Below are positions 1 through 64,000 of a stretch of 64,000 bases of DNA, in pieces (position 1 is the stretch's first letter; every line of letters begins with the position of its first letter). The stretch lies in assembly GCA_963843325.1 (NCBI GenBank), contig CAWJKC010000006.1, positions 199,941 through 263,940 of the forward strand, read 5' to 3'. The notes below the pieces were generated by a model that was not told the DNA's origin, did not search any database, and saw nothing but the letters and a program-made list of their open reading frames with translations. The translations under genes and the position numbers were made by a program. This DNA is from an uncultured Acidobacteriota bacterium. Its GTDB lineage: Bacteria > Acidobacteriota > Thermoanaerobaculia > UBA5066 > Gp7-AA6.

Positions 1-288
1 CGTGAAGAGCGACGTCAGCGAGCCCGGCTGGCCGTACTGCGTGACGTCGAGGCCCGGAACGGCGCGCAGCACGTCGGACACGACCGCCGACTCGTGCCTC
101 TCGAGCTCCTGCCGCGTGATGACCGTGATCGCGGAGCCGACCTCCTTCTCCTCCTCGGGCACGGACGTCGCGGTGACGACGACGCTCTCGGACGTCGGCG
201 GGACCTGCTGCCCGCGCGCCTGCCCGGGCACGAGCAGGCAGAGCGCCGCCGCCGCGGCCGCCGCGCCGACCGTGCGCGAGCGCTCGCG
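1..288 (-). CDS. TonB-dependent outer-membrane receptor, N-terminal part (runs off window start)
   Basis: The minus-strand frame ending at base 1 reads ...AAAAAAALCLLVPGQARGQQVPPTSESVVVTATSVPEEEKEVGSAITVITRQELERHESAVVSDVLRAVPGLDVTQYGQPGSLTSLFT. That is a signal peptide followed by the TonB-box/plug pattern of BtuB/FepA-type receptors. It is absent from the ORF track because no stop lies in the window. The start codon was not identified. Confidence 0.7.
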
Positions 289-775
289 CCGCGAGAGCGC
301 GTCGAGGCCGAAGAGCGTCGCCGTGCCGAGCAGGTCCGCGGCGAGCGTGTTCCAGAAGAACGGAATGGCCGCCGCGAAGCAGAGCGCGAGTCCGGCGGCG
401 GTCTTCGGATAGAGCGGATCCCCGAGCCACTCCGCGATGTTCGACGTGAGGAAGAAGAGCACCGACGCGCCGACGGAGAACCCGACGAGCCGGCCCGGCC
501 CCGACGAAATGCGCAGGAAGCCGCCCCGCGACGACGATCACGGCGAACGTCGCGTAGACGGTCAGCCGCATCCCCGAGATCACGGCACGCCCCGTGCCCG
601 CGTCGAGCACGAAGTCCGAGAGGCCAGGGCCAGCAGCGGCACCTCGATCGCCCACCGCGCGCGGAAGCCGCGCGCCCGCGTAGAGCGCGAGCGCGCCCAT
701 GGCGACGAAATTGGGAGGGTGGGGAATCAGCCGGGACAGGGCGCCGAGGAACACGAGCAGGACCGCGGTCGTCAT
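289..775 (-). CDS. DUF6580-like polytopic membrane protein (frame-broken)
   Basis: ATG at 775 follows GGGAGG. The N-terminus reads MTTAVLLVFLGALSRLIPHPPNFVAMGALALYAGARLP. Other frames read ...VLFFLTSNIAEWLGDPLYPKTAAGLALCFAAAIPFFWNTLAADLLGTATLFG. This resembles the DUF6580 family often found between B12 riboswitches and TonB receptors. About 3 frame corrections are needed (near 655, 620, 545). No stop separates it from the receptor frame, so the 3' end is a guess. Confidence 0.5.
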
Positions 776-879
776 TCGAACCTCCCGTTCGATCCGACGA
801 ATCCCGGGCGGTCCGAGAGGTGTCCCGCGCCCTCGGAAATCGAATGCGCGTCCTCTCTCGTCTTTCCCCGTCCGAGAAG

Positions 880-1062
880 CGTTCCGTCCGGCAGGTCTCC
901 TGGCTTCCGGATCGACCGCCTTCGGGCTCCTTCCCGGACGCGCAACCGGTTTCCCGATCGACTCGCGTCCAGTGGATTGCGCCCGAGGCGTCCCCGGTGA
1001 CAGTGGCGGGGGCCGCGCGGGATTTTCACCCGCTTCCCTTGGCCAGACAGATGCAAAGAGCG
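880..1062 (-). promoter_or_regulatory. Cobalamin (B12) riboswitch
   Basis: The minus-strand RNA reads GGCCAAGGGAAGCGGGUGAAAAUCCCGCGCGGCCCCCGCCACUGUCACCGGGGA...AUCCACUGG...CCGGGAAGGAGCCC...GGAAGCCAGGAGACCUGCCGGAC. The conserved cobalamin-riboswitch core is present, as is the B12 box AGCCAGGAGACCUGCC (reverse complement of about 890-905). It sits ~110 nt upstream of the DUF6580 start. Confidence 0.8.
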
Positions 1063-1124
1063 TCGAAGGAGGGGGACCATAGCGCCTTCACGCCGCCGTT
1101 GCAACCTGTGCATAGAATGCGGCC

Positions 1125-1908
1125 ATGCGCGGCCCGGACTACACGCTCGACCTCGACCGCAAGCGCCGCGTGGGCTTTCCCGAGGTCGTCCTCGGCCAGG
1201 GCAAGACGGCGGCGCAGATCACCGAGATCTGCCGGCAGCTCTCGCGGGCCCACGACGTGCTCGTCACGCGGCTGCTCCCCGAGATGTGGGACGAGATCGC
1301 GGCTCGAGCCCCTTCCCGGCCGCGCCGACTACGACCCGCGCTCGGGAACGCTGCACCTTTCCGTCGGCAAGCCGATGCCGCGCATCGACGCGACGGTGGC
1401 CGTCGTCACCGCCGGCACGGCCGACACGGCGGTGGCCGAGGAGGCGCGGCGCTCGCTCGAATACCTCGGCATCTCCTCCGTGCTCGTGCCCGACGTGGGC
1501 GTCGCGGGCCTCCTGCGCCTGCTCTCGCGCCTCGAAGAGATCGAGCGCGCCGACGTCGTCATCGGCGTCGCCGGCATGGAAGGTTCGCTCTTCTCCGTCC
1601 TCGGCGGCCTCGTCGGCCGGCCGATCATCGCGGTCCCGACTTCGCGCGGCTACGGCGCCGCTTTCCAGGGCCTCGCCTCGCTTCTCTCCGCCGTCAACTC
1701 CTGCGCCAACGGGGTGTCGGCGGTCAACATCGACTCCGGCTACGCCGCCGCGATGGCCGCGTACCGCATTCTCTCTGGAGGACCGCGCCGATGGGATCGA
1801 AAGGAAAAGGCTCCCCGCACACCGCCGACGAGTACGTCCACGCCGCGGCGGTCGGCGTCGACCGCAGGCGCAAGAAGGCGCTCCTCGGCCGCGCGACGAC
1901 GCCGATAA
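1125..1908 (+). CDS. larB: Nickel-pincer cofactor biosynthesis protein LarB (AIR-carboxylase-like), frame-broken
   Basis: The N-terminus is MRGPDYTLDLDRKRRVGFPEVVLGQGKTAAQITEICRQL.... After a frame break near 1300-1312 it continues ...DYDPRSGTLHLSVGKPMPRIDATVAVVTAGTADTAVAEEARRSLEYLGISSVLVPDVGVAGLLRLLSRLEEI..VIGVAGMEGSLFSVLGGLVGRPIIAVPTSRGYGAAFQGLASLLSAVNSCANGVSAVNIDSGYAAAMAAYRIL. Family-like sequence ends near 1785. The frame stays open to 1908, so the tail overlapping the next gene is probably artefactual. Confidence 0.75.
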
Positions 1909-2912
1909 AGCTCACCAAGACCACCACCGTCTCGCAGCTGATCGACTCCTACCGCGATGCGTCGTTCCAGGCGCGCGCGCTCGGCAAGGCCGCCGGGGTC
2001 TTCGAGCAGATGCTGCGCGACCGCAAGCGGCCGACGATCTTTCTCGGCCTCGCGGGCTCCCTCATCGCGGCCGGCATGCGCCAGGTGATCGTGGATCTCA
2101 TCGAGCAGAAGATGGTCGACGTCATCGTCTCGACCGGCGCGATCATTTCGCAGGACTACTACCAGGTGCGCGGCGGCCGCCACTACCACGGCACGCCCGA
2201 CGCGGACGACAAGGAGCTGCGCGACCTCTACATCGACCGGCTCTACGACACGTTCATCGACGAGGAGAAGTACTGGGAGACCGACCTCGCGGTCTCGCGC
2301 TTCGCGGACGCGCTCGGCGGCAAGAGCCTGTCCTCGCGCGGCTTCCTCGCGCTGCTCGCGCAGGGCTGCAAGCACGACAAGGGCTCGATCCTCGGCGCCT
2401 GCGCGCGTCACGGCGTGCCGCTCTTCGTGCCGGCGCTGAACGACTCGTCGATCGGCATCGGCCTGACCGAGCACTACCACCGCTTCCGCAAGGCCGGCAA
2501 GAAGCCCTTCGAGATCAGCTCGATCCGCGACAACTACGAGCTGACGCAGATCGTCGTCCAGAGCCCGGCGACCGCGGCGGTCTACGTCTCGGGCGGCGTG
2601 CCGAAGAACTTCATCAACGACTCGATCGTGATGTCCTACATCTTCGGCCTCGACACGGGCGGCCACAAGTACGCGCTGCAGGTCACGACCGACGCGCCGC
2701 ACTGGGGCGGCCTCGGCGGCTCGACGCTCTCGGAAGCGACCTCGTGGGGCAAGGTCTCCAAGAAGGCGACGCACGAGATGGCCTTCGTCGAGACGTCCGT
2801 GGCGCTGCCCCTGATCTACGGCAACGCGCTGCAGAAGAACGCCGCGCGCGGGCGCAAGCGCCTGAAGTACGCGTGGGACGGCGACATCCTGAACAAAATC
2901 ACGCGGGTATGA
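1791..2912 (+). CDS. Deoxyhypusine synthase family protein (bacterial DHS / homospermidine-synthase-like)
   Basis: ATG at 1791 follows GGAGGA. The product is 373 aa and reads ...TIFLGLAGSLIAAGMRQVIVDLIEQKMVDVIVSTGAIISQDYYQ...DRLYDTFIDEEKYW...VYVSGGVPKNFINDS...GGSTLSEATSWGKV. This is the typical DHS fold signature. The gene is intact. Confidence 0.8.
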   Translation: MGSKGKGSPHTADEYVHAAAVGVDRRRKKALLGRATTPIKLTKTTTVSQLIDSYRDASFQARALGKAAGVFEQMLRDRKRPTIFLGLAGSLIAAGMRQVIVDLIEQKMVDVIVSTGAIISQDYYQVRGGRHYHGTPDADDKELRDLYIDRLYDTFIDEEKYWETDLAVSRFADALGGKSLSSRGFLALLAQGCKHDKGSILGACARHGVPLFVPALNDSSIGIGLTEHYHRFRKAGKKPFEISSIRDNYELTQIVVQSPATAAVYVSGGVPKNFINDSIVMSYIFGLDTGGHKYALQVTTDAPHWGGLGGSTLSEATSWGKVSKKATHEMAFVETSVALPLIYGNALQKNAARGRKRLKYAWDGDILNKITRV

Positions 2913-3487
2913 CCCCGCTCGGGAAAGTCGTCCGGCTCCAGGTCCAGGCCGCGGCGCTGAAGTCCGGCGAGCGGCCCAATCGCGTGTACGGCACCGCGCC
3001 GATCGTGGAAGTCGAGGAGCTCCTGTTGACGCCGGAGGGCGCCGTCGGCGTGGATGCGGCGGGCGTGCGGATCCTCGACGTCCACAACACGGCGCATCCC
3101 GCGACGCGGTACAGCGACGGCAACACCGTGTCCTTCGGACTGACCAGCCACTACGCGCGGATGCGCGAGCGGTTCGGGCCGCACATGGTGGACGGCTGCG
3201 CGGGCGAAAACATCCTGGTCGAAACGGACGCGCCCCTGCGTCTGCCGGAGCTCGGCACGCGCGTCGGCCTGCGGACGACGACCGGCGCGATCCTCGCGTT
3301 CTCGGCCATCCGCGTCGCGCTGCCCTGCGTCGAGTTCTCCAAGTTCACGATCCGCAACCAGGACGCCACGCCCGCGGACTTGAAGCCGGTCCTGCAGTTT
3401 CTCGACGAGGGAACCCGCGGGTTCTACGTCATGGCCGCGTCGGAGGGAACCGTCCGACGCGGAGACCAGCTCGTCGCGCTCGCCTAG
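2909..3487 (+). CDS. MOSC domain-containing protein
   Basis: ATG at 2909 overlaps the DHS stop (ATGA). The sequence reads ...VDGCAGENILVETDAPLRLPELGTRVGL..AILAFSAIRVALPCVEFSKF..., which is MOSC-like with the conserved Cys. Confidence 0.6.
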   Translation: MTPLGKVVRLQVQAAALKSGERPNRVYGTAPIVEVEELLLTPEGAVGVDAAGVRILDVHNTAHPATRYSDGNTVSFGLTSHYARMRERFGPHMVDGCAGENILVETDAPLRLPELGTRVGLRTTTGAILAFSAIRVALPCVEFSKFTIRNQDATPADLKPVLQFLDEGTRGFYVMAASEGTVRRGDQLVALA

Positions 3488-6061
3488 CCTCTCGCCCGCG
3501 ACGGCTGCGCGAGCCAGCGCGTCAGATCCGACTGCGCCATGGTCGGCCCCGCGTAGGGGCCCTGCGCGTCGTCGCAGCCGAACTCGGCCAGCATCTGCCA
3601 CGCGGCGGCGTCGGCGACGTCCTGGGCGACGACCCGGCGCCCGAGGCTGTGGCCGAGATCGATCGTGCATCGGACGATGGCGGCGTCCCGGGCATCCCGG
3701 ACCATGTCGCGCACGAACGCGCCGGCGAGCTTGATCTCGTCGACGGGAAGGCGCTTCAAGGACGTCAGCAGGGCGCCGCTCGCGCCGAAGTCGTCGATCG
3801 CGAGCTGGACGCCGGCCGCCCGGATCCGGTTCATCGCCACGACCGCGCCGTGCGGATCGGAGATCACGCTGCCCTCCCCGATCTCGAGCTTGAGCGCGGC
3901 GGGCTCGAGCCCGGAGGAGCCGAGCATCTGCGAGATCTTCTCGATCAGCAGCGGATCGCGCAGGTTCCGGCCCGACACGTTCACGGCGACGTGGAGCGGG
4001 AAGCCCGCGTCGTTCCAGCCGCGGCAGTCCTCGAGCGCCCGCTGCAGCGACCACTCGCAGACGGACTTGATCGTGCCGGTGCGCTCCGCGGCCGGGAGAA
4101 ACTGGCCCGGCAGCAGGATCCCCCGCCGGGGGTGCCGCCAGCGCACGAGGGCCTCGGCCGCGCCGATGCGGCCGTCCCGCATGCGGACCTGCGGCTGGTA
4201 GTCCAACAGCAGCTGCCTGCCGTCGAGGCCGTCCCGCAGCTCGCGCATCAGGGTGACCCCGCTCTCGCCGAACGTGTCGTTGCTCGCCGAGTACACGATG
4301 TAACCCTCGCTCGACTGCTTGGCCGCGTACATCGCGACGTCCGCGCAGCGCAGCAGCGTCGTCCAGTCGTCGCCGTCCTGGGGACACAGCGCGATCCCGA
4401 TCGAGGCGGACACCTCGAGGCTCTGGCCCTCGATCACGAAGGGCCTCTCGAGGGCAGTGAGGATCTTCTCGGCCATGACCGCCGCGCCGGCCGCGCTGCC
4501 GGCCGCCGGAAGCAAAACCGCGAACTCGTCGCCGCCCAGGCGCGCCACGGTGTCGGCCGTGCGCAGCACCCCGCGCAGGCGCTGCCCGAACTCCTTCAGG
4601 AGCAGATCGCCGAACTGGTGGCCGAACGTGTCGTTGATTTCCTTGAAGCGGTCGACGTCCATCACGAAGAGCGCCAGGGGCGCGTTCTCCCGGCCGGCCG
4701 TGCGGATCGCCTGCTCGAGCCGGTCCCGCAGAAGCATGCGGTTGGGAAGGCCGGTCAGGAAGTCGTGGAGCGCCTGGCGCTCGAGCGCCTCGAGGTGCGC
4801 CACGCGCTCGGTCACGTCGCGCAGGATGCCGACCCAGTGCGACGGCCGCGGCGCGCCCTCCGGGACGGCCATGAGCTGCAGCTCGAACACGCACTCCACG
4901 CCGTCGGCGCGGCGCATCCTCATCCCGTCGCGGTGAAACGGCTCGCCCGCGTACAGGGCGCGGCGCAGCGCCGTGGCGGCCTCGAGGTCGTCCTCGACGA
5001 CCGGAAGCACGGAGAGGGTCTCGCCAAGCACGTCGTCGGACACGAGGCCCGTGATCCGCGTGAAGCCCCCGTTGACGAACGTGATGCGCGGCATCCCGCG
5101 GTTGCCGTCCGGCTTCAGGATGAGGATTCCCTCGAGCGCGTTGTCGACGGCGGACTCGAGCACCGAGAGCGACTCCTGAACGCGCGCGTCGCTCGGCGAC
5201 GACGGCCGCGAGCGCCGTGGTCGTGATCGTGATGACGCCGAGAAACAACTGCAGGAGCAAGAGCGACTCGTTCGGCGGGTGGCGCGCGAACGGGCCGAGA
5301 CCGGAAAGCGTGCCCCAGGTCGCGATCGCCGCGATCAGGATGGTGCCCGTGGCCGCCTCGCGCGGGCTGAATCGGAACGCCGTCCAGACGAGCAGAGGGA
5401 GACAGAAAAACTCCAGCGGATAGTCTCCACCTTGGGAGGGGCTCAGGCCTCCGAACACGAAGCCCGTCACGAGCGCGAGACCGAGCAGAAGAACGATCGC
5501 TTCCGCGATCTGCCGCTTCTTCCACCTCGTTGAAGACCACGAGCTCCACAGGAGCAACGCGGGCGCGACGACGAGGGCGCCGGTCGCGTCGCCCAGCCAC
5601 CACGTCGTCCAGAGCGCGCCGTAAGGCGAAGCTTCCGCGAAGCCGGCCCAGACGAGGCTCGTGACCCCGACCGTCGCGCTGATCATGGTGCTCGCGAGCG
5701 CCGCCAGCAGCGTGAACGTGAAGATGTCCCTCGCACGCTCGAAGGCGTGGCGGCCCCGGGCGAACCGATCCACGAGGAACGCGCCCGCGAGCGCCTCGGC
5801 CGTGTTGCCGAGGCCGATCGCGAGGGCGCTCGGCACGTGACCCGTGTTCGTGACGTTGACGAGAAACGCGCCGAGAAAGATCGCGGGCCACGCGCGGTAC
5901 CCGAGCACCAGCAGGGCCGCCAGCGCGATGCCGGTCGCCGGCCAGACGAGACTCGTGCTCGAGTTCACGAAGGCCAGGGAAAGTCCGAGTTTGCCCGCGG
6001 CGAAGTACACGACCGTGAGAGCCGCGAGCGCGGCCAGTGATGGCGCCGGACGGGACCTCAT
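3484..6061 (-). CDS. MASE1-PAS-GGDEF-EAL signalling protein (c-di-GMP turnover), one frame break
   Basis: The N-terminal membrane MASE1-like region (MRSRPAPSLAALAALTVVYFAAGKLGLSLAFVNSSTSLVWPATGIALAALL...) lies in the frame of ORF 2816..6061. After a break at about 5181-5195 the gene continues in ORF 3484..5163. That part has a PAS domain, RTAD-x5-GGDEF (I-site plus active-site motif) and an EAL domain (AEALVRW...DDFG). Confidence 0.85.
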
Positions 6062-6152
6062 CGCGAGACCGGCCTCCCCGGCCGGAGACTCTAGGTTACT
6101 CCCGGATCGCGCTCCGGAGCATCAAGGTGTCCAGGATCACAGGCCGCGGCGC

Positions 6153-6186
6153 CAAAGAAAAACGCCCCGGTTGCCCGGGGCGTTTC
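6153..6186 (-). terminator. Rho-independent terminator candidate downstream of the DUF1573 gene
   Basis: The minus strand reads AAACGCCCCGG-GCAA-CCGGGGCGTTT followed by TTCTTTGG. This is an 11-bp GC-rich stem with a tetraloop and a T-rich tail, 13 nt after the stop at 6199. Confidence 0.6.
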
Positions 6187-6198
6187 GCGAGAAATCGA

Positions 6199-7326
6199 CT
6201 AGTTTCGATTGAAGGCGACTCGAAATACGACGCTTACAGCGCCTCGCCCTTCGAGCGGGATCTCGATCACGGCCTTCTCCTTGTCGGAGGTGTAGAGCGT
6301 GACCTTTCCGTCGACGGCGCCCTTCTTGACCTTGTCGTTGGCCTTGACGACGACCGTGTAGGAGACGCCTTCCTGCGTCGGCACCACGTCGGTGACGAAG
6401 CCCGGAACGTTGACCTCGGCCTTGGTGACCTTGATCGGCGTGCCCGGCTTGTTGTTCGTCACGACGATGTTGCGCGTGATCGGGTCCTTGCCGGGGGTGA
6501 AGTTGCCGAAGTTGACCGTGATCGGCGTGATCGACACGCGCGGGCGCACGATGCCGGAGACCGGCACCTCGAGCGTCGGCTGCTGCGACACGCCGGTGTT
6601 GATCCGGATCGGCGCGTTCAGCAGGCCCTCGGGCGCGTCCGCCGTGACGGCGATCGCGAGCTTGTACTGGTCGCCCGGACGGCCGGCGATCTTGTCCTTG
6701 TCGCCCGCGGGGGAGAGCTCGGCCTTGACGTAGGGCTGCGCCGTCTCGGCGACGGTCGGCTTGAAGCCCTTCTCCTCGGAGATCAGGATGACGTCCTGCG
6801 AGGCCGGGTCGCCCTTGACGACGGAGAAGCGGACGTACGCCTGCGGGGCGACGTCGACGAACGGCTTGACGACCGCCTTCACGAAGAGGTTCATCTGCGG
6901 GCGCTCGGGGTCGTTGGAGACGACGAGGACCGACTTGGAGATCGGACCGGTGAAGCTCTTGGTGTCGACGCTCGTGTGGACCTTGCCCTCGGCGCCGGGC
7001 TTGACCAGCTTGTCGAAGGAGGAAACCGTGCAGCCGCAGGACGGCCGCGCGTCGGTGATCACGAGGTCGGATCCGCCCGTGTTGCGGATGATGAAGTCCG
7101 TCTCGATGATCTGGCCCTTGGGGACCGTCCCCATGTCCTTGGTCTCCTGGCTGATCTCGATCTTGGGAGCGGCGACCGCCTTGCCGGGGGCCGCTTGCGT
7201 CTGGGCTTTGGCCGTGGGCGGGGCCGACGCGGCCGGCTTCGACTCGGCGGGCTTCTGGGCCAGGGCAACCCCGGACGCCAGCAGCGCGGCCATCGAAAGC
7301 CGGGTGATTTTCAGGACATGACGCAT
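6199..7326 (-). CDS. DUF1573 domain-containing secreted protein
   Basis: The likely start is ATG 7326 (MRHVLKITRLSMAALLASGVALAQ, a signal peptide) behind AGGAGGA. The PSCGCT motif and repeated Ig-like segments are typical of DUF1573. The last ~12 codons are uncertain. Confidence 0.75.
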   Translation of the reverse strand: MRHVLKITRLSMAALLASGVALAQKPAESKPAASAPPTAKAQTQAAPGKAVAAPKIEISQETKDMGTVPKGQIIETDFIIRNTGGSDLVITDARPSCGCTVSSFDKLVKPGAEGKVHTSVDTKSFTGPISKSVLVVSNDPERPQMNLFVKAVVKPFVDVAPQAYVRFSVVKGDPASQDVILISEEKGFKPTVAETAQPYVKAELSPAGDKDKIAGRPGDQYKLAIAVTADAPEGLLNAPIRINTGVSQQPTLEVPVSGIVRPRVSITPITVNFGNFTPGKDPITRNIVVTNNKPGTPIKVTKAEVNVPGFVTDVVPTQEGVSYTVVVKANDKVKKGAVDGKVTLYTSDKEKAVIEIPLEGRGAVSVVFRVAFNRN

Positions 7327-7431
7327 CTTCAGTTTCCTCCTCGCAATAAGGGATACCAACGCGGCTAAACCCTCGAAAATAGCGGGATATTTCCGAAAAC
7401 CCCTCCATTAGACCAAACTCCGGACGGAAAG

Positions 7432-8834
7432 ATGAGCGAAATCCGTCACTTTCACTTCGTGCCGGTGGGCGGGACGGCCATGGTGCCCCTGGCCGCCCTC
7501 CTGCGGGAACAGGGCCACGTCGTGACCGGAAGCGACCGCGCCCTCTACCCTCCCATGTCCACCCTGCTCGCGAAGCTGGGCATCCCGGTCGCGGAGGGCT
7601 TTTCGCCCGAGCACGTGCCGCCGGATTGCGACACCGTCGTCGTCGGCAACGCGGCGCTGCGCGACAACGTCGAGGCGGCCGAGGCCGCGCGGCGCGGTCT
7701 GCCCGTCCTCTCCTTGCCACAGGCCGTGCGGCAGTACCTGCTGCCGGGCCGGACCTCCGTCGTCATCACGGGGACGCACGGCAAGACGACGACCTCGGCG
7801 CTGACGGCGTGGCTGCTGCTCGACGCGGGGCGCGATCCGGGCTTTCTCGTCGGCGGCGAGATGCGCAACCTCGGCAACGGCTACCGGCGCGGACGCGGCG
7901 CGCCCTTCGTCCTCGAGGGCGACGAGTACAACGCGGCGTTCTTCGACCGCGGTCCGAAGTTCCTGCACTACGAGCCGCGGCATCTCTTCGTCGGCAACAT
8001 CGAGTACGACCACGCGGACCTCTACCCGGACCTCGCGTCCGTGATCGAGGCGTTTCGCAAGGTCGTGCGCCTCGTGCCCGAGGACGGCGTCGTCGTCCTG
8101 AACGTCGACGACCCGCGCGTCGCCGCGCTCGCGTCGGACGCGCGCGCAACGGTCGTGCGCGTTTCGCTCGGAGACCCGGGCGCGGATTTCTCGGCGCGCG
8201 ACATCGTGTTTGCCCCGGAGGGCGCGCAGTTCACGCTGCTCGAGGCGGGCCTGCCCGGCGGCGCAGCTCTCCTCGCCGCTCGCGGGCCGCCACAACGTGC
8301 GCAACGCCCTCGGCGCGATCGCGCTCGTCCGCGGCCTCGGCCTCTCGGCCGGCGAGATCGGCCGCGCCCTCGCGCGCTTCGAGGGCGTGAAGCGCCGCAT
8401 GGAGGTCAAGGGCGAGAAGAACGGGATCCTCGTCGTGGACGACTTCGCCCACCACCCGACCGCCGTCGCGCGGAACCATCGCCGCCGCCCGCGCGCGCTT
8501 TCCCGGGCGCCGCCTGTGGGCGCTCTTCGAGCCGCGCTCGAACACGGCGGGCCGCAAGATGTTCGAGGACGACTACGCCGACGCCTTCTCCGCGGCCGAC
8601 GCCCTCGTCGTCGCCCCGGTCTTCCACGCGCAGCGCCTCGGCCCCGACAACCAGCTCGACCGCGCGGCCCTCGTCGCGCGCTTCGCGTCCGCGGGCAAGC
8701 CCGCCTTCGCGCCGGAGGCGATCGCGGAGATCCCGGACATCGTGCGGCGCGACGCGCGTCCGGGCGACGTGCTGCTGCTCATGTCCTCGGGCGCCTTCGG
8801 CGGCCTGCCCGAGTCTCTGCTCGAAAACCTGTGA
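7432..8834 (+). CDS. mpl: UDP-N-acetylmuramate:L-alanyl-gamma-D-glutamyl-meso-DAP ligase (Mpl), two frame breaks
   Basis: The sequence reads MSEIRHFHFVPVGGTAMVPLAALLREQGHVVTGSD...VVITGTHGKTTTSALTAWLL...LEGDEYNAAFFDRGPKFLHY. It then continues ...SSPLAGRHNVRNALGAI...VVDDFAHHPTAV (second frame) and ...FEDDYADAFSAADALVVAPVF... (third frame). The breaks lie near 8250-8270 and 8470. Confidence 0.85.
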
Positions 8835-10602
8835 CGCGGCGCGTCCTCTACGGCCTCCTGGCGAGTCTCGCGCTCGTCCTGTTCGGATCGCTCCTGTTCA
8901 TCGGCGCGCTCCGGGCCGATCCCGGCGTCGCGGGGGGACGCGCCGATCTCGAGGTCCTGCGCCAGTGGCTCGCGTCGGGCGTTCTTTCGGACAATTCCGG
9001 CGATCCGTCGCACCTCACGAAGGTCGGATACCTCGTCTACCTGCGCGCCGCGCTGCCGCACGCCGGCGCGGACCAAGGGGAGAACCGCCGATTTCTCCTG
9101 CTCAACGCGGGATGGATCTTCCTCGGCGTGGCCTCGGCGGCAATCGCCCTCGGGCGGCGATTCGGGTCGCCCGCGTCCCTCTTCTTCCTGCTCGGGGTCC
9201 TCGCATGTCCGACCGTCCGCGATTGCGCGGACTACGTCGACGAGCGAGCCCCTCGCGATCGGTCTTTCGCTCCTGGTCGGCGCGGCCCTCGCCTTGACGC
9301 CGAACGGGAGCCCCTGGACGAGAATTCTCGTCGGCGTCGCCGCCGGGCTCATCGCCCTGCTGCGGCCGAATACCGGCCTCGTCGTTCTCCTCCTCGCGTT
9401 CGTCACGGCGAGCGCTGGCGCGAGGCGCACGACTTCGATTCTGGCAACCACCGGCGGTTTCGCGGCCTGCCTCGGCGTGCTCTGGATGCTCGCGCACGCG
9501 ACCCACGTTCCTCTGGGCCCTCCTGGCGGCGAATCCTCCCGGGTCATCCTCTGGGGAACCGCCGACTATTACTGGAAACCGGACGTGGGCGGCTGGCCCG
9601 TCGGGGCCACGCCGGAGCAGACCGCGCGGCTGCAGATCACCAGGGCGAAAGAGCGCTGGAGCGCGTTTCTTCGCGACCCCGGCGAACGTCGCAATCGCTC
9701 ACTGCTGTGGCGGGCGGGGCACGGCCTCCTGTCCACCGAGCAGCTCCCCTCACGCTGGCGCTCGGCCCGCTATGCGACGGCGGACCGGCTCGCCCGGAAA
9801 TGGTGGTGGGCGCTCGCGGCCGCCATCGTCGGAGCATCCGCCGGCGCAGCGATCGCCGGCCGGAACGAGTGGCGATTCGCACCGGTCGCGCTTCTTGTCG
9901 CCGGCGTCGGTCAGAGTCTCCTCTTCGGAGCAGACCCGAGGCTCAACCTTCCCCTCCTTCCGCTCATTCTCCTCGGCCTCGCCGCGGTCCTGCCGACGGT
10001 CCGGCCGGATCGGCGCGCGGCCGCGGGCGCCGTCCTCGCCGTTGCCGCCGTCGTCTTTCTCTGCATCCGCGTACCGGACGTCGCCGCGTTCGACTTCGCG
10101 CGGATCGCGGGGTCGCGGCACAGCATCGAGCAGACGATCCCGCCGACCGCGTTCCCGCCCGCCGGCTCGGCCCTCGTGCATTTCCGTCTGCTTCAGGAGC
10201 CGCCGCTCGCACTGGGATTCTCCGTCTTCGGCAACGGAGCACTGATTCTGCGCCGCGAACCGGGGGACGCCTTCCCCCTGGCCGGCCTCCTTCCGCGCCG
10301 CGCTCGGAGAACGCGGGACCGACCTGGCGCGACGAAAGGGGCTCCGCATCCGGATCGAGATCGAGGGCTCCGATCCGTCCGGCGGCGCCTTCGTCTATTA
10401 CCCGGTGGCTCCCCCCGCGCTCGGAGGTCGATCGGCGATCGACGGTCGGGAAGAGATTCCCTCCGGATTCGGAGGAACGACGGAGGGAGGCCTTCCCGTG
10501 TGGATCACGCGCGACCCGGGAGATCCCCGGGCGAAGAGCAGCAGCGTGAATGCCGGGAAGAGCGTCAGCACGAGGCGGCGAAAGGCGGAATCGATCGCAT
10601 AG
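8831..10602 (+). CDS. Polytopic membrane protein, possibly GT-C-type glycosyltransferase (frame-broken, 3' end uncertain)
   Basis: GTG at 8831 overlaps the mpl stop (GTGA). There are many hydrophobic segments (VLYGLLASLALVLFGSLLFIGAL..., ILVGVAAGLIALLRPNTGLVVLLLAFV..., WWWALAAAIVGASAGAAIAG...). Breaks lie near 9240 and 10290. The function is only guessed from topology. Confidence 0.35.
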
Positions 10603-11829
10603 TTCGGACCGAACGCCGAAAGTGCGAAGGCGGCCGCGTAACAGCAAAGCTGCGCGGCGAAGACCGGCCAGAGGGATTCGCCGATCCCCCGCCGGGTGAC
10701 GAGCAGGTACCCGGCGATCGCGAGCAGTGGGATCATCGCCGCGACCGCCTCCGTGCCGACCAATCGGACGACGACGGTTGCCGCGCGCGCCGGCAGTTCC
10801 GGCCACCGGTCGGGAAACAGCAGGCTGAAGTCGAAGTCGCGGCGCGTCTGCGGACCGGTCACGAACCGGAGCAGACGCCCAATGGACCGCCAGCGGGACC
10901 AGGAGAACGGCGACGCCCGCCCACCGAGCCGGATTTCGCCGGAGCAGAACGAAGAGGAGCACCGCGGCAAACAGCACGAAGGCCGAGCCTTCCTGCTTGA
11001 TCGACACGCAGAAGAGCGACGCCGCCGCCAGGCGCCCGAGGCGTTCGGGCGAAGCGACCTCGAGAACGTCGAGCAGCGCACAGCACACGAGAACGAACGC
11101 GAACGCCAACGGCACTTCGGCCGTCCCCACGTTCAAGGCCCCGTAGAGCGGGAAGCACAGCGCGGTCAGCGCCGCGGCCCCGGCGCCTGCCGAGCGCGAG
11201 ACGCGGCGAGCGAGAAACCCGGCGAGCGCCAGCAGCGTCGCGAGCTCGCAGGCCGGCCAGAGCAGGGCGAGGGCCTGGTCGTTCCACGCGCCCACGAGCC
11301 CCGCAAAGGCCGCCAGCGAAAGCGGCACGAGCAGCGGATACTCCGGATGCGACCAGGCGAGCGCCGGATCCAGGAAGAGCCTCTGCTTGAGCGCCGGCGC
11401 AAGGGACGCGAGCTTGCCCTTCAGGCCCCAGATCGCCAGGTGGTCCGTCGCCCACATCGGCTCGGCGATGGCCTGTACGAGGAACAGGGCCCAGGCCACG
11501 GCCGCCACGGCCGCAAGCACGGCGACGGCGCGCGAATCGCCCGGATCCACTCCGCGCGCGGGACGATCGAGGCGGGGCCGGCGAAGGACGAGGCTCGCGC
11601 CGACGACGAGCGCGTCGCCGAACAGGATTCTCCCCGCGCCGGCCCCGCCTGCCCCGAAGCGCCAGCCGACGAAGATCGCGCTCTGCGCGAGGAGTCCGAG
11701 CGCAAGGCTCCACGCCGCGCGCTCCATGCGGGTCAAGCCTCCGCCGATCAGCCGCAGGAGCGACCAGCCCACCACCCCGGTCGCGGCGAGAGCAAGGGAC
11801 ATCCGCAGGAGCGCAACCGAAACGGTCAT
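10398..11829 (-). CDS. Polytopic membrane protein (frame-broken), unknown function
   Basis: ATG at 11829 overlaps the upstream stop (ATGA). The sequence reads MTVSVALLRMSLALAATGVVGWSLLRLIGG...WSHPEYPLLVPLSLAAFAGLVGAW...FCVSIKQEGSAFVLFAAVLLFVLL. After a break near 10860 it continues ...AAMIPLLAIAGYLLV...LVLTLFPAFTLLLFA. The C-terminal tail overlaps the convergent gene. Confidence 0.4.
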
Positions 11830-12260
11830 CGTCGCCAGAGAGTCCCCTGCGCGATCGGCTCGCCTTTCGGAGCAGGCTCCGTTCGGTAGGTCGCCACGTA
11901 GCCAGCCTCGCTCGCGCGCCCGGCATCCACGACGCGGCGCGGCGCAAGCTCGTAAACGGCGAGGTATGCGTAGGTGTCCGGCGTGCGCGGAACGAGCACC
12001 GCGATCGTCGCGTCGGGCGGCACCTTGCGGCGCAGCTCCTCCAGGAACTCCGCGTACGCGGGATCGAACCAGAACCGCGTGACTTCGGTGCTCGGGGTCG
12101 ACCCGCCGCGCAGCGCGCGAGTGAGGAGGCTCCACCGGCGCGCGATCTCCGGGGGCCGCAGCGTCGCCGCCATCGAGATCCCGACGACCGCAAGGAGAAC
12201 GCCCGCGAGGGCGCGCGTCAGCCGACCCCGCGAGTGGGGACTAGGGCTGTCGTCCGTCAT
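11826..12260 (-). CDS. Small membrane-anchored hypothetical protein
   Basis: The 144-aa ORF has one N-terminal TM segment (LTRALAGVLLAVVGISMAATL). It is translationally coupled to genes on both sides. I recognise no family. Confidence 0.45.
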   Translation of the reverse strand: MTDDSPSPHSRGRLTRALAGVLLAVVGISMAATLRPPEIARRWSLLTRALRGGSTPSTEVTRFWFDPAYAEFLEELRRKVPPDATIAVLVPRTPDTYAYLAVYELAPRRVVDAGRASEAGYVATYRTEPAPKGEPIAQGTLWRR

Positions 12261-12907
12261 CGGCGATCACCCGGTTGCGCAGCACGCCGACGCCTTCGAT
12301 CTCGACTTCCACGACGTCGCCGGCCGCGAGCGGCCCGACGCCGGCGGGAGTGCCGGTGAGGATGATGTCGCCCGGCAGCAGCGTCATCATGCGCGAGACG
12401 TAGGCGACGAGAAACGCGGGTGAGAACACCATGTCGGAGATCGGCGCCGACTGGCGCGCGGCGCCGTTGACGCGCGTCGAGATTCTCGAGGCGGAAGGAT
12501 CGAAGCCGGCGACGATCGCGGGGCCGACCGGGCAGAACGTGTCGAAGGACTTCGAGCGCGCGAACTGCTTGTCCTTCTTCTGGAGGTCGCGAGCGGTGAC
12601 GTCGTTCGCGCAGCAGACGCCCGCGAGCGCTTCCAGCCAGCGCTCCTGCGGCCAACGCTTGATCTTTTTGCCGATGACGAGCGCGAGCTCGCCCTCGTAG
12701 TCCACCCGCTGCGACTCGGGCGGCAGCACGATGTCGCCGCCGCCGATGCACCAGCGCCGTCGGCGCCTTGAGGAAGAGCATCGGCTCGTCCTCGGGCGCG
12801 ACGCTTCCGAATTCCGCGGCGTGGTCGCGGTAGTTCTTTCCCACCGCGACGATCTTCGACGGCAGCGGCGGCGCTTCGGCGGACCCGAAGGCAATCGGCC
12901 GCGTCAC
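12241..12907 (-). CDS. Fumarylacetoacetate hydrolase (FAH) family protein, one frame break
   Basis: GTG at 12907 overlaps the dapF stop. The N-terminus reads ...KIVAVGKNYRDHAAEFGSVAPEDEPMLFLKAPTAL. After a break near 12740 it continues ...VDYEGELALVIGKK...NDVTARDLQKKDKQFARSKSFDTFCPVGP...GDIILTGTPAGVG. Confidence 0.8.
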
Positions 12908-13734
12908 TCCTTCCAGGCCTCCTCGAGAAGCTCGCCCGCGTAGATCTCGCGGGCGTCGCCGGTCAGGCGCACGCCGGCGACCACTTCGCCGAGCTCGCGG
13001 AACTCGACCGTCAGGTCGACACCGCTCTTGGTGCCGCAGATGACCGGAGAGGACGCCATGCCCTGGTGGCCCGCGGCGATCGCCGAGGCGACCACGCCCG
13101 AGCCGCAGGAGAGGGTCTCGCCCTCGACGCCGCGCTCCCAGGAGCGGACCTCGATGCGGTTGGGCCCGGCCGCGCGCACGAAATTGACGTTGGCGCCCTC
13201 GGGCAGCGCCGGGTGGCGCCGCAGGGGCGGGCCGAAGCGGTCGATCGCGAGCTTCGCCAGGTCGCCGCGCACGAAGACGACCAGGTGCGGCACGCCCACC
13301 TTCATCGGGATCGCGGTCGGCGGCAGGCCGCGCCCGGAGATCGGAATCGGATCGAGGGGCGCCGGCACGGCGGGCAGCGCGAGGGTGACCTGCTCGCCGT
13401 CCACGCGCGACTCGATCGTTCCCCAGCCCGTCTCGAGCATGACCGAATCGCCCGTGGCGAGGCCGTGGCGGACGGCGTACCGCGCGGCGCAGCGGGTGCC
13501 GTTGGCGCAGAACGTCGCGGGCCCCCCGTCGGCGTTGAAGTAGTCGACCCGGACGCGGCCCTTCTCTCCGGGCGAGAGAAAGAGGGCGCCGTCGGCCCCG
13601 ACCGAGAGCCCGCGCCGGCAGGCCAGCGCCAGGCGCCGGCGGGCCTCGTCGGACAGGTCGCGGCCGTCCGCCTCGAACATGAGGAAGTCGTTGCCGCCGC
13701 CGGCCATTTTCACGAAACGCGCGGGAAGGGTCAT
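12904..13734 (-). CDS. dapF: Diaminopimelate epimerase
   Basis: The 276-aa gene is intact. It reads FVKMAGGGNDFLMF...DYFNADGGPATFCANGTRCAARY...MKVGVPHLVVFV...WERGVEGETLSCGSGVVASA, which carries both catalytic Cys contexts. Confidence 0.9.
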   Translation of the reverse strand: MTLPARFVKMAGGGNDFLMFEADGRDLSDEARRRLALACRRGLSVGADGALFLSPGEKGRVRVDYFNADGGPATFCANGTRCAARYAVRHGLATGDSVMLETGWGTIESRVDGEQVTLALPAVPAPLDPIPISGRGLPPTAIPMKVGVPHLVVFVRGDLAKLAIDRFGPPLRRHPALPEGANVNFVRAAGPNRIEVRSWERGVEGETLSCGSGVVASAIAAGHQGMASSPVICGTKSGVDLTVEFRELGEVVAGVRLTGDAREIYAGELLEEAWKE

Positions 13735-13787
13735 GGGAGCGGGATTCTAGCGGAAGGCGGAGGGTCCGGCTCACCGGCCCTCTCGGC

Positions 13788-13843
13788 GCCGTAGGGGCGG
13801 CCCTTGGGCCGCCCGGCGCCGGTGCAAGCCCCGCCCCTACGGC
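13788..13843. repeat. GC-rich nested palindrome in the lipoprotein-dapF spacer
   Basis: GCCGTAGGGGCGG (13788-13800) is perfectly complementary to CCGCCCCTACGGC (13831-13843). An inner hairpin GGCGGCCC-TT-GGGCCGCC overlaps the left arm. There is no T-tract. Confidence 0.4.
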
Positions 13844-13873
13844 ACGGCGAGCGCCGCGGTGAGGCGGCGCACT

Positions 13874-15070
13874 TCAGAACGGCTCGGCGACCGCCTCCGG
13901 CGACGCCGGGCTCTGGTTGCCCGCCCGGTCGATCGCGACGACCGTGTAGCGGTAGCGCTTGCCCTGCCCGACCGTCTCGTCGGTGAAGAAGGGATCGGCG
14001 ACCGGGTCTTTCGTCAGGCGCTCCGGCGCGCCGGTCCCCTCGGCGCGGAACACGAGGTAGCCGGCCAGGTCGGCCGCATCGACCGGGCTCCAGACCAGGC
14101 GCACGCGGTTGCCCTCGGAGAGCGCGTCGAGGCGCGACGGGCGCGGCCGGCGGGTAGACGTCGCGATAGATCACGGCCAGCTCTTCGGCCGGCAGGCCCT
14201 CGACCTTCGGGTTCTTCGCGAGCACGGCGCGCACCGTGTAGACCAGGGGCATGCCGTACGGCGCTCCGGCGTCCACGATACGACACGGCCGCGATCGGCT
14301 TCGGGTTCAGCGGCCGGTCGTATTCCTCATCCGGAAGGATGCGCCGGTACACCACGTAGCCGCCGATCTCGACCGGCCGGCCGAGCACGTCGTTCTGCGG
14401 CGCGAGCCAGTCGAGGCAGATGCGCCCCTCGAGCGGCATCGCGGGAAGCAGGACCGGCGCCTCGGGCGCGACGTCCGGATCGAGCGCCACGATGTTGGAA
14501 AGCGGGCTGCGCGCCCCGCCGCGCCGCACCGAGATGACGGCGTAGGCGAGCGGCTCGGGCTTCTTCTCCGTCGCAAAGAGGGGTGAGAGCGGGTCCTTGT
14601 AGACGACCGACGCCCCCTGCGTGCGCTCGGCGATGTCGGCCAGCGGGAGCGTCGCGATCTTTTCGGCCAGCTGGTAGAACGCCTCCTCGGCCATCCGCGT
14701 GTTGGTCGCCGCGCGCCGCTCGGCGGCGCCCGGCAGCACGACGACGTTCGTGCTGGACGTGCCGCCCTGGGGTGCCGGGCTTCCCGCCGGACGCGGGGAG
14801 GTCAGCGAGGAGGGCGGATGCACGACCCGATAGACCTCGATCGTCTGCGAGGTCCGTCAGCGGCGCACCGGTCAGCAGGCGGTCGGGGAAGCGGAACGTC
14901 AGAACGGCGTCGTCGCCCTCCTGCTCGACGGAAAGGTCCGACACCGCGTTCGGTCCCTTCGGCAGCGGCGGCTGCGGATCGCCCTTCTTGCCGCACGAGA
15001 GCGTCAGGAAGACCAGGGCGAGAAGAACGAAACCAGCCTCCCGCCTCCTGCCTCCCGCCTCCCGGCTCAC
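13874..15070 (-). CDS. Lipoprotein with C-terminal fibronectin-type-III-like domain (three frame breaks)
   Basis: The N-terminus [35 protein letters not shown] carries a lipobox (LSC). The C-terminus reads [35 protein letters not shown]...[18 protein letters not shown], which is FN3-like. Breaks lie near 14845, 14280 and 14130. Confidence 0.55.
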
Positions 15071-16425
15071 AGCACGTAGCGCGACAGGTCCTCGTCCTTG
15101 ACGAGATCCGCGAGCGCGCCCTGCACGTCGGAGAGCTCGATCCGGATCGACTTGCCCGCGTTCTCGGGCCCCGCAAAGGAGATGTCCTCGAGCAGGCGCT
15201 CGAGGATGGTGTGCAGCCGCCGCGCGCCGATGTTCTCGAGCGCGCGGTTGACGCGCTCGGCGTCGCGCGCGATCTCGCCGATGGCCTCGTCGGCAAACGA
15301 CAGGTCGACACCCTCGGCATCCATCAACGCGCGGTACTGCTTCAAGAGCGCGTTCTCGGGCTCGGTCAGGATGCGCACGAAGTCCGACTCGGTCAGCGAG
15401 TCGAGCTCGACCCGGATCGGAAACCGGCCCTGCAGCTCCGGGATCAGGTCCGATGGCTTCGACACGTGGAAGGCGCCCGCCGCGATGAAGAGGACGTGAT
15501 CGGTCTTGACCAGGCCGTACTTGGTGTTGACGGTCGTGCCTTCGACGATCGGCAGCAGGTCGCGCTGCACGCCCTCGCGGGACACGTCGGGACCGCGGCC
15601 GCCCGACTCGCGCCCGGCGACCTTGTCGATCTCGTCCAGGAACACGATGCCCGAGGACTGCGCGCGCTCGACGGCCTCGCGCGCCACCTGGCCCGGATCG
15701 ATGAGGCGCCCCTCCTCCTCGGCCTGGAGGATCTGCCGCGCCTCGCCGACGGTCGTCTTGCGGCGCTTCTTCTTGCCGCCGAAGAGACCGGGGAGCATCT
15801 CCTTGACGTTGATGTCCATCTCCTCGACGCCCTGGTTGGTGACGATCTCGAAGGAGGGAAAGGTCTTGTCCGCGACCTCGACCTCGACGAAACGATCCTC
15901 GAGCTTTCCGTCGCGCAGCATCTGCCGCAGCTTGTTGCGCGTCTCCTCGCCCTCGGTGTCGGGCAGCGCCGGCAGGAGCAGGTCGAGCAGGCGCTGTTCC
16001 GTGCGCCCGGAGGCGCGGTCGCGGATCTCGAGCGTCTTCTCCTCGCGCACCATCTGGACGGCGACCTCGGTCAGGTCGCGCACGATCGATTCGACGTCGC
16101 GCCCGACGTAGCCGACCTCGGTGAACTTGGAGGCTTCGACCTTGAGAAACGGGGCGTCGGCCAGCCGCGCCAGGCGCCGCGCGATCTCCGTCTTGCCGAC
16201 TCCCGTCGGCCCCATCATCAGGATGTTCTTGGGCAGGATCTCGCGCGCCATCTCGGGCGACAGGCGCTGGCGGCGCCAGCGGTTGCGCAGCGCGATCGCG
16301 ACGGCCTTCTTGGCGCGGTTCTGGCCGATGACGTACTTGTCGAGCTCGACGACGATCTCGCGCGGCGTGCGCGCGGCGGCCGGCGGAGCTTCGACGGGCG
16401 TGTCGCCCGGCATCATGAAGACCAC
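15067..16425 (-). CDS. hslU: ATP-dependent protease ATPase subunit HslU
   Basis: The 452-aa gene is intact. It reads ...[51 protein letters not shown]...[10 protein letters not shown]... Confidence 0.95.
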
Positions 16426-16426
16426 G

Positions 16427-16963
16427 TCACACCTCTTCCAGCGTGATGTGGTCGTTCGTGTAGATGTCGATCTCGGAGGCGATCAGGAGCGCCTCCCGCG
16501 CGATCTGGGCCGCCGAGAGGTCCGCGCGGTGCTTGAGCAGCGCGCGCGCCGCGGCGAGCGCGTAGGTGCCGCCCGAGCCGATGGCCAGCACGCCCTCCTC
16601 CGGCGAGATCAGGTCACCCGTGCCGGAGATCAGTAGTGAGGTGGTCTTGTCGGCCACGATCAGCAGAGCCTCGAGCTGGCGCAGCATCTTGTCGGTGCGC
16701 CAGTCCTTGGCGAGCTCGATCGCCGAGCGCTCGAGGTTGCCGCGGAATTCCTCGAGCTTCATCTCGAAGCGCGAGAAGAGGGCGAAGGCGTCGGCCGAGG
16801 AGCCGGCGAACCCCGCGATCACCTCGCCGCCCTTCAACCTGCGGATCTTGGCGGCCGTCTGCTTCATGACGGTCGTGCCGAGCGTGACCTGCCCGTCGGA
16901 AACCATCGCCACTTTTCCGCCGTGGCGCACGCAGAGGACCGTCGTCGAGTGCCATTTTTCCAT
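16427..16963 (-). CDS. hslV: ATP-dependent protease subunit HslV
   Basis: The 178-aa gene is intact. It reads [43 protein letters not shown]... Confidence 0.95.
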
Positions 16964-16983
16964 CGGCGACAGGATACCGCAGG

Positions 16984-17073
16984 GAACAGTAAGCAGTCCG
17001 CAGTAAGCAGTAAGCAGTGCGTGGAAAGCCCGGCTCGTCCTTCGTACTGCTTACTGCTTACTGCTTACTGCCC
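16984..17073. repeat. Heptad-built palindromic element, copy 1
   Basis: The left arm is CAGTAAGCAGTCCGCAGTAAGCAGTAAGCAGTGCG. The right arm is CGTACTGCTTACTGCTTACTGCTTACTG. The arms are tandem GCAGTAA/TTACTGC heptads that form a ~20-bp stem around a ~21-nt loop. The element lies between the S41 peptidase end and the hslV start. Confidence 0.8.
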
Positions 17074-18294
17074 GCCCGGCAAGCGCCTTCATCGCCGCCT
17101 CGACGATCGCGTCCTCCTGCCCCTCGCCCGACGCCGGGCCGATCGGCGACCGACCACATCAGGAGCCACGCCCTGCCCTTCGTAGCTCTTTCCATCGAGC
17201 CCCTCGATCGCGCGGGCGGAGTACCAGAGCATCGAGCCGTCCGCGAGTCTCGCCGCGGCGGCTCCCCCGCTCGCCATTCCGGCGGTCGTCTCGCCGACGA
17301 TCGGGCCGATCTTGTGCGCGCGGAACTTCAGCGCGAGCGACTCGCCGGCCGACGCCGTGCCCGAATTCACGAGCAGCGCGACCGGGAGCCGGTCGTAGAC
17401 CGGCGGCACGAGGCGCTTGCCGTCGCGCGAAATCGAGTAGTAGTCGCCCGCGCTCCACTGGCCCTGCAGGAACGTCGTGAGGATGTTCGGGTCGTAGCCG
17501 CCGCTGTTGCCCCGCGCGTCGAGCAGGAACCCCTCGATGTCGCCCCAGCCGACGAGCTCGCGCCGCGCGCGTCCCGTTTCGCTGCGGTCGAGCAGCATGT
17601 CCACGACGGCGAGCGCGGTTTCCGTGCTCATGCCCCAGATGTGCGCGTAGCCGTAGGCCTTGCCGTCCTTGCGCACGACGCGCGCGCTCTTCCAGACGAG
17701 GGCGTCGCCGGATTCCTCGGCCGTGCGCGCGAGCCGCTCGAGGCGGGGCGGCGCGTCGCCGCGCTGCGAGGTCGCCTGGACGAACGTGCCCGGAGCGCCC
17801 TCGAACACGAAGAAGAGGTCCCGGAAGTTCACGCGTTCCTTGCCGTACTTTCGTCCGTCGACCTCGAGGATGCGGTCGCCGATCTTCAGTCCGGCCTGCT
17901 CGGCCGAGCTGCCCGGCAGCACGCCCTTGACCGCGTAGCCGTCGCCGTCCTGCCCGATGCGCAACCCCGCCGTGCCCCAGCCGCGCTCGGGCAGCCGGCC
18001 GGCCGGCATGCGGAACGTGTGCGAGTCCGAGAGCGTCGCGAGCAGCCGGTCGTAGACCGCGGACTCCTCGGCCGGCGAGGGGTTGCGCGACAGCTCCGCG
18101 CGGGCCCGCTCGACCGCGCCCGACCAGTCGGTCCCCTTCAGCTTCGGATCGAAGAACCCCTCGCGGATCGTCCGGTCGACCTCGACGAGCACCGGCGGCA
18201 TGGCCGGCGTCGGCGTCGGCGTCTGCGCCGACGACAGCGCGGCCCACAGCAGGCAGGTCGCGGCCAGCGCCGCTTCAGGCCTTCGGATGCGCAT
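17051..18294 (-). CDS. S41 family C-terminal processing peptidase (PDZ-containing), one frame break near the 3' end
   Basis: The sequence begins MRIRRPEAALAATCLLWAALSSAQ (signal peptide). It contains a PDZ-like segment (GVLPGSSAEQAGLKIGDRILEVDG) and ...FLLDARGNSGGY...LPVALLVNSGTASAGESLALKF.... The ORF track ends at 17089 with an Arg-rich tail. Shifting frame near 17150 gives the plausible ...PIGPASGEGQEDAIVEAAMKALAGR with its stop at 17051, inside the repeat. Confidence 0.8.
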
Positions 18295-19204
18295 TCCGGT
18301 AGACCTCGCGCAGCCGCGCCGCGTCGAGGTGCGTGTATTTCTGCGTCGTCGAGAGCGACGCGTGGCCGAGCAGCTCCTGGATCGCGCGCAGGTCCGCGCC
18401 GGCCTGGAGCAGGTGCGTCGCGAACGTGTGGCGCAGGGCGTGGGGCGAGATTTCCTCGGGCAGCCCGGCCGCGCGCAGGCGCCGCTTCAGCAGGCGCGCC
18501 ATCGAGCGCGGCGTGAGCCGGCCGCCGCGCGCGTTGACGAAGAGGGGCTCGCTCGACCCGGTCTCCTTGCGGCGCGCGCCGTGCCGCAGGGCCGCCCGCG
18601 AGGGCATGTACGCGCGCAGCGCGTCGGCCGCGGCCTCGCCGAACGGCACGATCCGCTCGCGGCTGCCCTTGCCCGTCACGCGCGCCAGGCGCTCGGAGAG
18701 GTCCACGTCCTCGCAGTCCAGGCCCGCCGCCTCCGAGACGCGCAGCCCCGTGGCGTAGAGCAGCTCGAAGAGCGCCCGCTCGCGCTCGGGCACGAACGTC
18801 TCGTCGTCGTCGGCCGCGAGCAGCCGCTCCGTGTCGGGCAGCGTCATCGCGCGCGGCAGCGTCTTCGGCACGCGCGGCGAGGGCAGGCCCTTGCCCGGGT
18901 TCTTCTCGATGTGCCCCTCGCGGCACGCCCAGCGGAAGAACGAGCGCAGCGTCGAGAGATGGCGCGCGAGCGAGCGGTTCGAGAGCTGCGCCCGGTGGAG
19001 GCTGGCGAGGTAGGAGCGCACGGCGAGCGTGTCGATCTTCGAGAGCGGCGTCTTGCCCGCGGTCTCGTGGGCGAACTCGCCTTCCCAGAAGTCGGCGAAG
19101 CGATCCAGGTCCGAGCGGTACGCCAGGACCGTCCGCGGGGAAAAGCGCCGCTCGTCGGCCACGTAGGTCTCGAAGCCGTCGATGGCGCGGGAAAGCGAGA
19201 TCAC
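18275..19204 (-). CDS. xerC: Tyrosine recombinase XerC/XerD family
   Basis: The 309-aa gene is intact. It reads ...LYATGLRVSEAAGL...HALRHTFATHLLQAGADLRAIQELLGHASLSTTQKYTHL, which carries the R..HxxR..Y catalytic pattern. It sits in the classical xerC-hslV-hslU context. Confidence 0.9.
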   Translation of the reverse strand: MISLSRAIDGFETYVADERRFSPRTVLAYRSDLDRFADFWEGEFAHETAGKTPLSKIDTLAVRSYLASLHRAQLSNRSLARHLSTLRSFFRWACREGHIEKNPGKGLPSPRVPKTLPRAMTLPDTERLLAADDDETFVPERERALFELLYATGLRVSEAAGLDCEDVDLSERLARVTGKGSRERIVPFGEAAADALRAYMPSRAALRHGARRKETGSSEPLFVNARGGRLTPRSMARLLKRRLRAAGLPEEISPHALRHTFATHLLQAGADLRAIQELLGHASLSTTQKYTHLDAARLREVYRNAHPKA

Positions 19205-19240
19205 GTTGCTTTCAGTGTAGCGCGGCTACAATCCCCCGCC

Positions 19241-20514
19241 ATGGAACTGCGACCGTTTCGCTCGATCCGCTTCTCTCCGAAAGTCCTCAAGGCGCGCGGC
19301 CTCTCCGCCGTCTTCGCGCCCCCGTACGACCAGATCGGCCCCGCGAAACGGGACGCCCTCTATGCGCAGGCGCCCGAGAACATCGTCCGGATCGTCTCGC
19401 GCAAGCCCGACGGCGAAGACGTCTACGCCGGCGCCGCGAAGACGCAGGCCGACTGGCTGGCCGACGGCACGCTCGAGAAGGAGCGGCGGCCCGCGCTCTG
19501 GATCTACCGGCAGACCTTCACCGACGGCGGCCAGACGTTCGTCCGGGACGCCCTCGTCGGCCTCGTCAAGCTGGCCGAGTACGAGTCCGGCGTCGTCCGG
19601 CCGCACGAGCGCACGCTCGCCAAGCCCAAGGCGGACCGGCTCGCGCTGCTCGCGGCGACGAAGGCCGACCTCGAGCTCGTGTTCCTCATGACCCGCGCGC
19701 CCCTCTCCGCCGCGCTCTCGACGCGCCGCGTCGCGCAGCTGACCGCGACCGATCCCGACGGCGTGCGGCACGACGCCTTCCGCATCTCCGACTACGCCGC
19801 GCACGTGGAGCTGCAGGGTCTCGTCAAGAACGCCGAGTCGATCATCGCCGACGGCCACCACCGCTACGAGACGGCGCTCGCGTTCTCGAAGGACCCGGCC
19901 GCCGCGAAGCTGCCCGGGCGCGCGCTACAAGCTCTGCGCGATCGTGGACATGGCCTCGCCGGGCCTCGTCGTCCGGCCGATCCACCGCCTGCTCTCCGGC
20001 TCTGCCCGCCTGGAATCCCGAAAAGCTGCTCGCGTCGGCACGCGCGTACTTCGACGTCGAAGAGCACGCGAGCGCGCGGGACGCCGTCGCGGCCCTGCAG
20101 AAACACTCGCGCATCCGGCCCGCGTTCGTGCTCGTGGCTCCGCCCGCACGACCCGTCCTGCTGACCCTCTCGGCGGCCCCCGCGCCGCTGCCGTGGCCGG
20201 AAGGGCGTTCGGAGGCCTGGAAGGGTCTCGACGTCGCGGCCCTCGAGGTCGCCCTCTTCGGCAAGCTGTTGTCGATCGACACCGACGCGATCGCGCGCGG
20301 CGAAAACGTGTCTTTCACCTCGGACACGGAGGCTGCTCTCTCCGCCGTCGAGAAGAAGGAAGCGCAGGCGGCCGTGCTGATGCGCCCGACCACGGTCGCG
20401 GACGTCGAGGCCGTCGTCTCCGCCGGCGACCGCCTGCCGCAGAAGTCGACGCACTTCTTTCCGAAGATGTACTCCGGGATCTTCGGCGTGTCGCTCGAGG
20501 AGCCGGTCTACTGA
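19241..20514 (+). CDS. DUF1015 domain-containing protein (two frame breaks)
   Basis: The sequence reads MELRPFRSIRFSP...VFAPPYDQI...VRPHERTLAKPKADRLALLAATKADLELVF...IIADGHHRYETAL. It then continues ...IVDMASPGLVVRPIHRLL and ...KSTHFFPKMYSGIF in other frames. Breaks lie near 19920 and 20005. Confidence 0.8.
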
Positions 20515-21278
20515 TGCCGCTGCTGAGCCGACTGCTTCGCCCCTTCTCGGGCCCCACGTACCGACTCGAGCAGGACCCGGTCTTCCGGGCCGCCGTCATG
20601 GATGCGATCTCGCTCGTCCCCGTGGATTTCGGGGGCGGCTGTCCCCCGAAGAAGGCCTTGACGCTGGCGTGGCTGATCCGCGCCGGCGGCTTGACCACCT
20701 CGCTCGACATCGGCGTCTACCGGGGCCGCTCTCTGGTTCCCCAGGCCATCGCCCACCGGGACCATACGGGCGGCGTCGCGTACGGCGTGGATCCATTCTC
20801 GAGCGGCGAGGCCGTCCAGCACGACAACCCGGCTCTGGCGGACAGGCTTCGGGACTTCGTCGCCACGACGGACTTCGATCGCCTCCATGCGGACGTGCTG
20901 CGGCTCTGCGACCAGCTCGGCCTCTCCGCGTGCTGCCGCCTGGTGCGCAAGACGTCCGCCGAGGCGGCGAAGGATTTCGCGGCGCAGGGTTTGAAATTCG
21001 GCTTGATCCACGTCGACGGGAACCACGACGAGGCGCGGGTCGTCGCCGACGTGAAGGATTACTTTCCCCTCCTGGCTCCGGACGGTTTCCTCGTGCTCGA
21101 CGACGTGTCCTGGACCTCCGTGAAGCCGGCGCTCGAATGGGTCGCCGCGCGCGCGACCCGGGTCTTCTACGAGAGCCGACCGACGGTGACGGAGCTCGAC
21201 TACGCCGTCTTCTGGACCGGCCGGTCGCGCCGGAAGACCGAAGCCCTTCGCGCCAGTCTCGCCCAACTCAACGCATAG
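20514..21278 (+). CDS. Class I SAM-dependent methyltransferase (Methyltransf_24-like)
   Basis: ATG at 20514 overlaps the previous stop (TGATG). The sequence reads ...SLDIGVYRGRSL...FGLIHVDGNHDEARVVADVKDYFPLLAPDGFLVLDDVSW... The gene is intact. Confidence 0.6.
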   Translation: MPLLSRLLRPFSGPTYRLEQDPVFRAAVMDAISLVPVDFGGGCPPKKALTLAWLIRAGGLTTSLDIGVYRGRSLVPQAIAHRDHTGGVAYGVDPFSSGEAVQHDNPALADRLRDFVATTDFDRLHADVLRLCDQLGLSACCRLVRKTSAEAAKDFAAQGLKFGLIHVDGNHDEARVVADVKDYFPLLAPDGFLVLDDVSWTSVKPALEWVAARATRVFYESRPTVTELDYAVFWTGRSRRKTEALRASLAQLNA

Positions 21279-21324
21279 GGCAGCCCCGCCGAAGCCGAGA
21301 AGGGCTTCCCGATATGCTCGTCCC

Positions 21325-22977
21325 GTGCGCCGCCGTTCGCCCTTCGCCTCCTGGCCGCTCGTCGGCACACTCGCGACCGGCCTCGCCTTGCGCCTCTTCG
21401 TGGGCCTGACGCAGCCCATCGACTACAACGGGTACTGGCACGTCTTCATCGCCCGAAACCTGACCCGGGAGTATGCGGGCCTCGCGCATCCGCCGCTCTT
21501 CCTGCTGCTGCTGAAGCTCGCGGACGCCGTGAGCCATTCGCGCCTGGCCTACCGGGCGATCCCGATTCTCGCGGGCGTGGGTTGCGTGGCGATGGTCTAC
21601 CGGATCCTGAAAAGGCTCGGGGCCCTCGAGTGGGTCGCCGTGCTCGGCGCGTTGACGATGGCCACGTCCGCATCGGCGATCTTCCTGTCGTGCGAAGTGC
21701 AGTCGTACTCCCTGGCCGTGTTCTTCATCCTCTGGTCGTTCGTCTATTACCTCGACCTGGTGGATCCCGACGCCGGGCTCGCGCCGGGCCGCCGGGCGGC
21801 CTTCTCTCTGCTCGCGTGCTGCGCCCTGCTCACCGAGTATTTTGCGGGGCTCTACCTGATCGCGTGCGTGCTCGCGCCGCTCGCCGTGGCGATCCTCCGC
21901 CCCGCCTGGGGACGCCGGCTCCTGCGCTCGATCCCCAAACGCTGGCTCGCCGACGCTGCCACGCTGCTGCCCCCGGCGATCGTCGGCGGTCTGCTCTACG
22001 AGCTGATCGCCAAGCCCTGGATTCGCCAGCTCAATCACCTGCCGGAGTTCTATTACGTCCCCGCCCGCGAAACCGCCGCCGCGTTTCTGCTGCGCACCCT
22101 CGGAAGCCTTTTCCGCCTCTTCTCGCCCGTCGCGATCTCTCCCGCGGCGGGGGCCGCGGCCCTCCTCCTCGCGCTGACCGTTCTGGCGCTCGCCGCGATG
22201 GCCTCGGAGCCGGCGCCAGACGACGCGGCCGCGGAGCGGTCGATCCCCTCCGTCGTCTTCGCCATCCTCCTCGGGCTCGGGATGGCCCTCGGCCTGGCCG
22301 GCAAGTACCCGTTCGGCGGCGCGATGCGCCAGCAGTTCCTGCTCTTCCTCTTCGCCTTGCTGGCGGGATATCTCGCTTTCGACCGCCTTGCGCGAAGCTT
22401 CCCGGCGGCGCCGGCGCGACGCATTCTGGCCGTCGCCTGCGCCGTGGCGATCGCGGGCAACGTCGTCGCCCAGCGCGAGGACTTCCGTCCGCGGGGACCG
22501 GAAGACTTCACGGCGCCGAGCCGCATCTTCGAGTCCGAGTTTCCCGGAGCACGCACGATCCAGGTCGATCAGCTCAACCTCATCGGCTTTTTCATGGCGC
22601 ATCACGACTGGAACTGGAAGCCGGCCGGCCGCCTGCCCGAGAACTGGGCCGTCGAGCGTTACCTGCTGGAGAAGGACGGTCAGCGGTACACGCTGATCGC
22701 GCATCGCGATCGGTGGAACTTCGATTTCCAGGATCCGGCGCTCTACGCCGCGCTGCGGTCCGCCCTCCAGCCGGGCGATCCACCGTGTTTCTCCGTCTTC
22801 TGCGTCCACACGAACCTCTACAAGCCTCCCGAACGGCGGCTTCCCGACCTGGATGCGGCGCGCACGACGGAGAAGGTCGCGACCCTCGCCCCGAAGGCCG
22901 GCGAGACGCCCGGCCGCATCGTCATCCGCGGAAACGACGTCTACGCCGAGCTCTGCGTCTCCGACTCCGCCCGGTGA
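21325..22977 (+). CDS. Polytopic membrane protein, GT-C (ArnT/PMT_2-like) glycosyltransferase candidate
   Basis: The 550-aa gene is intact. It has ~10 hydrophobic segments followed by a soluble C-terminal domain. The N-terminal pattern ...GLALRLFVGLTQPIDYNGYWHVFIARNL...HPPLFLLLLKL... resembles dolichyl/undecaprenyl-phosphate-sugar transferases. Confidence 0.5.
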   Translation: MRRRSPFASWPLVGTLATGLALRLFVGLTQPIDYNGYWHVFIARNLTREYAGLAHPPLFLLLLKLADAVSHSRLAYRAIPILAGVGCVAMVYRILKRLGALEWVAVLGALTMATSASAIFLSCEVQSYSLAVFFILWSFVYYLDLVDPDAGLAPGRRAAFSLLACCALLTEYFAGLYLIACVLAPLAVAILRPAWGRRLLRSIPKRWLADAATLLPPAIVGGLLYELIAKPWIRQLNHLPEFYYVPARETAAAFLLRTLGSLFRLFSPVAISPAAGAAALLLALTVLALAAMASEPAPDDAAAERSIPSVVFAILLGLGMALGLAGKYPFGGAMRQQFLLFLFALLAGYLAFDRLARSFPAAPARRILAVACAVAIAGNVVAQREDFRPRGPEDFTAPSRIFESEFPGARTIQVDQLNLIGFFMAHHDWNWKPAGRLPENWAVERYLLEKDGQRYTLIAHRDRWNFDFQDPALYAALRSALQPGDPPCFSVFCVHTNLYKPPERRLPDLDAARTTEKVATLAPKAGETPGRIVIRGNDVYAELCVSDSAR

Positions 22978-23726
22978 GACTCCTGGCGGCGTTCGGCCGC
23001 CTTCTGCCCCGCGAGGTTTTCCCCGGGGCGCAGGGGCGCCTGGCACACGACGCGGTCGAGGTGCGCAAAGCGCACGCCCAGCGCATACATCCTGCCCCAG
23101 AGATGCGCATCGGCGCCGATCGAGACTTTCCAGGCTTCGAGGTCGTATCGCAGAAACTTGAGGTAGGAGCGGTACAGCACCGACGAGTGCATGACGTTGC
23201 CGGGCAAGGGAGGCAGTTTCCCGATCCGCAGCCATTCCGTTGGCGAGCGTTGGAAATCGCCGGACCCGAAGACGAACTCGGCTCCCGTCCGGCGCGCGAA
23301 ATTCAGCAGCGCCTCGAGGTGATCCTCGGCGAGAACGTCATCGTCGTCGAGGTAACCGAGCCATTGGCCCCGCGCCAGCTCCAGGGCGCGGTTGGCGGGC
23401 GTGCTGCCCGCGACCATCCAGCGTTGAAGCGGGTCCGGCGGATAGGTGCCGCGCTCGGCCAGATTCAGAAAGCGAATACGCGGCTCGTCGAGGGCCGCGA
23501 TCCGCGCGCCGGTATCGTCCGTGCACGCATCCCCCACGACGACGACTTCCCAGTTGCGGTACGTCTGGCGCAGCACGGAGGGAAGCGTCCTCGTCGTCAG
23601 CAGCTCGGCCCGATTCCAGGTCGGGATGACGATGCTGACGAGCGGCTCCGCCGGATGCGGCCTCAGACCCCAGAGCAGGCGCCCGACAGCGAGCCGCGCG
23701 GGCGCGAACCGATCACCGGCGCCCAT
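22941..23726 (-). CDS. Family 2 glycosyltransferase
   Basis: The sequence reads ...VSIVIPTWNRAELLTTRTLPSVLRQTYRNWEVVVVGDACTDDT...GYLDDDDVL..., the typical GT2 N-terminal domain with DxD. The gene is intact and is convergent with 21325..22977. Confidence 0.8.
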   Translation of the reverse strand: MGAGDRFAPARLAVGRLLWGLRPHPAEPLVSIVIPTWNRAELLTTRTLPSVLRQTYRNWEVVVVGDACTDDTGARIAALDEPRIRFLNLAERGTYPPDPLQRWMVAGSTPANRALELARGQWLGYLDDDDVLAEDHLEALLNFARRTGAEFVFGSGDFQRSPTEWLRIGKLPPLPGNVMHSSVLYRSYLKFLRYDLEAWKVSIGADAHLWGRMYALGVRFAHLDRVVCQAPLRPGENLAGQKAAERRQESHRAESETQSSA

Positions 23727-24816
23727 AGAACCGGAGGACGGCCTCGCTCACCCGGTCGACGTCATCGTCGGCCAGCTCGTTGAACATCGGCAGACACAGG
23801 ACGGAATCCGCGACGGCGATCGTGTCGTCGAGATCGTCCGACGGCGACTGAAAGCGCCGGAATGCCGGCATTCCGTGAACCGGCCGGAAGTATTTCTTCG
23901 TCTGAATGCCGCCGGCCTCCAGGGCCGCCGCGAGATCGTCGCGCCGCTCGGGACAGAGAATTGCAAAATCCTTGTACGTCGCGCTCGCGTCGGGAAGGAT
24001 TTCCTGGAATCGAATGCCGGGCTCGCGAACGAGCGCGGCCTGGTATCGCTGCGCCTTGCGCTGGCGCGCCCCGACGGCCTCGTCGATACTCCCCGCGGCC
24101 AGGCAGGCCAGGGCCGCATGGATTTCCGAGAGTTTCCCGTTGATTCCCACGAACTCCGACACGTAGTCATTCTGGAACCCGTAGGCGCGCAGGTACTCGA
24201 TTCGCCGCGCACCCTCCGCGGTGGCCGCCGCAATCAGCCCTCCTTCGGCGCAGGTCATCTGCTTGGTTCCGCTGAAGCTGAAGACCTGAAAGTCCCCGAG
24301 CCGCGGGTCACCGATGCGCAATCCCCGGAAACTCGCTCCGTACGCGTGGGCGGCGTCGACGACGACCGGGAGCCCGTGCCGGCGCGCGATCTCCAGAACG
24401 CGGTCGATCGGGAGGGGACTTCCGAAGATGTGCGTCACGACGATCGCGCGCGTCGCCGCGGTGATGCGCCGCTCGAGGTCGCCGCAGTCGACGTTGAACG
24501 TTCGCGGATCGATGTCCACGAACGCCGGCGTCAAACGGTTCCAGAGGATCGCGTTGACGGTCGAGTTGAAGGTAAACGACTGGACCAGGCACTCACCGCC
24601 CGCGGGGATCTCGAGCGCGGCGATCGAGAGGACGAGACCGAGATCGCAATTGACCACGGACCGTGTCCAGGGATTCGCGACGTACGTCTGCGCTCTCTCC
24701 TCGAACTGACGCGCGTACTTGCCGAAGTTCGAGAGCATCCGGCTCTGCCAGATGTCCTCCAGCAGCGCGACGTAGTCGGCGAGCGGGGGGAGCGAAGGGC
24801 GAGAGACCGGCAGCAT
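23713..24816 (-). CDS. DegT/DnrJ/EryC1/StrS family sugar aminotransferase
   Basis: The probable start is ATG 24816 (MLPVSRPSLPPLADYVALLEDIW...) behind GGAGAAGG. The sequence reads ...VVVDAAHAYGASF...FSFSGTKQMTCAEGG..., which contains the PLP-Lys context. The longer ORF-track version (to 25140) overlaps the upstream gene and is unlikely to be real. Confidence 0.85.
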   Translation of the reverse strand: MLPVSRPSLPPLADYVALLEDIWQSRMLSNFGKYARQFEERAQTYVANPWTRSVVNCDLGLVLSIAALEIPAGGECLVQSFTFNSTVNAILWNRLTPAFVDIDPRTFNVDCGDLERRITAATRAIVVTHIFGSPLPIDRVLEIARRHGLPVVVDAAHAYGASFRGLRIGDPRLGDFQVFSFSGTKQMTCAEGGLIAAATAEGARRIEYLRAYGFQNDYVSEFVGINGKLSEIHAALACLAAGSIDEAVGARQRKAQRYQAALVREPGIRFQEILPDASATYKDFAILCPERRDDLAAALEAGGIQTKKYFRPVHGMPAFRRFQSPSDDLDDTIAVADSVLCLPMFNELADDDVDRVSEAVLRFYGRR

Positions 24817-24826
24817 CGTCGGGCGC

Positions 24827-25432
24827 CTACCTTCTCCGATCGAGCGGCACGTACCGGCCTTCGCCGTCGTAGAGCGCGCTGCGAAGCTGCCGCTCGAGCT
24901 CGTCGATGCGGTCACGCGGGCGCTTCTTGATGGGCCGGGCCGGGACTCCCCCGTAGATCGTCCAGGGCTCGCAGTCGCGGTTGACCAGGGACAGGGCGCC
25001 GATCGCGCATCCTTCCCCGATGGTGACGCCCGGGAAGACGACCGCGTTGGCTCCCACCAGCGCGTATTTGCCGATGTGCGCAAAGGTCCGCGTCGGCTGG
25101 CGGAACGGCTCGGGGACGGCCGGCCCGACCAGGCTTCCACCCGAAAAGTCGTCGATCCCGGTGTAGATCCGGGCTCCGCTGGAAATGCTGACGAAATCCT
25201 CGATCACGAGGCGACCCCGCCCGAGGTAGGACGAAAAGGAGGCCAGATGGACGAAGCTGCCGATCCGCGTCTCGACTCCCCCGACCAGAAACACGAAGTC
25301 GTCGATGATGACGGAGTCGCCGATGGAAATGACTTCGGGCGACACGATGTGCGCCCGCGAGTAGATCTGGACGTCCTCGCCCCGGGCACGGAACGCCAGA
25401 CGGCCGGCCACATTGTCCGTCACTTCGTTCAC
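24827..25432 (-). CDS. Left-handed beta-helix (hexapeptide-repeat) acyl/acetyltransferase
   Basis: The sequence reads ...ISIGDSVIIDDFVFLVGGVETRIGSFVHLASFSS...VIEDFVSISSGARIY...IGKYALVGANAVVFPGVTIGEGCAIGALSLV.... The start is uncertain (GTG 25432 or 25423). Confidence 0.75.
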   Translation of the reverse strand: MNEVTDNVAGRLAFRARGEDVQIYSRAHIVSPEVISIGDSVIIDDFVFLVGGVETRIGSFVHLASFSSYLGRGRLVIEDFVSISSGARIYTGIDDFSGGSLVGPAVPEPFRQPTRTFAHIGKYALVGANAVVFPGVTIGEGCAIGALSLVNRDCEPWTIYGGVPARPIKKRPRDRIDELERQLRSALYDGEGRYVPLDRRR

Positions 25433-25476
25433 CGCCGGGCAGTATAGGACGCTGCGGCCTCGCGACCGCGCGCCGA

Positions 25477-25830
25477 TCAGTTCTTCTTCGGCGCGAAACC
25501 CCGCACGTCGTTCTTGACGAGGCTTTCGATCTGCTCGGCCGTGAGCTTCTTGCCGAACGGCGGCATGTCGTCCTTGCCCTCGGTCACGGACTTGATCAGC
25601 TCCGCATCGGACTCGCCCGCCTGCCACTCGGCGTCGGTGAAGTTGCGCGCCTTCATGTTCTTGCCCTTGAACGTGTCGGCCTTGCCCGTGTCTCCGTGGC
25701 ACTTGGCGCAATATTCCTTGAACAGCTTGGAGGGATGCTCTTCCTTTTCCTGCCCGGTCGCGAAGAGCGTCAGGCCGAGGGTCGCGATCGCTCCGAAGAC
25801 GAGACTGCCGAGAACCTGCGTGCGTTTCAT
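25477..25830 (-). CDS. c-type cytochrome (monohaem, secreted)
   Basis: The product reads MKRTQVLGSLVFGAIATLGLTLFATG...YCAKCHGDTG...DDMPPFGKKL. It has a CxxCH haem motif and a distal Met context. ATG at 25830 overlaps the SCO stop (ATGA). Confidence 0.8.
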   Translation of the reverse strand: MKRTQVLGSLVFGAIATLGLTLFATGQEKEEHPSKLFKEYCAKCHGDTGKADTFKGKNMKARNFTDAEWQAGESDAELIKSVTEGKDDMPPFGKKLTAEQIESLVKNDVRGFAPKKN

Positions 25831-26438
25831 CCTTTCCTCGCTTTCTGCAACTCCTGGAGTATCTGTTCGGGCTCCCAGTCCGATCCGTACGTGATCGAGG
25901 CGAGGCGTCCTTCCGGGTCGATGACCGCCACCGCCTGCTGGTGCATGATCTGGCCGCGCTCGGGATAGTAGAGGACGCCGAAGGTCTCGGCCACCCGCGC
26001 CAGCGCGCGCGGATCGCCCGTCAGGAACTTCCAGCGCGCGCTGTCGGCGCCGATCCGGCTGGCGAAGTCCGCGAGCACCGCCGGGGTGTCGGTCTCCGGA
26101 TCGACCGTCACGACGAGCAGCCGGCCGACGTCCCGTCCGGCGATCGCGGCGTTCAACTTCGAGAACTTCGCCATCGTCATCGGACAGGCCGCCGCGTCCG
26201 GGCAGCGCGTGTAGGCGAACGTGACCGCCACGGGCGCGCCGCGAAACTCCGACAACCGCACGGCCCTGCCGGTCTGGTCGGTGAGCGTGAAATCCGGGAC
26301 GCGGTCCCCGACCGCGATCGCCTTGTTCGGCTCGGGCCGGTCCGAACCCGTGGCCCCGAGCACGGCGGCCTCGCGGGGCCGGCACGCGACCGCCGAGGCG
26401 ACGGCGAGGAGGCTGGCGGCGATCAGCCACGCATTCAC
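25827..26438 (-). CDS. SCO1/SenC-family thioredoxin-fold protein
   Basis: The start is GTG 26438. The product has a membrane anchor or signal sequence, then ...FRGAPVAVTFAYTRCPDAAACPMTMAKF...LLVVTVDPETDTPAVL...GDP...H..AVAVIDPEGRL. The Cys motif is C-x5-C rather than the usual CxxxC. Confidence 0.7.
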   Translation of the reverse strand: MNAWLIAASLLAVASAVACRPREAAVLGATGSDRPEPNKAIAVGDRVPDFTLTDQTGRAVRLSEFRGAPVAVTFAYTRCPDAAACPMTMAKFSKLNAAIAGRDVGRLLVVTVDPETDTPAVLADFASRIGADSARWKFLTGDPRALARVAETFGVLYYPERGQIMHQQAVAVIDPEGRLASITYGSDWEPEQILQELQKARKG

Positions 26439-26488
26439 GCCGCCAGTTCTAACCGACGCCGGCCGGCGCCGGCCGCGTTTAAGAAAGC

Positions 26489-27456
26489 TCAAAGGGCGCG
26501 TCGCGAGGCGATGTAGCCGGCCAGCTTCTGGAGATCCACGTTGCCGCCCGAGATCACCACGCCCACGCGTTTTCCCGAGAAGTCGGCCTTCCTGTGGCGC
26601 ACGGCCGCGGCCGCGGCGGCGCCCGAGGGCTCGACGAGGACCTTCATGCGCTCGAGCATCCAGGTCAGCGTCTCGATCATCTCGTCGTCGGAGACGAGGA
26701 GGATGTCCTTGACGGTCTCCTGCACGATCGGGAACGTCCGCTTGCCCGGGCGAGGACACACGCAGGCCGTCGGCGATCGTCGGATTCTCGGGGACCTCGA
26801 CGCGGTGTCCCGCGGCGAGCGAGCGCTTCGTGTCGTCGGCGGTCTCGGGCTCGGCGCCGTAGATCACGATGCCGGGCCGCAGGTTCCGGGCCACCGTGGC
26901 CCAGCCGCTGATCAGGCCTCCGCCCGACACCGGCACGACGATCGCATCGAGATCGCCGACGTCCTCGAGCAGCTCGACGGCGCCCGTGGCCTGGCCCGCC
27001 ATGACGAGGTCGTCGTCGAAGGGCGGCACGAGCACGGCGCCGCGCTCGCGGCAGATCTGCTCGGCGAGGTCGTCGCGGCTCTGGCTCGCGCGGTCGTAGA
27101 GGACGACCTCGGCGCCGTAGCCGCGTGTCCCGTCGATCTTCGCCTGCGGGGCGTCGTCGGGCATCACGATCGTCGCGCGGATGCCGAGCATGCTGCACAC
27201 GAGCGCGACCGCCTGCGCGTGGTTGCCCGAGGAGAACGCCACGACCGCGTCGACCTTCCCGCGCTCGGTCTCCGCCTTGATCTTGTTGTAGGCGCCGCGG
27301 AACTTGAACGCGCCGGCGCGCTGGAGGTTCTCGGCCTTGAAGAAGACGCGCGCGCCGGCCGCCTCGTCGAACTGCCGCGAGGTCAGCACGGGCGTGCGGT
27401 GCGCGATGCCGGCGAGGCGCTTGCGCGCGCGCTTCGATGTCCTGCCAGGTCAGCAT
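26489..27456 (-). CDS. PLP-dependent threonine ammonia-lyase / serine-threonine dehydratase (two frame breaks)
   Basis: The N-terminus is MLTWQDIEARAQ.... The gene continues ...VFFKAENLQRAGAFKFRGAYNKI...VVAFSSGNHAQAVAL...VPVSGGGLISG and then ...FPIVQETVKDILLVSDDEMIE...VEPSGAAAAAAV...VISGGNVD. Breaks lie near 27415 and 26760. No ACT regulatory domain is evident. Confidence 0.8.
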
Positions 27457-27469
27457 GCGATTCTCTCCC

Positions 27470-28816
27470 TCAGCGCGAAACGGAATTCGCGACGCCCTCG
27501 ATCTCCGTCTTCCACTGCCCGATCGCCCCGAGCGCGCGGTCCGCGAGCTGCTGGCGGCGCACCTGCTTGTCGCGCACGGGCGAGTGCGAGCTGTCCTCGA
27601 TCAGGCCGAAGGTCACGTTCATCGGCTCGAACTTCTCCGACGGCGGGCGCTCGGAACAGTGGCGCGCGAGCGAGCCGATGGCCGTCGTGTAGGGCACGGG
27701 CACGGGCTCGCGCCCTTCCAGCATCTGCGACAGCGTCAGCCCCACGGCCAGGCCCGTCGCGGCGCTCTCGACGTAGCCCTCGACGCCCGTGATCTGGCCC
27801 GCGAAGAAGATCCGCGGCTCGCGGCGCATGCGGAAGAAGCGGTCGATGTGCGCCGGCGCGTGGATGTACGTGTTCCGGTGCAGCATGCCGTAGCGCGCGA
27901 AGACCGCGTTCTCGAGGCCCGGGATCATCCGGAAGACCCGCTGCTGTTCGGGAATCTTCAACTTCGTCTGGAAGCCCACGAGGTTGTAGTGCTCTTTGGC
28001 GAGGTCGTCCTGGCGCAGCTGCACGACGGCCCACGGGTTCCTGCCCGTCTTCGGATCCGGAAGGCCCATCGGCTTCATCGGGCCGTGGCGCAGCGTCTCG
28101 CGGCCGCGCTCGGCCATCACCTCGATCGGCAGGCACCCTTCGAAGTAGATGCCCTTCTCGAAGTCCTTGATCGGGACGGTCTCGCCGGCGAGCAGGGCGT
28201 CCATGAACGCCTCGTATCCCTCGCGCGACAGCGGACAGTTCAGATAGTCCTCGCCGTCGCCCTTGCCGTAGCGCGAGAGCGCGTACATCTTCGAGAGGTC
28301 GAGCGAAGAGGCCTCGACGATGGGGGCCATCGAGTCGTAGAAGTAGAGATCGGCCGTCCCGAGCAGCGCGCCGATCGCGGCGTCGAGCGCCGGCGAGGTC
28401 AGCGGCCCGGTCGCGATCACGACGAAGCCGTCCTCCGGGATCGCCCTCGCCTCCTCGCGCACGAGCGCGATCTCGGGCCGCGCGGCGATCGCCTCGGTGA
28501 CCAGGCCGGCGAAGACGCCGCGGTCCATCGCCAGCGCGTCGCCCGCCGGCACCGCGGCGGCGCGCGCCGAGCGGATCACGAGCGAGTCGAGGGCCTCCAT
28601 CTCGCGCTTGAGCAGGCCGACGGCGTTGCGCGGGTTGTCGGAGCGGAAGGAGTTCGAGCACACCAGCTCCGCGCAGCGGTCCGTCTGGTGCGCCGAGGTC
28701 CCGACGACCGGGCGCATCTCCAGGAGGCGCACGCGGTGCCCGCGCCGCGCCAGCTGCCAGGCGCACTCCGAGCCGGCCAGGCCCGCGCCGATGATCGTGA
28801 CGGCAGGTGTGGTCAT
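27470..28816 (-). CDS. trmFO: Methylenetetrahydrofolate--tRNA-(uracil54-C5)-methyltransferase TrmFO
   Basis: The 448-aa gene is intact. It reads MTTPAVTIIGAGLAGSECAWQLA...ELVCSNSFRSD...FFAGQITGVEGYVESAATGL... Confidence 0.9.
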   Translation of the reverse strand: MTTPAVTIIGAGLAGSECAWQLARRGHRVRLLEMRPVVGTSAHQTDRCAELVCSNSFRSDNPRNAVGLLKREMEALDSLVIRSARAAAVPAGDALAMDRGVFAGLVTEAIAARPEIALVREEARAIPEDGFVVIATGPLTSPALDAAIGALLGTADLYFYDSMAPIVEASSLDLSKMYALSRYGKGDGEDYLNCPLSREGYEAFMDALLAGETVPIKDFEKGIYFEGCLPIEVMAERGRETLRHGPMKPMGLPDPKTGRNPWAVVQLRQDDLAKEHYNLVGFQTKLKIPEQQRVFRMIPGLENAVFARYGMLHRNTYIHAPAHIDRFFRMRREPRIFFAGQITGVEGYVESAATGLAVGLTLSQMLEGREPVPVPYTTAIGSLARHCSERPPSEKFEPMNVTFGLIEDSSHSPVRDKQVRRQQLADRALGAIGQWKTEIEGVANSVSR

Positions 28817-28838
28817 CGAAGCCGCCGATTGTAAGGGT

Positions 28839-29252
28839 TCAGCGCGCGGCCCGGCGCCGGGCGACCGGGATGACGAACCGGATCGCGGTCAGGCGCGAGG
28901 AGAAGGCCGCGACCTTGTTGTCCACGAGGCCGGCCTGCAGGCCCGCCTTCTGGACGTCCAGCCACGTGTAGGGAAACGCGAGCTCGGCCATGAACGGCTT
29001 CTTCGGAAAGACGACCCAGAGCGAGCCGGACGGCTCGAGGCGCTCCGCGAGATTCCGGAAGAAGACCGAGAGCGAGCCCTCGGCGGGAACTTCCGCCATC
29101 AGCCACGCGTGCGCTCCCGCGGGAAACGCGTCCACCCGCTCGACGAGCGGGCCGAACACGGCGCGCATGGTGCGCACGAACTCCGGGGAAGATCCGCGGG
29201 CGCAGGGAGCCCCGCCGGCCGGCAGCGAGAACTTCTCCCAGGGCGCCTTCAC
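28839..29252 (-). CDS. DUF3052-like small protein
   Basis: The start is GTG 29252. The sequence reads ...AHAWLMAEVPAEGSLSVFFRNLAERLEPSGSLWVVFPKKPFMAELAFPYTWLDVQKAGLQAGLVDNKVAAFSS... The family call is from memory of the LWV.(F/W)PKK pattern. Confidence 0.45.
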   Translation of the reverse strand: MKAPWEKFSLPAGGAPCARGSSPEFVRTMRAVFGPLVERVDAFPAGAHAWLMAEVPAEGSLSVFFRNLAERLEPSGSLWVVFPKKPFMAELAFPYTWLDVQKAGLQAGLVDNKVAAFSSRLTAIRFVIPVARRRAAR

Positions 29253-29263
29253 CGCTCGCGGAG

Positions 29264-31884
<2,621 letters not shown>

Positions 31885-31969
31885 TTGGGGCGACGGACGG
31901 TCTCACATCGGAAAGGAAAGCGCAAACACGGGTGTTTCCGCATCCCGATAACAGGAGGCTATTCCGGGG

Positions 31970-32073
31970 TCCGCAGTAAGCAGTCAGCAGTAAGCGGTAA
32001 GCAGTTGGCGGCAGAAGCAGTTGATCGAGAAATGCGCTCCTCTGCTTACTGCTTGCTGCCGACTGCTTACTGC
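31970..32073. repeat. Heptad-built palindromic element, copy 2
   Basis: The left arm is CCGCAGTAAGCAGTCAGCAGTAAGCGGTAAGCAG. A ~22-nt spacer follows, then the right arm CTGCTTACTGCTTGCTGCCGACTGCTTACTGC. The heptad unit is the same as at 16984-17073. The element lies between the dprA stop and the topA start. Confidence 0.8.
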
Positions 32074-32081
32074 TCCTTTCT

Positions 32082-33194
32082 TCACCTTCTCACCACCCCG
32101 TATCTCCCGCCCTCCACCGGCACCGCGATCCCCGCTCCCTCGAGCTCGAAGAGGCCGGCGAGAACGGTCGCCGCCGGCAGATCGAGCGCCCGGGAGATCT
32201 CCTCGGCCGAGAGCGACTCCTCGCGCCCGAGCGCTTCGAAGATCCGGCGGGACTCCGCGGACAGGTCCGCGACCGGAAACGGCGACACGGCTCCGGCGGG
32301 ACGCGGCGTGCCGACGGAAGGAAAGAGCTCCGCGAGCACGTCCTCGGCGCCGCGGCACAGGATCGCGCCGTCGCGCAGCAGCTCGTGGGCGCCGGCGGAG
32401 GTCTGCGAAAAGATGGAGCCGGGGACCGCGAAGACGTCGCGCCCGAAGTCGTTGGCCAGGCGCGCCGTGATGAGCGAGCCCGAGCGCCGCGACGCCTCCA
32501 CGACGACCACCCCCGCAGAGAGGCCGGCGATGATCCGGTTGCGGATCGGGAAGTTCTGGGGACGCGGCTCCGTCCCCGGCGGGTACTCGGAGACGAGCAG
32601 GTGATCGGCGGCCAGGCGCTCCTTCAGCTTGCGGTGCTCGCGCGGATAGTCGACGTCCAGCCCGCACCCGAGCACGGCGATCGTCCCGCCCGGGCCCTCG
32701 AGCGCGGCCTCGTGCGCCGCGGCGTCGACGCCGCGCGCAAATCCCGAGACGACCGCCATCCCGGCGCCCGACAACTCCTGGGAAAGGCGCCAGGCTACGT
32801 CGTGCCCGTACCGCGACGCGTCCCGCGAGCCGACGATCGCCACGGCCGGCAGCCGGAGCCGCTCGAGCCTGCCGAGCGCGTAGAGCAGGAACGGCGGGTC
32901 GGCGATCTCCCGGAGGGCGTCGGGGTACTCGGCGTCGAAGGCCGTCACCAGGCGGATGCCCGTGCGCTCGACCGCCGCCGCCCAGCGCAGCGCCTCGGCA
33001 TCGTCCGGGCCGCGCAGAACGGCGCGCGCCAGCTGCCGGGAACCCAGGTCCGAGGACAGCTCGTCCTCGCCCGAGGCCAGCAGGGCCTCCACCCCTCCGC
33101 GCGCGCGCAGGGCCGGCCAGAGCCGCTGCGGCGTGATCTCGCGTCCCCGCGCCCACGACAGGGCGGCACTCCGGGAAAGTGAATCAGCGCTCAA
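32082..33194 (-). CDS. dprA: DNA-processing protein DprA (Smf)
   Basis: The sequence reads ...PAVAIVGSRDASRYG...VVSGFARGVDAAAHEAAL...TIAVLGCGLDVDYPREH...LLVSEYPPGTEP...FPIRNRIIAGLS..VVVVEA...SGSLITA.... A C-terminal winged-helix-like tail follows. The start is uncertain (TTG 33194 chosen so as not to overlap the divergent gene). Confidence 0.85.
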   Translation of the reverse strand: MSADSLSRSAALSWARGREITPQRLWPALRARGGVEALLASGEDELSSDLGSRQLARAVLRGPDDAEALRWAAAVERTGIRLVTAFDAEYPDALREIADPPFLLYALGRLERLRLPAVAIVGSRDASRYGHDVAWRLSQELSGAGMAVVSGFARGVDAAAHEAALEGPGGTIAVLGCGLDVDYPREHRKLKERLAADHLLVSEYPPGTEPRPQNFPIRNRIIAGLSAGVVVVEASRRSGSLITARLANDFGRDVFAVPGSIFSQTSAGAHELLRDGAILCRGAEDVLAELFPSVGTPRPAGAVSPFPVADLSAESRRIFEALGREESLSAEEISRALDLPAATVLAGLFELEGAGIAVPVEGGRYGVVRR

Positions 33195-33257
33195 GTTAAC
33201 GTATCTCTCATGAAACCCCGGGGCGACAATTCTCCGGCTCGAAACGTGCAGGAAACC

Positions 33258-33263
33258 TATAAT
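33258..33263 (+). promoter_or_regulatory. Candidate -10 box (TATAAT) for the lipoprotein operon
   Basis: A perfect TATAAT lies 17 nt upstream of the ATG at 33281, in the dprA/lipoprotein divergent spacer. I could find no convincing -35. Confidence 0.3.
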
Positions 33264-33280
33264 ACCGACCGCCGCGAGGC

Positions 33281-33661
33281 ATGAGGAGCCGCTTGAAGCT
33301 AGATCGCATCGCCGTCCTCTCCTTACTACTTGTCGCGGGCGCGTGCTCGTCGTACTCCCATCCGGAGAAGCCGGCGACGCAGGTCGCATTCGGCACGGCG
33401 GTCGCGAAGAAAGGCCTGTGGCGCGAGGCGGCGTTCCGCTACGAGCAGGCGGTCGCGAAAGATCCGAACAACGCGCGCGCGCACAACAACCTCGCGGTCT
33501 CGCTCGAGGCCAGCGGCGACTTCGCGCGCGCCCTGGCGGAATACAAGAAGGCGCTCGAGATCAGCCCGAACGACAACTACATCCGCCGCAACTACGCGCG
33601 CTTTGCCGAGTTCTACACCGCCTACACGAAGACGACCGGAAAGGCCGCCGGTGCACCCTAA
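33281..33661 (+). CDS. TPR-repeat lipoprotein
   Basis: The product reads MRSRLKLDRIAVLSLLLVAGACSS (lipobox LVAGAC). TPR-like helices follow (AAFRYEQAVAKDPNNARAHNNLAVSLEASGDFARALAEYKKALEISPND). Confidence 0.75.
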   Translation: MRSRLKLDRIAVLSLLLVAGACSSYSHPEKPATQVAFGTAVAKKGLWREAAFRYEQAVAKDPNNARAHNNLAVSLEASGDFARALAEYKKALEISPNDNYIRRNYARFAEFYTAYTKTTGKAAGAP

Positions 33662-34358
33662 CCGGCGCAGCGGCCTCGGGGCTCTGCTCGCGGCCCTGCT
33701 GCTCGTGGTGTCCGCGTGCTCGAGCGTCGACCAGGTGAAGCTGCGCCTGCCCCTGAAGCCCAAGCTGCCGCTGCGGGGCAACGAGCGCATCGCGCTGGCG
33801 CCGTTCATCCTGGTCGCCGACCCGGACAAGGCCAAGGACAAGCGCCTGGCCAACGTCGACGTCCAGGCCGAGTTCCACCGCTTCCTCAAGAAGCAGCTCG
33901 AGAAGAAGACCAAGTTCGAGGTCATCCCGACGCCGCCCGACGTCAAGCTGCCGACCCAGAATCTCGTGGACCTCGGACGCGCGCAGGAGTTCTGGGCCGC
34001 CGTCGGGACGCAGACCAACGCCGAGCTGATCGTTTCGGGCAGCCTCGAGTTCCGCGTCGAGGACCGCTCGGGCTACAAGACCGAGGAGTACCAGTCCCCC
34101 ATCGACGGGCGGACCTACTACCGGCAGGTCTACGTCGAGCAGACCGGGTTCGTGTTCGACATCGTGTTCCTCGTCCTCGACGGCCGCACCGGCGAGAAGC
34201 TGCTCCAGGACGAGTTCAAGGACTTCCGGCAGACCGGCAGCCGCAACCGCGACGAGCTGCAGGGCCTCTTCGAGAACCTGTTCTCGCTCGAGAACCAGAT
34301 CCTGAACACCTTCGTCCCGCGCGACCGCGAGGCGGAGCGCTACATCTTCAAGGACTGA
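33651..34358 (+). CDS. Lipoprotein, unknown family
   Basis: GTG at 33651 overlaps the end of the TPR gene. The product reads ...LGALLAALLLVVSACSSVDQ (lipobox VVSAC) and is a 235-aa soluble protein. I recognise no family. Confidence 0.55.
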   Translation: MHPNRRSGLGALLAALLLVVSACSSVDQVKLRLPLKPKLPLRGNERIALAPFILVADPDKAKDKRLANVDVQAEFHRFLKKQLEKKTKFEVIPTPPDVKLPTQNLVDLGRAQEFWAAVGTQTNAELIVSGSLEFRVEDRSGYKTEEYQSPIDGRTYYRQVYVEQTGFVFDIVFLVLDGRTGEKLLQDEFKDFRQTGSRNRDELQGLFENLFSLENQILNTFVPRDREAERYIFKD

Positions 34359-34372
34359 CGCCCCACGACCGC

Positions 34373-37362
34373 ATGAAGAAACTTCTGCTGGCCCTCGCCC
34401 TGTTCGCCGCCGCCGCGGCCCCGGTCGCCGCCCAGGCGCCGGTGCTCTCGCCGTACTACGACTACTTCGGCAAGAACAAGATCGTCTACGACAAGTTCAA
34501 CTGGAAGATCTACCACTCGACGCACTTCGCCATCTACTTCTACGACCGCGACGAGGTCTCGCTCCAGAAGGTCGCGTCCTACGCCGAGAGCGCCTACGAC
34601 GACATCTCCCGGGCGCTCAACTTCCAGGTCCCCAAGCCGATCAACATCATCTATTACGCGACGCACTCCGAGTTCGAGCAGACCAACACGTTGAACGAAT
34701 TCATCCCGGAAGGCGTGGGCGCCTTCGCCCTGCCCACGCGCAACCGGATGGTCCTGCCCGTCGACCTGCCGGACGAGAAGCTCGAAAAGCTGATCGCCCA
34801 CGAGCTGACGCACGTCTTCCAGTTCGAGATCTTCTTCGGCGGCAACTTCATCCGCGCCTACACCTCCGGCGCGCCGCAGTGGCTGACGGAGGGCATGGCC
34901 TCCTACTTCGGCAACGACGAGGACGAAAAGGACGTCATGGTCCTGCGCGACGCCGTCCTGAACGACCAGGTTCCCGAGATCGCCGAGCGGGCGATCTACG
35001 GCTTCTTCGCGTACCGGTTCGGCCATGCGGTCTTCGACTTCATGCGCGCGGAGTGGGGCCCCGACGGCGTGCGCGACTTCGTCTTCGAGTACCGCGGCTC
35101 GCTCGGGCCCAACATCGACCACGTCCTGAAGCGCACGTTCGGCGTCTCCGCGGAGGAGTTCGACATCCGGTTCCGCCGCTACCTGCGCCAGCGGTTCATC
35201 AAGCTGCTGACCGAGACCGGCGAGCCCATCGACTTCGGCGACCGCGTGCGGCTGACCGAGGAGGGCAGCTCGGTCGAAGTCTCCGTGCGCGCCTTCCCGT
35301 CGGGCGACCTCGGCGCCGCGATCTCGAGCCTCGACAACGACGCCAACGTGGTCGTTCTCTCGACCCGCGACCGCAAGCTCTTCAAGAACCTGACCAAGGG
35401 ATTCAAGACCGAGTACGAGTACATCGTCGCGCAGTGGCTGACGACCGGGCCCGTCGGCGGCGTGGACCTCGCGGTGGCGCCCGACGGCAACACGATCGCG
35501 GTCTTCGTCAAGCGCGAGCGCGGCCGGGAGCTGATGCTCCTGAACGCGCTCGGCGGCGGGATCAGCCAGCTCGTCCCCATGCCGGGCCTCGACCAGGAGC
35601 TGAACCCGGCCTTCTCCCCCGATGGCCGCACGGTCGCCTTCCGCGCGATCGCCAACGGCCGGTCGGACATCTACACCTACAACCTGGACACGAAGGCCTT
35701 CGCCAACATCACCCAGGACGACGCCTTCGACTACGCCCCGACCTTCTCGCCCGACGGCCAGTGGATCTACTACTCGTCGGTGCAGGGCCGCAAGGCGAAG
35801 ATCTTCCGCATCCGGCCGGGCGTCGCGGGCTCGCGCGAACAGATCACCTACGGCGACTGGAACGACGAGGACGCCTTCATCTCGACCGACAACAAGACGC
35901 TCTACGTCACTTCGGACCGCATCAACGGCATCTACAACATCTTCGCGATCAACCTCGAGAACGGCGAGACGTCGAACTTCACGAACGTCGTCGGCGGCAC
36001 GTTCTCGCCCACCGTGCTCATCGGCCGCGACGGCACCGAGCGGCTGGTCTTCTCCGCGTACTACAAACGCCGCTTCATGCTCTACGTGACCGACGCGAAG
36101 AAGCCGTACCACCGGATGCCGGACCTGAACCCGGCGCCCTCCCCCGCCGGACCGACGACGATCCCGCCGTACCAGCCCCCGATCGAGGTCGCGATCGATC
36201 CCGAGAAGATCGACAAGCGGCCCAGCCGCGCGCTGTCGATCGAGGACGCCGCGGTCAACGTCGGCATCGGATCGGACCAGACGTTCCTGTCGAGCAGCTA
36301 CATCGTGCTCGGCGACAACCTCGGCGACCGCAAGGTCATCGCCCAGATCCAGTCGGTCTCGTCCTTCGTGGACTACGAGCTGACGTACCTGGACCTCTCC
36401 CAGCGCCTGCAGAAGGGCATCCAGGGCTTCTACAACGCCTACTACTTCATCGCGCAGAACCCGAACACCGGGGAGATCGTCCGCACGCGCAACCCCTACA
36501 AGTTCATCGGCGGCACCGTCTTCGCGGCCTATCCGCTCAACCGCTACTACCGCCTCGAGGGCAGCGTCGGCTTCCTGTCGCGCAAGTACGACGGCTACCC
36601 GGTCTGGGTCAACACCGACGACGGGTCGGGCCAGGTCTTCATCCCCACCGAGAACAACTTCCCGACGTTCGGCGGCAAGCTCGTCGGCGACACGACCGAG
36701 TACCTGGAGTTCGGGCCGATCTCGGGCCGCCGGATGTCGCTCGGCGTGAGCTACTCGCCGTACATCGGGCGGCACGAAGGCGCCCGGCTCGAGCGGCCCG
36801 ACGCTGACCTTCGACACGACCCTCGACATGCGCCAGTACATCAAGATCACGGAGCGGTCGCTGCTCGCGGCGCGGATCTACGGCTTCCACGCCTCGGGCA
36901 ACCTGCCCGACGTCCTGTCCTTCGGCGGCGTCGACACGCTGCGCGCGCTGCCGGTGTACGGCATTTACGGAAACACGGCCGGCGTTCCTGAACCTCGAGT
37001 TCCGGTTCCCCGTCATCGACTTCCTCATCACTCCCGTCCTCGGGATCCGCGACATCCGCGGCAAGGCGTTCCTGGACGTCGGCGGCGCGGCCCTGAAGGA
37101 CCAGCCCTTCCAGTTCTGGTCCGACTACACGCTCTGCGGCATCGCCGGCGTCGGAGTCCCCGGCTGCCACGGCTCGTCGGGCGGCCTGGCCGACTACGGG
37201 TTCGGGATCGAGCTCAATTTCCTGGGCCTGCCGATGCACTTCGACTTCGCGCGGCAGTGGAACGTCAAGGGCAACCTCGGCCCGGCCCAGTGCGTCGCGA
37301 CCGGCCTGAAGGATTCCTGCGGCAACTTCACGTTCGTCTTCTACATCGGGCCGTCCTTCTAG
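34373..37362 (+). CDS. Large secreted protein: HExxH peptidase-like domain + PD40/TolB-type beta-propeller repeats + C-terminal Omp85 (bacterial surface antigen) beta-barrel (two frame breaks)
   Basis: The signal peptide is MKKLLLALALFAAAAAPVAAQA. An HExxH motif is present (LIAHELTHVFQFE). PD40-like repeats follow (LNPAFSPDGRTVAFRAIANGRSDIYTYNL..., YAPTFSPDGQWIYYSS...KIFRI). The C-terminus reads ...FGGVDTLRALPVYG...AFLNLEFRFPV...GFGIELNFLGLPMHFDFA...FTFVFYIGPSF with a terminal Phe. Breaks lie near 36765 and 36985. Confidence 0.65.
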
Positions 37363-37395
37363 GGCGGCCCGACCGATCCCGTACAATCCGGGACA

Positions 37396-38172
37396 GTGCC
37401 CGCACGAACATCGCTCGCCGTCCGCGCGCTGGGGCCCTACGGCGGCTCCGCCCCGGGCTATCGCACGACGACGTTTCTCATCGACGGCGAGACGGCCCTG
37501 GACGCCGGCTCGCTGACGGAGGCCCTGCCGCTGTCCGCGCAGCGTCGGATCCGCCGCGTCGTCCTGACGCACGCGCACTTCGACCACGTCGCCTCACTGC
37601 CCTTCCTGGTCGAGAACCTCTACGGCCGCGGAACGCCGCTCGAGCTCATCGCGCCTGCCGCGGTGCTCGCGGACCTGAAGCGGCACGTCTTCAACGACGC
37701 CACGTGGCCGGACTTCACGCGGCTGCCCTCGCGCGCGCGGCCCACGCTCGTGTACCGTCCGATCCCCGCGGGCAAGGCGACGCGGGCCGGCAGCGTGACG
37801 ATCACGGCTCTGCCGGTCGATCACATCGTGCCCGCATACGGCTACCTCGTCGGCAAGCCCGGCCGCTCGGTGCTCTTCTCCGGCGACACGAAGTCGACGG
37901 AGCGGATCTGGACGCATGCGCGCCGCGCGCGCGACCTCAAGGCCATCTTCCTCGAGGTGTCCTTCTCCGACGCCCAGGCCGCCGTCGCGCGCGCCTCCTG
38001 CCACCTGACGCCGTGCCTGCTGCCGGCGGAGCTCGAGAAGGCGCCGCCGCGCGTCCCGGTGTTCCTGTACCACATGAAGCCGCCGTCGCTGTCCCGCATC
38101 CGGCGCGAGGTGGCGGCGCTCGGGCAGCCCCGCCTGCGGCTGCTCGAGTCCGAGCGATCCTTCCGCTTCTAG
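37396..38172 (+). CDS. MBL-fold hydrolase, class-II 3',5'-cyclic-nucleotide phosphodiesterase-like
   Basis: The 258-aa gene is intact. It reads ...TTFLIDGETALDAGSL...VVLTHAHFDHVASLPFL...GYLVG...VLFSGDT... Confidence 0.6.
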   Translation: MPARTSLAVRALGPYGGSAPGYRTTTFLIDGETALDAGSLTEALPLSAQRRIRRVVLTHAHFDHVASLPFLVENLYGRGTPLELIAPAAVLADLKRHVFNDATWPDFTRLPSRARPTLVYRPIPAGKATRAGSVTITALPVDHIVPAYGYLVGKPGRSVLFSGDTKSTERIWTHARRARDLKAIFLEVSFSDAQAAVARASCHLTPCLLPAELEKAPPRVPVFLYHMKPPSLSRIRREVAALGQPRLRLLESERSFRF

Positions 38173-38180
38173 GGAGCGTC

Positions 38181-38258
38181 AGCAGGCTGCTGAAAAATGG
38201 ATGCGGGCGCCCTTACGGCGGCGTGGCGTCATCCCACACCCTTTTTCAGCAGCCTGCT
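38181..38258. repeat. 17-bp inverted repeat between convergent genes (possible bidirectional terminator)
   Basis: AGCAGGCTGCTGAAAAA (38181-38197) is perfectly complementary to TTTTTCAGCAGCCTGCT (38242-38258), with a 44-nt spacer. Each arm is itself a small CAGCAG/CTGCTG palindrome. The right arm overlaps the stop of the minus-strand gene. Confidence 0.5.
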
Positions 38259-39473
38259 AGAGCATCCTCGCCCAGGCGAGCAGGTCGACCGCGAGCGAGC
38301 CCGCCAGGCGTCCGCGCAGCGAGTCGTTGCGCAGGAGATCCTCGCGCCGCCCCGTCAGCTCCGCCTCCCTGGTCAGGTAGGTCTTCTCCCCGCGCGTGAT
38401 CACGCGATACGCGGAAGCGGACTCGCGTCCGTCAAGGCGCCGCACGATCGCGACGCGGCGCTCGGCCGCAGTCGATCGCCGACGTCTTCCTCGATGGCCG
38501 GGCCGGAGCCGCCCGACGACGGCGCCGAGAGCGTCAGTCGGAACCCGCCCGGAATGTCCGCGCCCAACGCCACGTCGGCGACTCCCTCGAGAAGCTTTCG
38601 GTACCCGTCCCGCGTCGCGATGGCGCGATGCGCCGCGTCGGGCATCGCATCGGTCTCGAGATACGCGGTCAGGCGCGCGTTCTGTCTCCGCCTTGTCGGC
38701 GCTTTCGCCCGCGATCGCGAACGCCGCGGCGAGCACTTCCGCATCGATGCCGAAGAGCTCCGACAGCGCGGCCTCCCGCGGCGCCGGAGCCGGCACGCGC
38801 AGGCGCGAGTGCAGGTCGTCGACGCGCACCTCTCCCCCTCCGAACGAAAGCACGCGGTTGCCGAGGTCGCGCCGCAGCACGACCTCCTGGAGAAACAGGG
38901 CGTTCGGACGGAAGGTCTCGCGCCAGAGCGCCGCGAACGCCTCGTCGGACACCGGCGCGCCGTAGACCTCGATCTCGCGCGGCGTCTCCGGCGTCCCCTC
39001 GAGGAAGGCGATCCGGAAGCCGCGCGCCGTCTACGGCAACCTCCATCTCGCCCTGGCTCGTCCCGAAAAGACCCGCCCGCGCGGGCAGGATCGCCGGCAG
39101 CGGAAAGCCGACGTCCGCGATCACCTCCCCCGCCGCCGTTTCGACCAGGAGGGCCGCGTGATCGTTCTCGTTGCGGACGCGGCCGAGCAGTTTTCGCGAC
39201 CGGAAGCCGAGCGCAGACAGAAGCTCCTGAAACGCGGCGACCCGCGCAAAGCAGGTGCCACCCGTCCCGCTCGAGAGGTGCTCTGCCCAGAAGACGTCCG
39301 GAGTTCGCGGTTTCTGCGCCGGATCCGCAAGCGCGCGCGTGGCGCACGATCTTCGACGCGTTCTCGAAGGGCACCTTCGCGTTGAAGCGCGCAAACAGCG
39401 CCTCGAGAAATCCGGAACCGGGCTCGGCGCGCGAGAGGTCGAGCGCCTCGAGGACCTCGTCGGCCGGAATCAC
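38257..39473 (-). CDS. Arylamine N-acetyltransferase-like N-terminal domain protein with unknown C-terminal domain (about four frame breaks)
   Basis: GTG at 39473 overlaps the upstream stop (GTGA). The N-terminus reads ...FLEALFARFNAKVPFENASKIV...WAEHLSSGTGGTCFARVAAFQELLSALGF...NDHAALLV.... This resembles the NAT Cys-His core. The remainder is spread over frames with breaks near 39340, 39020, 38680 and 38460. Confidence 0.4.
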
Positions 39474-40220
39474 CGTCCCGACAACCGCGCGACCATGTCC
39501 TTCAACCGGAACCGCGCGTCCTCGCTGAACCAGAAGTCGAGGAAGGGGTCGTGGTCGCGCGCCTGGTCGAACCGGGCGATCGCGGCCGCGCGCGAGCGCA
39601 GCTTGATGGCCGTGTAGGCGGCGCCCGAAAGGCCCGCGAGAAAGCGCGCCCGCTCGACGGCTCGCTCGAGCAGCTCCCCCGCCGGGACGACCTGGTCCAC
39701 GAGGCCGATCGCGAGCGCGCGGTCCACCGCGACGTTCTCCCCGGTCGCCGCCAGGCGCTCCATCTGGCGCGCGCCGACGAACGTGGCGAAACGGTTCCAT
39801 CAGGCAGGCCGGGACCGACACGCCGAGGATGACTTCCGAGAGGCCGAACTTGCCCTTGCCTTCGGCCGCGATCCGCTCGTCGGCGCCCATCGCCGCGATC
39901 AGCCCGCCGGCGATCGCGTGGCCGGACAGCGCCGCGACGAGCGGCGGTCCGAACACGAAGAGCTGGCGCACGAGCTCGCAGTAGTCCTGGACGAACTGCT
40001 CCATCCCGGCGCGGTCGCGGTCGACGAGCAGCGGCAGGTCCCAGCCGGCCGAGAACATGCCCGGCAGGGCCGACGCGAGGACGACGCCGCGCGCCTTCGA
40101 CTGCGCGGCGAGCGCCTGCGAGAGCTCCGCGACGAGCTCGGGCGAGAAGGCGTTCGCCTTCGGGCGATTCAGGGTCAGGACCGCGATCTCGTCGCGCGTC
40201 TCGATGGAAACCAGGCTCAA
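39470..40220 (-). CDS. Enoyl-CoA hydratase/isomerase (crotonase) family protein, one frame break
   Basis: TTG at 40220 follows AAGGAGG and overlaps the pdxT stop (TTGA). The sequence reads ...IAVLTLNRPKANAFSPELVAEL...MFSAGWDL...PLVAALSGHAIAGGLIAAMGADERIA.... The break lies near 39785. Confidence 0.75.
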
Positions 40221-40813
40221 GCGCTCCTCCTTGCCGGTTGTGCCTGCCCGAAGAGCAGGCGGTGCAGCCGGCGGTCGCCGGTCAGCTCCGGGTGAAACGT
40301 GGCGGCCACGACGTTGCCCTGCCGGACCAGGACGGGCTCGCCGCCGTGCGCGGCGAGGACCTCGACGCCCGGGCCGACCTGCCGGATCCGCGGCGCGCGA
40401 ATGAAGACGGCCGGCAGCGGTCCCCCGAGAGCGTCGCACGCGACCTCGCCCAGGAACGAATCGACCTGCCGGCCGTAGGCGTTGCGCTCGACGGCCATGT
40501 CCACGAGCCCGAGGCCCTTCTGGCTCGGGTTGGAAACCTCGCGCGCGAGCACGATCGCGCCCGCGCACGTGCCGAGAATCGGCCGGCCGCTCCCGGCAAA
40601 GGCGCCGAAGGCCTCTTCCCACGGCTCGGCCTCGAAGAACTTCCACAGCGTCGAGGACTCGCCCCCCGGGATGATCAGCCCGCCGGCCCGGGCGAGATCC
40701 CCGTGGAGCCGCAGCTCGAAGCTCTCGACGCCGATCTGCGCGAGGGCCTTCCTGTGCGCCTCGAAGTCGCCCTGCAGCGCGAGGACGGCGACCGGTCCCG
40801 GCTCCATCACCAT
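40217..40813 (-). CDS. pdxT: Pyridoxal 5'-phosphate synthase glutaminase subunit PdxT
   Basis: The 198-aa gene is intact. It reads ...[17 protein letters not shown]...[11 protein letters not shown]...[12 protein letters not shown]...AATFHPELT... Confidence 0.9.
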
Positions 40814-41688
40814 CCGCGCGTCTGCAGCTGGGCCTCTTCCGGAAGCTTCGCCGCCTCGATCCCCTTCATGCCCGAGCCGAGCGATTCCTCGGCCGCGAGC
40901 AGCGCGTCGGCGTCGCGCCAGTGCGTCGTCGCCTTCACGATGGCGCGCGCCCGGCTCTCCGGATCGTCCGACTTGAAGATGCCCGACCCGACGAAGACGG
41001 CCTCGGCCCCGAGCTGCATGCAGAGCGCCGCGTCCGAGGGCGTCGCGATGCCGCCGGCGGCGAAGTTCGGCACGGGCAGCTTGCCCGTCTCGGCCACCTC
41101 GACGACCAGCGCGAACGGCGCCTGGAGCCTCTTCGCCGCGGCCATGAGCTCGTCCTTGGAGAGCTGCGTGAGCATCTTCATCTCGCGGTGGACCTCGCGC
41201 AGGTGCTTGACGGCGTGGACGATGTCGCCCGTGCCCGCCTCCCCCTTCGTCCGGATCATCGCGGCGCCCTCGCCGATCCGGCGCAGCGCCTCACCGAGAT
41301 TGCGGCAGCCGCAGACGAACGGCACCGTGAAATCGGCCTTGTAGACGTGGTTTTCCTCGTCGGCCGGAGTCAGGACTTCCGACTCGTCGATGAAGTCGAC
41401 CTTGAGCGCCTGCAGCACCCGCGCCTCGGCGAGGTGCCCGATGCGGCACTTGGCCATCACCGGGATCGAGACGGCCTCCTGGATCTCGCGGATCTTCGAG
41501 ACCGGCGACATCCGCGCGACTCCCCCGTCGCGCCGGATGTCCGACGGGCACGCGCTCGAGCGCCATGACGGCGGCCGCGCCCGCGGCCTCCGCGATCCGC
41601 GCCTGGTCGGCGTTGACGACGTCCATGATGACGCCGCCCTTCAGCATCTCCGCGAGTCCCACCTTCAGCCGGAACGTGTCTCGTCCAT
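40807..41688 (-). CDS. pdxS: Pyridoxal 5'-phosphate synthase lyase subunit PdxS (two frame breaks)
   Basis: The sequence reads ...[39 protein letters not shown], then ...[37 protein letters not shown]...[19 protein letters not shown]...[36 protein letters not shown]. Breaks lie near 41675 and 41520. Confidence 0.9.
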
Positions 41689-41746
41689 GTCGTCCCTCTT
41701 GCTCGACGACTCCAGCTCACGACTCATGGCCCACTGACTCTCTCCG

Positions 41747-43205
41747 TCACACCACCGGCGCCGCGAACGACGCGCCGGTTCTCGACTGCGCTTCCAGCAC
41801 CGCCTCCCCGAGCAGCGCGATCCCCCGCTCGATGTCGCGCCGCTCGACGCGCGACACGGAGAGGCGCACGTTGGGCCGGTCCACGCCCGCCGGATCGAAA
41901 TCCTGCCCCGGCGCGACCGCGACTCCCCGCGCCGCCGCCGCTTCGGCGACCCGACGGCCGGAGACCCCTTCGGGCAGGTGCAGCCAGAAGAGCGGGTTCG
42001 AGCCCTCGGCGCCCCACCAGGAGACGCCGGGCAGGTACCGGGACAGCGCCAGCGCGCGCTTCCGCCGAGCGCAGCACCACTTCCTCGGCGCGGCTGGCCC
42101 TCGCCTTCCGGTCCGCTCCGGCGCGCAGAAACGCCGCGACGGCCGCCTGCAGCGGCACGGGGGTCTGAAAATCCGTGGCCTTCTTGACGCGTGCCAGCTG
42201 CTCGACGATCGGACGGGCCGCGGCGATCCAGCCGATCCGAAACCCCGGAACGAGGTCCTTGGACAGCGTGCCGAGCCACACAACGCGCTCGGGCGCGCGC
42301 GCCGCGAGCGGGATCCGTCCCGGCTCGGGCTCCTCGTAGCCATCCTCGATGACGAGGGCGCCCGCCGAGAGCGCGGCGTCGAGAACGGCGGCGCGGCGTT
42401 CTTCGGTCATCGTGACGCCGGTCGGGTTCTGGCGCTCGGGCATGAGGTAGACGAGCTTCGCGCGGCGCGATTCCAGCGGCCGCGGATCCGGGCCCTCGGC
42501 GTCCATGGGCAGGGCCAGGACCGAGACGCCGGCGAGCCTCGCCAGCGTGAGCGCCCCGGAGTAGCGTCGGCGACTCCGCGGCGACGACGTCGTCGGGATC
42601 GGTGAACGCGCGGAAGAGAAGATCGAGCCCCTGCTGCGCGCCGCTGACGATCAGGATCTCGTCGGGCGAGCGCACGATGCCGCTCTCGGCGAGCCGGCGG
42701 GAGAGCTCGATGCGCAGCTCGTCGAGCCCGAGGGGCGGAGCGTACATCCAGAGGTCCTTGCGCCGGCTCCACGCGTACGAGAGCGTGCGCGTGAACTCTT
42801 CGAGGGGAAAGAATCGCTCGTCGGGCGCCAGGCGCGAGAAATCCGCAACGAGGGGGGCGGAAAGGGGAGTCCCGGCTTCCTCGGGCAGGCCCGCGACGCG
42901 GCGCGAGACCAGCGTCCTCCAGCCGAAACGCCGCCGCCCCGCCGAGCCTCGGGCCGAACGACCGTTCCGCTGCCGACGCGCCCGTCGACCAGCCCGCTCT
43001 CCTGAAGACGGCGATACGCGGCCTGGACCGTGCCCCGATTGATGCCGAGCGCGGCCGCGAGCTCGCGCGTGGTCGGCAGGCGCGTGTTCTCGGCCAGGAC
43101 GCCGTCGGAAATCCAGCGTTCCATCGCCGCGTAGACCTGATCGGACAGGGGAGCGCCCGCCGTTCGATCCAGATTGATCCGCGCAAGATCCAATTGGCCC
43201 GCCAT
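41747..43205 (-). CDS. GntR-family HTH / class-I aminotransferase-fold regulator (MocR subfamily, PdxR-like), about three frame breaks
   Basis: The N-terminal winged helix reads ...LSDQVYAAMERWISDGVLAENTRLPTTRELAAALGINRGTVQAAYRRLQESGLVDGRVGSGTVV. The aminotransferase-like body follows (...ILIVSGAQQGLDLL..., ...YLMPERQNPTGVTM..., ...LGTLSKDLVPGFRIGW...). Breaks lie near 42945, 42545 and 42060. It sits immediately upstream of pdxS on the same strand. Confidence 0.75.
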
Positions 43206-43239
43206 CGAGCCAATTGTATCGGCCCGAGCGCAGGCAGCT

Positions 43240-43322
43240 CAAACCGAAATTATTACTGTAGTATTACTTACGCTAAATACCAATAAATACTGATAGTTGA
43301 CGTTCAAATCTACAGTAATTAA
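43240..43322 (-). promoter_or_regulatory. AT-rich leader/promoter region with inverted and direct repeats upstream of the pdxR-like gene
   Basis: This ~80-bp stretch is far more AT-rich than its surroundings. It holds a perfect 10-bp inverted repeat, ATTACTGTAG (43252-43261) and CTACAGTAAT (43310-43319). Direct repeats are ATTACT x2 and AAATAC x2. Several -35/-10-like hexamers occur on the minus strand (TTGAAC, TTGGTA, TACAGT, TAATAA). Confidence 0.5.
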
Positions 43323-43590
43323 TCAAGCGCCGTGCTTGCGGAGCTCGTCCTCGAGCGCCCGTGGAGAACTGGAACTCCCTCTCGGTCTCGGAGAGATTCT
43401 TGCGCTTGGCCAGCGCGGCGCGGGCCTTCTCTTCGAGCGCATCGAGCTCGGCGTAGCTGTCGGTCAACTCCCGGACGACCGCCCGCCGCGCGGTCTCGTC
43501 GTCGGCCTTCTGCTCGAGATTCCGGTTCTCCTTGAGGCTCTTCAGGATCACCCGGGACAGGTACAGGATCCGGTCGGCCGAGACCTTCAC
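43323..43590 (-). CDS. DUF507-like small protein (one frame break near the 3' end)
   Basis: GTG at 43590 overlaps the transaldolase stop (GTGA). The sequence reads [68 protein letters not shown].... Shifting frame near 43370 gives ...LEDELRKHGA with its stop at 43323. Confidence 0.5.
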
Positions 43591-44211
43591 GATGGCCTCC
43601 CCGCCCGCAGATCCTCCGAGAACGGATGCCGGAAGAGCTGCTCGATCACGGCGGCGGGAAGCGCGGCCACGTCCGCGCCCATCAGGGCGGAGTCGAGGAC
43701 GTGGATCGGGTTGCGGGCCTCGGAAACGATGATCTGCGACTGGAACCCGTAGTTGTCGTAGACCCGGATGACCTGCTCCACCAGGTCCATCCCGATCGAG
43801 CCCGCATCGTCGAGCGGCCCGACCGCCGCGGCCACGTAGCTGACGTTGGCCTTGGCCGCGATCAGGGCCTGCGCCATCGAATAGCAGCCGGCGGCGCACG
43901 TGGCGATCTGGTCCTGCGCGAAAAGCCGCGCGACCCGCATCCCCTCGGGCCTCAAGGGCAGCCGGACGATGATGTCCTTGCCGAGCTTGGCCAGCTCCCG
44001 GCCCTCCTTGTACATGCCCTTGGGGTCGTCGGAGCCCGTCTCCACGAGCACCGGGACCGTCGGTCAGAGAGGCCAGGTCCCGGACCGCCTTGCGGTAGTC
44101 GACTCCCGCCGCTTCGGCCCCGGAAAGGGACACCCAGGCCCCGTCGAGAAGCCCGAGATCCTTGATCCGCCGCGCGTCTTCGACGCTGGCGCTGTCGAGA
44201 AAAAATCGCAT
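43587..44211 (-). CDS. Transaldolase family 3B / fructose-6-phosphate aldolase-like (one frame break)
   Basis: The N-terminus is [36 protein letters not shown].... After a break near 44050 it continues ...[58 protein letters not shown]...[24 protein letters not shown]. Confidence 0.75.
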
Positions 44212-44245
44212 GAGGGGCGGATTCTATATCCGGCCCGCCCCCTGG

Positions 44246-49376
<5,131 letters not shown>

Positions 49377-49380
<4 letters not shown>

Positions 49381-50502
49381 CGAACTCCCTGTCCCGCGCC
49401 CACGGCGCGCAGGGCGCGGGGCACCGCGACGGCGACCGCGCCGCCCCGCACTTCCAGCACGGCCGCCGCCCGACGCGACCAGCGCGCCGAGGGCGCCGCG
49501 GTCGTCAGGAGCACGGCCGCATTGGACGGCAACGTCTCGAAAAACTCTTCGACGGAAGCCTCCGAGAGGCCCGCGTCGAAATCGTCGGCGCCAAAGAGCG
49601 GGGACTCGCCCGCCGCCTTGGCGACGGCCTTCCATTCCGCCAGCTTCGCCAGCGCCACCGTGCGGGCGATCTCGCCCGAGGACGCCTCGGTCGCGAGCGC
49701 GCGGCCGCGGCGCTTCCAGGTCGAGGTCGTCGCGCTGCGGTCCGGCCAGCGTGTAGCCGCGGCGCCGCTCGAGGGCCGCGACGCGCTCGACGGCCCTGCG
49801 CATCTCTTCGGCCGAACCGTCGCCGCCCGTGTAGGCGGCCTCGATGTCGGCGAAGTCGCCGCCGGCGGTGCGCGCGAGCTGCCGGAAATCGGCTTCCCAG
49901 GCCGCGAGCGCCGCGACGCGGTGGCGGCGCACGGCCGAGCCCGCGATCACGAGCTCCTCCGTCCACGCCTCGAGCTCGCCGGCGCTGCCCGCCGTGCCCG
50001 ACTTCCACCGCGCGAGCAGCGCATTGCGTTCGCGCAGGGCCGCGGAGTAACGGACGAGGTCGTCGCCGGCGGCCGGCTTGAGGCCCAGGACGAGCCGGTC
50101 GAGAAAACGGCGCCGCGCCGACGGGGCTCCCGTGACCAGCTCCTGGTGCTCGGGGGCGAGAAAGACCGCCGGGGCGAGCTGCGAGATCTCCCGGAACCCC
50201 GCGGGTTTTGCGCCCCGCGTGAAGGCGCGCCCCTCTTCGCGCGACCAGCTCACGCCGATGCGCTCGGAGCCGCTGCGGCCCTCGACCGTGCCCTCGATCG
50301 CGAAGCGGCCGCCGTCGCGGGCCATGTCGCCCGAGATCGCGCCGCGGAAGGAGCGCTGACCGCACAGCAGCGACACCGCCTCGAGCAGGTTCGTCTTGCC
50401 CTGCGCGTTCTCTCCCGTGATGAGCGTGACGCCGGCACCGAAGGAGACGGGGTCGGGAGAGAGATTACGGAAGCCCTGGCTGGTGAACTCGAAAAGCTGC
50501 AA
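49377..50502 (-). CDS. recF: DNA replication/repair protein RecF (one frame break)
   Basis: The start is TTG 50502, 17 nt after the dnaN stop. The sequence reads [54 protein letters not shown].... The C-terminus (...SSGE...[12 protein letters not shown]...) follows a break near 49725. The stop overlaps the gyrB ATG (ATGA). Confidence 0.85.
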
Positions 50503-50519
50503 GTGTTCCCTTCGCAGGT

Positions 50520-51632
50520 TCAGAGGCGCATCGGCATGACGACGTACGTGTAGCGCGACGCGCCCTCGATGCCGCCCTCCGGCTGACACAGGCACTGCGT
50601 GTTCTCGTCCTTCAACTCGAGGCGGACCTTCTCGGACTCGGACTCGTCGAAAAAATCGAGGAGGTACTGGGCGTTCAATCCGATCGAGAGCGGCTCGCCC
50701 TCGAAGTCGACGTCGAGCGTCTCGGTGCCCTCGCCCAGCTCCTGGCTGGCCGAGGCGACCGTCAGCAGTCCCTTCTCGAAGGACAGCTTCACGCCGCGCG
50801 AACGCTCCGACGAAAACAGCGAGACGCGGCGGATCGCCGCCTGGCAGGCCGCGGCCGGCACCGTCGCCACGCGGTCGTTGGACTTGGAGAGGATCTTCTC
50901 GTAGTCGGGAAAGTTCACGTCGAGCAGGCGCGCGATCAGCTGCCGGCTGCCGACGGTGAAGAGCAGATGATTCTCCGAATGGCGGATCTCGACGCGCGCA
51001 TCCGCGCCGCCGTCCATCTTGAGGATTTCCGCCAGGGCCTTCTTCGGGATCAGGACGTTCGGAAGCGTGGCCTTGGGGTCTTCCTTCGGGAAATCGATGA
51101 GGGCCAGGCGGTGCCCGTCGGTCGCGACGAGCTCGAATTCCTTACCCTTGTCCTTGAGCAGCGCGCCCATGAGCTGGAAGCGGGTCTCCTCCGCGGAAAC
51201 CGCGTACAAAACCTTACGGGTCAATCGCTTCCAGAGGTCCAGGGGGAACGAAATCCCCTTCTTCGCTTCGACCTTCGGCACGGTCGGAAAGTCTTCGGCG
51301 GGCTGCGCCACGAGCCGGAAGCTCGACCTCTGGCAGGTCACTCCCAGGTAGTGGTTTTCCATCAGCTTCAGGTTCACGTCCGCTTCCGGAAGGTTGCGGA
51401 TGAGGTCGAAGAGTTTTCGCGCGGGCACGGTCACGCTGCCCGGACGGACGACCCTCGCTTCCGCCTGGGAGAGCAGCGTCAGGTCGAGATCGGTCGACGT
51501 GAATCCGAGATGTCCATCCGCGGCGCGAAGCAGGATGTTCGAGAGGATCGGAATCGTATTTTTTCTCTCGACGACCCCCTGCATGAGCGTGAGCTCATTC
51601 AGAAAATCCCCGCGCTTGACCGTCAATTCCAT
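50520..51632 (-). CDS. dnaN: DNA polymerase III beta sliding clamp
   Basis: The 370-aa gene is intact. It reads [37 protein letters not shown]...YVVMPMRL. An SD sequence (GAGGTGG) lies upstream. Confidence 0.95.
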
Positions 51633-51860
51633 GGGAGTTAACCACCTCTAAACAGGAAAAAAAGTCTATCACACTTAGAGGTATTTGTAGGGACGATCAA
51701 GATTCGAAGGCATCGAAAAAACCCAATAAAAACGGGGTCGAAATCGATGGTGCTCCTGTGGACGCTCCGCCGCGTTCTCCACAGGAGCGACCCGGTGAGC
51801 GGTCGTGCGCGGGGGTGCGGAAAACGGCGCGGTGGAAAAGATCGGCGTCGTGCGCGCGCG
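51633..51860. promoter_or_regulatory. dnaA-dnaN intergenic region: candidate oriC segment (AT-rich unwinding tract plus DnaA-box-like sites)
   Basis: An AT-rich tract at about 51645-51745 (AAACAGGAAAAAAAGTCTATCACACTTAGAGGTATTTGTAGG...CATCGAAAAAACCCAATAAAAAC) stands out in a GC-rich genome. It is followed by TGTGGAC (51757-51763), TTCTCCACA (51775-51783) and GGTGGAAAA (51831-51839). Confidence 0.6.
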
Positions 51861-53176
51861 TCAGCGGTACGGCTGGATGAAACCGTCGACGACCCTGCGG
51901 AAATCGGCGTCGTCTTCGATCATCCGCTCGATTTTTTCGACCGAGTGCATGACGGTCGAATGGTGCTTGTCGTTGAAGAGGCGTCCGATCTCCGGGTAGG
52001 AAAGCTCGGTGAGCTTGCGGCAGAGGTACATGGCCACCTGGCGCGGAAACGCCACGGGCTTGGCGTTGGACTTGGCCTTCATGTCCGAGACCCGCAGGCC
52101 GTAGTGGGAGGCCACCGCCTTGAGGATCTCGGAGGGCACGGCCCGCTGCTCCTCGTTGCCGACGATGTCGCGCAGGGTTTCCTTGGCGAGCTCGACGGTC
52201 AGGGGCTTTCCCGTCAGCGAGGAGAAGGCGATGACGCGGTTCAGGCGGCCCTCGAGCTCGCGGACGTTGGACTTGACGGTGCCGGCGATGAACATCGCGA
52301 CGTCGTTCGGAACGTCCGCTTTCTCGGCGGCCGCCTTCTTGCGGATGATCGCGATCTTCATCTCGAGGTCCGGCGGCTGGATGTCGGCGATCAGCCCCCA
52401 CTCGAATCGGGAGCGCAGCCGCTCCTCGAGCGTGGGGATTTCCTTGGGCAGCGCGTCGGAGGTCACGACGATCTGCTTCTGCGCGTCGTGGAGGGCGTTG
52501 AAGGTGTGGAAGAACTCCTCCTGGGTCGAGTCCTTGCCCGCGATGAACTGGATGTCGTCCATCAGCAGCACGTCGAGCTCCCTGTAGCGGCGCTTGAATT
52601 CGTGCATCCGCTCGAAGCGCAGGGCGTTGATGAGATCGTTCAGGAAGCGCTCCGCGGACAGGTAGAGCACCTTGGCGTCCGGATTGCGCCGCTGCACCTC
52701 CTGGGCGATCGCGTGCATCAGGTGCGTCTTGCCGAGGCCGACGCCGCCGTAGAGGAAGAGCGGGTTGTACGAGCGCGACGGCGATTCGGCCACGGCGCGC
52801 GCCGCCGCGTGGGCGAACTGGTTGGAGGAGCCGACGACGAAGCTCTCGAAGGAAAAGCGCGGGTTGGCCGCGATGGCTCCGGGGGCGCTCGGCGGGGGCG
52901 TGACTCGCGGCCGGGGCAGGTCCGGCGGCCCCCGAGTCGAACCGGATGTCGAGCTGTGGATAACCGGCGCGCGGCGGCCTCGGCGGCGAGCAGCGCGCCA
53001 TGGCGCGACTCGATCCAGTCGGCGAAGACCCGGGAGGGGACAGAAACGATCAGAACACCGTTGCCCGCCGAGGGATCGAAGGCCAGCTGCCGGGTCGGCC
53101 CGAACCAGGTGCTGAGCTCTTTCGGATCGAGCTTTTCCTCGATCTGCTTGAGGATGGCGGGCCAGATCTCGGTCAT
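51861..53176 (-). CDS. dnaA: Chromosomal replication initiator DnaA (two frame breaks)
   Basis: The N-terminus MTEIWPAILKQIEEKLDPKELSTWFGPTRQLAF... starts at ATG 53176. The linker is spread over two further frames, with breaks near 52975 and 52928 (the latter at a C5 run). The AAA+ and DNA-binding domains follow: ...FESFVVGSSNQFAHAAA...LFLYGGVGLGKTHLMHAI...LLMDDIQFIAGK...VAFPRQVAMYLCRKLT..SYPEIGRLFN.KHHSTVMHS. Confidence 0.95.
52955..52963 (-). promoter_or_regulatory. Perfect consensus DnaA box (TTATCCACA) inside the dnaA coding sequence
   Basis: The plus strand reads TGTGGATAA at 52955-52963, which is TTATCCACA on the minus strand. It encodes part of the DnaA linker (..GYPQL..). Confidence 0.6.
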
Positions 53177-53188
53177 TGAAAAGGCCGG

Positions 53189-53219
53189 ATTTCCACAAGA
53201 TTTCCACAGCTGTGGAAGG
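53189..53219. promoter_or_regulatory. Cluster of three DnaA boxes upstream of dnaA
   Basis: The boxes are ATTTCCACA (53189-53197), ATTTCCACA (53200-53208) and an inverted TGTGGAAGG (53211-53219). They lie 13-43 nt upstream of the dnaA ATG. On the minus strand they are downstream of a TATACT -10-like hexamer (reverse complement of 53244-53249). Confidence 0.7.
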
Positions 53220-53326
53220 TCCCGTTTCGGTCCGGGGCCGGGGAGTATATGCGAGTTCCAGGCGGCCGGAAGCCCACTTTTCTGCCCCTTTTCGAAGCGG
53301 TCCCGGGTCGGGGTCGGGTTTCTCCC

Positions 53327-53355
53327 TTGACATCCCACCTTCCCGCACCTAGGAT
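53327..53355 (+). promoter_or_regulatory. Sigma-70-type promoter candidate for rpmH-rnpA-yidD-yidC
   Basis: TTGACA (53327-53332), a 17-nt spacer and TAGGAT (53350-53355) lie 12 nt upstream of the rpmH ATG. Confidence 0.5.
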
Positions 53356-53367
53356 TCCCCCTCTTTT

Positions 53368-53502
53368 ATGAAGCGCACCTACCAGCCCAACAACCGCCGC
53401 CGTCGGCGCACGCACGGCTTCCTCGTCCGGATGCGGACCCGCTCCGGCCGTGCCGTCATCTCGGCCCGCCGTCGCAAGGGGCGCAAAAGACTCACGGTGT
53501 GA
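53368..53502 (+). CDS. rpmH: 50S ribosomal protein L34
   Basis: My own translation gives [44 protein letters not shown] (44 aa). It is too short for the ORF track. Confidence 0.95.
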
Positions 53503-53882
53503 ATTCGGGCCCGGTCGTCCCCGAGACCTTCTCCCGGGACGACCGCCTCCGCAAACGCAGGGAATTCGAAGAGTGCTACGCCTCCGGGGTGCGCGTTTCC
53601 GGAAAACACATCCAGGTCTTCCTCCTCGCCGACCTCGGCGTCCCCGCGCGCACGCGCCTGGGGATCTCGGTTCCGCGCCGCGTGGGAGTCGCCGTGCAGC
53701 GCAACCGCGTGCGGAGGCGACTCCGGGAAATCTTCCGACGCACGCGCAGCCTCTTCGGGGACAACCGGCTGCGGGTCGTCGTCAACGCTCGACCCTCGGC
53801 GGCCCTGGCGTCCTTCGAGGAGCTCTCGGAGGACTACGCCGCGGGCGTCACGCGGGCGCTGTCGCGGCTGCCGCGGCGATGA
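53499..53882 (+). CDS. rnpA: Ribonuclease P protein component
   Basis: GTG at 53499 overlaps the rpmH stop. The sequence reads ...[28 protein letters not shown]...[26 protein letters not shown]... Confidence 0.9.
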
Positions 53883-54097
53883 ACGCGGGCGCGCGCTGCG
53901 CCGTCGCGGTCCTCGACTTCTACAAGCGCTTTCTCTCGCCGCTGCTGCCGCGCGCCTGTCGGTTCGAGCCGACGTGCTCGGTCTACGCGCGGGAGGCGAT
54001 CACCCGCCACGGCCTCGGCCGCGGTGCCTGGCTCGCCGCCCGCCGCATCCTGCGCTGCAACCCGTTCCATCGGGGCGGCCTCGACCCCGTTCCCTGA
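53879..54097 (+). CDS. yidD: Membrane protein insertion efficiency factor YidD
   Basis: ATG at 53879 overlaps the rnpA stop (ATGA). The sequence reads ...[62 protein letters not shown]. Confidence 0.9.
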
Positions 54098-54114
54098 AAG
54101 AGACATAACCCAAG

Positions 54115-55764
54115 ATGGAAAAACGCCTTCTCGTCGCCGCCGGACTCTCGCTGCTCGTCCTGTTGACCTGGGAGTGGATCGTCCCCAAGCCGCCCAAGCG
54201 CGTCGCGCCCCTGGTCGAAACGCCCGCGGCGGCTGGCGCCCCGACGCCGGCTGCGGGCGGCGAGACACCGGGGACGACGGGCGCGACGGCCGCTCCCGTG
54301 GCGGCCGCCCTGCCGGCCGCCGCCAGCGCCGAAGCCGAGACTCTGACGACCGTTTCCAACGGCGTCTTCAAGGCCACGTTCTCCAACCGCGGAGCGGTGC
54401 TCTCGTCCTTCGTCCTGACCGGACATTTCGACGAACAGAAGCAGCCGCTCGAGCTGCTGCGCAAGCTGCCGCCGGAATTTCCCAGACCGCTCGGCCTCGA
54501 CTTCGGTTCGGACGCTGCCACGACGAAAAGGATCGCCCAGGCGCTCTTCGTCGTCGAGCGCGAATCGGACCGCGTCGTGCGCTGGCGCTACGCGGATTCC
54601 TCGATCGCCGTCGTCAAGGAGATCCGCGTCGGGGAGGGCTACCTCTTCGACGTCAAGGTCACCGTCACGGGACCCGCCTACAGCGTGCTCGCGGGCCCCG
54701 GCCTGCGCAATCCGACCGAGGCCGAGCGCGGCTCGCGCTACGTCATGGCGGCCACCGCCGTCGGCGCGACCGTCGAGGGGATGAAGACCGTGTCGGCCGA
54801 GAAGGCCTCGGACAAGAACGTCTGGGCGATCCCGGCCAAGGGGTTTGCCGGAATCGAGGACAACTACTTCCTCGAGGTCCTCGTGCCGAACGCGCCGAGC
54901 ACGGCGCGCCTCTTCACGTTCTCTCTGCCGCGCCCGGAGGGCAAGCCCTCGGCGGAGATCGCGACGGGCGTCGGCGCCCAGGGGACCTTCGAGGGGTCGG
55001 CCTACTTCGGCCCGAAGGACGTGACGATTCTCGAGAGCTACAACCTCGGCCTGCAGCGCACGGTCGACTTCGGCTGGTACGGGATCCTCGCGCGGCCGCT
55101 GCTGTGGCTGCTCAAGAAGACGCAGGGCTACGTCGGCAACTGGGGCATCGCGATCCTCGTCGTGACGTTCCTGATCCGGCTCCTGCTCTTCCCGCTGACG
55201 GCCAAGAGCTACGTGTCGATGAAGAAGATGCAGAAGCTCGCGCCGAAGATGAACGCGATCCGCGACAAGTACAAGAAGGCCAAGTCCGACGCGGCGCAGC
55301 GCCAGAAGATGAACGAGGAGCTGATGAAGCTCTACCAGTCGGAGGGCTACAACCCGATGAGCGGGTGCCTGCCGATCGTGCTGCAGCTGCCGATCCTCGT
55401 GGCGTTCTACAACGTGCTCTCGCGCTCGATCGAGCTGCGCCACGCGCCCTTCTACCTCTGGATCAAGGACCTCTCGGCGATCGACGGGACCTACGTCCTC
55501 GTCATCCTGATGATCATTTCGATGTACGTCCAGCAGGCGATGACGCCCTCGACGATGGACCCGGCGCAGAAGAAGGTCTTCATGTTCATGCCGGTCCTCT
55601 GGGGTTTCTTCCTGAAGGACATGCCGTCCGGACTCGTGCTGTACTGGCTGTTCTCGAATCTGCTGACGATCGTGCAACAGCTCGTGATGAACCGAATCGT
55701 GAAGGAGGACGACCCAGCTCCGCCGCGCAAGGGCGCCAAAGCGCTCAAGCAGGCGCGGGCCTGA
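54115..55764 (+). CDS. yidC: Membrane protein insertase YidC
   Basis: The 549-aa gene is intact. It has an N-terminal anchor, a periplasmic domain, and then ...GNWGIAILVVTFLIRLLLFPLTAKSYVSMKKMQKLAPKMNAIRDKYK...YNPMSGCLPIVLQLPILVAFY.... Confidence 0.95.
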   Translation: MEKRLLVAAGLSLLVLLTWEWIVPKPPKRVAPLVETPAAAGAPTPAAGGETPGTTGATAAPVAAALPAAASAEAETLTTVSNGVFKATFSNRGAVLSSFVLTGHFDEQKQPLELLRKLPPEFPRPLGLDFGSDAATTKRIAQALFVVERESDRVVRWRYADSSIAVVKEIRVGEGYLFDVKVTVTGPAYSVLAGPGLRNPTEAERGSRYVMAATAVGATVEGMKTVSAEKASDKNVWAIPAKGFAGIEDNYFLEVLVPNAPSTARLFTFSLPRPEGKPSAEIATGVGAQGTFEGSAYFGPKDVTILESYNLGLQRTVDFGWYGILARPLLWLLKKTQGYVGNWGIAILVVTFLIRLLLFPLTAKSYVSMKKMQKLAPKMNAIRDKYKKAKSDAAQRQKMNEELMKLYQSEGYNPMSGCLPIVLQLPILVAFYNVLSRSIELRHAPFYLWIKDLSAIDGTYVLVILMIISMYVQQAMTPSTMDPAQKKVFMFMPVLWGFFLKDMPSGLVLYWLFSNLLTIVQQLVMNRIVKEDDPAPPRKGAKALKQARA

Positions 55765-55781
55765 GGTCGAAGAGATAAGAG

Positions 55782-56492
55782 ATGCGATACGAAGCCAAGA
55801 CCGAGCAGGATGCCGTCGAGGGCGCCGCCAAGGCGCTCGGCAGGCGGGCGGAGGATCTGAAGTACACCGTGATCCGGGACGAGAAGGCCTTCTGGGGAGG
55901 GCGCGTCGTCGAGATCGAGGTGGAGGATGGGGCAGGCGCGGGCCGCGCGCCGAACGTGGAGGCCGAGCCCGAGCCCGTGGCCGCTGCGGCGCCCGCGGTC
56001 GTCGAGGCGGCGCCGGCAGTGGCCGAGGCCACGGACGCCGAGGCGCTGGCGATGGTCGAGGCGACGCTGACCGAGCTGCTCTCGGCGGCCGGCCTGCTCG
56101 TCGAAACCCGCCGCAAGCAAGCCACCGGCGACGAAATGCTCTTCGAGCTCTTCGGCGACGACGTCGAGCCGCTGCTCGCGAACAAGGGCGAGGGCCTGAC
56201 CGGGCTCGAGGTCCTCGTGGGCCGCATCGCGTCCAAGCGCGCCGGGCGCCCCGTGCACCCGCGGCTGGACGCCGAAGGATTCCGCGCCAACCGCCAGGAG
56301 GCGCTCGAGGAGCTCGCGCAGACTTCCGCCGAAGAGGTTCGCCGCACGCGGCGGCCGGCGCTGCTGCCCCCGCTCGCGCCGTGGGAGCGACGCCTGGTGC
56401 ACCTGGCGCTCTCGGAGGATCCCGAGCTCGAGACCGAAAGCGAAGGCGACGGCTTCCTGAAACGCGTGGAGGTTCGACTCAAGAGAGCGTAG
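55782..56492 (+). CDS. jag: Jag/KhpB-type RNA-binding protein (Jag_N, KH, R3H)
   Basis: The sequence reads MRYEAKTEQDAVEGAAKALGRRAEDLKYTVI...PLAPWERRLVHLALSEDPELETESEGDGFLKRVEV. It occupies the canonical position after yidC. Confidence 0.85.
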   Translation: MRYEAKTEQDAVEGAAKALGRRAEDLKYTVIRDEKAFWGGRVVEIEVEDGAGAGRAPNVEAEPEPVAAAAPAVVEAAPAVAEATDAEALAMVEATLTELLSAAGLLVETRRKQATGDEMLFELFGDDVEPLLANKGEGLTGLEVLVGRIASKRAGRPVHPRLDAEGFRANRQEALEELAQTSAEEVRRTRRPALLPPLAPWERRLVHLALSEDPELETESEGDGFLKRVEVRLKRA

Positions 56493-56496
56493 AGGA

Positions 56497-57861
56497 ATGC
56501 GCTCCTCGGACGCGTTCCTCGACACGATCGTCGCCCTCGCGACCCCGGCCGGGCGCTCGGCCCTGGCGCTCGTGCGTCTGTCCGGAGCGGGCGCCCGCGG
56601 CATTCTCGCGGCGCTCGCGCCGCGGCTTTCGGATCCGGCGGCGCGGCCGCGCGAGGGCCGCCTGGCGCAGTTCTGCGACGCCTCCGGGGCCGCGATCGAC
56701 ACCGGCGTCGCGACGTTCCTGCCGGGCCCGGACACGGCGACCGGAGAGGACGTCGCCGAGATCTCGGTGCACGGAAGCCCCGTCGCCGTGGAGCGGCTGA
56801 TTGCCGCGGCGGTTGCCGCCGGCGCCCGGCCGGCGCGGCCGGGGGAGTTCACCGAGCGCGCGTTTCGCTCGGGCAAGCTCGACCTGGTGCGGGCCGAAGC
56901 CGTCCGCGACCTGATCGAGGCCCGGACTCCCGCCGCGGCGCTCGCCTCGGCGCGGCGCCTGGCCGGCGGCCTCTCGCAGCGGATCGAAGCCGTGCGCCAG
57001 GATCTGCTCGGGGCGTCCGTGGCGCTGACGGGCGCGATCGATTTTTCCGAGGACGTGGGCGAAGCCATCCCGCCCGCCGCGCGCGAAGGCCTCGAGCGCG
57101 CCGGCGCCGCCCTTGCCGCGCTCGCGGCGACGGCCCGAACGGGAAGACTGCTCACCCACGGGTGCCGCGTGGCAATCCTGGGCCGGCCCAACGCGGGCAA
57201 GTCGACGCTCTTCAACGCGCTCGTCGGCGCCGAGCGCGCCATCGTGACGGAGATCCCCGGCACGACGCGCGACACGCTCGAGGCGACGATCGATCTGGAC
57301 GGCGTGCCCGTGACGCTGGTCGATACGGCGGGCCTGCGCGAAACGGGGGACACCGTCGAGGTGATCGGCGTCGGCCGTGCGCGCGCGGAGGCGGAGCGCG
57401 CCGATGCCATCGTCTACGTGTTCGACGCCGCAGCGGGACTCGGCGCCGACGATGCGCGGGAGCTCGCGGGCGTGGGCGACACGCCGCGGATCCTGGTCGC
57501 GAACAAGTCGGATCTGCGCGCGGCGGACGCCGCGCCGTTGCCGGCCGAGGCGAGGCCGCTGTGCGGCCTGCGGCCCGAAGCGGGAGCCGCCCTGCGCGCG
57601 CTGCTCGCGGAGGCGATCGCCGCGGGCGTCTCGACCGACGCGACCTCCGAGGTTCTCGGTTCGATGCGCCAGGCGGATCTCGTCGCGCGGGCGGCCGCGT
57701 CGACGGGCGCAACGCTCGAGGCGCTCGGCCGCGGCGAGTCCCCCGAATACGCCGCGGCGCACTGCCACGCGGCCCTCGACGCGCTCGCGGATCTCGTCGG
57801 CGAGACGACGTCCGACGACGTGCTCGATCGCCTGTTCTCGACCTTCTGTATCGGAAAGTGA
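56497..57861 (+). CDS. mnmE: tRNA modification GTPase MnmE
   Basis: The 454-aa gene is intact. It reads ...DTIVALATPAGRSALALVRLSG...VAILGRPNAGKSTLFNAL...DTAGLRET... and ends in the C-terminal FCIGK motif. Confidence 0.95.
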   Translation: MRSSDAFLDTIVALATPAGRSALALVRLSGAGARGILAALAPRLSDPAARPREGRLAQFCDASGAAIDTGVATFLPGPDTATGEDVAEISVHGSPVAVERLIAAAVAAGARPARPGEFTERAFRSGKLDLVRAEAVRDLIEARTPAAALASARRLAGGLSQRIEAVRQDLLGASVALTGAIDFSEDVGEAIPPAAREGLERAGAALAALAATARTGRLLTHGCRVAILGRPNAGKSTLFNALVGAERAIVTEIPGTTRDTLEATIDLDGVPVTLVDTAGLRETGDTVEVIGVGRARAEAERADAIVYVFDAAAGLGADDARELAGVGDTPRILVANKSDLRAADAAPLPAEARPLCGLRPEAGAALRALLAEAIAAGVSTDATSEVLGSMRQADLVARAAASTGATLEALGRGESPEYAAAHCHAALDALADLVGETTSDDVLDRLFSTFCIGK

Positions 57862-57886
57862 GCGGCGCGGCGGCGGCCGCAATTGC

Positions 57887-59355
57887 TCAGGACGAAACCG
57901 ATCCGCTCGGTTGGCCGAGCGGCCCGCGCGCAGGCCCGGTGGAAGCGTCGGGGCTCGGGGACGGTCGACGCGAAGCCCCTGCCACGGACGAGAGAACGGC
58001 TTCCAGCATCGGTCGCATCTGGGACAGCTGTTTGATCCGGATGACGACGTTCCATGCGCGCTCGAACTTTTTCCAGCCCGCGCTGTAGGCGACGTGCTTG
58101 AGCGCGTGCCTGGCTGAATCGTGGGCCGAGGCGGCCCGGAAGATCGAGCCCCAGCGATAGAACGCCCGGTAGGCCCAGTCGTAGCCGCGCTTCAGGTCCT
58201 CCGGCGACAGGCCGATCGGTCGGTAGACGACGTGCCGGGTGTCGTAGAGGTCCCAGTTTCGCGTCACGAGGCGGTCCTGCGCGGCCATCTCCGAATAGAG
58301 CGCCGTGCCCGGGTAGGGCGTCAGGATGTGGAAGGTCGCCGTCGTGATCCCGCTGCGGATCGCCCAGTCGACGGTGCGCGCGAAAGACGTCGCGATCGTC
58401 GCCGTCCAGCCCGAAGACGAAGCTCCCGTTGATCATGATGCCGAGATCGTCGAGCCGCCGGACGACGTCTCCGTAGCTGCGGCCGAGGTTCTGGCTCTTG
58501 CCCGCGCCCGCGAGCCCGCCGGGCGACAGCGTCTCGAATCCGACGAACAGGCTGCGCAATCCTGCGGCCGCAGCCTCTTCGACGACGTCGTCGCGAAGGA
58601 TCGAGTCCACCGTCGCGGCGCCCTGGAAGACCCGGCCCATTCCCCGCATGCCGCGGAAGAGTTCTTTGGCGAACCGCGGATTCCCGAAGAGGTGGTCGTC
58701 CAGGAAGTAGAGGTGGCGGCCCGGAAGGCGGGCGATTTCGGCGAGCGCGGCGTCCACGCGCTGCGTGTAGAACGAGGGGCCGCCGTCGAAGAAGGCGTCC
58801 TTGTAGCAGAAGGTGCAGTGGTGCGGGCAGCCTCGCGAGACGACGATGGAGTTGGGGACGAGATAGAGCTGCCGCCGAATGAGGTCCCGGCGGATCGGCG
58901 GCAGCTCCTCCAGGGTCCGCGAGGCCGATTCGTAACGGCGCAGCGGGCTACCGGCCTCGAGATCGCGCAGGAACCGCGGGAACGTGTGCTCGCCGGGCCC
59001 CAGGAAGATCGTGTCCGCGTGCGGCGCGGCCTCCTCCGGCAGGGACGTGACGTGGAGGCCTCCGAGCACGACGTAGGCTCCCCGCGCCCGATAGTGGTCG
59101 GCGATCCGGTAGGCGCGGTAGGCGTTGGTGATGTAGACCTGGATGACGACGAGGTCCGGGTGATCGTCGAGATCGAGCCTCTCGACGTGCTCGTCCTGGA
59201 GGACGACTTCGAGGTCGGGATCGAGATAGGCCGCGAGGGTCGCCAGGCCCAGGGGCGGGAACAGGGAGTACTTGATCGGGCGCCAGAAGGGACTCGTCGC
59301 TTCCGTCAGGGCGGGGAGGATGAGTTTGACGCGCCGGATCGGGACGGGCGTTCAT
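57887..59355 (-). CDS. B12-binding-domain radical SAM protein with DUF4070-like C-terminus (two frame breaks)
   Basis: The start is ATG 59355. After a break at a CCC run near 59340 the gene reads ...RRVKLILPALTEATSPFWRPIKYSLFPPLGLATLAAYL...VVIQVYITNAYRAYRIADHYRARGAYVVLGGLHVTS. The radical SAM motif is RGCPHHCTFCYK (CX3CX2C). After a break near 58390 it reads ...FHILTPYPGTALYSEMAAQDRLVTRNWDLYDTRHVVYRP... Confidence 0.8.
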
Positions 59356-59382
59356 GGTGCCGGGAGCATAACGCAAAGTACT

Positions 59383-59394
59383 TTGTAATACAAT
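59383..59394. promoter_or_regulatory. AT-rich palindrome / -10-like box in the radical-SAM / mnmG divergent spacer
   Basis: TTGTA-A-TACAA (59383-59393) is an 11-bp palindrome. It overlaps TACAAT (59389-59394), which lies 24 nt upstream of the mnmG start at 59419. The 63-bp spacer is conspicuously AT-rich. Confidence 0.35.
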
Positions 59395-59418
59395 GTAGTT
59401 GCCGCCCGCGCGCCGGGA

Positions 59419-61444
59419 ATGCGAGAGAATCCGCCCGTGCAGTTCGAGGTCCTCGTCATCGGCGGCGGTCACGCCGGCATCGAGGCCGCGCATGCCGCGG
59501 CGCGGATGGGCCGGCGCACGGCCCTGCTGACGGGAGCGCGGTCGGCGATCGGGCGGATGTCCTGCAATCCCGCGATCGGCGGCCTGGCCAAGGGGCAGCT
59601 CGTGCGCGAAATCGATGCGCTCGGCGGCCTGATGGGCGGCCTCGCCGACGCGGCCGGGATCCAGTTCCGCATCCTCAACCGTTCGCGCGGTCCGGCCGTG
59701 TGGGGTCCGCGCGCGCAGTGCGATCGAGCGCTGTACGCGCGTCTGGCGGGGCAACGGATGGCCGCGACGGAGAACCTGACCGTACTCGAGGGGATGGCCG
59801 AGGAGCTCGTCGAAAACGGCGGCCGCGTGTGCGGCGCCGTGACGTCGGCGGGAGAGCGCATCGCGGCCGGCGCCGTCGTCGTGACGGCGGGAACGTTCCT
59901 GAACGGCCTGATGCACACGGGGGAAAGGAAGACCGAGGGCGGTCGCGTCGGGGAGCAGGCGGCGCACGGGTCTCTCGCGCAGCCTCGCGGCGCTCGGCCT
60001 GCGTCTCGGCCGTTTCAAGACGGGCACGCCGCCGCGCCTGCACCGCGACTCGATCGACTACGCCGCGTGCGCGCCGCAGGAAGGCGACCGGCCGCCGGTG
60101 CCGTTTTCGTTCCGCACGAAGCGGCTGCCGGAGCGCCAGGCCCTGTGCTGGCTGACGGCGACCAATCCGCGCGCGCACGCGATCATCCGCGAGAACCTGC
60201 ACCGAAGCCCCATGTACTCGGGCCAGATCCGGGGCGTGGGCCCGCGCTACTGCCCGTCGGTGGAAGACAAGGTCGTGCGCTTTGCCGACAAGCCGCAGCA
60301 CACGATCTTTCTCGAGCCCGACGGCTGGGACTCGGAGGAGATCTACGTCAACGGCCTCTCGACCTCGCTGCCCGAAGACGTGCAGCGCGCGGTGCTCGCA
60401 GAGATTCCGGGGCTTGCGCGCGCGCGGATGATCCGGCCCGGGTACGCCGTCGAGTACGACTTCGTCTTTCCCGATCAGTTGCGGCTGTCGCTCGAGACGC
60501 TCGCAGCGCCCGGCCTCTTTCTTGCCGGGCAGATCAACGGCACGTCCGGTTACGAGGAAGCGGCGGCGCAGGGAATCCTGGCCGGAATCAACGCCGCCCT
60601 GCAGGCGAGAGACGAAGCGCCCTTCGTTCTCGAGCGCTCCGAAGCCTACGCGGCGGTGATGATCGACGATCTGACGAAGAAGGGCCTCGAGGAGCCCTAC
60701 CGGCTCTTCACCTCGCGCGCGGAGTACCGGCTGCTCCTCGGCGTCGACACGGTGCTGCCCCGATTGCTGCCCCACGGCCGCCGCCTGGGCCTGATCGCCG
60801 ACGGTGAGTACTCCGAGGCGATGCGGAGCGAGGCGCGCCTGCGCGACGCGGAAGCAGTCCTGCGCGAGCGTGTCTTCAATCCGAGCCTTGCGACGCGAAG
60901 CCTCTTTCGCGAAAAGCTGGGGATCGAGCTCGAGACGCCGGCGACAGCATATAAACTATTGCAAAGAAAAGACTTAACCATTGAGCGGCTCGAAACGGTC
61001 GAGCCGCTCGCATTCGCCGGCCTCGATCGCGAAGAGCGCAGCATTCTCGAAAGCCGGGTGCGCTACGAGGGCTACATCCGACGCGAGCGCGAGCGGCTCG
61101 AGCACCTGCGTCCGTTCGAGTCGCGAGCGATCCCCGAGAGTCTTCATTACGCCGGCATCCCCGGACTTTCACGCGAGGTGGTCGAACAGTGCTCCCGCCG
61201 AAAGCCCAGGACCGTGGGTGAGGCGTCGCGGATCCCGGGAGTGACTCCGGCGGCCGTCGCGATAATCTCGCGCCCATGTCGCGCGAGCCGGTCGAGCCGG
61301 CGGCTCCCCTCCCGCCTGATCGTTTCGAGGCGGTCCTCCGGCGCAAGGCGCCCGACTTCTCCGTCACCCCTGGACCCGCCGGCTTCACCGCTCTCTCGGT
61401 GTTTCTCGCGGAGCTCGACCGTTGGCGGCGCAAGACCAACCTGA
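59419..61444 (+). CDS. mnmG: tRNA uridine 5-carboxymethylaminomethyl modification enzyme MnmG (one frame break; 3' end uncertain)
   Basis: The sequence reads ...[28 protein letters not shown]....[27 protein letters not shown].... After a break near 59970 it continues ...[11 protein letters not shown]...[15 protein letters not shown]...[19 protein letters not shown]...SRAEYRLLL...[14 protein letters not shown]. The frame stays open to 61444, about 170 nt into rsmG. A typical-length protein would end near 61290. Confidence 0.9.
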
Positions 61445-61923
61445 CCGGGGCGCTTTCCACGGACGAGCTCGCCGAGCACGCGCTCGAAGCCCTCGTCGGT
61501 TCGGAGCTAATTGCTAATGGCGAACGGGTTATCGACATCGGCTCGGGAGCTGGCTTCCCCGGGCTTCCTCTTGCGATAACCCGGCCGGACCTGTCGATGA
61601 CGCTGCTCGAGCCGCGCGGCAAGCGTGCGGCATTTCTGAGGCACGTGGTCAGGACGCTGGAGCTGAAGAACGCCACGGCCATGGAGGCGCGGATCGAAGA
61701 AGTCGGCGGGCAGACCTTCGCGATTGCGACGACCCGGGCGGTCGGCGGTTTCTCGAGCTGGATCGGGCAGGCGCGCTTCCTGGACGCGCACGGCCTGCTG
61801 CTCGCCTGGACGACGGACGCCGACGGTGTGGCGCGGGAGCTTCCGGGATTCGAGCTCGAGCGAAGCATCCCCGTGCCGGGCTCGTCCCGGCGCCGCATCG
61901 CGGCATTCCGCAAGCGGTCGTGA
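61276..61923 (+). CDS. rsmG: 16S rRNA (guanine527-N7)-methyltransferase RsmG (GidB)
   Basis: The 215-aa gene is intact. It reads ...[24 protein letters not shown]...RVIDIGSGAGFPGLPLAI..PDLSMTLLEPRGKRAAFLRHV... Confidence 0.85.
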   Translation: MSREPVEPAAPLPPDRFEAVLRRKAPDFSVTPGPAGFTALSVFLAELDRWRRKTNLTGALSTDELAEHALEALVGSELIANGERVIDIGSGAGFPGLPLAITRPDLSMTLLEPRGKRAAFLRHVVRTLELKNATAMEARIEEVGGQTFAIATTRAVGGFSSWIGQARFLDAHGLLLAWTTDADGVARELPGFELERSIPVPGSSRRRIAAFRKRS

Positions 61924-61931
61924 CCGGGCAG

Positions 61932-61947
61932 TGTTCCACGTGGAACA
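61932..61947. promoter_or_regulatory. parS centromere site (perfect 16-bp palindrome)
   Basis: TGTTCCACGTGGAACA lies in the rsmG-parA spacer. It matches the widespread parS consensus TGTTNCACGTGAAACA. Confidence 0.85.
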
Positions 61948-62001
61948 CTGGCGCCGATTTCCTTTTCCGGATCTCGATTCCCGTCCATAATCCCGATCCC
62001 C

Positions 62002-62769
62002 ATGGCCCGCATCATCGCGCTCTCCAATCAGAAAGGCGGCGTCGGCAAGACGACGACCGCGATCAATCTCTCGGCCGCCCTGGCGGCCTACGACCAGCGC
62101 GTGCTCCTGATCGATCTCGATCCGCAGGCCAATGCGACCTCCGGCCTGGGCTTCTCCAAGAAGGAGGAGAGCGGGACGATCTACGGAGCCCTTCTCTCCG
62201 GTGAGGCGGCGCCCGCGGTGCGCGAGACGGCGTTTCCGAACCTCTGGATCGTCCCCTCGGGGCGAGACCTCGTCGGCGCCGAGATCGAGCTCGTCAACCA
62301 CCCGGACCGGGAGACCCGCCTGCGCTTCGCGCTCGGCGCCGTGCGCGGAAGCTACGACTTCGTGCTCATCGATTGTCCGCCGTCGCTCTCGCTGCTGACC
62401 GTGAACGCGCTGACGGCGGCGGATTCGGTCCTGGTTCCCATCCAGACCGAGTACTTCGCCCTCGAGGGCCTGACCGAGCTGCTCGAGACGATCGAGCGGG
62501 TCCGGGATTCCTTCAATCCGCTGCTGTCGATGGAGGGCATCGTCCTGACCATGTACGACGAGCGGACCAATCTGGCCCGCCAGGTCGTGGACGACATCCG
62601 GCAGCACTTCGGCGACAAGGTCTTCGAGACGGTGATCCCGCGGAACGTGCGCCTGGGCGAGGCCCCCTCCTTCGGAAAGCCCGTGCTCGCGCACGACATC
62701 AAGTCCCGGGGGGCGGAGGCGTATCTCGCGCTCGGGCGCGAGTTCCTCAAGAGGCGGAGGGCGAAATGA
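62002..62769 (+). CDS. parA: Chromosome partitioning ATPase ParA (Soj)
   Basis: The 255-aa gene is intact. It reads MARIIALSNQKGGVGKTTTAINLSAALAAYDQRVLLIDLDPQANATSGLG... Confidence 0.95.
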   Translation: MARIIALSNQKGGVGKTTTAINLSAALAAYDQRVLLIDLDPQANATSGLGFSKKEESGTIYGALLSGEAAPAVRETAFPNLWIVPSGRDLVGAEIELVNHPDRETRLRFALGAVRGSYDFVLIDCPPSLSLLTVNALTAADSVLVPIQTEYFALEGLTELLETIERVRDSFNPLLSMEGIVLTMYDERTNLARQVVDDIRQHFGDKVFETVIPRNVRLGEAPSFGKPVLAHDIKSRGAEAYLALGREFLKRRRAK

Positions 62770-63617
62770 ATACCAGGAAGCCGGCCCTGGGCCGCGGACT
62801 TTCGGCGCTGCTTCCGGGCAAGGGGGACGTTCCACGTGGAACACACCCCCGGGAAGTCGAGATCGGACGCCTGAAGCCCTCCCGGTTCCAGCCGCGGCGG
62901 GACTTCTCCGAGACCGCCCTGGCCGACCTCGCGCGCTCGATCGGCGAGCAGGGGATCATCCAGCCCATCGTGGTCGTAGCCCGGGGCGAGGGCTTCGAGA
63001 TCGTCGCGGGGGAGCGGCGCTGGCGCGCGGCGGCGCTGGCCGGACTGCAGATGGTGCCGATCACGGTGCGCGAGAAGAGCTCGGACCGCGACCTGCTCGA
63101 GGCGGCGCTCGTCGAGAACCTCCAGCGCGAGGATCTGAACATCATGGAGGCGGCCGAGGCCTATGCGCGCCTGCGTGAGGAGTTTTCACTCACGCAGGAG
63201 AAGATCGCCGAACGCGTCGGCAAGGACCGGGCGACCGTAGCTAATACACTGAGAATATTGAAGTTATCGTCGCCGGTGCGCGAGAAGATCCGCTCCGGAG
63301 CTCTCACGGCGGGCCACGCGAAGGCGCTCGTCGCGCTCGCTTCGACCGACGACCAGGAGCTGCTCGCCGAGGAGATCATCCGGCGGGCGCTCTCCGTGCG
63401 GCAGACGGAGAAACGCGTCGCGCGCCTGGCCTCGGGCGACCGGGTCACGCAGGAGCGCCGCCGCGATCCGTTCACGCGCGACGCCGAGGAAAAGCTCTCG
63501 CGCCGGCTCCAGACGAAAGTCCGCATCGTCCGGCGCCGCCGCGGTGGGAAAATCGAGATCGGGTTCGGCTCGGAAGAGGAGCTCATCGGCCTCTTCGAAC
63601 GACTGGCGGGAAAGTAG
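62766..63617 (+). CDS. parB: Chromosome partitioning protein ParB (Spo0J)
   Basis: ATG at 62766 overlaps the parA stop (ATGA). The sequence reads ...ALGRGLSALLP...FQPRRDFSE..LADLARSIGEQGIIQPIVV.....FEIVAGERRWRAA.LAGL..VP...LVENLQREDLN..EAAEAY.RL..EF.LTQEKIAERVGKDRATVANTLRILKL... Confidence 0.95.
   Translation: MNTRKPALGRGLSALLPGKGDVPRGTHPREVEIGRLKPSRFQPRRDFSETALADLARSIGEQGIIQPIVVVARGEGFEIVAGERRWRAAALAGLQMVPITVREKSSDRDLLEAALVENLQREDLNIMEAAEAYARLREEFSLTQEKIAERVGKDRATVANTLRILKLSSPVREKIRSGALTAGHAKALVALASTDDQELLAEEIIRRALSVRQTEKRVARLASGDRVTQERRRDPFTRDAEEKLSRRLQTKVRIVRRRRGGKIEIGFGSEEELIGLFERLAGK
62828..62843. promoter_or_regulatory. Second parS site (15/16 palindrome) inside the 5' end of parB
   Basis: The site reads CGTTCCACGTGGAACA. 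It encodes ParB residues ..DVPRGT... Confidence 0.75.
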
Positions 63618-63632
63618 CTCTGGAGGTCACTC

Positions 63633-64000
63633 ATGAAGCCACGCGGCGAGGGCGCGGCCCTCAACGGTTTTCTCGACAAGGGAAGTCATCTCAAGGGCGA
63701 GCTGACGTTCGAGGAGACGTTCCGCATCGATGGAAAATTCGAAGGCCGGATTCCCACGGGCGGCGAGCTGATTCTCGGCGACTCCGCCGAGGTGGATGCG
63801 GAGATCCGCGTCGAGCGCGTCTCGATCAACGGCACGCTCAAGGGCACGGTCTACGCGAGCGAGCGCATCGAGATCCATCCGCGTGCGCGCGTCACCGCCG
63901 ACCTGCATTGCCCGGTTCTCAAGATCGAGGAGGGCGCGTTCTTCCAGGGCTCCTGCAGCATGGCGCCGGAATCCGCGCCGAGGCTCGTGGAGATGCCGGC
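63633..64000 (+). CDS. Bactofilin (DUF583) family cytoskeletal protein, runs off window end
   Basis: ATG at 63633 follows GGAGG. My translation gives MKPRGEGAALNGFLDKGSHLKGELTFEETFRIDGKFEGRIPTGGELILGDSAEVDAEIRVERVSINGTLKGTVYASERIEIHPRARVTADLHCPVLKIEEGAFFQGSCSM.... This is the characteristic bactofilin beta-helix repeat pattern. It is not in the ORF track because it has no stop. Confidence 0.8.
   Translation, partial: MKPRGEGAALNGFLDKGSHLKGELTFEETFRIDGKFEGRIPTGGELILGDSAEVDAEIRVERVSINGTLKGTVYASERIEIHPRARVTADLHCPVLKIEEGAFFQGSCSMAPESAPRLVEMP

Follow-up and report, generated by a model that had tools for sequence, protein, structure and literature searches.

A three-gene locus of two lipoproteins and a POTRA-less Omp85 protein with a predicted zinc peptidase domain in an uncultured Acidobacteriota bacterium

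The POTRA domains of BamA hold the lipoproteins BamB-E and receive the substrate during outer-membrane protein assembly. To our knowledge, no member of another group of this superfamily, the "WD40-like" Omp85 subfamily, has been characterised experimentally. In the passages and supplementary tables of the catalogue that describes this subfamily (Heinz and Lithgow 2014, Front Microbiol 5:370, PMC4104836), its members (UniProt H1XQ58, D0MEQ5 and A9FGN9, among others) combine PF01103 with PF07676 repeats; Table S3 gives fold matches to the BamA/TamA barrel, the TolB propeller and the M1 aminopeptidases, the Phyre2 matches of the N-terminus being 1z5h, 4kxd, 4fgm and 3qnf. The proteins catalogued in 2014 are from cultured organisms (Myxococcota, Rhodothermus, Caldithrix, Chlorobi and others; PMC4104836). 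A second described case is PlpD, a patatin-like Omp85 protein of type Vd, in which an enzyme domain is fused to the Omp85 barrel and is exclusively periplasmic (PMC11116518). The locus analysed here contains a gene whose product, judged by sequence, is of the known WD40-like kind, as it has both the TolB-like propeller and the M1-fold N-terminus. The first-pass annotation had been unable to place the locus in a described system, and this view has to be given up in light of the match to the subfamily as it appears in those passages and tables (PMC4104836).

Organisation of the locus and reading frame of gene 3

In the window, which is the whole 64,000-nucleotide stretch of DNA that was analysed, the ORF list places three closely spaced genes in the same direction (Table 1). 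Genes 1 and 2 overlap by 11 nt, and 14 nt separate the stop of gene 2 from the start of gene 3, in agreement with the co-directional, packed trio reported in the first-pass annotation. We consider it somewhat probable that the locus is an intact-looking three-gene operon for a predicted outer-membrane protein complex, and this estimate covers the whole explanation, including the peptidase function discussed below.

Table 1 Features of the three-gene locus (positions in the window)
Feature	Position	Strand	Basis
Gene 1, 126-aa TPR lipoprotein	33281..33661	+	ORF; signal peptide, Cys, 2-3 TPR motifs
Gene 2, 235-aa lipoprotein, GTG start	33651..34358	+	ORF; canonical lipobox
Gene 3, 995-aa WD40-like (PD40) Omp85 protein	34373..37362	+	Read through two single-base insertions, taken as artefactual
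Gene 3 signal peptide MKKLLLALALFAAAAAPVAAQ	34373..34435	+	Read from sequence
Gene 3 predicted M1-like gluzincin (Peptidase_MA_2) domain, aa ~45-285	34505..35227	+	Family profile, homologues
Gene 3 TolB/tricorn-type PD40 beta-propeller, aa ~290-575	35240..36097	+	Pfam, profile, Foldseek
Gene 3 46-aa proline-rich linker (KKPYHRMPDLNPAPSPAGPTTIPPYQPP...)	36098..36235	+	AF2 model
Gene 3 predicted 16-strand BamA-type Omp85 barrel, aa 622-995	36236..37362	+	AF2 model, Foldseek, profile
Frame break 1, one extra base in ATCGGGCGG	36766..36768	+	blastn gap, protein alignment
Frame break 2, one extra base in GCCGGCGTTC	36981..36984	+	blastn gap, protein alignment

As deposited, gene 3 reads in three frames, and its two +1 shifts do not cancel out; taken literally, this would mean either a pseudogene in decay or a set of three small, independent genes. 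We regard such a reading as highly improbable. Both breaks consist of one extra base relative to four homologous loci (L003, L004, L005 and L035; blastn gaps), and once the two extra bases are removed, the 995-aa product aligns over its full length with P0001, an unbroken database protein of 995 aa (97% identity). The pieces downstream of the breaks still have 81-94% protein identity to an intact orthologue, and synonymous and non-synonymous codon differences from a 93%-identical orthologue keep an unchanged ratio, with 118:53 upstream of break 1, 9:4 between the breaks and 16:8 after break 2. Moreover, five of the nine neighbouring genes (topA, an enoyl-CoA hydratase-family gene (ECH), pdxS, a GntR-aminotransferase gene and a transaldolase gene) have frame breaks relative to intact orthologues, and gyrase A (gyrA) and mnmG in the window are likewise broken. 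The nearest relatives are long-read MAGs, in one of which (L035) the match length is not a multiple of three. Because similar breaks occur in topA, gyrA, pdxS and others, we conclude from comparison with homologues that the two breaks in gene 3 are sequence artefacts and that it is a single 995-aa protein; the earlier treatment of gene 3 as one protein held after frame correction, when the breaks proved to be no gene boundaries. The three ORF fragments should therefore be merged as a single gene in the annotation. More than 2000 full-length homologues are found in the database. Entries there are called, for example, "biopolymer transporter Tol", "PD40 domain-containing protein" or "hypothetical protein", and these names undersell the protein.

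Domains of the gene 3 protein

Sequence comparison and structure prediction indicate that gene 3 encodes a signal peptide, an M1-like zinc peptidase, a PD40 propeller, a proline-rich linker and a BamA-type barrel, with no POTRA, the peptidase and Omp85 assignments being drawn from homologues, from profiles and from a model of medium confidence. The first-pass annotation had read from the letters an N-terminal HExxH zinc-metallopeptidase, TolB/PD40 repeats in the middle and a C-terminal Omp85/BamA-type barrel that lacks POTRA domains, and each of these readings was upheld by the searches and models described below. The signal peptide has no Cys, and thus the product is not a lipoprotein.

In the N-terminal domain, HELTH (34799-34813) is followed by the predicted zinc ligand Glu173 (34889-34891), which lies in WLTEG, and by Tyr214 (35012-35014). 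The family profile aligned with the M1 aminopeptidase 3cia (6e-5) through HExxH, WLxEG and the catalytic Tyr, and weakly with aminopeptidase N entries. The window protein itself scored below the cut-off for Peptidase_MA_2 (3.7e-4, 20.8 bits vs 32.4), but full-length homologues exceed the gathering score of this family, reaching 5e-18, and distant full-length homologues clear the Pfam cut-offs for Peptidase_MA_2, PD40 and Omp85 together. The domain spans only ~240 aa, and the window protein gave no Pfam match to Peptidase_M1. The catalytic domain showed no clear GxMEN exopeptidase motif; ahead of HExxH stands PEGVGAFALP, against a family consensus of GVGGFAEP, whose Glu is not conserved in the window copy. 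Across 45 diverse members, down to 25% identity, H143, E144, H147, E173, Y214 and R125 are invariant, and the HExxH/E/Y catalytic residues are again invariant in a second set (n=42). Since these residues do not vary in the 45 and 42 members, the activity is probably under selection, and by its residues the domain is an M1-like gluzincin with a complete catalytic set. This invariance is not mentioned in the passages and supplementary tables of Heinz and Lithgow 2014 (PMC4104836).

The propeller was matched by PD40 in Pfam (1.7e-18) and by TolB in NCBIfam (6.7e-24), and among PDB entries by TolB (4e-16 with the single sequence, 3e-36 with the profile) and the tricorn protease 1k32 (1.5e-13). Foldseek also returned TolB (~6e-10), and the precomputed Pfam matches were Tricorn_N and Tricorn_2nd. 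The 46-aa linker that follows occupies the place where Omp85 proteins usually carry POTRA. No POTRA family was among the Pfam matches listed for the window protein, the 45 diverse relatives or longer forms, and in the AF2 model the segment before strand 1 has low pLDDT and is disordered, with no beta-alpha-alpha-beta-beta unit. By the presence of POTRA, the gene 3 protein is thus not a canonical Omp85 protein.

The AF2 model, which is of medium confidence (pLDDT 68, pTM 0.44), has 16 strands in residues 622-991. Foldseek matched the barrel to BamA (2e-11, TM ~0.6 against barrel-only entries), and the family profile matched BamA over the whole barrel (3.5e-16). Pfam Omp85 (PF01103) stays below its cut-off in the window protein and is passed by 24 of the 45 full-length relatives. 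The loop-6 motif GGVDTLRALP (36924-36953) contains an invariant Arg857 (R857), after which Ala-Leu replaces the Gly-aromatic residues in the clade of the window protein. Strand 13 carries FLDVGG (FxDxG), with F899, D901 and G903 conserved in at least 90%, FLNLEFRFP starts at 36985, and the protein ends in ...IGPSF. Its C-terminal residue is Phe, and F, Y or W stands there in all 80 full-length representatives, which were found among the best 150 representatives at 50% identity. Full-length homologues with 25-43% identity span several phyla. In sequence, the barrel appears to keep every BamA hallmark, which would fit a role as insertase equally as a role as anchor.

A barrel of this superfamily could also export what is fused to it. 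The protein would then be a peptidase displayed on the surface or secreted, in the manner of type-V or two-partner systems, with the barrel carrying the peptidase and propeller to the cell surface for the scavenging of extracellular peptides. The flexible, proline-rich linker ahead of the barrel is consistent with this, as is the occurrence of relatives in Acidobacteriota, Zixibacteria, Eisenbacteria and Ignavibacteria, which are heterotrophs. Translocators do belong to the Omp85/TpsB superfamily, as stated in passages of the 2014 catalogue (PMC4104836). However, the barrel is of the Omp85/BamA type rather than the TpsB type, only 6 of the 45 relatives touching ShlB in Pfam; the loop-6 lock that closes the lumen is conserved; and a folded propeller plus peptidase of ~570 residues is an implausible passenger for a protein with neither POTRA nor a partner translocator. 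PlpD, the supposed precedent, holds its enzyme domain in the periplasm (PMC11116518), and by this analogy the export of the gene 3 domains would be disfavoured. We consider it very unlikely.

Lipoprotein partners and conservation of the trio

Gene 1 encodes a signal peptide with a Cys in LLLVAGAC, as read from the sequence, and matched TPR_2 (6.7e-13) and TPR_11 (1.2e-12) in Pfam, while Pfam and NCBIfam returned generic TPR matches only and no BamB-E family. Gene 2 has a canonical lipobox (LVVSAC, or VVSAC) and no Pfam or NCBIfam family above threshold. Its sub-threshold matches were FlgT_M (3e-4, below the cut-off), LptE and LpoB, and its relatives gave FlgT_M at 7e-5 and LpoB at 0.007, weak signals of the LpoB/FlgT_M/DUF4136 type; no BAM lipoprotein family was among the Pfam or NCBIfam matches. 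All of its 1744 homologues are named "hypothetical", and its AF2 model was unusable (pLDDT 47). The first-pass annotation had called these genes a TPR lipoprotein and a 235-aa lipoprotein of no recognisable family, both of which proved correct, and it had linked the barrel gene to two lipoproteins, a linkage that the co-occurrence survey confirmed.

In all 76 genome loci that have the upstream flank, a gene 1 homologue lies upstream of the barrel gene and the three genes are adjacent; across loci, gene 2 is better conserved than gene 3. The same trio occurs in a different genomic context in a clade that is ~30% identical (P0391), namely in L083 (the same as L096) and in seven of seven further metagenome loci, with homology for gene 1 and profile-profile homology for gene 2. 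Gene 1 homologues of distant clades have 35% (L083, E 9e-16) and 29% identity (L084, E 2e-8). Gene 2 matched a 231-aa lipoprotein family of a distant clade in hhalign (Prob 92%, E 7e-7), and without the signal peptides the values were 80% and 1.5e-5, against 0.2% for a reversed control. L084 and L087 have a changed order of TPR gene, barrel gene and a gene for a 229-aa lipoprotein in which similarity to gene 2 was not detectable. Both lipoproteins are absent beside the barrel gene in the L086 and L088 clades, and thus they are not obligatory for the barrel family. On this comparative evidence, genes 1 and 2 are conserved partners of the barrel gene, a partnership that reaches past local synteny. 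The conserved TPR and ~230-aa lipoprotein neighbours are not mentioned in the passages and supplementary tables of Heinz and Lithgow 2014 (PMC4104836), and in relation to those parts of the catalogue the partnership may be new.

These partners bear on the possibility that the trio forms an auxiliary BAM-like machine for assembly or quality control, in which the barrel would be an active insertase or a lateral-gate partner and the propeller a BamB-like scaffold; the peptidase would degrade stalled substrates as BepA does, and BamD and BamE would have their counterparts in the TPR lipoprotein and the small lipoprotein. The first-pass annotation had likened the two lipoproteins to BamB-E and suggested an outer-membrane machine that might capture, process or export substrates. 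A TPR lipoprotein is indeed one of the trio, the barrel is nearest to BamA by fold and profile, and the loop-6 Arg and the FxDxG "lid-lock" residues are retained and invariant in the family. Nevertheless, gene 1 is much smaller than BamD, gene 2 matches no BAM lipoprotein family, and two clades lack the lipoproteins. Gene 3 has no POTRA; Sam50 without POTRA still assembles barrels, as cited in the 2014 catalogue (in passages of PMC4104836), but PlpD keeps the same barrel hallmarks and is not known as an insertase (PMC11116518). We therefore consider a BAM-like role doubtful, though worth keeping in mind.

Proposed function and comparison with known systems

We favour, with moderate confidence, an outer-membrane-anchored, propeller-gated periplasmic peptidase complex as the best explanation, its function being inferred. 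An Omp85 barrel has its N-terminus on the periplasmic side, and for this reason the peptidase and propeller would hang beneath the outer membrane, the barrel being mainly their anchor or scaffold in the membrane. The propeller may limit access as in enzymes of the DPP-IV/prolyl-oligopeptidase type and the tricorn protease, which would leave the HExxH...E...Y active site open to unfolded chains or oligopeptides only. Both lipoproteins may dock onto the periplasmic domains, the TPR lipoprotein as an interaction or substrate-capture module. The complex would serve to degrade proteins locally on the inner side of the outer membrane, for instance by clearing stalled or misfolded envelope proteins or peptides. 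The periplasmic location of the enzyme domain is suggested by analogy with PlpD (PMC11116518).

A bolder proposal, which we regard as rather unlikely, is that both lipoproteins (TPR and ~230-aa) and the POTRA-less Omp85-peptidase form a dedicated outer-membrane complex that had not been recognised before. Its BamA-type barrel would be joined in cis to a zinc peptidase gated by the propeller, and it would be a self-contained machine for the surveillance or processing of outer-membrane proteins or lipoproteins alongside BAM, widespread in Acidobacteriota and at least one other deep lineage. The gene 3 family bears on the role of Omp85 barrels without POTRA. It is large, has a full catalytic set and travels partly with two lipoproteins, which gives a concrete hypothesis of a three-component complex, and culturable relatives in Myxococcota and Rhodothermus, known from the 2014 catalogue (PMC4104836), make the family open to experiment.

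Among known systems, BAM resembles the locus in the 16-strand barrel of BamA, its loop-6 Arg, strand-13 FxDxG and C-terminal aromatic residue, and in an association, here at the level of genes, with outer-membrane lipoproteins of which one is a TPR protein. Unlike BamA, the gene 3 protein has no POTRA and has a peptidase and propeller fused in cis, and the partner lipoproteins are not BamB-E homologues by Pfam and NCBIfam; of those window ORFs that were searched with Pfam, none proved to be a canonical bamA. PlpD likewise has an N-terminal enzyme domain on an Omp85 barrel and is a precedent for a periplasmic domain with the barrel as scaffold, but it has POTRA and a lipase where gene 3 has a zinc peptidase and propeller. 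The gene 3 propeller matches the tricorn and DPPIV_N models, whereas the catalytic domain is a predicted metallopeptidase and those of tricorn protease and the DPP-IV/S9 enzymes are serine peptidases. That domain aligns with M1 aminopeptidases through HExxH, WLxEG and Tyr, but the N-terminal beta domain and C-terminal helical domain of M1 appear to be missing, and the gene 3 protein differs from both the propeller-gated peptidases and M1 enzymes in its predicted membrane anchoring via the barrel. TolB is the nearest solved relative of the propeller, although its N-terminal domain is absent from gene 3. An assignment of gene 3 to TolB itself was rejected (TIGR02800, 84.6 bits vs a cut-off of 343, with the propeller part alone aligning). 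In the passages and tables of the 2014 catalogue, the WD40-like Omp85 proteins share with gene 3 the BamA/TamA-type C-terminal barrel, the TolB-like WD40/PD40 propeller that replaces POTRA and the M1-fold N-terminus; they come from cultured taxa, whereas the window copy comes from an uncultured Thermoanaerobaculia-like Acidobacteriota.

Gene order and reading frame of the barrel gene

The three genes are co-directional and tightly packed, as the first-pass annotation had described them, with an 11-nt overlap between genes 1 and 2 and a start of gene 3 that lies 14 nt past gene 2. The G+C content of the window is about 70%, and a scan of 32900-38500 for promoters and terminators returned nothing above chance. 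An MBL-fold gene begins 34 nt 3' of gene 3 and may be co-transcribed with it. This gene occupies the same place at all homologous loci of the Acidobacteriota type with sufficient downstream flank except L082, as well as at L085, and is not found at the distant-clade loci L083, L084, L087 and L089; it probably lies outside the three-gene module.

Features of the window and of the gene 3 protein
Feature	Position	Strand	Remarks
PDZ + S41 (Ctp/tricorn-core type) peptidase gene adjoining XerC/D-type integrase gene	17092-18486 and 18278-19225	-	
PALP (pyridoxal-phosphate enzyme) + SCO1/SenC thioredoxin-like domains	25830-27449	-	single stop-to-stop ORF
dprA	end about 33176	-	divergent from gene 1, bounds trio on one side
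Gene 1, 126 aa	33281-33661	+	signal peptide, Cys, TPR repeats (Pfam TPR_2 6.7e-13)
Gene 2, 235 aa	33651-34358	+	GTG start, canonical lipobox
Gene 3	34373-37362	+	
MBL-fold / class-II phosphodiesterase-like gene	37396-38172	+	
dnaN	50523-51647	-	origin-side gene
dnaA	51864-53348	-	origin-side gene
yidC	54109-55761		origin-side gene
parA	61924-62766		origin-side gene
Helical domain	residues ~45-285		AlphaFold2 model
All-beta region	residues ~290-575		AlphaFold2 model
Proline-rich stretch	residues 576-621		AlphaFold2 model, low confidence
16 long strands	residues 622-991		AlphaFold2 model, long loop between strands 11 and 12

As deposited, gene 3 runs through three reading frames, with breaks at 36766-36768 and 36981-36984. 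The three pieces match an intact database protein of 995 aa (P0001) in order, at residues 1-799, 784-870 and 871-995 (97%, 81% and 94% identity, respectively), and DNA alignment against four homologous loci places one surplus base at each junction, in ATCGGGCGG and GCCGGCGTTC; with a single base deleted from each junction, the ORF comprises 995 codons. Codon differences from the 93%-identical orthologue at L003, counted as synonymous to non-synonymous, are 118:53 upstream of the first break, 9:4 from there to the second and 16:8 beyond it; these ratios are alike and indicate purifying selection in the corrected frame up to the stop codon. Similar breaks relative to intact orthologues were found in topA and in the enoyl-CoA hydratase-family (ECH), pdxS, GntR-aminotransferase and transaldolase genes, and gyrA and mnmG are likewise split. 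Together, these comparisons indicate that the breaks are sequence artefacts and that the gene encodes one protein, as first proposed. Separate genes and a pseudogene were both rejected on the four-locus alignment, the codon ratios and the comparable breaks in neighbouring genes, and we consider it highly improbable that the breaks are real and the locus is a true pseudogene.

The nearest relatives are long-read MAGs, and the window is error-prone sequence, probably itself from a long-read MAG, so that each ORF call needs frame correction. Single-base breaks are pervasive in the regions 29422-31884, 39473-44211, 44249-46972 and 59912-61441. The overlapping ORF coordinates of the S41 peptidase and integrase genes may reflect another frame break, and the PALP-SCO1/SenC ORF could be a true fusion or two genes merged by a sequencing indel. 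The window adjoins the chromosomal replication origin; besides the origin-side genes of the table, its stretch 44249-62766 carries gyrA, mnmE and mnmG.

Domain architecture and family of the gene 3 protein

The proposed reading of gene 3 as peptidase, propeller and barrel was correct. When the AlphaFold2 model (54 sequences in the alignment, mean pLDDT 68) was searched against the PDB with Foldseek, BamA barrels headed the matches (E 2e-11, with a TM of about 0.6 to barrel-only entries), followed by TolB (about 6e-10). A profile from 45 diverse family members matches TolB (3e-36), BamA (3.5e-16) and the tricorn protease propellers (1.5e-13), with the BamA match spanning the entire barrel of the F. 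nucleatum protein. The barrel bears the hallmarks of Omp85: an invariant loop-6 Arg (R857 in GGVDTLRALP), FLDVGG (FxDxG) on strand 13, the NxExRFP motif and a C-terminal Phe. A profile of the N-terminal domain matches the M1 cold-active aminopeptidase 3cia (6e-5) in an alignment that takes in HExxH, the zinc-ligand motif WLxEG and also the catalytic Tyr. H143, E144, H147, E173, Y214 and R125 are invariant in the 45 members, at identities down to about 25%, and do not vary in a further set of 42 either.

For the window protein alone, Peptidase_MA_2 fell under the Pfam cut-off and Omp85 went undetected by Pfam and NCBIfam; this weak result was resolved by the profiles, the distant homologues and the structure model, and full-length homologues that align to the window protein in one stretch exceed the Pfam cut-offs for all three families. 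No POTRA family is among the Pfam matches listed for the window protein, the 45 relatives or the longer forms of 1060-1136 aa, which bears out the suspected lack of this domain. Identity as TolB itself was ruled out by the NCBIfam search.

At E <= 1e-30, a scan of 1.84 billion representatives returned 994 clusters, a count that takes in fragments and PD40-only proteins. The span from peptidase to barrel is present in 80 of the 150 best representatives; each of these 80 has HExxH and, as its last residue, F, Y or W. Those relatives that are named belong to Acidobacteriota/Thermoanaerobaculia, Zixibacteria, Eisenbacteria and Ignavibacteria, and are entered in databases as "hypothetical protein", "BamA/TamA family outer membrane protein", "PD40 domain-containing protein" or "biopolymer transporter Tol". 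In one related genome (L002, 1-1618, plus strand), a separate 639-aa PD40 and PPC-domain protein is encoded just past topA; thus, there is more than one PD40 propeller protein in the neighbourhood in that lineage.

Conservation of the lipoprotein partners

We compared 80 genome loci of the home lineage (44-93% identity to gene 3), and homologues of genes 1 and 2 lie directly upstream of the gene 3 homologue in all 76 with enough upstream flank. Since topA and dprA are also kept there, conservation of the trio at these loci alone could be plain synteny. The suggested link between the barrel and two lipoproteins gains its support outside the home lineage. At L083 (the same record as L096; its gene 3 homologue is P0391, of the P0369 clade with about 30% identity), a TPR gene, a 231-aa lipoprotein gene and the barrel gene follow one another among different neighbours (tmk, holB and PSP1 genes), and the trio is kept in seven of seven further metagenome loci of this clade, with the small lipoprotein down to 38% identity. 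L085 and L089 are arranged as in the window; the order at L084 and L087 differs from it, with the TPR gene, the barrel gene and then a 229-aa lipoprotein gene. Gene 1 shares 35% identity with the TPR protein of L083 (E 9e-16) and 29% with that of L084 (E 2e-8). Both partners are missing at L086 and L088, which encode forms of 1069-1118 aa. The trio forms a conserved, partly rearranged three-gene module.

Two further observations concern the flanks of distant loci. A murA-like (EPSP_synthase-family) gene precedes the longer family member in two unrelated contigs (L086, 3588-4853; L088, 3650-4912). Divergently upstream of the L084 cluster (3951-5054, minus strand) lies a 367-aa gene whose only Pfam match is Omp85, whose product is too short to hold POTRA domains, and which is not found in the related locus L087.

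Gene 2 belongs to no curated family in Pfam or NCBIfam, where it gave sub-threshold matches only (FlgT_M, 3e-4; LptE, 0.09), and several of its relatives weakly match FlgT_M, LpoB, DUF4136 and DUF3280; the matches of these relatives are suggestive of a small lipoprotein with an alpha/beta fold. The AlphaFold2 model, from 32 close homologues, reached a pLDDT of 47, and Foldseek returned insignificant noise with it (CRISPR Csm, CprK, Hsp90). An HMM of the gene 2 family, run against the genes that flank distant barrel genes, did not pick up the lipoprotein of L083 or that of L084. Profile-profile comparison relates the gene 2 family to the 231-aa family of the L083 clade (Prob 92%, E 7e-7, 212 columns; 80% and E 1.5e-5 minus signal peptides; 0.2% in a reversed-sequence control), and detects no relation to the 229-aa protein of L084 and L087. 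Gene 2 is often more conserved than gene 3 (94% vs 80% at L007, 77% vs 58% at L039 and 65% vs 46% at L080). Its long invariant motifs include EDRSGYKTEEYQSP and FENLFSLENQILN.

Possible function and relation to known Omp85 proteins

The comparisons above show a protein of this architecture that lacks POTRA domains and has kept its catalytic residues, encoded in a conserved gene trio; its function is inferred. The barrel retains every BamA hallmark and a TPR lipoprotein is among its partners, which makes a BAM-like assembly or quality-control machine attractive; we nevertheless regard it as rather unlikely. PD40 propellers of tricorn and S9 peptidases control active-site access. To our knowledge, PlpD is the only studied fusion of an enzyme to an Omp85 barrel. 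Its enzyme domain remains periplasmic and the barrel serves as a scaffold (PMC11116518). As the N-terminus of an Omp85 barrel would likewise face the periplasm, these precedents lead us to lean, by analogy, slightly towards a zinc peptidase in the periplasm, tethered to the outer membrane and gated by its propeller, to which two lipoproteins would dock; display of the peptidase at the cell surface seems improbable. The conserved, partly rearranged module makes the hypothesis of such a complex testable.

The first-pass annotation could not place the protein in a described system, and this was wrong. Our literature search for functional work on the matching subfamily found a 2014 catalogue and passing mentions only, and no paper with experiments on it or mention of its neighbour genes. 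In that catalogue, the Omp85/TpsB superfamily falls into ten subfamilies, and the "WD40-like" proteins make up one (Heinz and Lithgow 2014; PMC4104836). Its Table S2 gives this subfamily PF01103 with PF07676 repeats, and its Table S3 lists, per member, matches to the BamA/TamA barrel, TolB and M1 aminopeptidases (1z5h, 4kxd, 4fgm, 3qnf); a 2024 paper sums up the class as "divergent WD40 and peptidase domains" (PMC11358297). Thus, going by these tables and this summary, the three-domain architecture has been described before. Compared by architecture, the window protein has each structural feature tabulated for the "WD40-like" proteins, and it belongs to this known, uncharacterised subfamily, to which the conserved module with its unusually conserved lipoprotein of about 230 aa adds a modest new element.
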